Shown here one piece after another: positions 1 to 50,318 of a stretch of DNA of 50,318 nt; the stretch's first letter is position 1; the number at the start of each line of letters is the position of its first letter. The notes beneath the pieces were generated by a model that was given only the letters and a program-made list of their open reading frames with translations, was not told where the DNA came from and searched no databases. Where the stretch lies: the IMG/VR virus record IMGVR_UViG_3300031999_000035, positions 1 to 50,318 of that record; one strand, 5' to 3'. Made by a program: the position numbers and the translations under genes. Source of the DNA: a virus. Taxonomy: Duplodnaviria > Caudoviricetes.

Positions 1-254
1 AGGTCTGCCCGCTCCATTTGCAAAGCTCCCTTCCAAAACTTTCGAGGTGAACGCATCTTTGTAAGCTTGAGATAAGTCCCAGCAGGTCGATGTCATGCCT
101 AAGTTGGATGCTGCCAGTAAGGTATTACCGCTGCCGCCAAAGGGTACAAGAACTCTGCCGTGAGGAGGGGCAAAGCACTCTAGCACAGCCATCATCAAGT
201 CGACAGGGCGTTCGGTTGGATGCACCTTGTGGTCTGCATGGACTGGGGGAAAGT
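1..254. repeat. Terminal direct repeat / circular assembly overlap (copy 1)
   Basis: Identical to 50065-50318 except position 127 (A) vs 50191 (G). It falls in the middle of a gene, so it indicates circularity rather than a physical terminal repeat. Confidence 0.95.
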
Positions 255-1320
255 TAAATATATTGCTTCTTCCTTGCTTATAAAGAACCGCATTGCCCTT
301 ACGAGCATAGAAAAAGGGCTCATAGCAAGAAGCCATGTAGCGGTCAGGCCACATAGTTTGACCAAAAGGCTTAGTCCATATAGCAGGATTACAGAAGGAG
401 AAGTTATGCTTCTTTAAAAGATCTTCAATAGTGTGATACCAGGGATGCATGCCAAACCATAGAATTAGCCATCCATCACTGAGAAGGAGTCTCTTAACCT
501 CAGCAATAAGCTTATCAAGAAAGTCTGAATATCCATCTTTAGCTACCTCGTGATAGTCTGCTAGGTTGGTGTCAACTCCCTTCTTGTGTGTTGCTATATC
601 TATAGCATAATCTGGATCTACCTCGGCCACGTGAAAGGAACGAGATGGGAGTTCTGCTGCTCCAGCAAAAAAGTCTCCAACATGGTAGTTGGCTATTAGC
701 TGGCGTTTAAAGTCTGCTTGATTGTCTCTAGCCAAGATTATATCAGCCCGCTTGGTTAATTCAGAGCGAAGATAACTCTCCTCAATTCGCTTGAACTTTT
801 TAAGAGCCTCAGTGGCTGTCTTACACTCAGCAAGGGATGGAACTACATCAAGGGCATTAGCTATTTCGAGTTCTCGTTGGACTGTTGCTCGACTAACACC
901 AAAGAGAATAGCTGTGTCACTTTGACTATGACCACCACCAGAACCGTGTTGCTTGCCATACTTTTCCTCGTAAAGGGCATGGACTCGTTTGATTGAGTTG
1001 GCACGCTCAACAAAGGTTAGGTCCTCTCGGTTAATATTCTCAGCGAGTTCCGCTGCTTCATGGTCATACACATCGAGAGGCGGGTAGACGCTAGCTGGCG
1101 TGTCAATCCAGCCAAGGGATATAATGGCTATCATTCTACGTCCCCCTGCTACCAGTAAGTAGCCTGAGCCGTCTAGCTTCTCCTCAATTACAGGAGGATG
1201 CATTACACCACGCTCTTTAATATCAGCAGCAAGTTCTTCTATTCCGCTGTATACTTTTCTAGCGCGCTGCCCAAGGTCTATAGAGTCTATTAATACAGTC
1301 TTCTGTACTGGGAATATCAT
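1..1320 (-). CDS. ParB-like N-terminal domain + HTH + DNA amino-methyltransferase (beta-class N4C/N6A) fusion, 440 aa; stop codon lies across the junction at 50062-50064
   Basis: Manual translation from ATG 1320 (RBS GGAGGT): MIFPVQKTVLIDSIDLGQRARKVYSGIEELAADIKERGVMHPPVI...LLVAGGRRMIA (ParB GxRR), AENINREDL, HTH SQSDTAILFGVSRATVQREL, motif IV-like VDPDY, HPTERP, motif I VLVPFGGSGNT. The ORF track misses it because it runs off the window edge. Confidence 0.9.
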   Translation of the reverse strand, partial: MIFPVQKTVLIDSIDLGQRARKVYSGIEELAADIKERGVMHPPVIEEKLDGSGYLLVAGGRRMIAIISLGWIDTPASVYPPLDVYDHEAAELAENINREDLTFVERANSIKRVHALYEEKYGKQHGSGGGHSQSDTAILFGVSRATVQRELEIANALDVVPSLAECKTATEALKKFKRIEESYLRSELTKRADIILARDNQADFKRQLIANYHVGDFFAGAAELPSRSFHVAEVDPDYAIDIATHKKGVDTNLADYHEVAKDGYSDFLDKLIAEVKRLLLSDGWLILWFGMHPWYHTIEDLLKKHNFSFCNPAIWTKPFGQTMWPDRYMASCYEPFFYARKGNAVLYKQGRSNIFNFPPVHADHKVHPTERPVDLMMAVLECFAPPHGRVLVPFGGSGNTLLAASNLGMTSTCWDLSQAYKDAFTSKVLEGSFANGAGRP

Positions 1321-1396
1321 GCTACCTCCAAACTTTGTCTGTATTTTTGCCTTTGAGTAATGGATTCGGTTGGAACCGTCATCTGTCTAGGTTGGT

Positions 1397-1615
1397 TCAC
1401 CCTTCTCCTCCCTCGAGAATCGCAAGAAGTTTTATTAATTCCTCTTCTCCCATCTTGCTAATGTCAGTACCTACGCTCTTCGTAGCAGCGGCCTTTCGAT
1501 GCTTCTCAGGAAATACTCTACGATTCTGTCTTATTTCTTTGACACGCTGCATTAAATCCTCATCGGACATAACTCCGATGTTAGCTCGTAAGTCTTCAAG
1601 TCTCACTTTCATCAA
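1397..1615 (-). CDS. Hypothetical protein (72 aa)
   Basis: ORF with AGGAG RBS, packed in the minus-strand operon. Confidence 0.7.
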   Translation of the reverse strand: MMKVRLEDLRANIGVMSDEDLMQRVKEIRQNRRVFPEKHRKAAATKSVGTDISKMGEEELIKLLAILEGGEG

Positions 1616-1958
1616 CTCCTTTCAAGGCTATACCAATATGTAACATTAAATGGTGCATATGACATAGCCATATCACATCGAGAGGCTTGCTATAATCCAC
1701 ATGGTGTGCATCTGCATTAGGCTTTCCACATACGACGCACTGTCCCCTCTGTATATCCCCTCTACCTATAGCGTGATTAAGTTTGTTCCATGCAGTCTCT
1801 TGCTGTATATATCTTATAGGCATTTTAAGATGCAGTTTTTTCTTCTTGCATTGAACTGCCGCAGCAGTTCTATTTAGTGCATCAGCCAGCTCTGAGTTAG
1901 TCATATGCAGATTGTTGCGTATAATCTCTATATCAATAGCTCTCCATTTTCTACCCAT
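1596..1958 (-). CDS. HTH/Myb-like N-terminus + HNH-like zinc-binding domain protein
   Basis: W..IDIEIIRNN..MTNSELADALNRTAAAV followed by CVVCG...AHHVDYSKPLDVIWLCHMHH. Confidence 0.7.
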   Translation of the reverse strand: MGRKWRAIDIEIIRNNLHMTNSELADALNRTAAAVQCKKKKLHLKMPIRYIQQETAWNKLNHAIGRGDIQRGQCVVCGKPNADAHHVDYSKPLDVIWLCHMHHLMLHIGIALKGVDESET

Positions 1959-2172
1959 CTTTTATTCCTTTCAAGAAATCTTTAAGTTTTACATCTCTAT
2001 ATAGCAATCCACCTATTACCTTCGCTGGGTTTTCCTGAAGCATTTCTATGAAGTCAGAGACAATAAGCTGAAAGATTCTCTTTTGACTTCCATATGGAAG
2101 ATACCGTTGTAGCACCAAGTGCTGCTCCTCCGTTATCTCAATGTTACAAATCCTATGTCGGCTCTGCGGCAC
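1951..2172 (-). CDS. Hypothetical protein, possible ribbon-helix-helix DNA-binding protein
   Basis: GTG start with GAGG RBS; alternating strand RICNIEI followed by two helices (TEEQHLVLQRY / GSQKRIFQLIV). Confidence 0.55.
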   Translation of the reverse strand: MPQSRHRICNIEITEEQHLVLQRYLPYGSQKRIFQLIVSDFIEMLQENPAKVIGGLLYRDVKLKDFLKGIKDG

Positions 2173-2180
2173 CTAAGACC

Positions 2181-2360
2181 TCACTTTTCAATAGTAAGAC
2201 GAATGTTGATTGACTCACAGCCAAGGGGATTAGTGATAAGCTCGATAGTCGTCTTGCATTCCATACCATCGAAATTAAGAATATAGTCGATTCTCCTAAG
2301 GTCACCCTTGGTCATAGTGCGGATAGCTGCTTCGATTGCAGCAAGGAATGGTTCATTCAT
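2181..2360 (-). CDS. Hypothetical protein (59 aa, MNEPFLAAIEAAIRTMTKG...)
   Basis: Manual translation; AAGGAG RBS; fills the gap between neighbouring genes. Confidence 0.65.
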   Translation of the reverse strand: MNEPFLAAIEAAIRTMTKGDLRRIDYILNFDGMECKTTIELITNPLGCESINIRLTIEK

Positions 2361-2379
2361 GGTCTGCTCCTTTTAGTGA

Positions 2380-2421
2380 GGGTGCCAATGGGCTGCGATT
2401 TTGCCCACTGGCTGCCCTTTT
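2380..2421. terminator. GC-rich stem-loop (terminator or RNA processing site)
   Basis: GGGTGCCAATGGGC...GCCCACTGGCTGCCC followed by TTTT on the + strand; intergenic and abutting palindrome copy 1. Confidence 0.45.
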
Positions 2422-2422
2422 A

Positions 2423-2449
2423 AACTCCTACCAATTATTGGCAAGAGTT
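2423..2449. repeat. 27-bp dispersed palindrome, copy 1
   Basis: AACTCCTACCAA-TTA-TTGGCAAGAGTT, 3 nt downstream of the SSB stop codon. Confidence 0.9.
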
Positions 2450-2452
2450 ACA

Positions 2453-2851
2453 TCACTTCTCCGCTATGAAAGTTTTGATTTTGTTTCTTGGAACTCCCTC
2501 CCACTCCTCAGTGGTTAGGATAGCCCATGCCGTTGCACCAATCACATCTTGGTTTATATTGACAGGCTGACTATAGTCAATACCAAAGGCTCTGTAGAAT
2601 TTACGAAGACCAATAGAGGTTCTCCTTCTCTGCTTCTCGTCGTCGTCCTTCCTTGGAACCCAGAGAGTGTAGAACACGTCGTCGGCGTTGGGAAATTCAA
2701 GAAGCTCCAATATTATCTGTATTCTTCCTTCTTCCGCATGCTTTCTGTCAGCGGAGCGTATTCTGACTTTGGCTTCCGTGTCTGCTGGCACTGGCTCGAA
2801 GTCAATACTGTCTCCAACGTCGTAGTTGAGCAGGCTGTTTTCTTCTGTCAT
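2453..2851 (-). CDS. Putative single-stranded DNA-binding protein (DUF669-like OB fold)
   Basis: DFEPVPA..EAKVRI N-terminus, EEWEGVPRNKIKTF C-terminus; lies in the Sak4/nuclease module. Confidence 0.6.
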   Translation of the reverse strand: MTEENSLLNYDVGDSIDFEPVPADTEAKVRIRSADRKHAEEGRIQIILELLEFPNADDVFYTLWVPRKDDDEKQRRRTSIGLRKFYRAFGIDYSQPVNINQDVIGATAWAILTTEEWEGVPRNKIKTFIAEK

Positions 2852-3429
2852 TTCTTAATCCCTTCTTTTAAAGTGTTGAAGATTTCCTCTACGATGATGG
2901 CATCGTAAAGGGCATTGTGCGTTGACTTTTCATCAACTTTTACTCCAAAGGCTTTTGCTACATCAATAAGCTTACCAGAAGGCATGGAAAGAAATTTATA
3001 TCCAAGATAAATCGCTGCTACTGAATAAATGTCAATAGCGAGAGTATGAAACCATGAGCCAAAGAACTTTCCACTGAGTGGGTCAACCTTGAGGAACCAT
3101 GCCCTTAAGAATTCAAGGTCAAAGCGGACATTGTAGCCAACGACGATGAACTTGTCTTGCTTGTTAAACTTATCGACCCATTCGCCAAGTTCTAGCAATA
3201 GCCGCTGATAAGCCTTAGCAGGCTCGAGACCTTCAATTAATATCTGGTCTAGACTTTTACCCTGAACAGCGAGAGCCCTCATATTTATATCAGTATCATC
3301 AAGAGGGCGAATATTCAGGAGAGTCTGAACAGACCTGGTTTCATCCTTTCTGATATAGCCCAGCTGAGTGATGGTATGACGCTGAGGGTCGAGTCCAGTG
3401 GTTTCGACGTCGAAGATGAAGTATTTCAT
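2848..3429 (-). CDS. DEDDh 3'-5' exonuclease (DnaQ/epsilon-like)
   Basis: FDVETTG (ExoI), GYNVRFD (ExoII), HNALYDA (ExoIII). Confidence 0.9.
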   Translation of the reverse strand: MKYFIFDVETTGLDPQRHTITQLGYIRKDETRSVQTLLNIRPLDDTDINMRALAVQGKSLDQILIEGLEPAKAYQRLLLELGEWVDKFNKQDKFIVVGYNVRFDLEFLRAWFLKVDPLSGKFFGSWFHTLAIDIYSVAAIYLGYKFLSMPSGKLIDVAKAFGVKVDEKSTHNALYDAIIVEEIFNTLKEGIKK

Positions 3430-3469
3430 TAGAGTCTTACCTCAGTCTCAATTATCATTTGTTTCTCCC

Positions 3470-4366
3470 TTAAGTGATTTTAGGTTTATCTTCCCATGAT
3501 TTACCTGCTTTCTTCAGTAGTTCTCTGATGTTTGGTTCTTCATATTGTGCAAATGTAGTCCCTCCCATTCTAGTCTTTGCCTGATAGAGACCATCGCTGT
3601 GAGTTAGAATTTGATGCTTAGGTCCTTGAGAGCTGCTCTTTACTATCATTACGTAGTTCTCATCAAACACCAGCGGAAATTGCATTGCTAACTTTCCCCA
3701 CATTAGCATATCAGCGTGCTGATTTACCACGTTTCCTTCATCATTTTTCTCCGTTATAAATGTTAGATGTCCTGTTACTAGGGTATGACAGGGAAGAGAC
3801 ATAATGTCTCGCTTTAGGATGTTTGCTGCCTCAAGCTGTTGATGGAGATAATCAGACTCATAAGGATTACCGCCAGCGTGAGGCCTTACGCCCTTGCCTT
3901 TCCCTGTCTTCATAATCTGTCCCATGAGAGCAACCACCCAGTTTGTAGCGCTGTCGATGCTGTAGGTTCCGATGTAATCGAAGTAGCCATTCGCTCGCTT
4001 CTCGGTGAAGGACCTTTCCCATCGGCGGTAAGTGAACGGAGCATCCCAGTCGTCGTTCTCGTACCGCTCGATAAAGACATCTCCGTTGGCTATCAGCGGC
4101 TGGAGAGCAGCAGTTGTAGTTCCTCCTGGGTCGAAGGAATCTATATGCACTGGAGTCGGACAGGTTGAAAGAAGTTGGGTCTTTCCAGAGCCATGAACTC
4201 CAGCCACAAGAATGTTGCTGTAAATAGAGGAACTCCGGCTGTAGAGTTCCCGTATCTTAGCTATATGCTGTTTTACGATAAGAAGTTTTTCTTCGTTCAT
4301 TACTTCACGCTCCTTCCCCGATGTGTTTAGCAGGTCACCAAACCACTCATAGAACTTGTAGAACAC
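3470..4366 (-). CDS. AAA_24 / Sak4-like P-loop ATPase (start may be ATG 4300)
   Basis: Walker A GVHGSGKT, Walker B-like YSIDSAT, C-terminal AKTR; lies between a nuclease and an SSB. Confidence 0.8.
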   Translation of the reverse strand: MFYKFYEWFGDLLNTSGKEREVMNEEKLLIVKQHIAKIRELYSRSSSIYSNILVAGVHGSGKTQLLSTCPTPVHIDSFDPGGTTTAALQPLIANGDVFIERYENDDWDAPFTYRRWERSFTEKRANGYFDYIGTYSIDSATNWVVALMGQIMKTGKGKGVRPHAGGNPYESDYLHQQLEAANILKRDIMSLPCHTLVTGHLTFITEKNDEGNVVNQHADMLMWGKLAMQFPLVFDENYVMIVKSSSQGPKHQILTHSDGLYQAKTRMGGTTFAQYEEPNIRELLKKAGKSWEDKPKIT

Positions 4367-4547
4367 TTACCTCCTTAGTCTCATCCCTTCTTACCTTTTC
4401 AGGTAGACCTAAGCTAATAGGTAGACGTAACGCTCTGCATAAAGGTCTTGCTAAAACATCTGGGATGACGTGGTGTCCGTTTACGCCTGGCGCCGCCACT
4501 TCAAATGCTATCCTATTGTTACTCATACGAAAGGCTCTAACGTACAC
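4347..4547 (-). CDS. Hypothetical protein; probably the C-terminal half of a frameshifted gene shared with 4523-4765
   Basis: The frame is open upstream to the G7 run at 4590-4596; the GTG start has no RBS. Confidence 0.45.
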   Translation of the reverse strand: MYVRAFRMSNNRIAFEVAAPGVNGHHVIPDVLARPLCRALRLPISLGLPEKVRRDETKEVSVLQVL

Positions 4548-4765
4548 ATTGTCAGGCAGACGAATAGTGTAGTAGGCACTAACTTCATTGGGGGGGTGGG
4601 CTCTCTAAGAGCTGTAGTTGACACGAAATGTATAGTTCTATCTCTCAATAAAACACTGTAGCAACCCGCTCCTGTAGATAAAACGGTGCCTAGAACATTA
4701 GTTTCACCATTATCCCATACTACTATAGAATCTATAGGAAATGTAACTTCAATATTGTTTGTCAT
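4523..4765 (-). CDS. Hypothetical protein
   Basis: GGAGG RBS; ATGA coupling to the upstream nuclease gene. Confidence 0.6.
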   Translation of the reverse strand: MTNNIEVTFPIDSIVVWDNGETNVLGTVLSTGAGCYSVLLRDRTIHFVSTTALREPTPPMKLVPTTLFVCLTMCTLEPFV

Positions 4766-5739
4766 AGCTCAACTACCTCCTTAGCTTCGTTGAATTTCCC
4801 CCGTGGATCCCAATGGTCTATTTTGAGCCCTATCGGAGGCTGGTCAGCTTGCTGTAATGGATTTAGCCATGCAGTGCAGAACGGGCTATAGAGACAACCA
4901 AAGTATTTAGTGCAGGCTCTCGGGTTCTTTGGAAATGCCTTGAGAATATCATCAGATTCTGTTGCATTATTAAGCTTGTCGAACTCATTCTCGAGAAGCA
5001 CAAGCCAGTAAGTCACGGTGTTTAGCCAGTCCTGCATCAGCTTAGGGGTCTTGGCTACCGGAACCCGATGGAACTCAGTATCTTTAGCGTTTGCGTAGGG
5101 AGTTCCATCCTTCTTGAGCTTTAAGGGCTCGTGGACAAATATTCCGTTGATACGAACGCCATAGACATTCTCGGGAGGGTACATACAGAAGAGAACATGA
5201 CTGTAAGTTCCAATCTGGATAGATTGAGTCCATTCAAGAGCCCACAGACCACGGAAGGTGGTTCCGGTTTTGTGCTCAAGACTGAAGATTCTATCATCTT
5301 TATTTTTGCAGATGGTATCCTGCTTAAAGTAGAGCTTTCTACCATCTTCGTCAAGTAGGACGGAGCCGGCAACTTCGCTGTGGAGAATCTCAAAGTCGTC
5401 AATGGGAGCGTAAAAGTCTCGATACATTTCGAGGGCGCGGGTAGTGCATTCTATATTCTTCGGGCTGTTAGCTTCATCCATATCAGGAGCAAAGATGGAT
5501 CTGTAATGCTCAGTATACTCCACCATAGCTCTAGCCAACGCAGCGTCGCTAAAGTCAGGCTTTCCGACTGGATAGAAACACTCCATTGCCTTGTGAACCG
5601 CTATTCCATGCTCGAGATGAACTGATACTGCCTCACTACGCCAGCCAAGAATGTACTCAAAGAAGTACTGGCGGGGGCAGTCCAAATAAGTTTGGAGTTT
5701 CGATGAGTCTTGGATATTCCATGTCTCTTGTTCTTTCAT
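4762..5739 (-). CDS. PD-(D/E)XK Cas4/RecB-like exonuclease with probable Fe-S cluster
   Basis: SSKLQTYLDCPRQY, G.AVHKAME, D...EHKT, Q...Y, C-terminal CTKYFGCLYSPFC. Confidence 0.85.
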   Translation of the reverse strand: MKEQETWNIQDSSKLQTYLDCPRQYFFEYILGWRSEAVSVHLEHGIAVHKAMECFYPVGKPDFSDAALARAMVEYTEHYRSIFAPDMDEANSPKNIECTTRALEMYRDFYAPIDDFEILHSEVAGSVLLDEDGRKLYFKQDTICKNKDDRIFSLEHKTGTTFRGLWALEWTQSIQIGTYSHVLFCMYPPENVYGVRINGIFVHEPLKLKKDGTPYANAKDTEFHRVPVAKTPKLMQDWLNTVTYWLVLLENEFDKLNNATESDDILKAFPKNPRACTKYFGCLYSPFCTAWLNPLQQADQPPIGLKIDHWDPRGKFNEAKEVVEL

Positions 5740-5939
5740 TCTAGTCCTCTAGGTCTTCCAAAGAGTTTATCCAGCAGCCAATAAAGACAGCAGTCCAACT
5801 TAGCTGCAGCCTTATGATAGCAGCCGCCTATAGTAGGCCAACCAAACAGGCGGCTTAGGAAAGATAGAAGCACTACTAACGAACAGCCCGATAAGGTAAA
5901 GCAAACAACAGCAAAGATGTAGCAGATTGTTAGAGTCAT
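5736..5939 (-). CDS. Small membrane protein
   Basis: Hydrophobic N-terminal ~25 aa; ATGA overlaps on both sides. Confidence 0.6.
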   Translation of the reverse strand: MTLTICYIFAVVCFTLSGCSLVVLLSFLSRLFGWPTIGGCYHKAAAKLDCCLYWLLDKLFGRPRGLE

Positions 5940-6109
5940 TTTGCCTCCACTGTTACCTCAATGATGTCTGGAAAACCACCAAGTTGGGTCTTTGATGTAA
6001 GCTTCGGGATATAGAGAATTCCGATGAGCGGAGCATCTCCGGTCTCGGTATAGCGCCAAGTCCCTTTGGTCTCACGTTCCTTCTTCATGGTAATTTTAAA
6101 TGATCTCAT
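5936..6109 (-). CDS. Hypothetical protein (57 aa, MRSFKITMKKERETKGTWRY...)
   Basis: Manual translation; GGAGG RBS; ATGA coupling at both ends. Confidence 0.7.
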   Translation of the reverse strand: MRSFKITMKKERETKGTWRYTETGDAPLIGILYIPKLTSKTQLGGFPDIIEVTVEAK

Positions 6110-6432
6110 CTACTGCCCTCCTGCATTAGTTTAGATAAAACATTAAACTTGACATCTCTCACAATGTCGAGAATCTGCTTTCTTCCCCAGTTTGTCTTAC
6201 TGCCCATGCGAGCATCAAGAGCATCCTCGAAGGCATTAAGAGCAGCCACAATCGCCTCTGCTTTTGTCATGTTTCTTCTCCCTTCTATTGCATCTGGGAA
6301 AACTTGAGTACCAAATTTCCAATTTAGGTGAAAGCGGTTGATAAAACCCTGAGTCATAATGATTAACTCACCAAAGGTCTTTGCCTGAGAGTAGTCATGC
6401 CCACCAGCGTTGATTATGAAGACCTTAGCCAT
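6106..6432 (-). CDS. Hypothetical protein (possible fusion; internal start at 6270)
   Basis: ATG 6432 downstream of an AGGAGG; second in-frame ATG 6270 with a GGGAG RBS. Confidence 0.55.
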   Translation of the reverse strand: MAKVFIINAGGHDYSQAKTFGELIIMTQGFINRFHLNWKFGTQVFPDAIEGRRNMTKAEAIVAALNAFEDALDARMGSKTNWGRKQILDIVRDVKFNVLSKLMQEGSR

Positions 6433-7303
6433 TTGATGCATTGGCCTCCTTTATCTCCATCGTAACTGGTTCACGAGGCACACCTCGTTCTGTTAAGGCA
6501 AGATACTTAACAACGCAGAGCATGCCTGGAAGTTCTCCTCTGTGCCTCCACCAATAAGTCCGCTGTTGATGATCAAGACGACCAGCGCCCGCTTGAAAGC
6601 GATTACCAAGACTATCAATGAGGTCAAAGGCTCCGACCATGCCCTTAGGCTCTCCACTGATGCTGATAGCCTGCTGACAACCAGCTATCTTGTATGTGTC
6701 AGACTGCTGAGGTTTGATCTTTAAAATAGTGCCGACTTTTCCGTAGGTGTAAGGAGCTCGAGGGTCTCGAATGATGGCTCCTTCATAGCCCATGTCTACA
6801 AACGTGCTCACATAATATTGCCAGTTAGTCTTGTCGGATAGAAAAGTTGGAACTATCTTGATAGCGTCGTTGCTTGCGGCAAACGCTTGGGTGTCGCTGG
6901 AAAGGAGGTCAAGGCTACGAGGCTCCTGAGGTCTATCGTCCATAATATCAAAGATGTGGTAAGCTACCATCCAGTGATACCGGTCGATGCAGGTAGTCTT
7001 AGATACAATAGACATAATGTGCTGTAGCTTCAGATTTGGAGCAAAGACTTCTCCATCAAACATCTCATAACCACCAGTGGCATCTGCCATGTCATTTAGC
7101 GCCTTTACTATGTGGGGCACTGAATTAACTGGCAGGCACGTAGAGCTAAATAGCTTGTATGTGTCTTTGTACCATATGGCTGTGACTCTAACTCCATCGA
7201 GCTTTGGCTGAAACAGCACCTGCTCTGGCATTTTATCGAGCAAATGCTGCTCAAATGGCTTAGCCAGCATTATTCCTGTTCGTTTACGAGGTGGCATCTT
7301 CAA
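6425..7303 (-). CDS. ATP-dependent DNA ligase
   Basis: Motif I QPKLDGVR, motif III FDGEV, YHIFDI, motif IV YEGAIIR, motif V LKIKP, C-terminal OB fold ending GVPREP. Confidence 0.92.
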   Translation of the reverse strand: MKMPPRKRTGIMLAKPFEQHLLDKMPEQVLFQPKLDGVRVTAIWYKDTYKLFSSTCLPVNSVPHIVKALNDMADATGGYEMFDGEVFAPNLKLQHIMSIVSKTTCIDRYHWMVAYHIFDIMDDRPQEPRSLDLLSSDTQAFAASNDAIKIVPTFLSDKTNWQYYVSTFVDMGYEGAIIRDPRAPYTYGKVGTILKIKPQQSDTYKIAGCQQAISISGEPKGMVGAFDLIDSLGNRFQAGAGRLDHQQRTYWWRHRGELPGMLCVVKYLALTERGVPREPVTMEIKEANASNG

Positions 7304-7586
7304 CTCCTTCTAGTCTAGCCAAGCGAGCTGTCAGAGACGCTACCCGCTCAGTTAGGTGCTCATTTTGTGCTAGTATTACAGATATGGCATTCAGCATGGG
7401 CATAATTATCAGATAGATGTAGGGCATAGGGGAAGAGATATTCTTTGCACTCTCTTTATCTAGTGCGCACGCCGTAGCATACGCAGATAGTTCTATTATA
7501 CATTCTACCAGAACACTACTATCTTGCATATTACCTGGCATGGCTTTCATTATTCTATCTATGCCCTCTAACGTTAATCCGTCCAT
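7284..7586 (-). CDS. Hypothetical protein
   Basis: ATG 7586 with AAGGGG RBS; coiled-coil C-terminus. Confidence 0.6.
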   Translation of the reverse strand: MDGLTLEGIDRIMKAMPGNMQDSSVLVECIIELSAYATACALDKESAKNISSPMPYIYLIIMPMLNAISVILAQNEHLTERVASLTARLARLEGVEDATS

Positions 7587-7602
7587 GATTCTTCCCCTTT
7601 TT

Positions 7603-7632
7603 AGAAAGAGAGCTGGTATTGAGCCAGCTCTC
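7603..7632 (-). terminator. Intrinsic terminator
   Basis: GAGAGCTGG-7nt-CCAGCTCTC then TTTCT on the minus strand, just after the 7645 stop codon. Confidence 0.65.
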
Positions 7633-7644
7633 CTAAACCCGTCG

Positions 7645-8028
7645 TTATTCCTGCGCCTTGAGACTTGCAAGACGCTCCTCGAGTTCCTTGATAACATCCC
7701 TCTTTGTTGCAGCGCCGCTGTTGATTTTTGCGATGATGCCGGCGTAGATGTCCTTCGGCTTGCGCTCTACGCCAATCAGCGGAACATAAGCCTGTCCAAC
7801 CTGAATAGCCTGGGCATCTGTGTACTTAAAATTCCCAGCCTCATCACGTGCTTGGAGAGCTGCTCGTGTTACCCCGGCACACTTGATGGTCGCCATCTGA
7901 TCGAACAAATCACAGACAACCTTCTCGCCGAAGGCTGTAACCTTCTCGGCAAGAGTATCACCCCCGAAGTCTCTTTCGAACTCCACTTCACGGTCTGCTT
8001 TCGGCGCTGATACTGACATGCTTCTCAT
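7645..8028 (-). CDS. Hypothetical protein (127 aa)
   Basis: ATG 8028 with AAAGGAG RBS; the upstream extension in the ORF track runs through palindrome copy 2 and is probably not translated. Confidence 0.75.
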   Translation of the reverse strand: MRSMSVSAPKADREVEFERDFGGDTLAEKVTAFGEKVVCDLFDQMATIKCAGVTRAALQARDEAGNFKYTDAQAIQVGQAYVPLIGVERKPKDIYAGIIAKINSGAATKRDVIKELEERLASLKAQE

Positions 8029-8082
8029 ACTTGCTCCTTTCGTGTTGTGTTGTATTGCGTTGTGCCCAGGCGGGCAGTGTTT

Positions 8083-8109
8083 AACTCCTGCTAATTTTTG
8101 GTAGGAGTT
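8083..8109. repeat. 27-bp dispersed palindrome, copy 2
   Basis: AACTCCTGCTAA-TTT-TTGGTAGGAGTT; overlaps the TAA of the minus-strand ORF 8108-8272. Confidence 0.9.
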
Positions 8110-8272
8110 ACTTTGTACCTTTTGCTTTTGCCATGAAATATAAGACACCCCCAAACCAAGTAACAAGAATAGTTACGGCAATTACAGTAAGTATAGTTCT
8201 TAAGCCTGAATCACGCTGTTGCAGGGCGTAAATTGCTACCCATTGCAGTGAGTCTGTTATTGCTTGTGTCAT
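8108..8272 (-). CDS. Small membrane protein (54 aa, MTQAITDSLQWVAIYALQ...TILTVIAVTILVTWFGGVLYFMAKAKGTK)
   Basis: Manual translation; one clear TM segment followed by a basic tail. Confidence 0.6.
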   Translation of the reverse strand: MTQAITDSLQWVAIYALQQRDSGLRTILTVIAVTILVTWFGGVLYFMAKAKGTK

Positions 8273-8774
8273 TGGCTTTCTCTTTTTCTTTAAAGGCAGA
8301 CGGTAGTTGAATTCCGTTAGACGAATTTACGGCTTCGATGTTTCTATATAAGATGTGCCTTTGCCCCTCTTCTCTGTTAGCCATGAATGCTGCTTCTCGC
8401 TGCTTCTTCTCCTCTTCCCACAGCGGTTTTATCTTATCAATAGCTTTTCTCACTATGTTTCTCTGCTGTCCGAGCGGCAAATCGAGAATCTCAACTGGCA
8501 CTATTACATAAGGCCACTTTGGCGTAAATCTATAGTCGACTTCATCGCCGTGATGAATTAGAGTAGCTCTAAGAGTTCTGCCTTTTACATCAGCGGTTGT
8601 AAGCGGCTGCGGCGGTCTAGGTTTAATTTCTGGAACTGGTGCTAATATGGTCTTATGCGCTGGCGCTGGCGCTGATGTTGGGATGTCACTGAGTCGAATC
8701 TTCCCAGACATGATAGCAGCGGCTATCTCGTTGAGAGAGAAATACTGTCGACCTTTGATAGTTATCGGCTTCAT
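8211..8774 (-). CDS. Hypothetical protein (187 aa)
   Basis: ORF with GGAG RBS; Pro-rich linker. Confidence 0.7.
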   Translation of the reverse strand: MKPITIKGRQYFSLNEIAAAIMSGKIRLSDIPTSAPAPAHKTILAPVPEIKPRPPQPLTTADVKGRTLRATLIHHGDEVDYRFTPKWPYVIVPVEILDLPLGQQRNIVRKAIDKIKPLWEEEKKQREAAFMANREEGQRHILYRNIEAVNSSNGIQLPSAFKEKEKANDTSNNRLTAMGSNLRPATA

Positions 8775-8944
8775 GTTCGTGCTCCAAGTATATATCTAGC
8801 TATGTGCATTATGATACTGAATATAAAGTATACAGAGGCGCTGATATTTAGTGAAGGTATCCTTGAGTGTATCTCCCAGCAGCGGCCACATATTCTTGTT
8901 CCGTCGAAATCAGTGGAAGCGCTACAGATCTTGCATGTAGTCAT
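8771..8944 (-). CDS. Small zinc-finger protein (57 aa, MTTCKICSASTDFDGTRICGRCWEIH...)
   Basis: Manual translation; CxxC...CxxC; AAGGA RBS; ATGA coupling. Confidence 0.6.
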   Translation of the reverse strand: MTTCKICSASTDFDGTRICGRCWEIHSRIPSLNISASVYFIFSIIMHIARYILGART

Positions 8945-8982
8945 AGTTATTTCTTCCTTTACTTCTCAACCAACGCTGAGTA

Positions 8983-9195
8983 CTATAGTGTTACAGTATT
9001 TACATATACAAAGTTTCTGTCGAAGTAGTCCTTCGTGTCCAGAATTAGAAGCCTTCCTGTATGGTCTCTCAGGGAAAATCGTTCGTTCTCGCCCTTGGTA
9101 AGATACAGATATTCACCAGTTCTGGGACATCTAAGTACATCTACCTTCTTTTCAGGGATTTTCATCTCATTTCCTTTGTGATTGTAAATACGCAA
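8983..9195 (-). CDS. Hypothetical protein
   Basis: ORF in operon; likely start ATG ~9165 with AAGGA RBS. Confidence 0.55.
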   Translation of the reverse strand: MRIYNHKGNEMKIPEKKVDVLRCPRTGEYLYLTKGENERFSLRDHTGRLLILDTKDYFDRNFVYVNTVTL

Positions 9196-9452
9196 TCGGT
9201 TCCAAACATATAATCTCTCGCTGTTTTCAAGAATGGCCTTGCATCCTGAATATGCTTACATTCTTTACTGTACTTAATTCCATCCTTAACAGCGACTTGA
9301 TGTCTAAGACGGAACTGCCAATGAGGGCAGCCACATTCCGCTGAGCCATCTCCACGGAATATCACTGAATAGAATATCCCTGGTTTGCTGAACGACTCAA
9401 CCTGAAGTTTCATCTTCTTCCTCGTCTTATGGTAAACCGTCGAACATAACAT
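9162..9452 (-). CDS. SWIM-type zinc-finger protein
   Basis: ECGCPHWQFR...ECKHI (CxC...CxH). Confidence 0.7.
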   Translation of the reverse strand: MLCSTVYHKTRKKMKLQVESFSKPGIFYSVIFRGDGSAECGCPHWQFRLRHQVAVKDGIKYSKECKHIQDARPFLKTARDYMFGTDCVFTITKEMR

Positions 9453-9591
9453 GTAACTTACCCAGGGACATTAGATGCACCTGCTGCAGGAGTATCTTCA
9501 CATCATACTTATCAAGTAAGTTCTTCTCTGCTAGCAGCACTCTCACTCTTGCGAGTCTCCTGGCGAATATACTGTACTTTGCTCTCTTCAT
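9427..9591 (-). CDS. Hypothetical protein
   Basis: ATG 9591 with AAGGAG RBS. Confidence 0.55.
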   Translation of the reverse strand: MKRAKYSIFARRLARVRVLLAEKNLLDKYDVKILLQQVHLMSLGKLHVMFDGLP

Positions 9592-9642
9592 TTGTGGCTC
9601 CTTTGTCTTTGAGTGTACAAACACTGTCGTGTTTCGCTGGGT

Positions 9643-10026
9643 CTATTCCTCTAATAAGGAGGATATTTCGCTGGCTCTTTTCTCAAATTCCGCTGTTTGT
9701 TTTGGCCTATCTGCTATTATATCTTCTTCTACCATAATAGCTTCTCTAATTCCCCTTCCTTTTGCAAACTGTCCCATCGGGAAGCCCTTGCTTGCTAATA
9801 TCTCACATGCGTTGTTTACACTTTTCGGTCGCAATGCTTGGTATTGTTTAGCTACAGCCATTATACAGGCTTTTACAATAGCGCTTCTGTTTCCGCTGAC
9901 CTGCACGCCAGCGGCCTCCAAAGCTAGAACCGCTGTTGCTACGTCTCTAATATCCACCCACGCCTGAACTGTAATATTAGGCCCTTCCATCTGGGTCACT
10001 CCATTGAGTTTCGCTGTTATTTCCAC
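9643..10026 (-). CDS. Hypothetical protein, possible ribbon-helix-helix regulator
   Basis: ITVQAWVD strand, a helix, then GNRSAIVKACI resembling RHH helix B. Confidence 0.55.
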   Translation of the reverse strand: MEITAKLNGVTQMEGPNITVQAWVDIRDVATAVLALEAAGVQVSGNRSAIVKACIMAVAKQYQALRPKSVNNACEILASKGFPMGQFAKGRGIREAIMVEEDIIADRPKQTAEFEKRASEISSLLEE

Positions 10027-10224
10027 CTAATACATCACGAGCGCTATCACTAGGTCTGTAATATCCACGGTTGCTGTATTATTGCTTAATGTCTTTATAT
10101 CCAACACGTTGTATATTTCGATTAGCTTTAGAGTTTCTGCATCTTTCACAATCAGCCCTACAAATCTCTCCCCAGTGTCAGGTTCTGTTGTATCTTTTAG
10201 TGTAACGGATACGAGTCTTGCCAT
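10027..10224 (-). CDS. Hypothetical protein
   Basis: AGGAGG RBS. Confidence 0.65.
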   Translation of the reverse strand: MARLVSVTLKDTTEPDTGERFVGLIVKDAETLKLIEIYNVLDIKTLSNNTATVDITDLVIALVMY

Positions 10225-10335
10225 TTTAAACCTCCTGAGTTTCGCTGTCCTATCCGAGGAGCAGGCCCACCAGCATCTGGTGTGATATGCGATTATTACA
10301 GCGTCCGCTGATGAGCCCGCCCAGGTCGGTTATGT

Positions 10336-10506
10336 TCAATCTTTATCCTCCACCGTGATTGTTACGTAGAGAACTCCTCCATCCTTGTTGATTCCCTTTA
10401 CTATAAACGCCGCCCCGTCGTATGACACGACTCTTGGCGTGAAATCCTCATCGAGAGGAACCAAGGTCTCTCGTTTCCCCGCACCTAAGAACCATTTGAT
10501 TTTCAT
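10336..10506 (-). CDS. Hypothetical protein (56 aa, MKIKWFLGAGKRETLVPLDEDF...)
   Basis: Manual translation; GGAGG RBS; first gene after the promoter at 10565-10593. Confidence 0.65.
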   Translation of the reverse strand: MKIKWFLGAGKRETLVPLDEDFTPRVVSYDGAAFIVKGINKDGGVLYVTITVEDKD

Positions 10507-10564
10507 TGTCTCCCTCCAGGTTATTCATTTATGTATGAGCGCATCTCGCTCATTTAATATATAC

Positions 10565-10593
10565 AATATATGCAATTCCCCCGTCCCTTGCAA
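10565..10593 (-). promoter_or_regulatory. sigma70-type early promoter
   Basis: TTGCAA-17 bp-TATATT on the minus strand with AT-rich sequence upstream; inverted repeat ATGAGCG-N5-CGCTCAT (10535-10553) just downstream. Confidence 0.75.
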
Positions 10594-10632
10594 CATTTAT
10601 TTTTAGTTCCATTTCGGCTCCGAAACAATCCA

Positions 10633-10927
10633 TTCTACGTTCTATATTCTATATTCTATATTCTATATTCTATATTCTATATTCTATATTCTACGTGTGT
10701 TGCCTATACCATTTGATTCATTTTTATCAAATAGTTTACTTATTAAATATCTTATTTATCCCCTTAAGCGAAGGAATATTAGATTATTTATATATATATT
10801 TTTTATTATATATAAATCCCTACTCTGTTAAAAATGCACTTATTTAAAATGCACTTATTTAAAAAAACGAATCAAATGGGGGTATGTACATACGTAGAAA
10901 ATAGAAAATAGAAAATAGAATATAGGA
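10633..10927. repeat. Symmetric iteron/AT-rich element, putative replication origin
   Basis: 9 tandem heptamers TTCTA(TA/CG) at 10633-10695 face an inverted array of 4-5 heptamers at 10893-10927; inverted CCATTTGATTC boxes at 10709-10719 and 10869-10879; very AT-rich core. Confidence 0.7.
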
Positions 10928-10964
10928 TTATTTTAATCAAATCCATTATCTTATCGGAATTCAT

Positions 10965-10991
10965 AACTCCTGCCAATTTTTGGCGGGAGTT
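10965..10991. repeat. 27-bp dispersed palindrome, copy 3
   Basis: AACTCCTGCCAA-TTT-TTGGCGGGAGTT, between the origin-like element and a terminator. Confidence 0.92.
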
Positions 10992-10998
10992 TGAAATT

Positions 10999-11021
10999 AA
11001 AAAGCGGGAGATTAATCCCGC
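10999..11021 (-). terminator. Intrinsic terminator
   Basis: GCGGGA-6nt-TCCCGC followed by TTTTT on the minus strand, downstream of the 11040 stop codon. Confidence 0.75.
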
Positions 11022-11039
11022 CTTTGCTTAATATTAGGT

Positions 11040-11582
11040 TCATCTGTTCATCTTCGTTTGCTTCAGATTTTTCTTCTCGAACATTGTGGCGTATTTCATT
11101 AAGGTTTCTTGTTCATCAGCGCCCGCCTCTATCTCCTTAGCAATCGCCACAAGATGCGGAGCTACCTTCACAGCGCCGTATGCTTTGAGTAGTCTATCAA
11201 GAACCTTGCCTGTCGGGCTGATTTTCTCCCGTGCGCCTCTCTTTGCTGCTTCGATAGTAGCACTGAATACCAGCGGCTCTGCGAGTTTCGTCTTGAGGGT
11301 GTCATATCTTTCCTCAAAAGAACCTCTTCCGGCAAGCGGTCTAAGTGTTGATGCAATCGCAACGTTGACATCCTTGACTGCATGACTCATAATCGCCTTC
11401 GGCACATTCTTGAGGTCTTCTCCCTCGAGCATTTCAACAGTTACGTCAACCTTGACAGGTATGCCTTTTCGATAAGGGCTGTCTTCATCAACAGCGCTCT
11501 TATTAAGATAGTCCAAATACCCCTCAGGTTTTGTCGTAAAGTTGACTTGATAGGTATTTCTACCATTAATTACGTATTCCAT
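11040..11582 (-). CDS. Hypothetical early protein (180 aa)
   Basis: GAGGTG RBS; lies in its own transcription unit between a promoter and a terminator. Confidence 0.75.
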   Translation of the reverse strand: MEYVINGRNTYQVNFTTKPEGYLDYLNKSAVDEDSPYRKGIPVKVDVTVEMLEGEDLKNVPKAIMSHAVKDVNVAIASTLRPLAGRGSFEERYDTLKTKLAEPLVFSATIEAAKRGAREKISPTGKVLDRLLKAYGAVKVAPHLVAIAKEIEAGADEQETLMKYATMFEKKNLKQTKMNR

Positions 11583-11942
11583 TTGTTCACCTCTGGTTTA
11601 ATTGTTATCTTGATTCTATCATGGTTTTAAACTCTCCCCATGTCATACCTGCTGCTACAGCAAGCGCCATTATACTTGCAAGCGCTTGTTTACCACGTTC
11701 TTCTTCTGGTAAATTATCAATAGCGTTAATTAGACCGCTGATAAGTGTATCCAGTGCTTTATCCATGTTTCTGTTCCCGTTCCCGAGGTGAACAGATGAA
11801 CCCTATTCCCGTTATTTTCGATATGGTAATCATCGGTTTACCTCATGCACATTTTCTCACCTATGTGGTCCTTTGTGCATGTCTAGTCCCATCAAGACGC
11901 TGGTCGTCTTTTCCCATATCACATTGTCTCATTATGTTCCGG

Positions 11943-11965
11943 CGTTCAGCTCCGGCATACAACCT
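11943..11965. repeat. 23-bp direct repeat, copy A
   Basis: CGTTCAGCTCCGGCATACAACCT; 21/23 identical to 12203-12225. Confidence 0.8.
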
Positions 11966-11997
11966 CCGGTGTATGTGCTCGGTAAATCATTAATGAT

Positions 11998-12026
11998 AAC
12001 ATAACACATTGTGGGAAAATTGTCAA
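11998..12026 (-). promoter_or_regulatory. sigma70-type leftward promoter
   Basis: TTGACA-17 bp-TATGTT with an extended TG motif; AT-rich UP-like region. Confidence 0.8.
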
Positions 12027-12202
12027 GGTTTATTTTCAAAAACATTAAAACATTTTAACATAAGAATATTCCACGCTGGAATAATGCACATGAGCGCAAT
12101 GACCACCCGGGCAGGGGAATTTCAAGATTTTCCCTGTATCCCTCTCCACTCCCCAAATTCCAGAAAATCAAGACATGGATCTACTTCAATCATCAACTTC
12201 TA

Positions 12203-12225
12203 CGTTCAACTCCGGCATATAACCT
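12203..12225. repeat. 23-bp direct repeat, copy B
   Basis: CGTTCAACTCCGGCATATAACCT. Confidence 0.8.
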
Positions 12226-12281
12226 AATTAATTGAGCTGTGCATGGATTTAATTTTGAGCAGGTAGGAGAGAACCAAATCC

Positions 12282-12310
12282 TTGACATCTGCATAATTAT
12301 TAGGTATATT
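12282..12310 (+). promoter_or_regulatory. sigma70-type rightward promoter for the packaging/structural block
   Basis: TTGACA-17 bp-TATATT, followed by a GGAG RBS and ATG 12335. Confidence 0.8.
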
Positions 12311-12334
12311 GTCAGCACAAATTCGGAGAATATT

Positions 12335-12922
12335 ATGGGAAGGTTTAGGATAAGACCAAAAGTGCTGAGTCGTAAGTATCAGGTGCAGGGCATCTGGGAA
12401 AAGCATCATGAGATCAAGCGTTTAGAGCTGGTTGGAATCACTTCTAATAAAGTGATTGCAGAGATGCTGGGAGTTACTCCGCAGAATGTCTGTGATATTC
12501 GAGGCAGCGAATTGTATAAGCGGGAGCTTCAAGCAGCGAGTTTCGCTAAAGACTGTGCTTCTTTTGAAGTTGCTCGGGCTATCGAGGAAGAAGGCCCAAA
12601 GTGCCTTTCGCTGCTGACAGCGATTCGAGATAATAGAGTTGAAGAGATTGGAGAATCAGCGCCTCTTCCTCTTCGTGCCCATATCTGTGAAGATCTGCTG
12701 GACAGAAATGCAAAGAGTGCAAAGGTTAAGCAGATTCAGGGAGAGTTTAAGCATGCTCACCTAGTGGTTGGAACAACCCTTGAGAAAATCAAAGAGAGAG
12801 CAAGGGAAGTTCAGAGTTATATAGCAGATGCTATGATTGAGGAATTGAAATCTGACTCAGCAATCAACGAAGTTGATTGTATGCAGAGTAATGCTAACGC
12901 CAACGAGGTCTGTAATGCCTGA
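12335..12922 (+). CDS. HTH protein, candidate terminase small subunit
   Basis: HTH SNKVIAEMLGVTPQNVCDIR plus a helical body; first gene of the packaging strand; start reassigned to 12335 from the promoter and RBS. Confidence 0.6.
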   Translation: MGRFRIRPKVLSRKYQVQGIWEKHHEIKRLELVGITSNKVIAEMLGVTPQNVCDIRGSELYKRELQAASFAKDCASFEVARAIEEEGPKCLSLLTAIRDNRVEEIGESAPLPLRAHICEDLLDRNAKSAKVKQIQGEFKHAHLVVGTTLEKIKERAREVQSYIADAMIEELKSDSAINEVDCMQSNANANEVCNA

Positions 12923-13079
12923 GAAAGATATCTGGGATTTGGAGTTGCATGAGGTGCTGGAACAGCGGCCTTATCTGCATGTAGTGAGAGTGCCAGGCGG
13001 CTGGCTTTATGTTCATCATCACAGCGGAGCGAGTGAGAGTGTAGCATTTGTTCCTTTCGTGAAGAAGAGGGAGGTCTAA
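12915..13079 (+). CDS. Hypothetical small phage protein
   Basis: GAGG RBS; VRVPGGWLY...FVPF. Confidence 0.6.
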   Translation: MPEKDIWDLELHEVLEQRPYLHVVRVPGGWLYVHHHSGASESVAFVPFVKKREV

Positions 13080-13080
13080 T

Positions 13081-13239
13081 ATGCCTTGGACTCAGCGCTT
13101 TAAGCTTCTCGGGCAGCTCTCTATTGCAGTGCTGATAGCTCCTTTTATCTTGTGCATCTGCTTAGCTCTTGCCTTTATGTGCGCTGCTATTGGCTATGAC
13201 ATGGATGAGCTTGAGGGGAGTTATCAATGCCTGAAATAA
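13081..13239 (+). CDS. Small membrane protein (52 aa)
   Basis: Manual translation; GGAGG RBS; long hydrophobic stretch. Confidence 0.55.
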   Translation: MPWTQRFKLLGQLSIAVLIAPFILCICLALAFMCAAIGYDMDELEGSYQCLK

Positions 13240-13400
13240 AGAAAGGTGAATCTGAGCAGAACTATGTCAGCCGTTGTATAGCTCATTGTATCAAGAACGA
13301 GGGTCTAACACAAGAACAGGCCGCTGGCAAGTGCTATGGTATGTATAGAAACCACAAAAAGGGTAGTTCGATGGCTCGACATCTTGGAGGTGGAAAGTGA
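13227..13400 (+). CDS. Hypothetical protein (57 aa, MPEIKKGESEQNYVSRCIAHCIKNEG...QAAGKCYGMY)
   Basis: Manual translation; GGGGAG RBS; GTGA coupling to the next gene. Confidence 0.7.
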   Translation: MPEIKKGESEQNYVSRCIAHCIKNEGLTQEQAAGKCYGMYRNHKKGSSMARHLGGGK

Positions 13401-13876
13401 AAAAGTTATGGTTATTTCCTGCTTTAGTTTTAGCAGGCTTGATAGTTTGTCAGCTTCAACCTATCTTTGGTGCTGTCGTTGACTTAAGATCAAGAATTGA
13501 TGGGACTTCGGCTTATTCCAACGCTGATTCGATGGAATTCACTGATGTTGGAAGTGCTAGCTATGCAGGCTACTCTGATACTGTCAGCGTCGCTGGGGCG
13601 GAGTTTATCTCTGTAGACTTTATCCTTTCCCGAAATGGTAAGACTACAGCGAATTGCGCTATTCAGCTTCAGGGTTCCAAGGACACCGTTCATTTCATAA
13701 ATACTGATTCTGGTAACGCATCTATTACAGTTACAGCTGCTAGTGCTGCTTTTGCCACCACTATCACTTTCCCTTATGCTCCGGTTTATACTTACTATCG
13801 TTTATATGTAGATAATGACACGCTTTTCAGTTCTATAGCAAAGTGGAAGGTAGGAGGGCGGACTAATGCGCAATAG
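13397..13876 (+). CDS. Beta-sandwich protein with N-terminal signal peptide
   Basis: MKKLWLFPALVLAGLIVCQLQPIFGA leader; beta-rich body (IQLQGSKD...YYRL). Confidence 0.7.
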   Translation: MKKLWLFPALVLAGLIVCQLQPIFGAVVDLRSRIDGTSAYSNADSMEFTDVGSASYAGYSDTVSVAGAEFISVDFILSRNGKTTANCAIQLQGSKDTVHFINTDSGNASITVTAASAAFATTITFPYAPVYTYYRLYVDNDTLFSSIAKWKVGGRTNAQ

Positions 13877-15353
13877 ACTGACATGGGCGCTAATTATAGT
13901 GGGGTTAATTGTAGGTAGCTTGTTATTTATTAGTCAGCTATCTAATGCCCAAGTTCCCAATGCCCATAATCTTACTGGTGTCCAGCGAGAGGTTGCTAGC
14001 CCAACTACAGGCAGTTATGGTAAGATTTTGAAGTGGAATCCTATTACAGGATTATGGACTGCACAGAATGATAGTGTAGGAACAATGACGACTATAACCA
14101 CTGATTCTTTAGCGGTTATATATGTACGTGCAAGTGGAGATACCTTATACTTCCGCACAAAAGCAAGTGTGTGGATGATGAAATTGACAGGCACTAATGT
14201 CAATTTTGCAGCTGACCCAGTTGTTGCAAATATAACTGCATGGATGGATTCTACTAATTTTACAAATGACGGTATTGGGAACGAAGATCTTGCAGTTAAT
14301 AGTGTTAGTACGACCGAAATAAGAGACGCCACGATTGATAGTGTTGATGTTAAAGATGCAAGTCTTGCTGTTGGTGATATTAGTAATGGTGCAAATGGGT
14401 TTGCTTTAAAGCTCGCTATGACTGATTCCTTAGTATTAAGACTGTTGAAGACTGCGTGGATAGACTCTCTTAACGCTTATATTTCTACCTATGCTAAGAC
14501 ATATTTAGATGATGCTAACGAAAGTACGCTTAAGGCGACTTTAAATCTTGAAGCGGGTACAGATTACAATGCTTACAGTGTTAATATGGACACTGATGGT
14601 ACAGATGACATGCTCAAAGCTGCTTTCCCTGATTCTGTTGTAGCAGGAATTGCACGTGATACCACAAAGCAAGCTGCTGACGCCACACTTACAGACATAG
14701 CAGATGGAACTATAGCAGAGAACCTTGTAAATACTGCAAATCCGTGGGCAGACAACGAGATAGCAAGTTCTTCTACTTGGAATGCTGCAATGCCTGCGTC
14801 AGCGTTTCCTGACTCCATGAATAACCCTCATTCAGACATTGATATTAATGGTGGCGCAATAGATGGGACACCGATAGGTGCTAATACTAAAAGCACAGCA
14901 GCGTTTACTACTTTAAGTGCTGATAGTTCTTTCACTGTAAGTCATGGTACTCCTTGGGATATGACAGATGGACAGTATCAAGGACAGTTGGTAGTAGCAA
15001 AAGCGCATGAAGCTCTTATATTCGGTAATGTGTGTTTTATGAACACAGATGGGGAGTATGCTAAAGCTGATGCAGACTCTGTTGAAACAATGCCTGGACT
15101 TGTAATGGCACTTGCATCTATAGGTGCTGATGCTTATGGATTGTTCCTGCAGACGGGATATATCTGTGAGAGCGATTGGACAACTGTTCAGACAAAAGGT
15201 GCTCTTGTGTATGTTGGAAATACCCCAGGATTACCAACAACAACGGCTCCAACCGGTGCAGCAGATCAAGTTCAAGTCCTTGGGTATTGTATTGGGACAG
15301 ATATAATGTATTTCAGATCTGACTGGACTCTTGTTGAGGTGCCAACTCCATGA
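13866..15353 (+). CDS. Fibre-like/virion-associated protein with N-terminal signal peptide
   Basis: MRNRLTWALIIVGLIVGSLLFISQLSNA leader; Thr/Asp/Ala-rich shaft with repeated A[WFM]xDS; DINGGAIDGTPIG; C-terminal capsid-cement/fibre-like domain (AKADAD...GALVYVG..PG.PTTTAP...VQVLG). Confidence 0.65.
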   Translation: MRNRLTWALIIVGLIVGSLLFISQLSNAQVPNAHNLTGVQREVASPTTGSYGKILKWNPITGLWTAQNDSVGTMTTITTDSLAVIYVRASGDTLYFRTKASVWMMKLTGTNVNFAADPVVANITAWMDSTNFTNDGIGNEDLAVNSVSTTEIRDATIDSVDVKDASLAVGDISNGANGFALKLAMTDSLVLRLLKTAWIDSLNAYISTYAKTYLDDANESTLKATLNLEAGTDYNAYSVNMDTDGTDDMLKAAFPDSVVAGIARDTTKQAADATLTDIADGTIAENLVNTANPWADNEIASSSTWNAAMPASAFPDSMNNPHSDIDINGGAIDGTPIGANTKSTAAFTTLSADSSFTVSHGTPWDMTDGQYQGQLVVAKAHEALIFGNVCFMNTDGEYAKADADSVETMPGLVMALASIGADAYGLFLQTGYICESDWTTVQTKGALVYVGNTPGLPTTTAPTGAADQVQVLGYCIGTDIMYFRSDWTLVEVPTP

Positions 15354-16603
15354 AGAAGCTTTTACTATTACTATTATTAATGTGTATCCCTGTATGGGCA
15401 CAGAAGCTCTCCGATAGTGATTTGTCTAACGCAGCAAAAAGTGCTGCTGTTGGAGAGGTATTGTCAAAATATGACAACATAGAAGTTAGTAAAGCCGCTG
15501 ATGGAAAGTTACAAGCAAAGGTGTACTCAAGTAATCATTATGAAGTAAGTGGCGCTCCGCTTGTTCAGTATGATAGTGAAACAGGTGAGATTGTTGCTAA
15601 GAGTAGATATGTCAAATGGATTCCTGATGATGTTACAAAAGCTATTCCTGTTGAGCGAAGTGTTGGTAATACTGGGGTTAAAGAAGAATATACACTTGTT
15701 GATGATAAGATAACGAAGTTATCATGGACGCTTGAGACAAATGCAACAGTTGTTTGGAATGAGAGTGAACAGAAGCTAACCTTTAAGGGTGCTAATAGTG
15801 CTTATATGTTTGATACACCGAAGCCTACAGCTTGGGATAGTAATAGAAAAGATGTTAAGATTGATGCAACATTCGTTAAGGATGTCCTTACATATGTAGT
15901 TACATTTGATGGTAGTGACGTATTTCCTGTAATAGTTGACCCGACGAGTGTGACGGCGACTGGAGATGGAAGTGCTTACGGTCCTCCTGACACAAATAGT
16001 GACGTTGCCAGAGATTCTGATGGATCAAGTTATTTTACATCTTGGTATGTTGGAACATATTTATCCGCCACTTATTACAAATATTATAGGGGATTTGGTT
16101 CTTTTGCGATACCAAATATGAGTGCGCTTAATTCAGCAACATTTATGTTTTACGGTATGTCTAATAGCTCTATAGTAGATTTTGAGATATACTTACATAC
16201 ATCTACTTACACGGCACCTGTTAGTGCGGATGATTTTATTGTATTTGACGGTAGACGAGCAGCTATGACACATAATGGTACGATTCTAAATGATGTATGG
16301 AATTCAAACGGTTTTGCGCTTGACTGGAATACCATTTACTTCAATGCTGCCGGACTTGCTGCTATTCTTGCTAAAAAGAATAGTACGTTCAAGATGGCAG
16401 CAATATCAAAAAGGGATTATATATTCACAACACCAGAAGATGAAGAATATGTTGTTTTCTATGGTTCTGGAACATCTGGCAAGGAACCTTATCTATCAAT
16501 AACATTTACACCGCCTGGTTTTGCTGGTAAAGTATCAGGTGTTAGTGCTCCTGCGAAGGTATCGGGTGTAACATCACCATTAAGAATTAGTGGCATTCAA
16601 TAA
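15350..16603 (+). CDS. Secreted-type/virion protein with signal peptide and a DNRLRE-like carbohydrate-binding domain
   Basis: MKKLLLLLLLMCIPVWA leader; FPVIVDP linker; YRGFGSFAIP...SATF...KEPYLSITF; C-terminal KVSGV repeats. Confidence 0.65.
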   Translation: MKKLLLLLLLMCIPVWAQKLSDSDLSNAAKSAAVGEVLSKYDNIEVSKAADGKLQAKVYSSNHYEVSGAPLVQYDSETGEIVAKSRYVKWIPDDVTKAIPVERSVGNTGVKEEYTLVDDKITKLSWTLETNATVVWNESEQKLTFKGANSAYMFDTPKPTAWDSNRKDVKIDATFVKDVLTYVVTFDGSDVFPVIVDPTSVTATGDGSAYGPPDTNSDVARDSDGSSYFTSWYVGTYLSATYYKYYRGFGSFAIPNMSALNSATFMFYGMSNSSIVDFEIYLHTSTYTAPVSADDFIVFDGRRAAMTHNGTILNDVWNSNGFALDWNTIYFNAAGLAAILAKKNSTFKMAAISKRDYIFTTPEDEEYVVFYGSGTSGKEPYLSITFTPPGFAGKVSGVSAPAKVSGVTSPLRISGIQ

Positions 16604-16606
16604 CAT

Positions 16607-16633
16607 AACTCCTACCAATTTTTGGCGGGAGTT
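16607..16633. repeat. 27-bp dispersed palindrome, copy 4
   Basis: AACTCCTACCAA-TTT-TTGGCGGGAGTT between stop 16603 and the RBS of 16647. Confidence 0.92.
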
Positions 16634-16646
16634 GAAAGGAGTCCAA

Positions 16647-16841
16647 ATGGGAGCGTCTCGAAAGTGGTATCAGAAAAAGACCAACTGGTCTATTGCTGTT
16701 ATTGTTATTAATAATCTAGTTCCAATAACAATGATAGTGCCCTACATCGGTCTTCCGTTGGTAGTTGTTGTTAATGTTATAGCAGGTGCTTTTGGTGTGT
16801 ACTCTGTTGCAGACCGTGCTGGTAAACCTCCGGAGGCATAA
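16647..16841 (+). CDS. Putative holin (2 TM)
   Basis: AAGGAG RBS; KWYQKKTNW followed by two hydrophobic helices. Confidence 0.55.
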   Translation: MGASRKWYQKKTNWSIAVIVINNLVPITMIVPYIGLPLVVVVNVIAGAFGVYSVADRAGKPPEA

Positions 16842-17101
16842 TGGCAGATCCTGAATCTGTTTTAGGTGTAGGTCTGGCCATTCTTGGAATAGGAGGTCCT
16901 GCTACTGTGGCACTATTAAGACTATGGCATAATAAGAATAGTGGGAGCTGTGTAACCCCCGGACAGTGTGACACTCGACATGAGGCCCAGGATAAACTCT
17001 TTGAGTCTCGCCTCGAGACCCTTGACCAGAAAATTGTCACCGTTGATACTAAAGTGACAACAATTCTCGCTATTGTAGAAGCAAGATGGAGGCCAAAATA
17101 A
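16841..17101 (+). CDS. Membrane-anchored coiled-coil protein (holin/antiholin/XhlA-like)
   Basis: N-terminal TM segment, VTxxQC motif, heptad C-terminus. Confidence 0.5.
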   Translation: MADPESVLGVGLAILGIGGPATVALLRLWHNKNSGSCVTPGQCDTRHEAQDKLFESRLETLDQKIVTVDTKVTTILAIVEARWRPK

Positions 17102-17463
17102 TGGACTTAGCTGGAAGATGGGATCTTGTGATTGAGCAAGGCTCAACGTTTGAAAGATACTTCAGATGGGAGGACTCCAGTGGAAGTCCTATTGATTTAT
17201 CTCCTTATTCTCTACGTATGACAATACGTGTGACTATAGGTTCTATTGAATACTATGCATCGACTGAAGGTGCTTCTGGCACTATCACTATATCTAAGCC
17301 AGGTGCAGAGGGTGTGTTTCTTATAGCTATGTTACCAGAAGATACAGAGTCCCTGGATTTCGTGCGCGCGATTTATGATGTAGAGGCATATACCGCTGGT
17401 GACGCTATTGTTTATAGAATTGTCCAAGGTAATGTGACACTATCTAGAGAGGCTACAACCTGA
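17101..17463 (+). CDS. Tail-fibre-associated beta-sandwich protein (BppU-N/LtfC-like)
   Basis: DLVIEQGSTF...PIDLSPYSLRMTIR...IYDVE...RIVQGNVTLSREAT. Confidence 0.7.
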   Translation: MDLAGRWDLVIEQGSTFERYFRWEDSSGSPIDLSPYSLRMTIRVTIGSIEYYASTEGASGTITISKPGAEGVFLIAMLPEDTESLDFVRAIYDVEAYTAGDAIVYRIVQGNVTLSREATT

Positions 17464-19307
17464 TGATTTGTGTATGTAAGATAGGTGACCCTATTCTGAC
17501 ACGTCATACTATTCAGACAAACGAGGATAATCAGCTTGTCATTATAAGGGATATTCATAGGTCTCATAGTGAGCCGCTGGATAGAGGGTGTATAAGTGAG
17601 CCTACTTCTGTTGAAGTAAGTGGTAGTTATGCAGATGTAGGTACTATTGTGATAGCACCTTCTGCAACGAATACTCGTGTGCGGACTGTATATGGCAATG
17701 TGGTGGATGACCTTGATGCACCTATAGTAGGTGTTTTAATCTCTATAACTGGTGCATACAAAGGTAGTGCTACTACAGACGCAAGTGGAGATTACACTGT
17801 CTACTTCTTATATGATGGAGATGTTATTGTCACTCCCGATAAAGACGGTTATATGTTTACCTCGTTGGAAGAAACAATAGCTGGTAGTAATGTTGAATGT
17901 AACTTTGTTGGAGAACGTGTAGTTGTGAGCGGGAATATCACTGTAGATAGTGTTCCTCTTGCAGAGGTGACAGTAAGTATGACTGGGGAAGAAGATGTAG
18001 AAACTGACGAAGATGGTGACTATTCATTTGCTCCTGTTATAGATGGTGCTAAGACGATTACACCTGTTAAGGTGGGTTATGAGTTTGACCCTGCTACACT
18101 GGAAATTGAGGTGGATAGGGAAAGTATTGCAAGTAATAATTTTGCTGCTACTCTTACAGCCTTTACTTCTATTACAGAAGGTGCAAAGGTTTTAGTAAGT
18201 AGTCCTATGAATTCGACTAATCGAGCGTTTGCATTAAGAGCGCTTTCTGCTACTTTGGGTGTGATGGTGTATTCTGCTGATACTACAACTGCACCAGTTG
18301 TACAGGCGGTTACGCTTGTGGATGGTGTAGCTACCCCAAGTGGAACAGCAGTTCCGTTTGCAACTAGTTCAGCTGATTTTGATCCTGCTGTATGGTTCGA
18401 AAATAAAGGCAGTGCATATGTAGATATCGCTGCTGTAAGTGATACTGTATTCGCAGTGCATTTAAAACTCGCTGGTCGTAATGAAGGGTATTTTAGGGCT
18501 GGATATATAAGTGCTGGTCAGGCTACTATGGCTGGTGTTGGTAGTTCCAGTCTTAATCTGTACGGAGCCATACTCGAAGACCTTTCAGGAGTCAATGGTA
18601 TTTTTGGCAAGTTTTTCCAAACAGTGACTGCAAGTAATGCAACAAGCATCAGAACACATCAAGTAAATTCAGACTATAGTCTGGAGATTGCTTTAAACCC
18701 TATAGTACTTGGAGCAGTCCCAAGTGGAACTGTATTTCCAGGGTTGGCACTTGTGAAGGCAAGTACATCTCGTTGCTTGGTCATCTTTGACGATTATGTA
18801 GATGCTACCCATGTATTCACTGCTGTTGATGTTTATGATGATGGTGTAGGGACTCTTGCTCTCGGAACCAAGCTTGTGTTATATGCTGGAAGTTCCAGTG
18901 GACTTGTAAGATTATTGGACGTCGCTATTCCAACATGTATAGCTTTTTATACGGCAGCAGGTACGGGTGGTACTAGGTTTGCACTACGTAAGTTGACCTT
19001 GCTTGAAGACCACACAGTTACAGTAGGTGACCCTGTTGGTGTGGAGACTGTAACCAGTGGTTATCCAGGTCTTATTAAAGTATCAGAATATAATATGGTA
19101 GGGTCTTATCGTTATACAAGTGCTGGCACATTCAAACTGTTTTTATGTGATGATACTCCAGCATTAGTTGGAAGTGTAATATCAGGTAATGGTGCTGCTG
19201 CTATTAGTGTTGGTTGTGTACTGAGTGCACTTGGCTCTACTCCAGTAGCTATGTTTGTCGATACAGCAAGTGGTGATGGATATTTGCAGACTTTTGTTTG
19301 TGCGTGA
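17463..19307 (+). CDS. Putative receptor-binding/tail protein with two carboxypeptidase-regulatory (Cna-B-like) Ig repeats and a beta-rich C-terminus
   Basis: TTDASGDYT..VTPDKDGYMF and ETDEDGDYSF..ITPVKVGYEF repeats; propeller-like C-terminal region. Confidence 0.6.
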   Translation: MICVCKIGDPILTRHTIQTNEDNQLVIIRDIHRSHSEPLDRGCISEPTSVEVSGSYADVGTIVIAPSATNTRVRTVYGNVVDDLDAPIVGVLISITGAYKGSATTDASGDYTVYFLYDGDVIVTPDKDGYMFTSLEETIAGSNVECNFVGERVVVSGNITVDSVPLAEVTVSMTGEEDVETDEDGDYSFAPVIDGAKTITPVKVGYEFDPATLEIEVDRESIASNNFAATLTAFTSITEGAKVLVSSPMNSTNRAFALRALSATLGVMVYSADTTTAPVVQAVTLVDGVATPSGTAVPFATSSADFDPAVWFENKGSAYVDIAAVSDTVFAVHLKLAGRNEGYFRAGYISAGQATMAGVGSSSLNLYGAILEDLSGVNGIFGKFFQTVTASNATSIRTHQVNSDYSLEIALNPIVLGAVPSGTVFPGLALVKASTSRCLVIFDDYVDATHVFTAVDVYDDGVGTLALGTKLVLYAGSSSGLVRLLDVAIPTCIAFYTAAGTGGTRFALRKLTLLEDHTVTVGDPVGVETVTSGYPGLIKVSEYNMVGSYRYTSAGTFKLFLCDDTPALVGSVISGNGAAAISVGCVLSALGSTPVAMFVDTASGDGYLQTFVCA

Positions 19308-20707
19308 GGATTGTTATGGCTACACCTATTGTTATGACTTTATCAATAAGCAATAGATTATATAGGACTACTAGCGGTAGATATAGTATGCCTGTATGTG
19401 ATGCATGTAATTCATGTGAGGTACAAGTCTGGGCAACTTTCATTAGTGATAGTGTTCACGTAGATGCAAAGATAATATCAGGGAGTCGGACGTCCGAGGG
19501 AGTAGATTATGCACGACCTGGAGAGCATATAAAATGCTTTCTTACTTTTACTGCAACTAGACCAGCATTTAAGAAGTATGACCCAGCTACCAAAACTGTA
19601 ATAACGGTTCCGGCTGTAACAGAGACATATACTAGGGAGACAATAAGAGTTGATGTACCTATAGCATGTGCAACTCCCTTTACTTCACCTGCACCTTATA
19701 AGGTCGGGAGTTTTCGGGATTCTGTTATGTGGTCTATACCTTTAACTTGTAATGCCGTTGCACTGTGGTATAGAGTTGACGGAGGTGAGTGGATTGATAT
19801 ACCTTTCAGTCCTGGCGACGCGGTTGGAGAGTTGGTTTTAGACGGGCTCAGTGAGTCTGTTAATGTTGATGTTATGCAAAGTAATCAAGCAGGTAATGGT
19901 GATATAGTTCCTCTTGAGGAAGTACCCAGTGAAGGTACAGGACCAAATGATGGAGGAGGTATAGAGGGGAAGATTGTAGATCCTAACGGCAACCCTCCGG
20001 AACCTGATACTGTAATAGTGGATCTAATACCAGAAGACCCAAACCTTCCTATAGTGCATGTTCCTATTGCCCCAGATGGGACATTTGACTCTGGAGAACT
20101 TCCTGATGATACTTATGAAATTATACCAGTTTTACTTGAGCCTGTAGTTGATGCAACTAATGACCCAGTTGAAGGTCTTGCGGATGGCATTGCCGAAGGA
20201 AGTGATTACGGAGAGCCTGACGACCATGGCGATAATCCAATATATGACTCTGAATTAGGTGCAGAAGCCCCTAATGATTATGATGAGGGGCATGATGATG
20301 GATATAGTGATGGTAAAGATGCTGGTAAAGATGCCGCTGATGACGCTCATAAAGAGGGAGGCAAAGGTCCTGACTATATAGATCAATATCTTGATGGATT
20401 CATGGAAGGCTATGAGGATAATCATGGAGTGGGAGACCCAGAAGACTATGGTGATGGATACCCAGAGGATTATGTGGATGGCTATGCAAGTGGATTTGCA
20501 GCGGGTTATCATGATGGTTTTAAGCATGTCTTTAAGCTTAGTAGTCCGCCTTTTAATATGCCAGTATGCGCACCTGGAATAGTATATTCTTATATAAGAG
20601 TTAGAAAACAGAATGCTGATGATAGAGTTATTGGTACTAATGCGACCCTAAAGGGCTGTGGATGTGACAAGCGTGATGTTAGGGCGCTAACAAGGTTTAT
20701 TTACTAA
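19298..20707 (+). CDS. Hypothetical virion-associated protein with acidic G-x-x-x-G repeats
   Basis: Ig/FN3-like segment; YDEGHDDGYSDG and YVDGYASGFAAGYHDG repeats. Confidence 0.6.
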   Translation: MCVRIVMATPIVMTLSISNRLYRTTSGRYSMPVCDACNSCEVQVWATFISDSVHVDAKIISGSRTSEGVDYARPGEHIKCFLTFTATRPAFKKYDPATKTVITVPAVTETYTRETIRVDVPIACATPFTSPAPYKVGSFRDSVMWSIPLTCNAVALWYRVDGGEWIDIPFSPGDAVGELVLDGLSESVNVDVMQSNQAGNGDIVPLEEVPSEGTGPNDGGGIEGKIVDPNGNPPEPDTVIVDLIPEDPNLPIVHVPIAPDGTFDSGELPDDTYEIIPVLLEPVVDATNDPVEGLADGIAEGSDYGEPDDHGDNPIYDSELGAEAPNDYDEGHDDGYSDGKDAGKDAADDAHKEGGKGPDYIDQYLDGFMEGYEDNHGVGDPEDYGDGYPEDYVDGYASGFAAGYHDGFKHVFKLSSPPFNMPVCAPGIVYSYIRVRKQNADDRVIGTNATLKGCGCDKRDVRALTRFIY

Positions 20708-20718
20708 AGGAGTTGAGA

Positions 20719-21054
20719 ATGGCGACAGCAACTAAAGCATCAAAGAGACGAGTTGTTCTACAGGAAGTTATGCGTCTTGTAAACCAGATGGTATCAATTA
20801 ATGAGATGGTCTATCAGCAGGATGTATCACTTAACAAGACATCGTTGACCTCTGGAGATCTTACAGACTCGTGTAATGCAATTCTGGCGGGTATAGGTCC
20901 TGCCACTACGACAACGGGTGGTGGCGCTACTATTGCAGACAAGATTGTTGGGATTCTCCATGACAATGCAGGTGGGGATGGAGATGGTCATGTATCTGTG
21001 GATGACTCTGCCGGTAATCCTTACTTTCTAACCAATGCTCACCTTGCGGAGTAA
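20719..21054 (+). CDS. Hypothetical protein (paralog of 21059-21331)
   Basis: AAGGAG RBS; similar to the next ORF. Confidence 0.7.
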   Translation: MATATKASKRRVVLQEVMRLVNQMVSINEMVYQQDVSLNKTSLTSGDLTDSCNAILAGIGPATTTTGGGATIADKIVGILHDNAGGDGDGHVSVDDSAGNPYFLTNAHLAE

Positions 21055-21058
21055 CTAA

Positions 21059-21331
21059 ATGGCTGCTGTAGCTATAACAACAAGCTCTCGAGACACGATT
21101 CTTCGTAAGGTCAGAGACCTTGTGGATGAACTCATCGCTGTTAATAACAGGGCGATTGAGTGGGATGCAGAGATGGATGATTTGAGCTCTACTGAGGCTA
21201 CCACTATCGACGCGCTTCTAGCAGGAGGCACAAGCATGGCGGCTCAAATCAGCGGAATTCTTGCGGGCTCGGTCACTGTTCTAGTCAACAACGTGGCGAC
21301 GACACTAAGCTGGACTCACACAGAAGGATAA
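21059..21331 (+). CDS. Hypothetical protein (paralog of 20719-21054)
   Basis: GGAG RBS; similar to the previous ORF. Confidence 0.7.
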   Translation: MAAVAITTSSRDTILRKVRDLVDELIAVNNRAIEWDAEMDDLSSTEATTIDALLAGGTSMAAQISGILAGSVTVLVNNVATTLSWTHTEG

Positions 21332-21356
21332 CTCCTACCAAAAATTGGTAGGAGTA
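21330..21356. repeat. 27-bp dispersed palindrome, copy 5
   Basis: AACTCCTACCAA-AAA-TTGGTAGGAGTA; overlaps the upstream TAA and abuts the terminase RBS. Confidence 0.92.
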
Positions 21357-21364
21357 AGGAATAA

Positions 21365-22885
21365 ATGGAAACTAATCTCTACATGCCTGTTGGAATTGAT
21401 GCCGAGACTGAAGAAATTCTCCTTCGGGCTTATAAAGACACTGCTTATTTCTGTAAGGTCTTTATGCCGAGGACTTTCACGAGACCATTCTCGAAGGCTC
21501 ACATGGCTGTTTTCAAGGCTCTTGACGATGATAGTATTCAGAAGCTTGTCATCGCCCTTCCGAGAGGTTGGGGAAAGACTTCTATTATCAACAAGGCTTA
21601 TCCGGCTAAGAAGATTCTCTTTCAGGATCGCCACTACATAGTTCCAATCAGCGCAACAGGCTCTAGCGCGATTGAGTTCTCTGAGAATCTGAAGAGTGAG
21701 CTACTTACAAATACTGACATCACTGACATCTTTGGGCCTATTCGCTCAAGAGCTATTGGTGATGAGCAGGGCTCCTTCAGCACTATCGAGTGGGTTACAG
21801 ACAGCGGAATTAAAGTACTTCCTCGAGGTGCAGGTCAGCAGATTCGGGGTAGAATCTTTAGAGACCATCGCGTTGACTTGTTTATAGTTGACGATATTGA
21901 CGATGATGAGGCAGTAGAGAGTGAAGAAAGAAGGGGAAAGCTAAAAGACTGGTTTATGAGTGCCCTAAGAAATACTGTTGATTACAGTCAAAATTGGCGT
22001 ATTATAGTGGTTGGAACTGTTCTTCATGAGGATAGTTTACTATCCAACTTGCTCGACCCGAATCAGTTTACCAGTTGGACTAAGCTTCGTTTTGAACTCT
22101 GTGATGATAATTATAAGAGTAATTGGCTTGAGTATATGACGGATGAGCAGTGCATAGCGCTAAGAGACGAGTATGACAGTGCTGGGATGCTAGCTTCCTT
22201 CTTTCGTGAGCATCGAAACCTTCCAGTTCCGACGACTGACCCAGTATTCAGGGGTATTCAATACTATGATGGTATAGTGACAGAGCAGGAGTTAAACCAT
22301 GATAGCAATGTTATCACAGCTATTCTGTGCGACCCAGCCAAGACTATGAAGACTGGGTCTGCCAATACAGCGATTGTCGCTGTTGGTGTAGATACCATCA
22401 AGAACCGCTGGTATGTGAGGGATGTAATAGAGAAACATATGAGGCCCGATGAACTCTATAACGAGATGTTCGGAATGGCTGAGCGTACTAATGCACTCAT
22501 CTTTGCTCCTTTAGTTACATCCCTAAATGAATATATCCTGCAGCCTCTCCAGAATGAGATGGGAAGAAGAGGAAGGCATTATATAATAGTGGAAGTTAAA
22601 GAGCGTCAACCAAAGACAGGGCCTAAACGGAGTGCTGGCTTGATTCCTCTGTATCGTCAGGGTCATGTCTTCCACAATAAACAAGCTTGCAGAAAGCTTG
22701 AAGATTATCTAAAGATGTGGCCTCGTCCAGCGAAATGGGATATTATAGATGCCTTAGCTGGGATGCTGTTTGTTCTTGAAGAAGGTGAAAGATACTTCAC
22801 TCCTACGGAAGACCCTAAAGATATTGAAGCTGATTATGATGAGCTGGAGAATGAACCAGCCCTTGAATATATGAGCATGGTTTAG
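21365..22885 (+). CDS. terL: Terminase large subunit
   Basis: Walker A PRGWGKTS, QIRG, Walker B LFIVDD, coupling motif VVGT, nuclease CDPA and WDIIDA. Confidence 0.93.
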   Translation: METNLYMPVGIDAETEEILLRAYKDTAYFCKVFMPRTFTRPFSKAHMAVFKALDDDSIQKLVIALPRGWGKTSIINKAYPAKKILFQDRHYIVPISATGSSAIEFSENLKSELLTNTDITDIFGPIRSRAIGDEQGSFSTIEWVTDSGIKVLPRGAGQQIRGRIFRDHRVDLFIVDDIDDDEAVESEERRGKLKDWFMSALRNTVDYSQNWRIIVVGTVLHEDSLLSNLLDPNQFTSWTKLRFELCDDNYKSNWLEYMTDEQCIALRDEYDSAGMLASFFREHRNLPVPTTDPVFRGIQYYDGIVTEQELNHDSNVITAILCDPAKTMKTGSANTAIVAVGVDTIKNRWYVRDVIEKHMRPDELYNEMFGMAERTNALIFAPLVTSLNEYILQPLQNEMGRRGRHYIIVEVKERQPKTGPKRSAGLIPLYRQGHVFHNKQACRKLEDYLKMWPRPAKWDIIDALAGMLFVLEEGERYFTPTEDPKDIEADYDELENEPALEYMSMV

Positions 22886-22893
22886 GAGGTAGA

Positions 22894-24879
22894 ATGCCAA
22901 TACCTATCAGTCCATATCCAGAGCAAGTAAGAGGCTCTGGCGCACTCCAGAATAGTGACTTTAAGTACAGATATCCTATTGGTATGAATCTGGAGCCTGG
23001 TAGCGAACTGCACGAAAAGCTGAAGGGTGAGATTCTTATCCGTGCCCGTGAGAGTCGCTCTGCTATGTCTGCTCGATACTCAAGTTGGCAAGATATAGAT
23101 GCGACACTTACTGCCTTTATTCCTCTGGATGATTATGAAGAGACATTAAGAGCTAAAGACCCACGTAAGCCTATTTCGATAGTAGTACCTCTATCATATG
23201 CTGCGCTGGAAACTATATTATCTTATCAAGTAGCAGCATTTCTTGAAAGTCCAATCTTTCGTTATACTGGCATGGGTGGAAGTGAGGATATTCTTGGTGC
23301 TATGCTAATGGAGAAGCTAATTGACTTACAGGCTAACCGTAGCTTAATGGGTCTTCAGATTCACACAATGCTTAGGGACTCTAATGCCTATGGCTTTGGT
23401 GTGTGTACACCTGTATGGTGTCAGAGAACTGGCTGGCGAAGAGTTAGACGTGAGCAAGGCTTTAACTCCATGACTGGGGATTTTATCTCTACTGGGACTG
23501 AAGTTAAAAGAGAGCAGGTTATAAGCTATGAGGGAAGTGAGCTGTATAACATTGACCCTTATAACTATCTACCAGATGTCAACTATGCTATTCAGGATGT
23601 GCAGAGGGCTGAGTATGTAGGCTGGATTCGCTCAGATAGCAGGATGAACTTACTTCGGCAGGAAACAACTGACCCCATTACGTTCTTCAACGGACGATAT
23701 TTAGAGTTCATCGGAGGGAAGAGTGCCCTCACTTCCGAGGAAACAAGTAGTCGAGACCGCTATGGTGTATCGGATGGTACTGGCTATAGCTCCACAGTTA
23801 CACACAAGATTGACGTCATTTATATGTATATTGACTTGATTCCTAAGGAGTGGGGGATAGGTCAGCATACATCAGCGGAGAAGTGGATGTTTGCGTTGGC
23901 TGGAGACCAGATTATTATAGCAGCTAGTCCTCTTGACCTTGACCATGGAATGTTTCCGGTTGTTGTATGTGCTCCAGAATTTGATGGATATAGTGCTTCT
24001 CCTATATCAAGAGTTGAGATGAGCTATGGTCTACAGAAAGCAATCGACTTTGAGTTTAACTCCAGATTTGCTAATATAAGGAAGTCTCTCAATGACATGT
24101 TTGTAGTAGACCCTCAGATGATAAACATTAATGATGTAAGAAACCCTGCTCCTGGAAAGCTCATCCGCTTACGTAAGCAAGCATGGGGAAGAGGCGTGCA
24201 GGGAGCCATGGAGCAGCTGAAGGTACTGGATGTTACAGCTAATAACTTCGCTGATGCTAGTCATATTACAGCACTCCTCGATAGGGTTATGGGGTCTGAA
24301 TCAAGTATTCAGGGCGGTATTCAAAGGCATGGAGAGCGTATAACTGCTACCGAGTTCCAGGGATATAGAGGAGCAGCCCTGACAAGGCTTGAAAGAGCTG
24401 CAAGAATAGCTGCATTACAAGCTATTAACCCTCTTGGAATGATGATAGCTTCTCACACCCAGCAGTTTATGACTCAGGAGCAGTATGTAGCAATAGCAGG
24501 AGAGTATGAGGAGGAGCTAAGAGCAGAGTTCGGAGACCAGTCCCATGTGTTAGTTGGGCCTCTTGATATAGCAGTTAACTTCGACTTGAAGATGCACGAT
24601 GGTTCGCTGCCAAGTGCTGGAGACCCAAACGCCTGGCAAATGATGCTTCAGACTATCTCCACTAACCCGCAGCTCGCTGCACAATTCGATGTAGTTAGAA
24701 TCTTTCAGCACTGGGCTCGCTTAGCTGGAGCTAAAGACCTTAGCAGATTTGTTAATCCTAATTTTAAAGTTATGCAAGATGCTCAAGTACAGCAGCAATT
24801 ACAAGCCGGTAACATTATTCCAATGGAGCAAGCAAGTGAACTGCCAGGTATGCCAGCAGTTACTAAAGGCGGAGCTTGA
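22894..24879 (+). CDS. Portal protein
   Basis: 661 aa directly after TerL; PGKLIR and TATE motifs typical of P22/SU10-like portals. Confidence 0.85.
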   Translation: MPIPISPYPEQVRGSGALQNSDFKYRYPIGMNLEPGSELHEKLKGEILIRARESRSAMSARYSSWQDIDATLTAFIPLDDYEETLRAKDPRKPISIVVPLSYAALETILSYQVAAFLESPIFRYTGMGGSEDILGAMLMEKLIDLQANRSLMGLQIHTMLRDSNAYGFGVCTPVWCQRTGWRRVRREQGFNSMTGDFISTGTEVKREQVISYEGSELYNIDPYNYLPDVNYAIQDVQRAEYVGWIRSDSRMNLLRQETTDPITFFNGRYLEFIGGKSALTSEETSSRDRYGVSDGTGYSSTVTHKIDVIYMYIDLIPKEWGIGQHTSAEKWMFALAGDQIIIAASPLDLDHGMFPVVVCAPEFDGYSASPISRVEMSYGLQKAIDFEFNSRFANIRKSLNDMFVVDPQMININDVRNPAPGKLIRLRKQAWGRGVQGAMEQLKVLDVTANNFADASHITALLDRVMGSESSIQGGIQRHGERITATEFQGYRGAALTRLERAARIAALQAINPLGMMIASHTQQFMTQEQYVAIAGEYEEELRAEFGDQSHVLVGPLDIAVNFDLKMHDGSLPSAGDPNAWQMMLQTISTNPQLAAQFDVVRIFQHWARLAGAKDLSRFVNPNFKVMQDAQVQQQLQAGNIIPMEQASELPGMPAVTKGGA

Positions 24880-25165
24880 AGATACAGATCTTAGCCATAT
24901 ATTCTCAACTATTCATGACATTGATGAGTTTGAGTCGAATAGGGTCTGGCAGGATATAAGAAATACTCTTATATCATGGCTGATTAATCGCAGAGATTCC
25001 CTAGAAATAATGGGAGAAGGCTATGAGAGAGAGGATATAACTTACATACAGGCTGAATCTCATATAATGCGATGCCTGTTAAATCTTCCAGCAGCTTTGA
25101 AAGCTAAATTAGAGGAGGTTCGTAATGAGTCAGGAAGTATTGATGGACAAGAGTCAGCAGAGTGA
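24836..25165 (+). CDS. Small helical protein between portal and scaffold
   Basis: GTG 24836 with GGAG RBS; a typical position for such a gene. Confidence 0.6.
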   Translation: MNCQVCQQLLKAELEDTDLSHIFSTIHDIDEFESNRVWQDIRNTLISWLINRRDSLEIMGEGYEREDITYIQAESHIMRCLLNLPAALKAKLEEVRNESGSIDGQESAE

Positions 25166-25976
25166 CCTAGCAGCAATGCTCGGTATTGCTCATGTTGAGC
25201 CAGAAGTGAAAGAAGGTGACACAGATGCCCAGACTTCGGAAGAGCTTGAGACGGACACTGTACAGGATGAGACACAAGATGCTGGAGGCGAAGAGCCGCA
25301 GGGCTCAGAGCCTGAGGGAGAAGAAGCGGGAGAGGGAGAGGCTGCTGCGGGGGAAGCACCAGTTGAGGATGAAAATGCTCCAGTCACTATGAAAGCCTTA
25401 AGAGAAATGCTTCAGCCAATAGTGGAGAAGATCAATGAGGCTAGAACTCAGGAGGAGCCTAAAGAAGACCAACCAGAAGCTCTTCCAGAAGTTGACTTCA
25501 TCGGTGATAGTGATATTGATGAGGTCACTACAGACAAGGTAAAGTTTAACAAGGCATTGCATAAGGCAGCAGATCATGGCTACAACAAGGCGATTGAGCA
25601 GATGCTTAGGATATTGCCTGGAATAGTAACAAAGGTTGCGGCCGTGGAAGTGCAAAATCAAGCAGCGGCGATGGAGTTCTATAGGGCAAATGACGACCTC
25701 ATTCCGCATAAGGCATCAGTCGCAAAGATATATATGGAGTTACTGAGTAAGAATTTAGGTAAAGACCCTTATGAGCTTCTGAAGGACTTAGCCCCGGAGG
25801 CTAGAAAGAGACTGAAGTTGAAGGCGAAAGGTGGAACTAACCTGTCTCTTAAGCCTGGTGGGAAGAAACCTGGCTTTGCCCCTGGAAGTGCTGCTGGTAA
25901 GAGAGGCGGAGCTCCGACTCCAACTGAGAAGGGCACTATTAAGAGCGACATTGGAAAGATGCTTAACTTGAGGTAG
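25125..25976 (+). CDS. Putative capsid scaffolding protein
   Basis: Highly acidic N-terminal half, helical middle, basic/Gly-rich C-terminus; downstream of the portal. Confidence 0.7.
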   Translation: MSQEVLMDKSQQSDLAAMLGIAHVEPEVKEGDTDAQTSEELETDTVQDETQDAGGEEPQGSEPEGEEAGEGEAAAGEAPVEDENAPVTMKALREMLQPIVEKINEARTQEEPKEDQPEALPEVDFIGDSDIDEVTTDKVKFNKALHKAADHGYNKAIEQMLRILPGIVTKVAAVEVQNQAAAMEFYRANDDLIPHKASVAKIYMELLSKNLGKDPYELLKDLAPEARKRLKLKAKGGTNLSLKPGGKKPGFAPGSAAGKRGGAPTPTEKGTIKSDIGKMLNLR

Positions 25977-25978
25977 CA

Positions 25979-26521
25979 ATGATTATTAGTCAATATAAAG
26001 TAGCTCTTAGCGATGAGCGGATGAAGGTTAAGGCATCATCACTTAGTGTTAAGAGCCTGACATCAAGTGACTCAGTCTGCATTCTTGGTAACTGTACCAT
26101 TCATGGCGCAGCAAGTTGCGATAGTCTGAGGGGCGGGAAGATAGGTTCTCCGGTGGTGCTGTCATCTCACTTAATGGACTTTCAGACCACCGATAGGTTT
26201 GTATTTCTGTCCCCAGTATTTGGGAAGGTGATAACTGCCCACTTTATACCAAAGATTTCTGATACCGGAGCTGAGATAGTAATAGGCTTCTATAACAGTG
26301 AGGGTGAGCGCGCTACATCTGAGTTTGACCCATCAGGCACTGCAGCAGACGCTGAACAGACTATTACGTTCGATACTAGAGATGCACAAGATATGCTGAC
26401 ATGCTCTGTTGGAGTTGGGTCATCTTTTGTGGCTAATGTTGATACAGTCAATGTAGCAGTGCTAACTGGTGTAATCTGCATAGAAATCCAGCCACGTATA
26501 GCAGGAGGCACATATGAATAG
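25979..26521 (+). CDS. Putative head decoration/structural beta-sandwich protein (paralog 1)
   Basis: FLSPVFGKVITAHF motif shared with the next two ORFs. Confidence 0.55.
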   Translation: MIISQYKVALSDERMKVKASSLSVKSLTSSDSVCILGNCTIHGAASCDSLRGGKIGSPVVLSSHLMDFQTTDRFVFLSPVFGKVITAHFIPKISDTGAEIVIGFYNSEGERATSEFDPSGTAADAEQTITFDTRDAQDMLTCSVGVGSSFVANVDTVNVAVLTGVICIEIQPRIAGGTYE

Positions 26522-27044
26522 CGTTGTGGACTTAGCCACTATGGGCTTTGTGCTTACTGATGATAATGATTTGATGTGCGTAAACGCAGTTACGTGTGCT
26601 GGTGCTATAATAGAGGATGATGCTTATATTAATGGAAGTGTAACCGCATCTGAGGATATCAATGTCGGTGGAAGCATCACATCAGAGGAAGATAACACGC
26701 TCTATCTATGTGGAAAACTTACAGATATTGGAACTGTGCATAACAGAGTCTACTTCATTACACCCTACCAGGGCTGTATTTCAAAGATTCAGACTGTCTG
26801 CTGGGCAGCCGTTGGTGCTAGTGGAGGGACAGTCCGAGTTATTATAGATGGTACTGATATGGCCACTCTTGATGTTACAATCGCTGACGCAGCAGCTGAA
26901 GGAGAGGTAGACTCAGCACAAAGCCTAAACAGGAGCTACGCAAGATTCTCAGTTGGTTCTCAAATAGTAGTAAATACCCAAGATGCTGTAGCTAACAACG
27001 TTGCAGCTGGTTTTGTTTTAACAGTTCATAGAACACAGGAGTAG
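26514..27044 (+). CDS. Putative head decoration/structural beta-sandwich protein (paralog 2)
   Basis: FITPYQGCISKIQTV; INGSVTA..DINVGGSI stalk. Confidence 0.55.
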   Translation: MNSVVDLATMGFVLTDDNDLMCVNAVTCAGAIIEDDAYINGSVTASEDINVGGSITSEEDNTLYLCGKLTDIGTVHNRVYFITPYQGCISKIQTVCWAAVGASGGTVRVIIDGTDMATLDVTIADAAAEGEVDSAQSLNRSYARFSVGSQIVVNTQDAVANNVAAGFVLTVHRTQE

Positions 27045-27047
27045 TAA

Positions 27048-27545
27048 ATGACTATTAGTATTACAGAAGCTGGAGGCACTGTAACCGTTGCTGGCGAGAT
27101 AGTGAGCAAGAACGACCTAAAAGTTGCAGGTAATGTTTCTATTACAGGGGCACTGGCTGTCTCAGGAAATCTTCATGTGGAAGATGGAGTGACAGAATCA
27201 GATGCTACGCCTGTTAGAAACCGCTTTGGACTTGTGGTTCCAGTAGTGCCACTGGGTGCTGCCACCAAGGGTTATACAGTAGCTCCATGTGCTTTAAATA
27301 TAGTGGCTATTCATGCTGCTATCGTAGCATATGGGGACACTAATGTAGTACTGTCTTTTAATGTAAATGGAGGGGCAGCAGACCCTGAGACTTTAACCAT
27401 TGGAACTGGTTCCATTGGGACTGTCTACTCTCTAACCCTCGATACACCAACAGCGGTTACTACTGGTCAAAGCATTGGAGCTTACACAGATGGTGCTGCG
27501 CTTTCAGGTTCTGTAAATGTAACATTCATATGTGAAGCAACATAA
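27048..27545 (+). CDS. Putative head decoration/structural beta-sandwich protein (paralog 3)
   Basis: YTVAPCALNIVAIHA; LKVAGNVSITGALAVSGNL stalk. Confidence 0.55.
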   Translation: MTISITEAGGTVTVAGEIVSKNDLKVAGNVSITGALAVSGNLHVEDGVTESDATPVRNRFGLVVPVVPLGAATKGYTVAPCALNIVAIHAAIVAYGDTNVVLSFNVNGGAADPETLTIGTGSIGTVYSLTLDTPTAVTTGQSIGAYTDGAALSGSVNVTFICEAT

Positions 27546-27551
27546 CTCTTA

Positions 27552-27578
27552 AACTCCTACCAATTTTTGGCGGGAGTT
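27552..27578. repeat. 27-bp dispersed palindrome, copy 6
   Basis: AACTCCTACCAA-TTT-TTGGCGGGAGTT (identical to copy 4), between stop 27545 and start 27594. Confidence 0.92.
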
Positions 27579-27593
27579 ATCGAAAGGAAAAGG

Positions 27594-27962
27594 ATGAATA
27601 TCTCTTCAGCTGGGCCTCAAGCTCAGCAAACAGCCGAAGGCGGACTGGCTGGAAGATTGACGGTTAGCATTATCACTGCTACTACACATGCAGTGGGTTT
27701 GGATGACCGTGTTAATATTTATAACACTACATCCAATGCTATCACAGCCACTCTTCCTCCTGTAGCCGAAGCAGCTGGAATGTTTTTCACCTTCCATCTG
27801 CAGACCGATGGAGGAAGTAATGACCTTACCATCACTGATAAGGGAGATGAGACAGACTTCGTGGATGTCGTTATCAAGGCTGTAAATCGTGGAGGTCTTG
27901 TGTACAGTGATGGTATCCATTGGTTCTACCTCGATCACTCAACCGGCAACATCGGTTCATAA
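27594..27962 (+). CDS. Putative minor head/structural protein
   Basis: ITATLPPVAEAAGMFFTF...DLTI...YSDGIHW pattern seen in phage fibre/decoration domains. Confidence 0.55.
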   Translation: MNISSAGPQAQQTAEGGLAGRLTVSIITATTHAVGLDDRVNIYNTTSNAITATLPPVAEAAGMFFTFHLQTDGGSNDLTITDKGDETDFVDVVIKAVNRGGLVYSDGIHWFYLDHSTGNIGS

Positions 27963-27973
27963 GGAGGTCTAAG

Positions 27974-28948
27974 ATGGTTCGAAGATCTGCAATGACTTCC
28001 TTAAGCAAGAAGTTTATTTACTCACAGCTTCCTCCTATCCACGGCACCTGGTTTTTTGCAGATGCCTGTGATGGGAGTGATGGCAGGAGTGGAAATGACC
28101 CAGATGCGCCACTGAGCACTTTCCTAGCCACATATAACAAGTGCACGACTGGGAGAGGGGATGGGATAGCTCTGTTCTCTCGTGGCATTTCTGGCACGGC
28201 GTATGAGTACACAATGGATGCAGCGCTGGCGTGGACAAAGTATGGAATCACAATGGTTGGGATTGGCGCAGAGCTAAGTTTCTTCAACCGTGTGAAGCTA
28301 TTAGCGACTACTGCCGATCTTGCTTCCATGATTACCCTATCAGGCCGCAACAATGAGTGGCGGAATATCTGCATATCCAATGAGGGTACTGCAAATACAT
28401 GCTTGAACACGCTGATTGTAAGTGGCCACCGCAACAAGTTCAAGCACTGCCATATTAATGATGGTGCGAGTACAGTGCCGGCTGCAGTTGCTAATTGCAG
28501 CGGATTGGACTTACGGGTGTCTGAGTGTGAGTTTGAGCAGTGCACTTTCGGCTCGAACGGAACTGCTCATACACCTTCAACTGGTGTTAACGCTCCTATT
28601 ATGTTCTCGACTGCAGCACAAGGTCAGAACCTGTTCAAGGACTGCAGAATTCTCAGTAAGTCCAACGATAATGGTCGTGGAGGTATCAATATTCAAGGTG
28701 CTGCAACCATGAACGGTTGGACAGAGTTTGACAACTGTGTGTTCTTGAACTTCAACGCTGCCGGTGGGCCTACAACTCTTACCTCCGTTGTGGTAGGTGA
28801 TGCACAGAATGACTGTGGTATCTTCCTACACAACTGCGGGTTTGCAGGTTGGGCTGACTGGTGTGGCGCTGGAAGGAACGGTATAGTTGCTGACGGTGCT
28901 ATTGGCGTTGACATGAGCGGCAAGGGCTATGAGCAGAATCCATCGTAA
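27974..28948 (+). CDS. Right-handed beta-helix (pectate-lyase-like) virion protein
   Basis: AAGGAGG RBS; GSDGRSGNDPDAPLST..YNKCTTGRGD cap; F.NC/F.DC ladder repeats. Confidence 0.7.
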   Translation: MVRRSAMTSLSKKFIYSQLPPIHGTWFFADACDGSDGRSGNDPDAPLSTFLATYNKCTTGRGDGIALFSRGISGTAYEYTMDAALAWTKYGITMVGIGAELSFFNRVKLLATTADLASMITLSGRNNEWRNICISNEGTANTCLNTLIVSGHRNKFKHCHINDGASTVPAAVANCSGLDLRVSECEFEQCTFGSNGTAHTPSTGVNAPIMFSTAAQGQNLFKDCRILSKSNDNGRGGINIQGAATMNGWTEFDNCVFLNFNAAGGPTTLTSVVVGDAQNDCGIFLHNCGFAGWADWCGAGRNGIVADGAIGVDMSGKGYEQNPS

Positions 28949-28959
28949 GGAGGACTGTA

Positions 28960-29124
28960 ATGCCCGTTAAGCATAAAGTTATAGTTACTGACGTAAAGCT
29001 CCAGAAACCCCCTGAGCCTGTCTATAAGCCAGGAGTGGACAAAGCAGCTGACCGTCAGGCTTTTAATGCCTCGGAGCTGTCTCTAGATACATTCGAGCGT
29101 CTCTGGGGCGAAGCTCCTTTTTAG
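28960..29124 (+). CDS. Hypothetical protein (54 aa)
   Basis: Manual translation; AAGGAGG RBS. Confidence 0.6.
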   Translation: MPVKHKVIVTDVKLQKPPEPVYKPGVDKAADRQAFNASELSLDTFERLWGEAPF

Positions 29125-29198
29125 GAGCATCCCAGCATAGCATTAGCTAGAGCTTGCGGAAAGCAGTAAATATCTACTTGTTTTAAAGGATAGCCAAA

Positions 29199-30521
29199 AT
29201 GGCTGATACTTATTTTGTAGGGATGCGTGCGACTGGTGATGTGGTAAGCAACGAAGTCCCTGGGGATTGGAGAGCTGGAATTCTCCGACTTTTCCCCAAT
29301 GGCTCTATGCCTCTTACCGGTCTCACAAGTTTGATGAAGTCAAGGAAGTCAGAGTTCCACTATCATTGGTGGACGAAGACCCTGAATACACAGCGAGCTG
29401 CTATTACAGGTCTTTACTCTGACTCACTACTGCAGACGACATATCTCACTTCGTATGCAGCGGGTGCGAGTGCTGGCGTTAACATCTTTGTGAAGATGGC
29501 CGAGGCCGGCGCAAAGCTGTTTCGTGCTGGACATCAGGTCCTCTTGAGGGATGCCAGCAACTATGCGTTGGATACCACTGGGAAGGTAACCAATGTAACG
29601 CTGAATGGCTCCAGTAGCTCTGTTGCTGTCAGACTTTTGGAAGCTGACGACAACGATGCTACTAACAGCAAATACCTCGGAACAGCGGTTTCACCTGCCG
29701 ATACTATTATGATTATCGGCAACATGAATCCTCAGAGCTCTACCAGACCCGAGGCAATCTCCCAAGGACCTACAGAGTTTGAGAATTACACTCAAATCTT
29801 CCGTGATGCTCTTGACCTTTCCCGTACTGTAATGGAGACACAGTTCAGAACGGCTGACCCTTATACGGAAGCTAAGAAGGACTGTCTTGAAATGCACGGC
29901 ATCGGGATTGAGAAGGCACTGTTGTGGTCTACTCTCTATTCTGGTACTGGTTCGAATGGAAAGCCTGAATATGCTACTGCAGGTCTTATGTCTTTTATTA
30001 AGACCTATGGAACAGTTCAAGACTTCAGTCTTGACACAGCAACTGCTTATGCAGGTAAAACCTGGCTGGAAGCAGGTGACAAGTGGATAGACGAGCATCT
30101 GGAGGAAATCTTCAGATACGGCTCGAGAGAGCGTCTTGCATTCTGTGGTTCTGGTGCACTGCTGGGTATTCAAGAACTAGCAAAAGACATTGGAACCTGG
30201 AACATGACTCCTAAGACTACACTTTGGGGAGCCCATGTTACTGAATGGACAAATCCCTTCGGTGCAATTACTTTCCAGACACATCCACTGTTTTCTTATG
30301 AAGACACCAACCGCAACTCGATGGTTCTTATTGAGCCAGCGAATCTTGAGTATCGCTATGTTACGGATACTAGATTCGAACCTGATGTACTTTATGGCAA
30401 GGGTGGTGGGCCTGGTCTTGATGGTAGACAGGAAGGATACCTCACTGAATGCGGTCTGGAAGTTCACTTCCCCCAAACCACCGGATATCTTAACGGTGTA
30501 GGTAAAGACAACGCTGTGTAA
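29199..30521 (+). CDS. Major capsid protein (SU10-type/DUF5309, HK97 fold)
   Basis: ENYTQIFR, H.IGIEKALL, T.GLMSFI, YLTECGLEV; followed by a strong hairpin. Confidence 0.85.
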   Translation: MADTYFVGMRATGDVVSNEVPGDWRAGILRLFPNGSMPLTGLTSLMKSRKSEFHYHWWTKTLNTQRAAITGLYSDSLLQTTYLTSYAAGASAGVNIFVKMAEAGAKLFRAGHQVLLRDASNYALDTTGKVTNVTLNGSSSSVAVRLLEADDNDATNSKYLGTAVSPADTIMIIGNMNPQSSTRPEAISQGPTEFENYTQIFRDALDLSRTVMETQFRTADPYTEAKKDCLEMHGIGIEKALLWSTLYSGTGSNGKPEYATAGLMSFIKTYGTVQDFSLDTATAYAGKTWLEAGDKWIDEHLEEIFRYGSRERLAFCGSGALLGIQELAKDIGTWNMTPKTTLWGAHVTEWTNPFGAITFQTHPLFSYEDTNRNSMVLIEPANLEYRYVTDTRFEPDVLYGKGGGPGLDGRQEGYLTECGLEVHFPQTTGYLNGVGKDNAV

Positions 30522-30542
30522 TCGAAGTTCAACTAACTCCTT

Positions 30543-30567
30543 AGAGGGAGGCTTGAAACCTCCCTCT
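30543..30567 (+). terminator. Stem-loop after MCP (attenuator/mRNA stabiliser)
   Basis: AGAGGGAGG-CTTGAAA-CCTCCCTCT; no U-tract; directly before the next RBS. Confidence 0.55.
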
Positions 30568-30577
30568 GGAGGTTATT

Positions 30578-31267
30578 ATGTCTCTCTTAATTGTTAGACA
30601 AAAAGTAATTAAGTTTAGTGGTAGATATGACTTGGTCACTGATGGAGCGACCGCCGCTGTGGATAATGGAGCTGACTTTTTTATCAATGCAGCGAGTAGG
30701 GTTCTCGATATGGAGGGAGATCAGGATAGAGCACTGAAATATTACACTGGAGGTCTTGCGACAGATGCCTGTCAGATTCAGCTGCTCGACTGCAGAGCAG
30801 TCTTAAGGGTCTGGTGGGAGAACTCTGATGGAGAGTGGATAAAGCTTGAGCCTGCTAGGGACTATGAGGAACTACTGGAAGATTATCCAGAATTAACAGG
30901 GACTGAGTCTGGAACTCCGCTGATGTGGGCAAGAGAGCCAATCCATCGAGACCCAAGGAATCAGGGAACATCTCCGAGTATGGCAACTATGGGAATCGTA
31001 GTAATGCCTCCAACGGACACGGGGGTTAATATTAGAGTTTATGGAAAGTTCTATGAGAAGACCTTAACAGAAAATAGTGATGCCAACTATTGGAGCGAAG
31101 AACATCCTCTTCTTCTCACTTATGCAGCGCTTCGTGAGATGGAGACTACATACAGAAATACGCAGGGAGCAAGCGACTGGGAAAATAGAGTACAGAAATA
31201 TCTTGCTAGTATCAGCAAGGAGATTGCTGAAGCGTCCGATGCTTATACTATGGAGATGGAGGGCTAA
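30578..31267 (+). CDS. Head-tail adaptor protein
   Basis: Follows MCP; FFINAA, GTP..W and NYWSEEHPLLLTYAAL patterns of podoviral adaptors. Confidence 0.7.
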   Translation: MSLLIVRQKVIKFSGRYDLVTDGATAAVDNGADFFINAASRVLDMEGDQDRALKYYTGGLATDACQIQLLDCRAVLRVWWENSDGEWIKLEPARDYEELLEDYPELTGTESGTPLMWAREPIHRDPRNQGTSPSMATMGIVVMPPTDTGVNIRVYGKFYEKTLTENSDANYWSEEHPLLLTYAALREMETTYRNTQGASDWENRVQKYLASISKEIAEASDAYTMEMEG

Positions 31268-31268
31268 G

Positions 31269-31505
31269 ATGCATGAGTTTCTGAATAGGCCTTATAGAAG
31301 CCATAAGGTCAGAGAGCAGCGTAAACATGCTGTGGTGGAGTATCACAGAACGCTGAGCAAGATTGCAGCCAAGCGAAAGGGAGAGCAGGCTGCTAAACAA
31401 CTATTGGTTCCACCTGAACTAATTAACATAGTAGAGGAATCCATTGCAGGAATACCAACTGATAGTGCGGAAGGCACTGACGCAGGGACTACGTTCGAGG
31501 AGTGA
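31269..31505 (+). CDS. Hypothetical protein (78 aa)
   Basis: GGAGG RBS, ATG 31269. Confidence 0.5.
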   Translation: MHEFLNRPYRSHKVREQRKHAVVEYHRTLSKIAAKRKGEQAAKQLLVPPELINIVEESIAGIPTDSAEGTDAGTTFEE

Positions 31506-32994
31506 CTCTGGGAGGAATGTTGAGTTCCTTACAGAGTGCCAGGCAATGAAGCCACTGGAGTTTGGGCTGAGAGCTAGCACTGGCTGTGTTAATCCCTTTG
31601 AAGTAGACCACTTTAAAGAGTGGCCTTTCCCTCAGCTTATAAGAACCGCGTCTGAGACTCTACTTGTATATGCTGATAAAGTATATACAGTCACTGAGGG
31701 AGATACATGGACGAGAGGAGCTGCCTATACTACGTATGACCTTAATAGCCCAGCGGACGTAAAGGGTATTACCAGCGGAGGAGTCTGGCACTGCGCAGAC
31801 CTCGGTAAAGGCTGGCTTCTATTCAATGGAGAGTGTGTTGTATTTAAGCTTGGAACAGAGACTATGTTCGATGAAGAGGCTATCACCTATGTACAGGACA
31901 CTATATCAGTTCAGACAGGATGTGCTAGTAGAGGGAGACTTATCCTTGGAGGTTTTACCCCGACACAGTTATTTAGTGAGGACTGGGAAGGCACTTGGCT
32001 TAAATACTTAGCTAGTCTTCCGTATAGTACCTCTACTGACATTGGCAATATTGGTAGTAACTTTGTCTACTGGAGCTCAATAGGTGGAGGGGATATTCTC
32101 CTTCCATTCTCTCCAGGGCTATCAAAGGATGGTATGGTTAAGGAAGATGAGCCAGACGAGTATGATGAAGAGTTTTTCCTTGAGCTATTCAAACGTAATG
32201 AGCTTGGCTTCATGCCTATGCCTTGGCAGGGCTCAGTCCTTTGTGTTAAGCCATTAGGGAAGGGAGTGGCAGTTTATGGAGCGGATGGAATCGCAGTCCT
32301 CGTGCCAACGATTGAGCCCTATCCGACGTATGGGCTTCAGCGAGTGGCAGATTTCGGCATTGCTTCAAGAGGAGCCGTCGGTGGCAGCGAATGGGGGCAC
32401 GTACTTATCGATAGTTCTGGCAACATCTGGAAGCTTGGAAATGACTACAGTCTGCGCAAATTAGGCTATAAGGAGTATATAGCTGATATATTAACTGGAG
32501 AAATGGTTATATCGTGGGATGCTGAGCATGATGAGTATTATATATCAGGGAGTTCTACTTCTCTTGTGCTAACACCACAAGGGCTTGGAAGAAATCCTCA
32601 GCATATAACTGGGGCTCATGATGTGTCTGGTTATTTTGTTGGCGTTTCATCAACTGATGATAGCACTGCTGTAGTAGCTGTTACTGATATTATAGACTTC
32701 AACTATAGAGACATGAAAACTATAACCACAGTCGAGGTTGGCTGTAGTGTAACAGATAATGTGTATGTAGCTGTTGACTTTAGGTATAATGAGAAAGATG
32801 ATTGGATACGGACGCCTTGGATACCTGTTAATCCTGAGGGATTTGCTCATGTTCAAATAACTGCTTTGGATGTCCGTATTGCTATTGGCACCGATAATTA
32901 TGATAGGTTTGAACTAGACTACATTAATGTACACTGGCAAACATCTGGACGTAGAACTGTGAGAGGTATATATGCTGGTGCAGCTAACACCTAA
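31444..32994 (+). CDS. Tail nozzle/DNA stabilisation protein (beta-propeller, P22 gp10/T7 gp12-like position)
   Basis: TTG start with AGAGGA RBS; beta-rich 516 aa after the adaptor. Confidence 0.65.
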   Translation: MQEYQLIVRKALTQGLRSRSDSGRNVEFLTECQAMKPLEFGLRASTGCVNPFEVDHFKEWPFPQLIRTASETLLVYADKVYTVTEGDTWTRGAAYTTYDLNSPADVKGITSGGVWHCADLGKGWLLFNGECVVFKLGTETMFDEEAITYVQDTISVQTGCASRGRLILGGFTPTQLFSEDWEGTWLKYLASLPYSTSTDIGNIGSNFVYWSSIGGGDILLPFSPGLSKDGMVKEDEPDEYDEEFFLELFKRNELGFMPMPWQGSVLCVKPLGKGVAVYGADGIAVLVPTIEPYPTYGLQRVADFGIASRGAVGGSEWGHVLIDSSGNIWKLGNDYSLRKLGYKEYIADILTGEMVISWDAEHDEYYISGSSTSLVLTPQGLGRNPQHITGAHDVSGYFVGVSSTDDSTAVVAVTDIIDFNYRDMKTITTVEVGCSVTDNVYVAVDFRYNEKDDWIRTPWIPVNPEGFAHVQITALDVRIAIGTDNYDRFELDYINVHWQTSGRRTVRGIYAGAANT

Positions 32995-33412
32995 TCAAAT
33001 AGCACAGGCGTGGCCTGGCGTTAAAGAGCCAATAAGACTGGCGCTAGTTCCCCAAATGGATGTTACAGATGAGAGCTTAAACAGTATCCTGCAGCATCTA
33101 ACGCAGGGGACTAGTCAAATGTGGCTTCTTACTGATTTGGTTGATAGCAAAACAGTTATTTATGCTATTGGCACTACGTGTTTCTCAACAGAAGCCATGA
33201 CAAAGACTAAGAACTTATTAATTTATAGCCTTTATGGCTTTCAGTTTATACCCGACCCTCTATGGAAGGACGGTCTTGCTACACTAAAAGCTTTTGCTAA
33301 AAGGGAAGGGTGTATCAAGTTAATTGCGTTTACTCTTGTGGATAGAGTAGTGGAAGTTGCACAAAGTCTTGGCGCTCAAGTGAACGTCAGGCAACTTACG
33401 TGGGAGGTATAG
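32972..33412 (+). CDS. GNAT-like protein between nozzle and ejection genes
   Basis: IAQAWPGVK, QMWL, LLIYSLYG, AFAKREGC pattern; typical position. Confidence 0.55.
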   Translation: MLVQLTPNQIAQAWPGVKEPIRLALVPQMDVTDESLNSILQHLTQGTSQMWLLTDLVDSKTVIYAIGTTCFSTEAMTKTKNLLIYSLYGFQFIPDPLWKDGLATLKAFAKREGCIKLIAFTLVDRVVEVAQSLGAQVNVRQLTWEV

Positions 33413-33413
33413 T

Positions 33414-36400
33414 ATGGCCTCTGGTGGTGGAGCGACTAGCTCTGCAGATATGGCAGCGCATCAGAAGAATGCGCATGGACTTCTTCTAATGGGATTAGAT
33501 TCAGCTGACGCAAACTGGATAACATCAGGTAAGATAGACGTAACTGACTATAATGCTAATCCAAGTGTTTTAAGTTTCTTGTTTAATGAGGGCTTAACAG
33601 CAGCTGGCGGTAATCCCTTCGAGGGAGTCTCAGGGTATGACCCAGATGATGCGCTATCTGCAATAGAGGTATCTATTAATGCCTTTGGGAACGATATAGG
33701 TGGTTTATCTGATATAGGCGACTGGTCTTCATTCTTGACCGCTGCACAGGCTAACCAAGATGGGCAGATTCCAGGGATGGATGTGGAAGCTACATTTAAT
33801 AGTATAATGGCTAATTCTATAGTTCAGGCACTATCAGGTGTATCAACAGCCTGGGCTAGTGCTGTAACAGCAGGAAAGGAACTGGCAGGGGATATATCTG
33901 CTACTGCTGTAGGCTTGTCTAGCACTGTGTATGAAGACGCAGAGGCTGCAGCTAGAGCATTAGCGGATGTAGCTGTCATTGGTAGAAGAAGTGATGCAGA
34001 TGAGGATATGGCCGAGGCAGACACTGCGTTCTCTAAAGTAGATGCAACTGGGGCTGCCTCTACAGCAACTGCCGTAGCTAGTGCCGCTGATAGCGCTAGG
34101 AATGAGTCTGATAGGGCTGTAGCGGGGATTGATGTATCTGCTAAGATACTGGCAGATGAAGTTGTTGTATCTGCTAGAGAAGATGCAGTAGATGACATGG
34201 CATCTATTGACACAGCGTTCGGTGATGTGGTCACTACAGCGTCAGCAGCCATTAGCGACGTGTTTGATGATGCAATAGATATGGCTATTGATAAGGCTGC
34301 TGGTATATCGGAGGGTGATAGCGCTACATCATTATCTATGAGTTCTGCTTCATCTCAAGCAAAGAGTGACATGGCAGACTTAATGGCACAGGCTGCAGAT
34401 GATGCTAAGGTAGATGCAGGGGCAGCTGTAATTCAAGCTGACACGGACGTTCTTGGAGTAGATGCCCCCGGGGAGACTGCTGGGAATGCGGTGTATAACG
34501 CCGCCGAAGAGGATAGTACTACAGCTATGACTGCTCTTCATGCAGCTAAGGCTATTGCATTAAGTATAGTAAGTGAGGCAGAGGGCGTTTCGAACGCATT
34601 AGCTGTAGATAGACTTGAGGCTGCTGAAGCTGCCGCTAGGGCTAATAGTGCTAGCGAGGTGTTAGACATAGCGAATAGCGTTGGTATACTTGGGGAGACT
34701 GTGTCAGATAACATGTATAATGGTGGAGAGGACGACTCCGAGGCATTTCTTACAAGTGCTGAAACGTCCGTAGCCACTATGCTTGGTATCATGCAGGGAG
34801 CTAGTGAGGATGATGCAGAGAGTCTTATTTCTGCATTGGAGCCTGTTGTTAGAAGTACTGCTATTGCAGCAACTGAGCACGCTACTAACCTAGCAGAATC
34901 TACTGGAACTGATATAGCCTCTAACGGGGAGTCTGGTCTTCGCACCCAGGCATTGACCGGGATGGCTGCTATTATAGCAGCTATAAATCCTCAGATATCT
35001 GGAGATGCGTCAGAGGCTGTTACATATTCTCTTCAACAGGCTGCTCTCGAGATAAATATAGCTATGCAGTGCGCCTTAGATGCTGTCAACAGCGACATGA
35101 TTAATAGTCTTGTATCATCTTACAGACGTAGACAGTTAAGAACTCACTTAAGAAGTGTTAATAGATTCTCTGGTGGTATGGCTGATATAAATGCCGTAAA
35201 TAGTAGTGCCTTCGTAATAGGTATGGCATTACTTGAGAGTGACTTCGAGCAGGGAGTATCGGACTTCCAGACGCAGATTACTGTTCAGTTGTCTCAAGCG
35301 AGTCTAGCACATTTCGGTCAAGTATTTATGTCTATACTACAGGAGTATATGAGAACACAGCAGGCTAGATTTGCTGATTATCTGAGTGCTTATCAGCTAT
35401 CTGGAAATTCTTATGAGAAGTTACTGTTGAGTACTATGCCAATGTTTATGCAGACATACGCAGAAGGGGTAGCTCAATATCTGCAGGCTACTAGCACAGC
35501 ATATAGTGAGTCTATGAGAACTGGGGTAGGTATTACACAGATTCAAGCTGGTATAGTTAGTGCTTCCACTGATGTGAGGGCTAGAATATTAGGACAGCTG
35601 GCGCAGACGCAACTTCAGGCATATACACAGACGCTGGTGTCTCAGTTAGATACACGCCTTGGGGTATCTGAAGCCACCACTAAATTGGCTGGAGTACTAG
35701 CTGGGGCTCAGTCTGACTTGACTGGTCGCGTGGCAGAAATGAGACAGCGTCTTGTATCTGATTTGATAAAGCTGTATAGTAGCGCATATGATACTGGTAT
35801 TAGCAGCGCTATGAATACATCCAGTAGTATGGCGCAGGAAGGTCTCAAGACTAGTCAGAGCTCTGGTGCGAGCAAGCCTGCTATTATACAGACTCTAGTT
35901 CGCGAGTATCTTCAAGGCTATACTAATCTAATAGCACAGGAAGTGCAAGCAACTAGTGCTTTTGGCACTCTTGGAGACTCAAGGGAGAAGATAATAGACG
36001 ATGACAGGCGTGCTAGAGTGGAAGTTGTTCAGAGTGTTCTGGGTAGTTATCTATCAAGCTATGTTGGGTTAGTTGGGCAGGGCAATAGAACTGCTGAGGT
36101 TTTTGGAGGTCTAGGAGATAGTAGACTCAAGGTTATTGCGGATGTACTGGATAAGAAGCTAGCAGCATATATACAGGATAGTGGTATAGGTTTACAGACC
36201 TTTGATAAGAATCTAGCCAGTAACCTACGACTTATGGAGCAGTCATTACTTTCTCACTTTGATGGGAAGATAAAAACATATCTATCTAATTCAAGTGAAA
36301 GGTCGCTGTTCGTAAGGGATGGTATTAAATCCCTACAGGCTGCGCAGGGGCTAAGACTTAGTGGTAGACAAGCGATAATGGGCGCTGATGTTGACCTTGA

Positions 36401-36707
36401 ATCAAGAAGGATAGTTGCATCAGTCGACCAGTATAGTAGAGATCTTGAAATTGATGCCAAGAGTGCTACATGGGACATGGAACTTTTTCAGGGCGCTGGA
36501 AATGTACTGAGCGCTGTCACTGGCTCAGTTGTGCAGAACGCTATGAAGCCAAGTACAGCAACAAGTGCTATTGCTGGAATGGCAAGCGGGGCTGGCGCGG
36601 GATTGGAAATGGGCGCTAAGGCGGGTGCAATACTAGGTCCTCATACAGCTGCTATACTTGGTGGTGTTGGCGCTATTGCTGGTGGAATAGCTGGAGCACT
36701 TCAATAA
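33414..36707 (+). CDS. Putative DNA ejection/internal virion protein (1097 aa)
   Basis: MASGGG N-terminus; Ala/Asp-rich helical repeats; C-terminal glycine-zipper hydrophobic tail. Confidence 0.65.
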   Translation: MASGGGATSSADMAAHQKNAHGLLLMGLDSADANWITSGKIDVTDYNANPSVLSFLFNEGLTAAGGNPFEGVSGYDPDDALSAIEVSINAFGNDIGGLSDIGDWSSFLTAAQANQDGQIPGMDVEATFNSIMANSIVQALSGVSTAWASAVTAGKELAGDISATAVGLSSTVYEDAEAAARALADVAVIGRRSDADEDMAEADTAFSKVDATGAASTATAVASAADSARNESDRAVAGIDVSAKILADEVVVSAREDAVDDMASIDTAFGDVVTTASAAISDVFDDAIDMAIDKAAGISEGDSATSLSMSSASSQAKSDMADLMAQAADDAKVDAGAAVIQADTDVLGVDAPGETAGNAVYNAAEEDSTTAMTALHAAKAIALSIVSEAEGVSNALAVDRLEAAEAAARANSASEVLDIANSVGILGETVSDNMYNGGEDDSEAFLTSAETSVATMLGIMQGASEDDAESLISALEPVVRSTAIAATEHATNLAESTGTDIASNGESGLRTQALTGMAAIIAAINPQISGDASEAVTYSLQQAALEINIAMQCALDAVNSDMINSLVSSYRRRQLRTHLRSVNRFSGGMADINAVNSSAFVIGMALLESDFEQGVSDFQTQITVQLSQASLAHFGQVFMSILQEYMRTQQARFADYLSAYQLSGNSYEKLLLSTMPMFMQTYAEGVAQYLQATSTAYSESMRTGVGITQIQAGIVSASTDVRARILGQLAQTQLQAYTQTLVSQLDTRLGVSEATTKLAGVLAGAQSDLTGRVAEMRQRLVSDLIKLYSSAYDTGISSAMNTSSSMAQEGLKTSQSSGASKPAIIQTLVREYLQGYTNLIAQEVQATSAFGTLGDSREKIIDDDRRARVEVVQSVLGSYLSSYVGLVGQGNRTAEVFGGLGDSRLKVIADVLDKKLAAYIQDSGIGLQTFDKNLASNLRLMEQSLLSHFDGKIKTYLSNSSERSLFVRDGIKSLQAAQGLRLSGRQAIMGADVDLESRRIVASVDQYSRDLEIDAKSATWDMELFQGAGNVLSAVTGSVVQNAMKPSTATSAIAGMASGAGAGLEMGAKAGAILGPHTAAILGGVGAIAGGIAGALQ

Positions 36708-36712
36708 TTGAT

Positions 36713-36739
36713 AACTCCCGCCAATTATTGGTAGGAGTT
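36713..36739. repeat. 27-bp dispersed palindrome, copy 7
   Basis: AACTCCCGCCAA-TTA-TTGGTAGGAGTT between stop 36707 and the AAGGAGG RBS. Confidence 0.92.
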
Positions 36740-36753
36740 TAAGGAGGAATAAG

Positions 36754-38130
36754 ATGCCGCAAACAATAGGAGCAAGGCCCCTTACTGGGGCAGCGAGACT
36801 TGCTTGGGATGCAGCAAAGGCAAAGAAGAGAGAAGCAGCTGAGATTGCATTGAATGTAGCTGAGAGTCTCGGGGAATATCAGAAAGGCCCTATCTATACA
36901 GCTGGTGCTAAGCTTAAGCCTGCAATGGGTAGAGTACTTGGAGCCCCAACATTGGGGACTGCTGGAAAGGTTCTAACATCAACACCGATGGCGGCAGCTT
37001 TAGGTATGTTGATGTCTCCTACGGAGCTTGCCAGCGGGAGTCTTACTCAAGAGCAGTGGAATCCAGAGATACCTGGACTTAAGATGCAGTTGCCTGGTGG
37101 AAATGCTGCAGCCCCAACTACTCAAGTACAGACTAAACCAGTAGCTAAGCCAGTAGCTAAGCCTACGTCAGCTCCATCTACTTTACCTTCTGGTTATCGC
37201 ACCCGGACACCTGAGGAACTCAATAGACTTCGGAGAGGAGTCACGATAGCTGGGCCTTTCTCAGAAAAGCCTGGTGCAAGAAACGCTCCTGCTACGTCTG
37301 AAGGCATTAAGCAGAATGAGCCAACAGGTCCTTGGGGAGGTCTATCAGGAGAACGTCCAGAGGAAATGCCTTATAAGACTCCAGTGGGCACGGAGGGAGC
37401 TATTGCACCAGAACAGAAAAAGCAGGGGAATATTGATGCTCTTATTGTCGCCCTTGGAGATATGGGTGCTAGCTTGATGGGGCCTTACCAAGAGTCATGG
37501 CAGGCTCAGCTTGGAAAAACTGCATCTGGAATGGCAAGGAGTAGAGTGTTTGCTGGAGCAATGGAGAAGGCTCTTGCAGGAAAAGTTTCCGATGACACAG
37601 GCCTTGCTTTGCTTGCACCAGAGCAGCAGATTCAGGTATCTACTGCATATAATCAGAGTCAAGCAGCTGCCCAGACTGAACGTAGAACGAGGGTTGAGGA
37701 GAAGGGAGCTGAGACACATGCTGCTGAGGTTAAGCAGACTGGAGAAGCCCAGACTAAGACGCTGTCCTTGCAAGAGCAGGAGCTTGGTCTTAAGGCGCGC
37801 GAACTCAAACAGACCGTCCGTGAGTACGAGGGAGAGGCTGGTATGCGTAAGGCTCATGAGAACTATTACAACGCTATGGCTCAGCAGGCTAGTGCTAAGG
37901 GTAGACAGCTTGATGATCCAGCGTTTACTGCTCTGGCAAAAGAAGCCTTAGCTATTGTATCAGAGAAAGCTAAAGTTGGTATATATGCAACAGAGAAGGA
38001 ATTCGACGATGCTCTTCGTGCTACCATGGAAGCACTGCAAGCTAGAGACATGACAAAGCTCCCATCGACTACAGCTGCAGGCGGAGGAAAGACGTTTAAG
38101 TTCAACCCTACCACTAGCAAGTTTGAGTAA
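36754..38130 (+). CDS. Putative ejection/internal virion protein (458 aa)
   Basis: Ala/Gln/Pro-rich, coiled-coil C-terminus; lies between two ejection-type genes. Confidence 0.6.
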   Translation: MPQTIGARPLTGAARLAWDAAKAKKREAAEIALNVAESLGEYQKGPIYTAGAKLKPAMGRVLGAPTLGTAGKVLTSTPMAAALGMLMSPTELASGSLTQEQWNPEIPGLKMQLPGGNAAAPTTQVQTKPVAKPVAKPTSAPSTLPSGYRTRTPEELNRLRRGVTIAGPFSEKPGARNAPATSEGIKQNEPTGPWGGLSGERPEEMPYKTPVGTEGAIAPEQKKQGNIDALIVALGDMGASLMGPYQESWQAQLGKTASGMARSRVFAGAMEKALAGKVSDDTGLALLAPEQQIQVSTAYNQSQAAAQTERRTRVEEKGAETHAAEVKQTGEAQTKTLSLQEQELGLKARELKQTVREYEGEAGMRKAHENYYNAMAQQASAKGRQLDDPAFTALAKEALAIVSEKAKVGIYATEKEFDDALRATMEALQARDMTKLPSTTAAGGGKTFKFNPTTSKFE

Positions 38131-38140
38131 GGAATATCAG

Positions 38141-41100
38141 ATGCCAATTCTCGAACAGGTAGTTTCTAACTATGATGAGTTCAAGAAGCAGCCCTATAGC
38201 ACTCGTTTTAGGGCCGCTAATGATTTCTTTGATACCCAGTTAGCCCCAGATGAGAACTACAAGAAGCTCCCTCCTATGGAAAGAGCCCAGATTCGCCGAA
38301 ACTATATAGATGAGGAGATTGGAAGTACTCTTACTGGGACTGATTCCATGATAGGAGACTTCTTCAATAAGTTTATGCAAGGTAGTAGTCGTATTGCAGA
38401 TATTCCTGCAGGGACACTTGAGTTCCTGAATAGTCAGACAGCTAAAGGCGTGATGGATGAGACTTGGCTTGCTGCCTCAGCAGATTGGTGGAGGAATAAA
38501 GTAACTGATAGTGCTTACTGGCAGGCTAAACGGCCGACCGGCAAATATGAAGTACCACCTAAGTGGACGAAACCCTCTGAGTGGTTTGACCCAAAGAGGT
38601 TAGTTGGTAGCTTTCTTGAGAACGCGCCATATACTGTTGCGGCTATAGCTGCTTACACATATGGAGGCTCCATTGCTGGACTCGTTGGTATACCTAGATA
38701 TACTAGCGCTTTCCAGAAAGGCTCTAGTCTGGCTCTTATGATGCTGTCTGAGGGAGGGGATTTTGCTCAGACTATGAGGGCTGCCGAGAAGGAAAGTGGA
38801 GAAGATATACCTTGGCATATACAGGCTGGGTTGGCCGCAGCGGTTGGAACTGCTAATGGTATACTTGAGAATATACTGCCTGAGAGAGTGAGTAGGTCTA
38901 TAACTCGTGGAGCCAAAAGCAGGTTGCGTGCTGTTATAGTTAACGGCTTGATAAACGCTGGATATGAGGGATTTACAGAAGTTATGCAGGAAGTAGTCAC
39001 AATGATGGGAGAGCTAGGGGTAAGTGATGAAATTCCAGATATCTATGGAAGAACTGCTGCAGCATTTCATGGAGCTATATCAGTAGGTGCTATCTTTGGT
39101 GCTGGTACGGGAATGACTACTCCAATCAAGGCACCGGTGGAAGAGAGGATTTCTGAAGTTCCAGTTGGTATAACGCCTGAGGCTAAGACACACGCAGTTA
39201 TAACTTCTGCTATGACTGCTGATGCGCTTGATAAATATGCAAAAGCTAGCATGGATTACCTCAGCGATCCTACATCTGATAGACGCCTTGATAAGCTCGA
39301 CTATGAGACTAAACTGATACAGCTTGCAAGAGCTGAGGGTATTACGGAGGAAGCCCTTGGGAAGATGCTGACTAACGCAAAAGTTGATCTTATACCAGTG
39401 ATTAACAGAATTAGAGGGACGATAGTCCCACTTGGAACCAGCGTCGAGCCAGTTAAGCTCACTACAAAGAGATATCCAGATATAGATACACTTAGCCTAA
39501 AGGTTCCAAGAACTGATGGAACCTTCTATTATGTTCCAACGGTTACAAAAGGTACAGTATCAAGGCGTGCTGTCAATAGGGCTATTACTACTTTCAGCTT
39601 TCTTAGAAATGAATTTAAAGATGTCCATGATAAAGTGTCTGAAATAGTTATACTCCCTGAAGACCCAAAGGCATGGGTACGTGGTGCTATTGATAATGAG
39701 GGGATAATTAAGGGTGGTACAGTTATAGACTCTGAAATGCTGGATATGATTGACCAAGACTGGATGAAGATAGCCTTTGCAGCGGAGCCAGACCCAGAGA
39801 ATATACTTAATCAATCCTTTAATTTAAGTGACCTTCGTAAAAAAGCTGGGATAATGGTGCAGAAAGCTGATGGCACTTATAAGTTGTTATTGAGAGCCCG
39901 CAATGAAAAGACTATATCATCATCTGACTTTGCTTATGTAGTTGGTCATGAGTTAGGCCACGCAACACAGTTTGCTGCAGGTAAAGTTCCTAAGGAATTT
40001 GAAGCAGAAAAAGCCGCTACTCCAGCGCTTGAAGAAGCTGCCAAAGCAGCTGGCATTAAAGCACAGAATCTTTTCAATGAAGCTAATGCTATTCATCCTG
40101 GCTTAGTGTTCTCTAGAACTAATCCCAACGCAGATAAGATTGGGCATGAAGCAATAGTTCGCTATCGTGCTCTTAACATGCTCGGTCATAACTTTGCAGA
40201 TATTAAGATTGCTCAAGGTGAGTTGTTTGTGGAAGACCCACTTGAACCTAAGGCAGGATTGCAAAGAGTCAATGGCTATATGGATATGGATACAAGGACG
40301 CTGTGGGTTTCCAATAACGCAGCGCCTTGGGTTCTTGGGCATGAGGCAGCTCATATTGCTATTAGTGGCTTAGGTAAGGACAACGCTCTTGTGAAACAAG
40401 GTTTTGAGATGTTCGGGGGGAGTGAGGAAGCTCTCAGCGATGCTATTGGGAAGTATTTTGAGAATAGAGTGCAAGACCAGACGATGATGGAAAAGCTTGG
40501 ACAATGGCTCAAGGACCTTTGGGCAGAGTTTGTAAGAATTATTGGAGTTCAACAATCAGAAGAGCAGTTAATGAGGTCATTTAATAGAAGAATTACAGAT
40601 GAGACTATGTTTGCTATTCCAGAGCGAATAGCTGAAATGCAGGATAGAAGAGGGCAATTCAGCAGACTAGCTCAGGACTGGCAAGATGAGTATGTCAGGC
40701 TGAAAGATGTGGGGATTGGTACAGAGTTCAGTGGCTCACAGGCTGCAATAGCTATGGACAATGCTATTTACTATAGAGACAAAGTAAGAGAAGTTGATGA
40801 GGTGCTGAGGGCAGCGAATAAGCCAAGATTTAAAATGTCGAAGCTTACGACAACACTGAGATTCTATGATAACCTTGCAAAGGTCAAAGGTAATGTGAAT
40901 CTCGCACAGCTACCGTTGAAGAGTCTGAAGACAGAAGAGATAGCATTCGTAAAGAGTGTTGCTCAAGACTTGATAGATGCAGGAGAAAAAGTTGTAACTC
41001 CTGAGAGATTAAAGCAAGCAATCGAAGCAGCGAAGATTCCTGTGAGCGTCGAAGTTGAGACATCGCAAGATCTTATTCCAGGGGTTCTAGCTATGCTGGC

Positions 41101-44100
41101 AAAGTACGGCGGTACAGTGTCAGCAGAGGGTTTAGCAGAACTCAGGGAAATGGCGGCAACTAAACCTAGACAGATCACTGGTGATACAGTCCCCGGATAT
41201 AATCTTCAAACTCACAACCGCTGGTTGTTTACAACTCCAGTAGACCTTGGTGAGGCTGCTCATGCAGGTATAGAAGCAACCAATGCTATCGGCTGGGCTG
41301 AAGTAGCAGAGAAAGAAGGAGACCCAGAGACTCTGATGGTGTTTGAAGTGCAGCCGAGTGACCACTTTAAGGCGATGGCAGCCACACCAATCGAGCGAGC
41401 ACACTTGCTGAAAGGTGAAGCTGGAAGGTATATAGCCCCTCACGTCAACTCTCTCATGTATCGTGGGCTTCTCCAAGAAGCCGCTCGAAAGGGCTTCACG
41501 AAAGTTCTCTTTCCTGTCGGTGATACAGTTGCGCAGATTGAAGGAACTCAAGCGCCGGTTGATCTTTATAATCGAATGGCTGCGAGGATGGAGAAGGAAC
41601 TGCCAGGGCAGACTGAGAGAATAATACAACCACTTGTAACTGAGGAGGACCTAGCCAGAGGTTTTAGTTCCGCTGAGATTAAAGAGAGAGGTATTGGCAA
41701 CGAGTGGCTCCAAGTCTCTCTCACTCCTGAAATCGCTGAGAAGCCATTCTTGATGTTCTCTAAAAAACAGGTTGAGACTCCAGCATTTAGGAAGTGGTTT
41801 GGAGAGAGTAAAGCTGTAGATAGGAAGGGCAATCCTGTAGTATTTTATCATGGGACACATGCTGACTTCTCCATATTTGGTGAGGGCAAGGTTTCTCATG
41901 CGTGGGATTCAGGATGGTATGGGGCAGGTTTTTATTTTACCGCCTTCCCTAAAGTTGCAGATAGTTATTCATACAATCGAGATAGACAGCGCTCTGAGGG
42001 TCGCAATATAATGCCTGTTTATCTCAGTATAAAGAACCCTTATATACTAACTAAGGACACACAAGCAGAATTCTCTCGTAAGTATTTAGGGTCTACAGAC
42101 GCGGAGGCAGTATCAGATAATAAAAATATTGTAGCCACTGAGGTTACAGCTAGATTACAGGCTGATGGATATGATGGAGTTATAGCTCGTGATGTGCTCC
42201 CTGCTGAATTTGTAGTTTTTGATTCTAGCCAGATCAAGTCTGCTACTGGTAATATAGGAACTTTCAGTCCTGAGAATCCTGATATTAGGTTCTCTAAGCA
42301 TACCCACGCACTCTGGAAAGATCTCCATGAACAGCTTGGGCCTCCTTCTGAGAAGGAGCGCAAAGCTGCTCCTAAGCGTAAATATGCACCTGCTGGAACT
42401 CGCTTTGGCTTCAAGGATTATGCTGAAACTAAAGCAGCTCAGAACACAATCAATGCTATGCCAGAGGATGTCAGAAAAGTCTGGGATGCAGCAGCAAGGG
42501 CTAGAGGGAACCCTAGCGACCCTATGAGCTACAATGTAGCTGAGTCCTATACGCTCATGGTAAGCAGGATGGAGGAAATTGCTCAGAATGTTATATGGGT
42601 TAATGACTTGTATGAAAGATTTAAGGTAGGGAATATAGGAGCTAATATAGAGGGAAGTCCTTTAAATAGATACAGCTATCCAGAGCGTATTGGTGGGCTG
42701 TACCGAGGACTACTGAAAAAGGCAGATAATATTCTTAGAATGGATTTAACAATAGATGAGTCTGGCACGCTCAGAAGGCTACGGGAGGTGAAACTTGAAG
42801 AGTATCATAAGTTCATCAACGCACTAAAGGTGGAGCCAGGTCTTGCTGTAAAGCAGTTTGACCTTGGGTTCAATAAAGATAGAATGGAATCAACCTTCGA
42901 GGTCTGGCGAGCAGCGTTCGCTGCAGATATGCCAGTTGCTCTAAGGGAGCAAGTTATTGGAAAGATAGCTAAGGGTGACGCAGAAGGCGCTAAAGATATA
43001 ATAGATAACTGGAAGATAAAGAATCAAAAGCTGCCGACTAAGATTAAGAATCTTCTATATAACGTAATGTTTGAGGGAATGCTATCAGCAGCTTCCAATA
43101 CAAAGAACTTTTCTTCAAATACACTATGGACGGAGACCATAGCATTTGTACTTAAGCCTATTAGAGTGGGTGTTGATGCCATGCTTAGCTCTAAGGCAAT
43201 GGGAAGTATTATCCCAACGTTTAAAGGGCGTGAGAGACAAACATATCTGCCTGAGATAAGTGCATTTATTGGAGAGCTTCATTCTGCAAGAGCTATGAAG
43301 AGGGCTGGTATTATTGCTAAAGAGGCGTGGAGAATCGGAGGGAAACCGAAACTGATTCAGACTGTTAGAGAAGAGACAAGATATCTTCTACCAGCAGAGC
43401 TTCGTAATCCTTGGGATGAGAATCTAGATCTTACCACGAAGTGGGAGATTGCTGTAGGAACTATGGTTAATCCATGGAAAGCTTTTGGGATAGGTAAGGC
43501 GGGAACAAGAGCCCTCACGATATTCTCAAGATCAATGGTCACAGCAGATGTGCTATTTAAATCTCTGGTGTTTGATGCTGAGATGCAGTCTCAAATAGTA
43601 AAGGAAATGCAGCGAACTGGTAAGATGTATAATGAAGTTGAGGTAACTACCAAGATGAAGGAAGCTGCTCATGCTATGATGAATAAGGCTACCTTCATGG
43701 ACAACCCTGGGAAGATTGCTCAGAGTGCCTATGCGGTGAGAGGATTTCTTGATAGACTTGGACTGCCAGGCACTGCTATTATTCCCTTTGTAAATACAAT
43801 GGCTAATATCCTGCAGAGGGGCATTGAGTTCACTCCAGGGCTTGGAATTCTTAGTGGAGTTCAGGATACAAGGAGTGAACTAGCTCGTAAGAACAAAGCA
43901 GCCATGAAGATTCAGGAGAAGACTGGCGTCACGCAGCCAAAGGTTAGGCTAGCGGATAGTGAAGCTTTGACAGATATGATTACGAATCAGATAGCTGGCG
44001 TGATGCTGACACTTGCATTGATGCTCCTTCTCCACGACGATGATGGAGAGGAAAGAATAACTGGAGCCCCGCCGAAGGATGCAAGAGATAGAGTTTCGTT

Positions 44101-44941
44101 CTATGCAACAAAGCAACCTTACTCAGTAAGGGTAGGAGATCACTGGATTTCGTACAGGAATGTAGAGCCTCTAAATATCGTTCTATCAAATATAATATCT
44201 TTTAGAGATGCGCTAAGGGAAGCTAGAAACCCAGAAGATGTAAAGGGTCTCGGAGATAAAGTTCTTGGATGTTCTGGGGCGCTGATTGAGAATCTATTTC
44301 AGAGCTCTTACATGGAAGGCTTTATGAATCTGATTAAGGACGGTAAGATAAATCCCGCAGCGCTCGGACGGATTCCAGCGGAGTTCGTTCCTTATTCAAG
44401 TCTCATGAGAGCAGTACATAGAACCTATGAAGTAGCAACTACTGGTGAGTATGCCCTCAATGATAATAGGAAATTCTCAGCGGCGCTTGCTGATGCTTTA
44501 TGGTGGGTGCCAGGAGAGATTGAGCATCTAAAGAAGACTCCTCGAATCAATGCTCTTGGGGAAGAAATCAAGATTCATGTTGGCAAAGGTGGCTTAATTG
44601 ATGGAATGAAGCTATGGTTTCCCCTTGGAGTAATGGAAGCCTACACAGACCCAGTGGAAGAAGAGCTTGCAAGTCTGCGGATATACATAGGGCTTCCATC
44701 AAAGAAAATGACTATTCGTGGTCAGGAGATAGATTTGCCTGAGGACTTTTATCGAGAGTATGCTCTTCTGTATGGAAAGTATACAAAGGAGGCTTTGTCG
44801 AAAGCAATAAGTCGGCCTGGGTTTCAGTCAATAGATGCTCCGGAAAAGAGAGTTGATTATCTAAAGCGGGCAATCGTTCCTGCTCGAAAGAGGGCAAGAC
44901 TGGTTGCTCACTGTCAGTATGTTCAGGCGTATCTTCGTTGA
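38141..44941 (+). CDS. Large polyvalent ejection protein with an ADP-ribosyltransferase (ART-PolyVal-like) domain and two HExxH zincin-like motifs
   Basis: ATG 38141 after AAGGA. TPAFRKWFGESK..VFYHGT..GFYFT..IMPVYLSIKNP..GYDGVI..EFVVFDSSQIKSATGNIGTFSPENPDIRFS (41771-42295); HELGH (39947-39961); HEAAH (40340-40354); C-terminal IIPFVNT.AN and QPYS motifs of internal virion proteins. Confidence 0.85.
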   Translation: MPILEQVVSNYDEFKKQPYSTRFRAANDFFDTQLAPDENYKKLPPMERAQIRRNYIDEEIGSTLTGTDSMIGDFFNKFMQGSSRIADIPAGTLEFLNSQTAKGVMDETWLAASADWWRNKVTDSAYWQAKRPTGKYEVPPKWTKPSEWFDPKRLVGSFLENAPYTVAAIAAYTYGGSIAGLVGIPRYTSAFQKGSSLALMMLSEGGDFAQTMRAAEKESGEDIPWHIQAGLAAAVGTANGILENILPERVSRSITRGAKSRLRAVIVNGLINAGYEGFTEVMQEVVTMMGELGVSDEIPDIYGRTAAAFHGAISVGAIFGAGTGMTTPIKAPVEERISEVPVGITPEAKTHAVITSAMTADALDKYAKASMDYLSDPTSDRRLDKLDYETKLIQLARAEGITEEALGKMLTNAKVDLIPVINRIRGTIVPLGTSVEPVKLTTKRYPDIDTLSLKVPRTDGTFYYVPTVTKGTVSRRAVNRAITTFSFLRNEFKDVHDKVSEIVILPEDPKAWVRGAIDNEGIIKGGTVIDSEMLDMIDQDWMKIAFAAEPDPENILNQSFNLSDLRKKAGIMVQKADGTYKLLLRARNEKTISSSDFAYVVGHELGHATQFAAGKVPKEFEAEKAATPALEEAAKAAGIKAQNLFNEANAIHPGLVFSRTNPNADKIGHEAIVRYRALNMLGHNFADIKIAQGELFVEDPLEPKAGLQRVNGYMDMDTRTLWVSNNAAPWVLGHEAAHIAISGLGKDNALVKQGFEMFGGSEEALSDAIGKYFENRVQDQTMMEKLGQWLKDLWAEFVRIIGVQQSEEQLMRSFNRRITDETMFAIPERIAEMQDRRGQFSRLAQDWQDEYVRLKDVGIGTEFSGSQAAIAMDNAIYYRDKVREVDEVLRAANKPRFKMSKLTTTLRFYDNLAKVKGNVNLAQLPLKSLKTEEIAFVKSVAQDLIDAGEKVVTPERLKQAIEAAKIPVSVEVETSQDLIPGVLAMLAKYGGTVSAEGLAELREMAATKPRQITGDTVPGYNLQTHNRWLFTTPVDLGEAAHAGIEATNAIGWAEVAEKEGDPETLMVFEVQPSDHFKAMAATPIERAHLLKGEAGRYIAPHVNSLMYRGLLQEAARKGFTKVLFPVGDTVAQIEGTQAPVDLYNRMAARMEKELPGQTERIIQPLVTEEDLARGFSSAEIKERGIGNEWLQVSLTPEIAEKPFLMFSKKQVETPAFRKWFGESKAVDRKGNPVVFYHGTHADFSIFGEGKVSHAWDSGWYGAGFYFTAFPKVADSYSYNRDRQRSEGRNIMPVYLSIKNPYILTKDTQAEFSRKYLGSTDAEAVSDNKNIVATEVTARLQADGYDGVIARDVLPAEFVVFDSSQIKSATGNIGTFSPENPDIRFSKHTHALWKDLHEQLGPPSEKERKAAPKRKYAPAGTRFGFKDYAETKAAQNTINAMPEDVRKVWDAAARARGNPSDPMSYNVAESYTLMVSRMEEIAQNVIWVNDLYERFKVGNIGANIEGSPLNRYSYPERIGGLYRGLLKKADNILRMDLTIDESGTLRRLREVKLEEYHKFINALKVEPGLAVKQFDLGFNKDRMESTFEVWRAAFAADMPVALREQVIGKIAKGDAEGAKDIIDNWKIKNQKLPTKIKNLLYNVMFEGMLSAASNTKNFSSNTLWTETIAFVLKPIRVGVDAMLSSKAMGSIIPTFKGRERQTYLPEISAFIGELHSARAMKRAGIIAKEAWRIGGKPKLIQTVREETRYLLPAELRNPWDENLDLTTKWEIAVGTMVNPWKAFGIGKAGTRALTIFSRSMVTADVLFKSLVFDAEMQSQIVKEMQRTGKMYNEVEVTTKMKEAAHAMMNKATFMDNPGKIAQSAYAVRGFLDRLGLPGTAIIPFVNTMANILQRGIEFTPGLGILSGVQDTRSELARKNKAAMKIQEKTGVTQPKVRLADSEALTDMITNQIAGVMLTLALMLLLHDDDGEERITGAPPKDARDRVSFYATKQPYSVRVGDHWISYRNVEPLNIVLSNIISFRDALREARNPEDVKGLGDKVLGCSGALIENLFQSSYMEGFMNLIKDGKINPAALGRIPAEFVPYSSLMRAVHRTYEVATTGEYALNDNRKFSAALADALWWVPGEIEHLKKTPRINALGEEIKIHVGKGGLIDGMKLWFPLGVMEAYTDPVEEELASLRIYIGLPSKKMTIRGQEIDLPEDFYREYALLYGKYTKEALSKAISRPGFQSIDAPEKRVDYLKRAIVPARKRARLVAHCQYVQAYLR

Positions 44942-45263
44942 GTACCTCTTCCAGTAGATGTGGGCTGCTTATAAGAGTTACCATCCCTACCATAGCAGCC
45001 CCATTATCTGCTATAATCTTTCGAGCCTTAGCTATAAAGACCAATAGATCTTTAGCGTTTGATATACTAAAGAGCTGCATTATCCTTATGGTTATTTCTA
45101 GCCATCTCTGCCTATCAGGTTCGTCCCAAGTTGCCTGATACCACTTACATTCATCCTCATGGTTCACTATACAGAAGATGGCATGAACTTGCTCAGCGGC
45201 TGTCTTAAGATATACCATCTGTTCCGCGACAAGTTGCCTTGTTATAAAGTCCTCAGGTTTCAT
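44712..45263 (-). CDS. Hypothetical protein; 3' end overlaps the large ejection gene in antisense by 230 nt
   Basis: AAGGGG RBS; last gene of the minus-strand operon. Confidence 0.6.
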   Translation of the reverse strand: MKPEDFITRQLVAEQMVYLKTAAEQVHAIFCIVNHEDECKWYQATWDEPDRQRWLEITIRIMQLFSISNAKDLLVFIAKARKIIADNGAAMVGMVTLISSPHLLEEVLNEDTPEHTDSEQPVLPSFEQERLPALDNQLSFPEHLLTETQADLLLSTKPPLYTFHTEEHTLDKSPQANLSPDHE

Positions 45264-45405
45264 TTCTTAGCCCCTTTACTAATAACGTACCGCAGCGTAC
45301 ACACATCATAGCAATAGGGGCACCTATCGGTAGGTGTTTAGGTAATCTCTTACGCTTCCCTATTACTTTTAGTTTATGCCCAAATAGCCAGCATCTTATA
45401 CACAT
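45253..45405 (-). CDS. Small Cys/His zinc-binding protein (50 aa, DUF1660-like)
   Basis: Manual translation MCIRCWLFGHKLKV...MCVRCG; AAGGAG RBS. Confidence 0.65.
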   Translation of the reverse strand: MCIRCWLFGHKLKVIGKRKRLPKHLPIGAPIAMMCVRCGTLLVKGLRNET

Positions 45406-45407
45406 AG

Positions 45408-46589
45408 TTATGTCTCCTTTCTTGTATATCTAACTATTCCGTTCATCATATCGAACTTACAGAATCCCATTTGCTCCATTGTAGTTATTATTACCCCTAA
45501 GTCCTTTCCGCTGATATCTTCATAGAATATATTCATCAAGGTCTTGATAGAAACCTCCCGCTCTTCGGCAACTACTCTCATTATACGTAGCTGAACCTGA
45601 GCCAGTGGATTAGTCCCGAAGCCCTCAAAAGTTCGAGACATCTTCTGTTCAGCCTTCTCAATCAGTGCCCTTGCTCGCTCAAATTCCTTGACTCCCACAG
45701 TCATAGAGTCCCCAGAACTAGCTGAGAAAATCATGCAGAGTTTTAGAAGATGTGCCTGCCTTCGCTGCATATAGTAATCAAGTCTGCTATCATAGCTGAG
45801 TTTGCTTTCTTCTGCTACGTTGCGCCAATCCCCGTACAGCCGAATGAATTCCCTATCGTAGCGGAAGCGCCCGCACATGGTATTGATTTGCCCAAGGTCT
45901 TTTCTGAGTGGTTCAGCCAAGTCCTCCTGCGCAGCCGTGAGCGTCGGCTCAATAACAATCTTCGCTTTATCATCCTCGTAGACAAATACAGTACGGGAAG
46001 CAAAACCGCTGCCGATAGCCCCAGGAGGAAGAGAAGTTTGTATAAGCATCGGTGTGGTTGCTCCGAGAAGGTTGACCCAGACATTTGGTGCCTCCAGCTT
46101 TCCATGAGTATGTGTGTCGTAAGTAAAACGATTTTCGCAGTCATACCATTTGCAGAGGATTGTAAGAAAATCAACGTTTTGATAGCCAATAAAGACAGTT
46201 AGCTCACTAGATATAATAGTCATAGAAGAGTGTATGCCTGACATATCCCTACCAGCATCGTCTATCCATCCAAATGGAGCCGTAGCTTCTACTAAAGTTG
46301 TCACTAACTTTTGTCTTGATGCCTCATCAGCTGCTAGCTGAACACCAATCAAGTCAAGAAAGTTCTTAGCTGGACGAATCGCCGTGCCCTTGCGGGCTGC
46401 TGGAGGACCAACTAAGACAATATATAAATTTGGGAAGAAAGTCTCTGTTCCAAGTTGTAAATAACATTTTCTCTGGAGAGCCGCTGCTATTGCTGATATA
46501 CCTGACCATGTTCTATAGCTTACCCGCGGCTCGCTATTGTCTGTATACTCTAAGTAGGCATCAAGCCAATCGGGAAGCAGTCTGGGCAT
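45408..46589 (-). CDS. DUF3987/YfjI-like AAA+ ATPase, putative replicative helicase, with C-terminal winged helix
   Basis: PNLYIVLVGPPAARKGTA, SSEL (Walker B-like), LLGATTP, GSGFASR (Arg finger); coupled to the polymerase gene. Confidence 0.75.
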   Translation of the reverse strand: MPRLLPDWLDAYLEYTDNSEPRVSYRTWSGISAIAAALQRKCYLQLGTETFFPNLYIVLVGPPAARKGTAIRPAKNFLDLIGVQLAADEASRQKLVTTLVEATAPFGWIDDAGRDMSGIHSSMTIISSELTVFIGYQNVDFLTILCKWYDCENRFTYDTHTHGKLEAPNVWVNLLGATTPMLIQTSLPPGAIGSGFASRTVFVYEDDKAKIVIEPTLTAAQEDLAEPLRKDLGQINTMCGRFRYDREFIRLYGDWRNVAEESKLSYDSRLDYYMQRRQAHLLKLCMIFSASSGDSMTVGVKEFERARALIEKAEQKMSRTFEGFGTNPLAQVQLRIMRVVAEEREVSIKTLMNIFYEDISGKDLGVIITTMEQMGFCKFDMMNGIVRYTRKET

Positions 46590-48972
46590 CTATAAACTCC
46601 TGAAGTCTTGTGGTAGACCCATATGTAATTAGTTCATTGGATTTAAACTTTATCATGTCAAGTGCGTTGAACCCAAATGAGGTGTCAACAGGTATAGAGA
46701 AGACTCTTCCATCTATAGTTAGTGGCTTCTCTAAGGATAGTTGAACCATCTGCGTGGTAGTAAGTATAGCAAAGGTTCCTAAACTTAGAGGGAGTTGGTA
46801 CAAAATAGCATCATGAATATTGTTGAGTATATCAATCTCTATAGGTCCATTGTAATAGGAGTAGCATATTCCATCTTGATTGAGCTTCTCTGCCACATCA
46901 GACTGAGGTCCAAAGCTATAAGCCTCCTTAAACATATCTTCTCCCCATCTATCCATGAAGATTCGATGACGACCGAAGGCATTCACTAGGGTTCGGTCTA
47001 AGGCAAGCTTTGCTCTTATAGTGTTATGCCACTGACGGATACCTGGATAACTAAAATGATACTTATCATAGATGAATTTACCTTCAGCGTTAGTCATCTC
47101 GTTGAGTAGAGCGAACTTGATATAGTACATGTCATAGTTGAGTCCATGATTAGATTTCTTTCCCTTCTGTCTTTGCTCGTGAGTCACCAACTCGAGGGGT
47201 ACATTGAAAATCAAGCTGGCTGTCTGAGTGTGAATATCAATGTTGTTCTCGAAGGCTCGTATCATGTTTAGCTCATTAGCCCTATACGCGACATCACGGT
47301 TCTCAGCTTGAGACAAATCCTGCTTAACCATGATAAATCCTTCATCAGCTCGCATGAGCCGCAGCATCTCGTCCGGCTGATTTTGCAGATTAGCCCCGGT
47401 ATCAAAGATTGTTTTAGAAGAGCTAACTCTTCCTTGCTTAGTTCCAACCGGGTTCCACGAACATCTGAGCCTTTCATCCTTATCAAGTAATACCTCATAG
47501 TAAGTCCCTTTCAGTTTCTTGAAATGGCGAATCTGCTGGATGATACTAGCTTCTCGATAACCCTTTCCAGCAAGACGCATCATGGCAGTGTCATCAACTG
47601 TAGCGTTACCCATCTTGGTGTAGGCCTTCTCTCCCTTTAGAATGTAGAAGTAAGTCTTGACCTGCTTGGGAGATGCTACATTCAAAGGAGCACCAGTGAT
47701 AGAGTCTAATTCCGACTGAAGCTCTCGAATTTTAACGTCAGCTTCATCAGCGGCCTTTATAAGACCTTGCTTGCTCATCTTTATTCCTCGGCAGGCGATG
47801 TAAGTAAGAGGTTCAATGAGTCTCTTCTGCCGGTAGTATGTCTCAAGGTTACCCTGCTTTTTGAGAACATCTAATTGCTTCGGGAAGATTTGATGAAGAA
47901 CAGCAGCATCCATTGCACTATATCTACGGAACCTTTCAGTAGAACCAAAGGGATTCTTTATCCATTTCTTCCCTTCATCTTTATAGTAAGGCTCTCCATC
48001 ACAATAGACGCTGGTGAGAAAGTCTAAGCCTTTTGGAAAGTCAGGATGTGTAATAGCAGCTGCGACCATTGTATCTTCGACAGGCCGAACCACTATTCCA
48101 TATCGCATGAAGACAAAGGTGTTATCAAAGGTAATATTCTGACCAAGCTTCGTAACATTAGGGTTCTCGAGAAGTCCCTTTAATGCTTTCCAGATTTGGA
48201 ACTCTTGGTCTGGTGGGAAATAGTCTTGCCCTGCATCAAACAGCGGTATGCAAATTGCGTCCCGAGCAGAGATGCTAAGAGATATATGAGATACCTCATT
48301 GCGTGTAACCTCAATATCAAAGCCGACAAGGCTAGACAGACTATTACAGCGACTGATGTAATGCAGTACTTCATCAAACGATGGTTCGAGGATGAGTTGT
48401 CTTTCCAGATAGTTGACACTTGGGTCCTCACTTTGGTCTTTAATTCGCTGCATATCAAGAGCAATAAAATGGTTAAAGATATATTGGCGAAGTGCAGCGG
48501 CTGGATGAATAGTTGGAATGACCTTGCGGTCAGCGATTGCTGGGACTGTAGCTTTTAGAATAGACCCCCGTCTTTTAGTAATATCCTTTAAGCCAGTTAG
48601 AACGAACAGCGGAACGTTGCCGAAAGGGACAAACACGTTGGCTCTGCATGTAGCTAGTCGCTCAATTAGCTCCTCAATATAACGCTGTCCCTGCAGAGAG
48701 ATAACTGGAGTTTTCTTGCTAATGTTAATGAAATAAGATATATCATTATCAGGAGGTCTTTCCTGAATGACATTCTCAAAGCGACAGTCCTGTCGGTTGA
48801 GACCAGAGCGAACTAATATTCTGTCAGAGAGTCTACCGGCGGAGCCAACAAAGGGCCTTTGCTCTCGAACTTCATCAGCGCCAGGAGCCTCACCGATGAA
48901 GCAGATTTTGGCGCCGAGAGGGCCCTCACTATAGAGAGGTTTATCCATTCTGTCTTTCTGCTTTCCTTTCAA
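46561..48972 (-). CDS. Family A DNA polymerase with an N-terminal uracil-DNA-glycosylase-like domain and a 3'-5' exonuclease (SPO1-like architecture)
   Basis: UDG: IGEAPGADE..PFVGSAG, RPPDN, TIHPAA. Exonuclease: FDIE, GQNITFD, YSAMD. Polymerase: GRVSS..NLQN, motif A DLSQAE, motif B RQKGKKSNHGLNY, motif C IHDA. Confidence 0.93.
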   Translation of the reverse strand: MKGKQKDRMDKPLYSEGPLGAKICFIGEAPGADEVREQRPFVGSAGRLSDRILVRSGLNRQDCRFENVIQERPPDNDISYFINISKKTPVISLQGQRYIEELIERLATCRANVFVPFGNVPLFVLTGLKDITKRRGSILKATVPAIADRKVIPTIHPAAALRQYIFNHFIALDMQRIKDQSEDPSVNYLERQLILEPSFDEVLHYISRCNSLSSLVGFDIEVTRNEVSHISLSISARDAICIPLFDAGQDYFPPDQEFQIWKALKGLLENPNVTKLGQNITFDNTFVFMRYGIVVRPVEDTMVAAAITHPDFPKGLDFLTSVYCDGEPYYKDEGKKWIKNPFGSTERFRRYSAMDAAVLHQIFPKQLDVLKKQGNLETYYRQKRLIEPLTYIACRGIKMSKQGLIKAADEADVKIRELQSELDSITGAPLNVASPKQVKTYFYILKGEKAYTKMGNATVDDTAMMRLAGKGYREASIIQQIRHFKKLKGTYYEVLLDKDERLRCSWNPVGTKQGRVSSSKTIFDTGANLQNQPDEMLRLMRADEGFIMVKQDLSQAENRDVAYRANELNMIRAFENNIDIHTQTASLIFNVPLELVTHEQRQKGKKSNHGLNYDMYYIKFALLNEMTNAEGKFIYDKYHFSYPGIRQWHNTIRAKLALDRTLVNAFGRHRIFMDRWGEDMFKEAYSFGPQSDVAEKLNQDGICYSYYNGPIEIDILNNIHDAILYQLPLSLGTFAILTTTQMVQLSLEKPLTIDGRVFSIPVDTSFGFNALDMIKFKSNELITYGSTTRLQEFIDAQTASRLA

Positions 48973-48993
48973 TTAGTATGCTCATCCTTTTCA

Positions 48994-49398
48994 TTAAACT
49001 CCCGCCAATTTTTGGTAGGAGTTATACAACCTAGCGCTCATACCTGCACTGTATCTTACATTGTTTATTGTTCTTATCATATTATATATTGAAGCTGTGG
49101 GCTCTTCACAGAAGAATATCCTCTTGTCTTGCAGCGCAGCAAAAGCTATCTCCCTCCTCGTTGAGTCTCCAATATAGCCATTCACATTTATTACTTGGAT
49201 AGCATCTGACATCATAATCTTCTGCATATGAACTGCGTCGAGCATTGCCTTAGTCTCGTCGGTTGTAGCTAGTTCGTCCGCGTGGGTGAATGTAGTGAGA
49301 GATATAACGAGCCAGCCTTCTTCACCAAGGCGTTGAGCTTCCCTGATGAATTCTACTTTGAATGAAGTTGAGCCACAAAGAGTTATAACCGGTGCCAT
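48994..49398 (-). CDS. Nucleoside 2-deoxyribosyltransferase-like / DUF4406-like protein
   Basis: ITLCGSTSF, HMQKIMMSDAIQVIN..GYIGDSTRREIAFA; GGAGG RBS. Confidence 0.65.
   Translation of the reverse strand: MAPVITLCGSTSFKVEFIREAQRLGEEGWLVISLTTFTHADELATTDETKAMLDAVHMQKIMMSDAIQVINVNGYIGDSTRREIAFAALQDKRIFFCEEPTASIYNMIRTINNVRYSAGMSARLYNSYQKLAGV
48997..49023. repeat. 27-bp dispersed palindrome, copy 8
   Basis: AACTCCCGCCAA-TTT-TTGGTAGGAGTT; forms the last nine codons of the upstream gene, just before the polymerase. Confidence 0.92.
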
Positions 49399-49399
49399 C

Positions 49400-49813
49400 T
49401 TAGACCTCCACGATTTCAAGTGATAAACTGTTCTGGTTTCTTGTTATATTCATGAACCTATCATATGTTACACCGCTGTTTAGAATAGCTCTGTTTCCTC
49501 TAAGCTTATCAAAATACTGACCAATAAGAATACAACCAAGTGAATCATGAACTGTATTACCAGAATGGATGAGGATAGCAGTTCGACCTGGTACATGGAG
49601 AACCTCCCACTTTATGCCCATTGTCTTATGGGGTAGTAGAGCCATCTCATAACTACCCGCTGGGATGCAGCTGATGTTTGCATCACTGATGCCATCATGG
49701 TCAAGGTCATACCAAGGCAGCTCGAGAGTGACACAGAAACATTTGCCATCAAGAAGGAGAACTCCAAAGTGACCATCGTTGGAGTGCTCAACCCGAACTA
49801 TTTTTAGCTGCAT
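49400..49813 (-). CDS. DUF5675-family L,D-transpeptidase-like protein, putative endolysin
   Basis: CVTLELPW, ISCIPAGSY, VPGRTAILIHSGNT..DSLGCILIG (His/Cys catalytic pattern); AGGAGG RBS. Confidence 0.8.
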   Translation of the reverse strand: MQLKIVRVEHSNDGHFGVLLLDGKCFCVTLELPWYDLDHDGISDANISCIPAGSYEMALLPHKTMGIKWEVLHVPGRTAILIHSGNTVHDSLGCILIGQYFDKLRGNRAILNSGVTYDRFMNITRNQNSLSLEIVEV

Positions 49814-50081
49814 TTTCTTCCTCCTTGATTTTGGCGAGAGCCATCGTGAGACGAACAAGGGCATGCTCGAGGTCTTCCTTTGCTAGTTCCTCTTTTAATA
49901 TAGGAGAGCTAACCATACAGTTAGTAACATGCTGCAACGCGTGTTGAAACTGCATTGGGTAGCTTAGTACTCTCCACCTCCCAGCCTTTCCTTTGTTAGC
50001 ATTTCTTACCATTACCTCCACTATAGTTTTCTTCGCTATTTCACACAGCAGTAGGGTATCACTAAGGTCTGCCCGCTCCAT
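49788..50081 (-). CDS. Hypothetical protein, weakly resembling the dATP/dGTP diphosphohydrolase (DUF5664) domain
   Basis: VEVMVRNANKGKAGRW...FQHALQHV...EDLEHALVRLTM parallels the GAxKY..NW...RH...HLAHA pattern. Confidence 0.4.
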   Translation of the reverse strand: MERADLSDTLLLCEIAKKTIVEVMVRNANKGKAGRWRVLSYPMQFQHALQHVTNCMVSSPILKEELAKEDLEHALVRLTMALAKIKEEENAAKNSSG

Positions 50082-50318
50082 TTGCAAAGCTCCCTTCCAA
50101 AACTTTCGAGGTGAACGCATCTTTGTAAGCTTGAGATAAGTCCCAGCAGGTCGATGTCATGCCTAAGTTGGATGCTGCCAGTAAGGTATTGCCGCTGCCG
50201 CCAAAGGGTACAAGAACTCTGCCGTGAGGAGGGGCAAAGCACTCTAGCACAGCCATCATCAAGTCGACAGGGCGTTCGGTTGGATGCACCTTGTGGTCTG
50301 CATGGACTGGGGGAAAGT
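50065..50318. repeat. Terminal direct repeat / circular assembly overlap (copy 2)
   Basis: Duplicate of 1-254; encodes the C-terminus of the ParB-methyltransferase. Confidence 0.95.

Follow-up and report, generated by a model that had tools for sequence, protein, structure and literature searches.

A ParB-methyltransferase fusion of phages and the dispersed palindromes on which it is predicted to dock

The phage genome considered here encodes a protein, P0001, in which a ParB-type N-terminal domain and a helix-turn-helix (HTH) are fused to a beta-class DNA methyltransferase (MTase), and it carries eight dispersed palindromes on which that protein is likely to dock through its HTH. The prediction of docking comes from comparison of related phages, where one residue of the HTH changes together with one base of each phage's own palindromes. 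What would follow docking is less certain. A scheme in which the ParB-type module and its MTase dock on the eight sites, then probably spread from them and mark the phage's own genome has, in our judgment, about an even chance of being correct.

Results

The genome and its fusion gene

The window (the whole stretch of 50,318 nt that was analyzed) ends as it begins: bases 1-254 are matched exactly by 50065-50318 (100% identity, repeat family D1). With the duplicated end removed, 50,064 bp of unique sequence remain, and the window is a circular phage genome of about that size. The open reading frame (ORF) of the fusion gene occupies all of 1-1320, and its stop codon is found at the far end of the window, just before the duplicated segment. 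The first-pass annotation, made from this one genome, had proposed a 440-aa ORF hidden across the assembly junction, and that is what the repeated ends and the position of the stop confirm. The gene and its parts are as follows.

1..1320, minus strand: ParB-MTase fusion gene, encoding P0001, 440 codons (ORF listing, translation, Pfam/PHROGs/NCBIfam, AlphaFold2 model)
50062..50064, minus strand: TAG stop of the fusion gene, across the assembly junction, just ahead of the duplicated end
50065..50318, no strand: duplicated end, the overlap of a circular assembly, exact copy of 1-254
1033..1248, minus strand: ParB N-terminal (CTPase-fold) domain, residues 25-96 (Pfam PF02195)
1135-1146, minus strand: GGRR, residues 59-62
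1018-1041, minus strand: ENINREDL, residues 94-101
844..924, minus strand: HTH, residues 133-159 (helices 133-140 and 144-159, secondary structure of the model)
889-891, minus strand: codon of R144
31..687, minus strand: beta-class N6/N4 DNA methyltransferase domain, residues 212-430 (Pfam PF01555, Foldseek, PDB, motifs)
607-618, minus strand: motif IV, DPDY, residues 235-238
127-141, minus strand: motif I, FGGSG, residues 394-398

The order of domains in P0001 (ParB_N, then HTH, then beta-class MTase) is the three-part fusion that had been proposed, and searches of PHROGs and NCBIfam agree on it with Pfam. The Pfam models of HTHs that match residues 129-151 score below their cut-offs; both helices of the HTH are nonetheless present in the AlphaFold2 model, whose mean pLDDT is 87.7, as the suggested check by structure prediction had called for. 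A search with a library of defense systems returned matches only to generic type II or orphan MTase models.

No ParA had been evident, and indeed none of 60 ORFs scanned against PHROGs matches a ParA family. The ParA-binding motif [LFI]G[KR]G[LFI] (LG-R/K-GL) is likewise absent from the translation of P0001. A single-protein scan of IMG/VR gave no close relatives of the window, and a megablast of 10 kb of the window against cultured phages gave no match. A protein identical to P0001 is encoded on a second contig (L242).

The ParB-type N-terminal domain

PF02195 (ParB_N) matches residues 25-96 of P0001 with 27.6 bits, above its cut-off of 26.3, making P0001 a member of the ParB/Srx superfamily, and the profile of the fusion family matches PDB structures of Noc, ParB, and KorB. 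The domain had been described as having an intact GGRR arginine patch and an ENxxREDL box. Both are there (GGRR at 59-62, ENINREDL at 94-101), and with them the box II GxRR arginines and the box III ENxxR, but the patch is not intact in one respect: the family's GgRR aligns with the GERR of Noc, and the Glu of GERR is replaced by G60 in at least 90% of the fusion family. In the available text of a study of ParB-like proteins, that Glu is named as a CTP-hydrolysis residue of Myxococcus xanthus ParB (PMC13229309). In box I, the window has His41 where the family consensus has Gln, and P0001 thus lacks both the catalytic Glu and the box I Gln of a CTP-hydrolyzing clamp. It shares with such clamps the placement of the HTH directly after the N-domain. 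The C-terminal dimerization domain of ParB is absent, residues 212-430 being MTase instead (Pfam, Foldseek).

Seven residues of the domain (G59, R61, R62, E91, E94, N95, and R98) are invariant among 32 aligned relatives. The invariance of R61, R62, E94, N95, and R98 argues that the nucleotide pocket is in use.

The methyltransferase domain

In the C-terminal half, N6_N4_Mtase (PF01555) matches residues 261-424 at 60.2 bits (cut-off 26.7). Motif IV lies ahead of motif I, hence the beta-class permutation. By Foldseek, this half resembles CcrM (7.5e-14), M1.HpyAVI, and M.BceJIV, with TM scores by target of 0.57-0.81. Motif IV of the window, DPDY (codons GAT CCA GAT TAT), departs from the catalytic pattern (D/S)PP(Y/F); it is DPPY in 29 of the 32 aligned sequences, the others being DPPF, DSPY, and the window's own DPDY, one each. 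A DPPY motif IV points to N6-adenine, and judging from these relatives, P0001 probably has N6-adenine specificity. The best PDB sequence match of the MTase half is an N4-cytosine enzyme with SPPY. Within the alignment of 32 sequences, the MTase domain is the conserved part of the fusion protein.

Eight palindromes in the window

The palindrome motif (in IUPAC code, allowing up to three mismatches) occurs at eight places of 27 nt in the window, giving 16 strand matches as compared with 0.00 in 100 dinucleotide-preserving shuffles. The eight palindromes noted in the first-pass annotation are thus real.

2423..2449, no strand: palindrome 1, AACTCCTACCAATTATTGGCAAGAGTT, between two minus-strand ORFs
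8083..8109, no strand: palindrome 2, within the stretch by which a greedy ORF call (7645-8166) is extended at its 5' end (median length of that ORF's family, 120 aa)
10965..10991, no strand: palindrome 3, in a repeat-rich region separating divergent gene blocks; a terminator-like hairpin (11004-11021) begins 13 nt later
16607..16633, no strand: palindrome 4, 4 nt past the stop of ORF 15350-16603
21330..21356, no strand: palindrome 5, 8 nt ahead of the large terminase gene, which starts at 21365
27552..27578, no strand: palindrome 6, 7 nt past the stop of ORF 27048-27545
36713..36739, no strand: palindrome 7, between a 1097-aa ORF and a 458-aa ORF, the latter preceding a 2272-aa gene
48997..49023, no strand: palindrome 8, 25 nt upstream of the start of the DNA polymerase gene (48972, minus strand), overlapping the 3'-terminal 9 codons of an ORF of 141 aa

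Neighboring sites are 2.9-12.3 kb apart, much as first estimated (about 3-12 kb). The spacing has a CV of 0.46 and is more even than chance (P 0.025 under a uniform null, P 0.009 under an intergenic null), which fits coverage of the genome. The exact motif of the window has no match in IMG/VR. Of four window sites scanned for promoters, none has a promoter-like sequence adjoining it; one weak match (9 of 12) overlaps the site at 10965.

A palindrome may be read as double-stranded DNA or may act as a hairpin, and the two arms of the sites bear on which is the case. Over 35 palindrome families, the arms within a site agree at variable positions less often than shuffled arms do (525 identities vs 562.0 +/- 9.6, z -3.85). 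Mismatches of the G.U type number 46 on the sense strand vs 68 on the antisense strand, and 181 mismatches are transversions. Identical arms are found in only one of the eight window sites. Because the arms show no compensatory pairing, the palindromes are double-stranded protein sites rather than hairpins. Rfam has no match to them, none of the four palindromes scanned was called terminator-like or has a T tail, and the orientation of the loop is independent of the direction of transcription. On the arm statistics, the lack of an Rfam match, and the lack of a terminator call, the reading of the sites as RNA hairpins or terminators was rejected.

Palindromes in related phages

Searches for relatives of the fusion returned 255 matches; among the 120 listed, 119 have both Pfam domains, with lengths of 429-487 aa. 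The family comprises at least 781 representatives of 50%-identity clusters (E<=1e-30). In 80 of 82 loci, a DNA polymerase gene lies just downstream of the fusion gene. Every well-covered relative carrying the fusion has a dispersed palindrome family with arms of its own sequence, all in a common register: an odd center, CT or GA/GT at positions 11-10, variable bases at 9-4, and an A/T-rich stretch at 3-1. A occupies position 3 in 50 of 61 phages and position 2 in 51, and only A or T is seen at position 1. The specific bases are therefore those at positions 4-11, with about 7 bp free in the middle. Possession of such palindromes is characteristic of the fusion-bearing phage group. A conserved center with diverging arms would fit local action rather than sliding. 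In two phages (L039 and L023), a palindrome stands 12-13 nt upstream of a promoter-like TTGACA-N17-TATAxT, an arrangement that fits an operator role.

With a detector that takes odd-centered sites only in new loci, no palindrome family was detected in Mel-JY34 (L002), L015, L043, L075, L262, L314, or L306; 24 loci were seeded with half-sites entered by hand from the consensus of relatives. All phages were sampled by way of the fusion gene or the palindrome motif, which makes the fusion gene a core gene of the group, so co-occurrence cannot separate the fusion from other core genes. A screen of presence and absence for another protein linked to the palindromes, covering about 20 kb around the fusion gene, brought no family to prominence; it was flawed in that most of the "negative" loci turned positive with an improved detector.

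Covariation of the HTH with the half-site

Covariation was sought first in 52 phages and then in 61 non-redundant ones. Plain permutation z-scores were dropped, because a deep split between clades at half-site positions 9-11 governs them, in favor of bias-corrected scores at positions 9-4 combined with independent contrasts. When 422 columns were compared with 13 positions in the 52 phages, residue 144 and base 6 formed the pair with the highest APC-corrected score. Residue 144 is the first position of the recognition helix (144-159) in the AlphaFold2 model. Residues 143-145 and 134 covary with half-site bases, and of the ten top covarying columns, four fall within the Pfam HTH (P 0.0011) and seven within residues 118-160 (P 5.7e-6). 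When seven core proteins are compared, bases 7, 6, and 5 each have their best column at residue 144 or 145 of the ParB-MTase.

The association amounts to a rule. His144 goes with G at base 6 in 12 of 12 phages and Arg144 in 7 of 8 (the window, with A/G, being the odd one out), making 19 of 20 for the two residues together, while any other residue goes with T in 40 of 41, the exception being the sole Gln, which goes with A. Arg and His are known to prefer G, and Gln to prefer A, and the rule for residue 144 agrees with these preferences.

Shared descent alone is unlikely to account for it. On a tree from which the HTH columns were left out, residue 144 and base 6 each change 15 times. All eight independent pairs are concordant (p 0.0078; as the pair was chosen as the best of 5,486, the sign test alone fails Bonferroni correction), and in the 52-phage set without the window, the figure is seven of seven (p 0.016). 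Among 226 columns, residue 144 ranks first and is the only one with eight of eight contrasts. Out of sample, the rule for base 6 held in 8 of 9 new metagenome phages with a palindrome family, the miss again being Gln with A. A protein 70% identical to P0001 (P0002, on a 51-kb contig) has Asp at residue 144, for which T is predicted at base 6 of its sites.

A further rule, pairing Met145 with A at base 5, is not supported: 9 of 9 phages obey it, but only three changes in the tree underlie it, with two contrasts in the same direction, none opposite, and one showing no change (p 0.5).

The link between fusion and palindromes, which at first rested on their presence together in one genome, thus gains comparative support from 61 phages, and the check then suggested, whether variants of the HTH go with variants of the motif, comes out in its favor. 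The covariation supports docking of the fusion on the palindromes, and by comparison the eight sites are predicted to be its cognate loading sites on the same replicon.

Discussion

A possible mechanism

In the scheme introduced at the outset, P0001 would combine a nucleotide-binding N-domain and an HTH with a beta-class MTase, and the eight 27-bp palindromes would be its double-stranded, parS-like docking sites. Two copies of the HTH would read the two 11-bp arms, S143-R144-A145 at the start of the recognition helix touching bases 7-5 of each arm, and docking would gather the MTase on the phage's own chromosome. The N-domains would then most likely bind a nucleotide triphosphate, engage one another to close a clamp, and release the HTHs from the site, whereupon the freed dimer, presumably held together by its MTase domains, could slide along the flanking DNA. 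Eight evenly spaced sites could in this way serve the entire 50-kb genome, and methylation would reach new phage DNA fast and preferentially, either as self-marking or as protection from restriction. The computation shows the domains of the protein, the existence and double-stranded character of the sites, and the link of the HTH to them; dimerization by way of the MTase domain, nucleotide binding, closure of the clamp, sliding, the base and motif methylated, and the biological role are inferred. There is a precedent for the mechanics in KorB, a ParB-family clamp for which the available account describes loading at operator palindromes followed by sliding to targets at a distance (PMC11790492).

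Not all parts of the scheme merit the same trust. Nucleotide-gated spreading of the fusion from its sites, considered by itself, is possible but on balance questionable. The most ambitious version is more tentative yet and must be called doubtful: that the fusion is the first ParB clamp to carry an enzyme, one that loads as a nucleotide-gated ring at evenly spaced palindromes peculiar to each phage, slides, and methylates in cis only the DNA threaded through it, its specificity being set by a simple code at the start of the recognition helix that can be re-programmed (at base 6, G for His or Arg, A for Gln, T for others).

Perhaps, instead, the fusion docks on the palindromes and stays there. 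It might methylate adenines in the A/T-rich center, the HTH serving as a long target-recognition module, or it might act, as KorB does, by binding operators, as a regulator or roadblock where gene clusters begin, the ParB N-domain being a nucleotide-binding or protein-contact module rather than the gate of a clamp. We judge such anchored action unlikely, yet it survives best among the alternatives. The entire evidence for docking applies to it as well. The center of the palindromes is constant while the arms differ, just as the MTase domain is conserved, and bases are specified only to either side of a free middle. The catalytic Glu of GERR is absent, sites lie directly ahead of the polymerase and terminase genes, and palindromes adjoin sigma-70-like promoters in L039 and L023. 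Mutations in the nucleotide-binding residues of the ParB of a phage ParB-enzyme pair were silent in vivo, according to the available text (PMC13229309). What speaks against anchored action is the invariance of the five pocket residues in 32 relatives, and also the even spacing of the sites, for which it has no need. An operator role in particular sits poorly with the four scanned window sites, beside which no promoter-like sequence was found apart from the weak overlap at 10965, and with the sites at 21330 and 36713, which lie 8-14 nt from the next start and so leave no room for a promoter downstream.

It is improbable that the palindromes belong to some other protein of phage or host, or to replication, packaging, or recombination, with the covariation of the HTH reflecting shared descent. 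The status of the fusion as a core gene does leave presence and absence uninformative relative to other core genes, the screen for candidates spans only about 20 kb around the gene, some relatives carry the gene with no detectable palindrome family, and some have a second ParB-HTH paralogue lacking an MTase (L241). But shared descent would hardly yield 15 changes on the tree with every independent pair concordant, nor single out one column of 226, give it (with its neighbor, 145) a higher rank at bases 7, 6, and 5 than any column in the six other core proteins, place it at the opening residue of the predicted recognition helix, and obey textbook preferences of amino acids for bases.

Finally, hairpins in RNA or single-stranded DNA unrelated to the fusion (terminators, processing or stabilizing stem-loops, or hairpin promoters) are very improbable: although the palindromes lie in short intercistronic gaps, after stops and before ribosome-binding sites, could each form a 12-bp stem, and resemble the RNase III sites of T7 in count and spacing, the arm, mismatch, terminator, Rfam, and loop-orientation results above all stand against them, and no RNA polymerase of a phage turned up in the scan of 60 ORFs.

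Relation to known systems

The proposed docking of P0001 on its palindromes resembles ParB and parS in that GxRR and ENxxR boxes of the N-domain are followed by an HTH and the sites are palindromes suited to a two-fold symmetric reader. It differs in that it is not a ParABS system, having neither ParA nor the ParA motif; in the MTase that replaces the C-terminal dimerization domain; in GGRR instead of GERR; and in the sites, which are here 23-27 bp long with a free A/T center, eight in number, evenly spread, and unclustered.

Among solved structures, Noc comes closest to the N-terminal half of P0001: structure 7ng0 aligns to residues 6-200, and 7nfu matches by fold. Noc, too, has many palindromic sites, scattered over a chromosome, but it has a membrane-targeting helix, a dimerization domain, and GERR, and no MTase. 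Plasmid RK2 carries twelve OB sites, the operators of KorB, whose structure 8qa8 is among the PDB sequence matches of the family profile. Its operator palindromes are dispersed over a replicon of similar size, and loading with CTP is followed by sliding, as the available text describes (PMC11790492); KorB, however, has the partners KorA, TrbA, and a ParA, and no enzyme domain. CcrM, M1.HpyAVI, and M.BceJIV match the C-terminal half of P0001 by fold and by sequence, but they have no ParB module, and motif IV of the window is DPDY.

Phage ParB-dependent thymidine dioxygenases also tie a ParB-like protein to post-replicative modification of DNA, and the available text cites, as a hypothesis only, the view that modification is something ParB "directs" to loci (PMC13229309). 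There the two activities reside in separate proteins, the ParB has no DNA-binding domain but does have a C-terminal dimerization domain, and, as noted, its nucleotide-motif mutants are silent. The 17-bp dyads of Cluster O mycobacteriophages resemble the sites: more than 30 dispersed copies of TGTTCGGNNNCCGAACA, odd-centered, mostly intergenic, and placed without regard to which way transcription runs, accompany a gene for a protein with a ParB-like domain (PMC4351075). They belong to another phage group, however, the site is shorter, and the available text reports no MTase fusion.

Fusions of the ParB CTPase fold to N6_N4 MTases have been described as enriched in phages and prophages, "perhaps in anti-defense" (PMC12704722). 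They have the same PF02195 + PF01555 architecture, and P0001 belongs to that class. The available text of that survey gives no DNA target or function and no positive nucleotide binding for the N6N4 fusion, whereas a cognate palindrome family and a residue-to-base rule are proposed here. What the comparison of sequences indicates as new for a known class of fusion, then, are the palindromes found throughout the group, their fixed register, and the rule.

Significance

ParB-fold/MTase fusions are counted among the commonest uses that phages make of the ParB fold in the available text of the same survey (PMC12704722), so a common phage protein with no explained role gains a predicted DNA target. 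A predicted site in each genome, a fixed geometry, and a rule relating residue to base turn its action into a question that can be tested directly. The docking logic may also explain dispersed dyad repeats elsewhere, for example those of the Cluster O mycobacteriophages. If the fusion does not spread, the sites would be a new class of long composite targets of MTases or regulators, punctuating phage genomes. If it does, a clamp worked by the CTP switch would be able to move an enzyme along DNA, which would explain how a phage modifies its own genome selectively, and if the marking is in cis, the phage would mark its DNA as self without methylating that of its host.

The fusion protein and the genome that encodes it

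Bases 50065-50318 of the window exactly repeat bases 1-254. The assembly is therefore circular, and the genome measures 50,064 bp. Its matches to PHROGs families are those of a tailed phage, with structural genes (large terminase, portal/adaptor, major head protein, and an internal-virion-protein-like gene of 2272 aa) and a replication block (family A DNA polymerase, primase, ligase, two exonucleases, and a Sak4-like ATPase). No phage RNA polymerase was found among 60 ORFs scanned against PHROGs, and Megablast of 10 kb of the window found no cultured relative. The 2272-aa ORF (38123-44941), which closes the structural block, matches PHROGs only weakly: families of unknown function at residues 1212-1396 and an internal virion protein at 1887-2097. 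Relatives carry comparable giant genes of 1577 and 1894 aa.

Features of the ParB-MTase fusion
1-1320, minus strand: ParB-MTase ORF, 440 residues (ORF translation)
50062-50064, minus strand: TAG stop of this ORF
Residues 25-96: ParB_N domain (Pfam, above cut-off)
Residues 59-62: GGRR
Residues 94-101: ENINREDL
Residues 129-151: HTH models, weak (Pfam)
Residues 235-238: MTase motif IV
Residues 261-424: N6_N4_Mtase domain (Pfam, above cut-off)
Residues 394-398: MTase motif I

The first-pass annotation had described a ParB N-domain, an HTH, and a beta-class MTase fused across the assembly junction, in a genome with no ParA, and both points hold. PHROGs and NCBIfam concur with Pfam on the domains. 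In an AlphaFold2 model made from 32 relatives (mean pLDDT 87.7), helices 133-140 and 144-159 form the HTH. The same 60-ORF scan against PHROGs found no ParA. Sequence matches of the N-terminal half are to Noc (7ng0, residues 6-200), ParB, and KorB, and those of the C-terminal half to beta-class methyltransferases; Foldseek matches the model to CcrM, M1.HpyAVI, M.BceJIV, Noc, and M. xanthus ParB. Motif IV lies ahead of motif I, which is the beta-class order.

Box II reads GGRR throughout the fusion family, where Noc and ParB read GERR; the Glu of GERR is, according to PMC13229309, a CTP-hydrolysis residue of M. xanthus ParB. The Gln of box I is replaced by His in the window's fusion. Its motif IV is DPDY (GAT CCA GAT TAT, window 607-618), found once among 32 aligned sequences (DPPY in 29, DPPF and DSPY in one each). 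This is unlikely to be an assembly error, because a second contig (L242) encodes an identical protein (100% over residues 1-440). The window's MTase may have altered or reduced activity.

A word-index search with the fusion gave 255 matches; among the 120 listed, 119 have both Pfam domains, at 429-487 aa, many of them on contigs of 42-54 kb. When the search was made exhaustive, 781 cluster representatives (50% identity) came up at E<=1e-30, and nearly all of the best 150 align end to end. In IMG/VR, 315 stretches encode a relative, and the best 80 were kept. Together with two cultured phages, these make up 82 loci, and in 80 of them the fusion is followed on its own strand by the DNA polymerase gene. 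Among cultured phages, the nearest relatives of the fusion are those of Desulfofustis phage LS06-2018-MD01 (38% identity) and Microcystis phage Mel-JY34 (28%). Some relatives have a second, shorter ParB-N plus HTH gene without the MTase next to the full fusion (L241, in record G009 at 36851-37387, where the open frame is of 254 aa; also L154:5-379).

Palindromes in the window and in relatives

The window contains eight palindromes of 27 nt, against none in 100 shuffles, with gaps of 2,882-12,284 bp, in agreement with the earlier count of eight about 3-12 kb apart. The space between called ORFs holds six of them; of the other two, one falls within the 5' extension of a greedy ORF call and one overlaps the last nine codons of a small ORF. 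The gaps are evener than chance (CV 0.46; P 0.025 for uniform placement, 0.009 for random choice among 29 intergenic gaps). The YR step at which the arms vary reads TA in 8 half-sites, CG in 5, and TG in 3, and only one of the eight sites has identical arms.

Dense short tandem repeats lie between divergent gene blocks at 10556-10925: ATTCTAT in 8.9 copies (10632-10693) and TAGAAAA in 4.4 copies (10895-10925), the two arrays forming an inverted pair (41-nt arms, 88% complementary) with repeats of 14-16 nt between them, and palindrome 3 next, at 10965. The region looks iteron-like and may be an origin or control region.

A palindrome family, in 2-10 copies per 20 kb or less, is present in most of the IMG/VR and metagenome relatives for which enough sequence is available; several loci at first negative turned out to have one when searched with the motif of a relative or with a looser detector. 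The Desulfofustis phage carries a palindrome of its own, GCTATGTCCCAANTTGGGACATAGC, nine times. With half-site bases numbered outward from the centre, the register is the same in nearly all families: an odd centre, C/G at position 11, T/A at 10, and variable positions 9-4. At the centre, among 61 phages, position 3 is A in 50, position 2 is A in 51, and position 1 is A or T in all. Three families are even-centred (L011, L036, L069). No family was found in Mel-JY34, L015, L043, L075, L262, L314, and L306, the detector for the newest loci being for odd centres only. The GC-rich Mel-JY34 (L002) has inverted repeats of the type GTAATTC...GAATTAC common to 9144, 35381, and 44031, which might be a diverged version of the palindrome. 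On these comparisons, the palindromes are a hallmark of the phage group that carries the fusion.

A scan of IMG/VR with one common form of the motif found at least 153 stretches. Ten long records whose fetched part was without the fusion gene were checked. Six have the gene elsewhere (one of them at a contig edge, one with an extra MTase-less ParB-HTH paralogue), and in each of the other four the match stands alone in the 12-20 kb fetched, nothing similar being present a second time; completeness is rated at 19% and 34% for two of these four. The 18.8-kb record behind L090-L094, which has eight sites and no fusion gene, is, like other such fragments, uninformative. In the records checked, which are part of the motif-bearing set, no complete genome was found with a palindrome family but without the fusion gene. 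Co-occurrence cannot single out the binding protein, the fusion gene being a core gene of the group.

Covariation of the HTH with the half-site

The discriminating evidence as to which protein reads the palindromes is covariation across relatives, in line with the earlier suggestion that HTH variants be compared with motif variants. The training set comprised 52 non-redundant phages for which the protein is full-length and the family odd-centred, with two or more sites; 24 loci were seeded with a relative's hand-typed half-site, and the consensus was then recomputed from the matches. Over 422 columns and 13 positions, the top APC-corrected mutual-information pair is residue 144 with base 6. 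Residues 134, 143, 123, 124, 128, and 145 are also in the ten best columns, of which four fall inside the 23-column Pfam HTH (P 0.0011) and seven inside residues 118-160 (P 5.7e-6). The outer positions 12-13 have the highest entropy, and appear only once in the 30 best pairs, without an HTH column. When seven core proteins of the same phages were compared, residue 144 of the fusion was best for base 6 (bias-corrected 0.72 vs 0.49 for the next) and for base 7, and residue 145 for base 5.

Of the 18 training phages with His or Arg at 144, 17 have G at base 6; the eighteenth is the window, which has Arg and A/G. Every other residue goes with T (34/34). On a tree made without columns 118-165, there are 13 changes per trait, and the eight independent pairs that lie on supported branches are all concordant (p 0.0078), as are 7/7 once the window is taken out (p 0.016). 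For new data, 80 metagenome-contig loci gave 33 new non-redundant proteins, and scanning the 18 of these loci that were at least 6 kb long turned up a family in nine. Eight of the nine follow the rule, and the miss is Gln with A. Gln in place of R144 occurs with A at base 6 in two unrelated relatives, L321 and L021, and with two cases only, Gln-A may extend the recognition rule by a third letter.

Pooled, the 61 phages give His-G 12/12, Arg-G 7/8, others-T 40/41, and Gln-A 1/1, with 15 changes per trait and agreement in 8/8 pairs. As a guard against post-hoc choice, each of 226 testable columns was split in the way that suited it best. A result of 8 same, 0 opposite, and 0 unchanged, with 61/61 rows agreeing, was reached by residue 144 alone; the second-best column had 5.1, 0.2, and 1.7, with 53/61. 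Residue 144 opens the recognition helix in the AlphaFold2 model. Arg or His to guanine and Gln to adenine are classical major-groove contacts. The L029 site, CTATGGGGAAT, fits what is expected from its L035-like helix. The proposed link between fusion and palindromes thus has comparative evidence in the covariation of HTH and half-site, and the fusion probably docks on the palindromes.

Possible use of the sites

From there the fusion might slide as a nucleotide-bound ring and methylate its own genome in cis, a plausible scheme that we judge less likely than not. In favour of a clamp, R61, R62, E94, N95, and R98 are invariant, the palindromes are evenly spaced, and there is a precedent in KorB, which, according to PMC11790492, loads at operator palindromes and slides to distant targets. 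Against a clamp, or in favour of a stationary role, the Glu of GERR is missing, as is the ParB C-terminal domain, the conserved A/T centre could be the MTase's own target, and promoter-like sequences adjoin palindromes in L039 and L023. Also, mutating the nucleotide motifs of another phage ParB had no effect in vivo, according to PMC13229309.

One clade has four near-identical sigma-70-like promoters of the type TTGACA-N17-TATAAT (L023:251-262, 2176-2203, 4136-4163, 6252-6275). In L023 and L039 (~1250-1280), a palindrome lies 12-13 nt upstream of a promoter of this type, as would suit sites of which some are used in the manner of operators.

That the palindromes are RNA hairpins or terminators is very unlikely: there is no selection for pairing, Rfam has no match for them, and none of the four in window 10000-29999 is called terminator-like. 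The comparison of arms covered the variable positions of 35 families, each of three or more sites, after removal of six loci that were redundant or mis-assigned. Within-site arm identity is 525, against 562.0 +/- 9.6 with right arms shuffled among sites (2000/2000 shuffles at or above the observed value). Transition mismatches readable as G.U number 46 on the sense strand and 68 on the antisense, and 181 mismatches are transversions, with 1,656 cells paired; for a further 139 mismatched cells, the direction of transcription is not clear. From these counts, there is no selection for pairing. The palindromes behave like double-stranded sites that a two-fold symmetric protein reads through degenerate half-sites. 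At 11004-11021, 13 nt past palindrome 3, there is a classical terminator-like hairpin (GCGGGAGATTAATCCCGC, then a T-rich tail), so ordinary terminators of this phage look unlike the palindromes.

PMC12704722 describes the ParB-fold/N6N4-MTase fusion as phage-enriched, with no function assigned, and PMC13229309 quotes as unconfirmed the idea that ParB steers modification enzymes to loci. Our literature search found no paper tying a ParB-MTase fusion to dispersed palindromes. The fusion and its palindromes class with ParB-site systems, and the association is directly testable.
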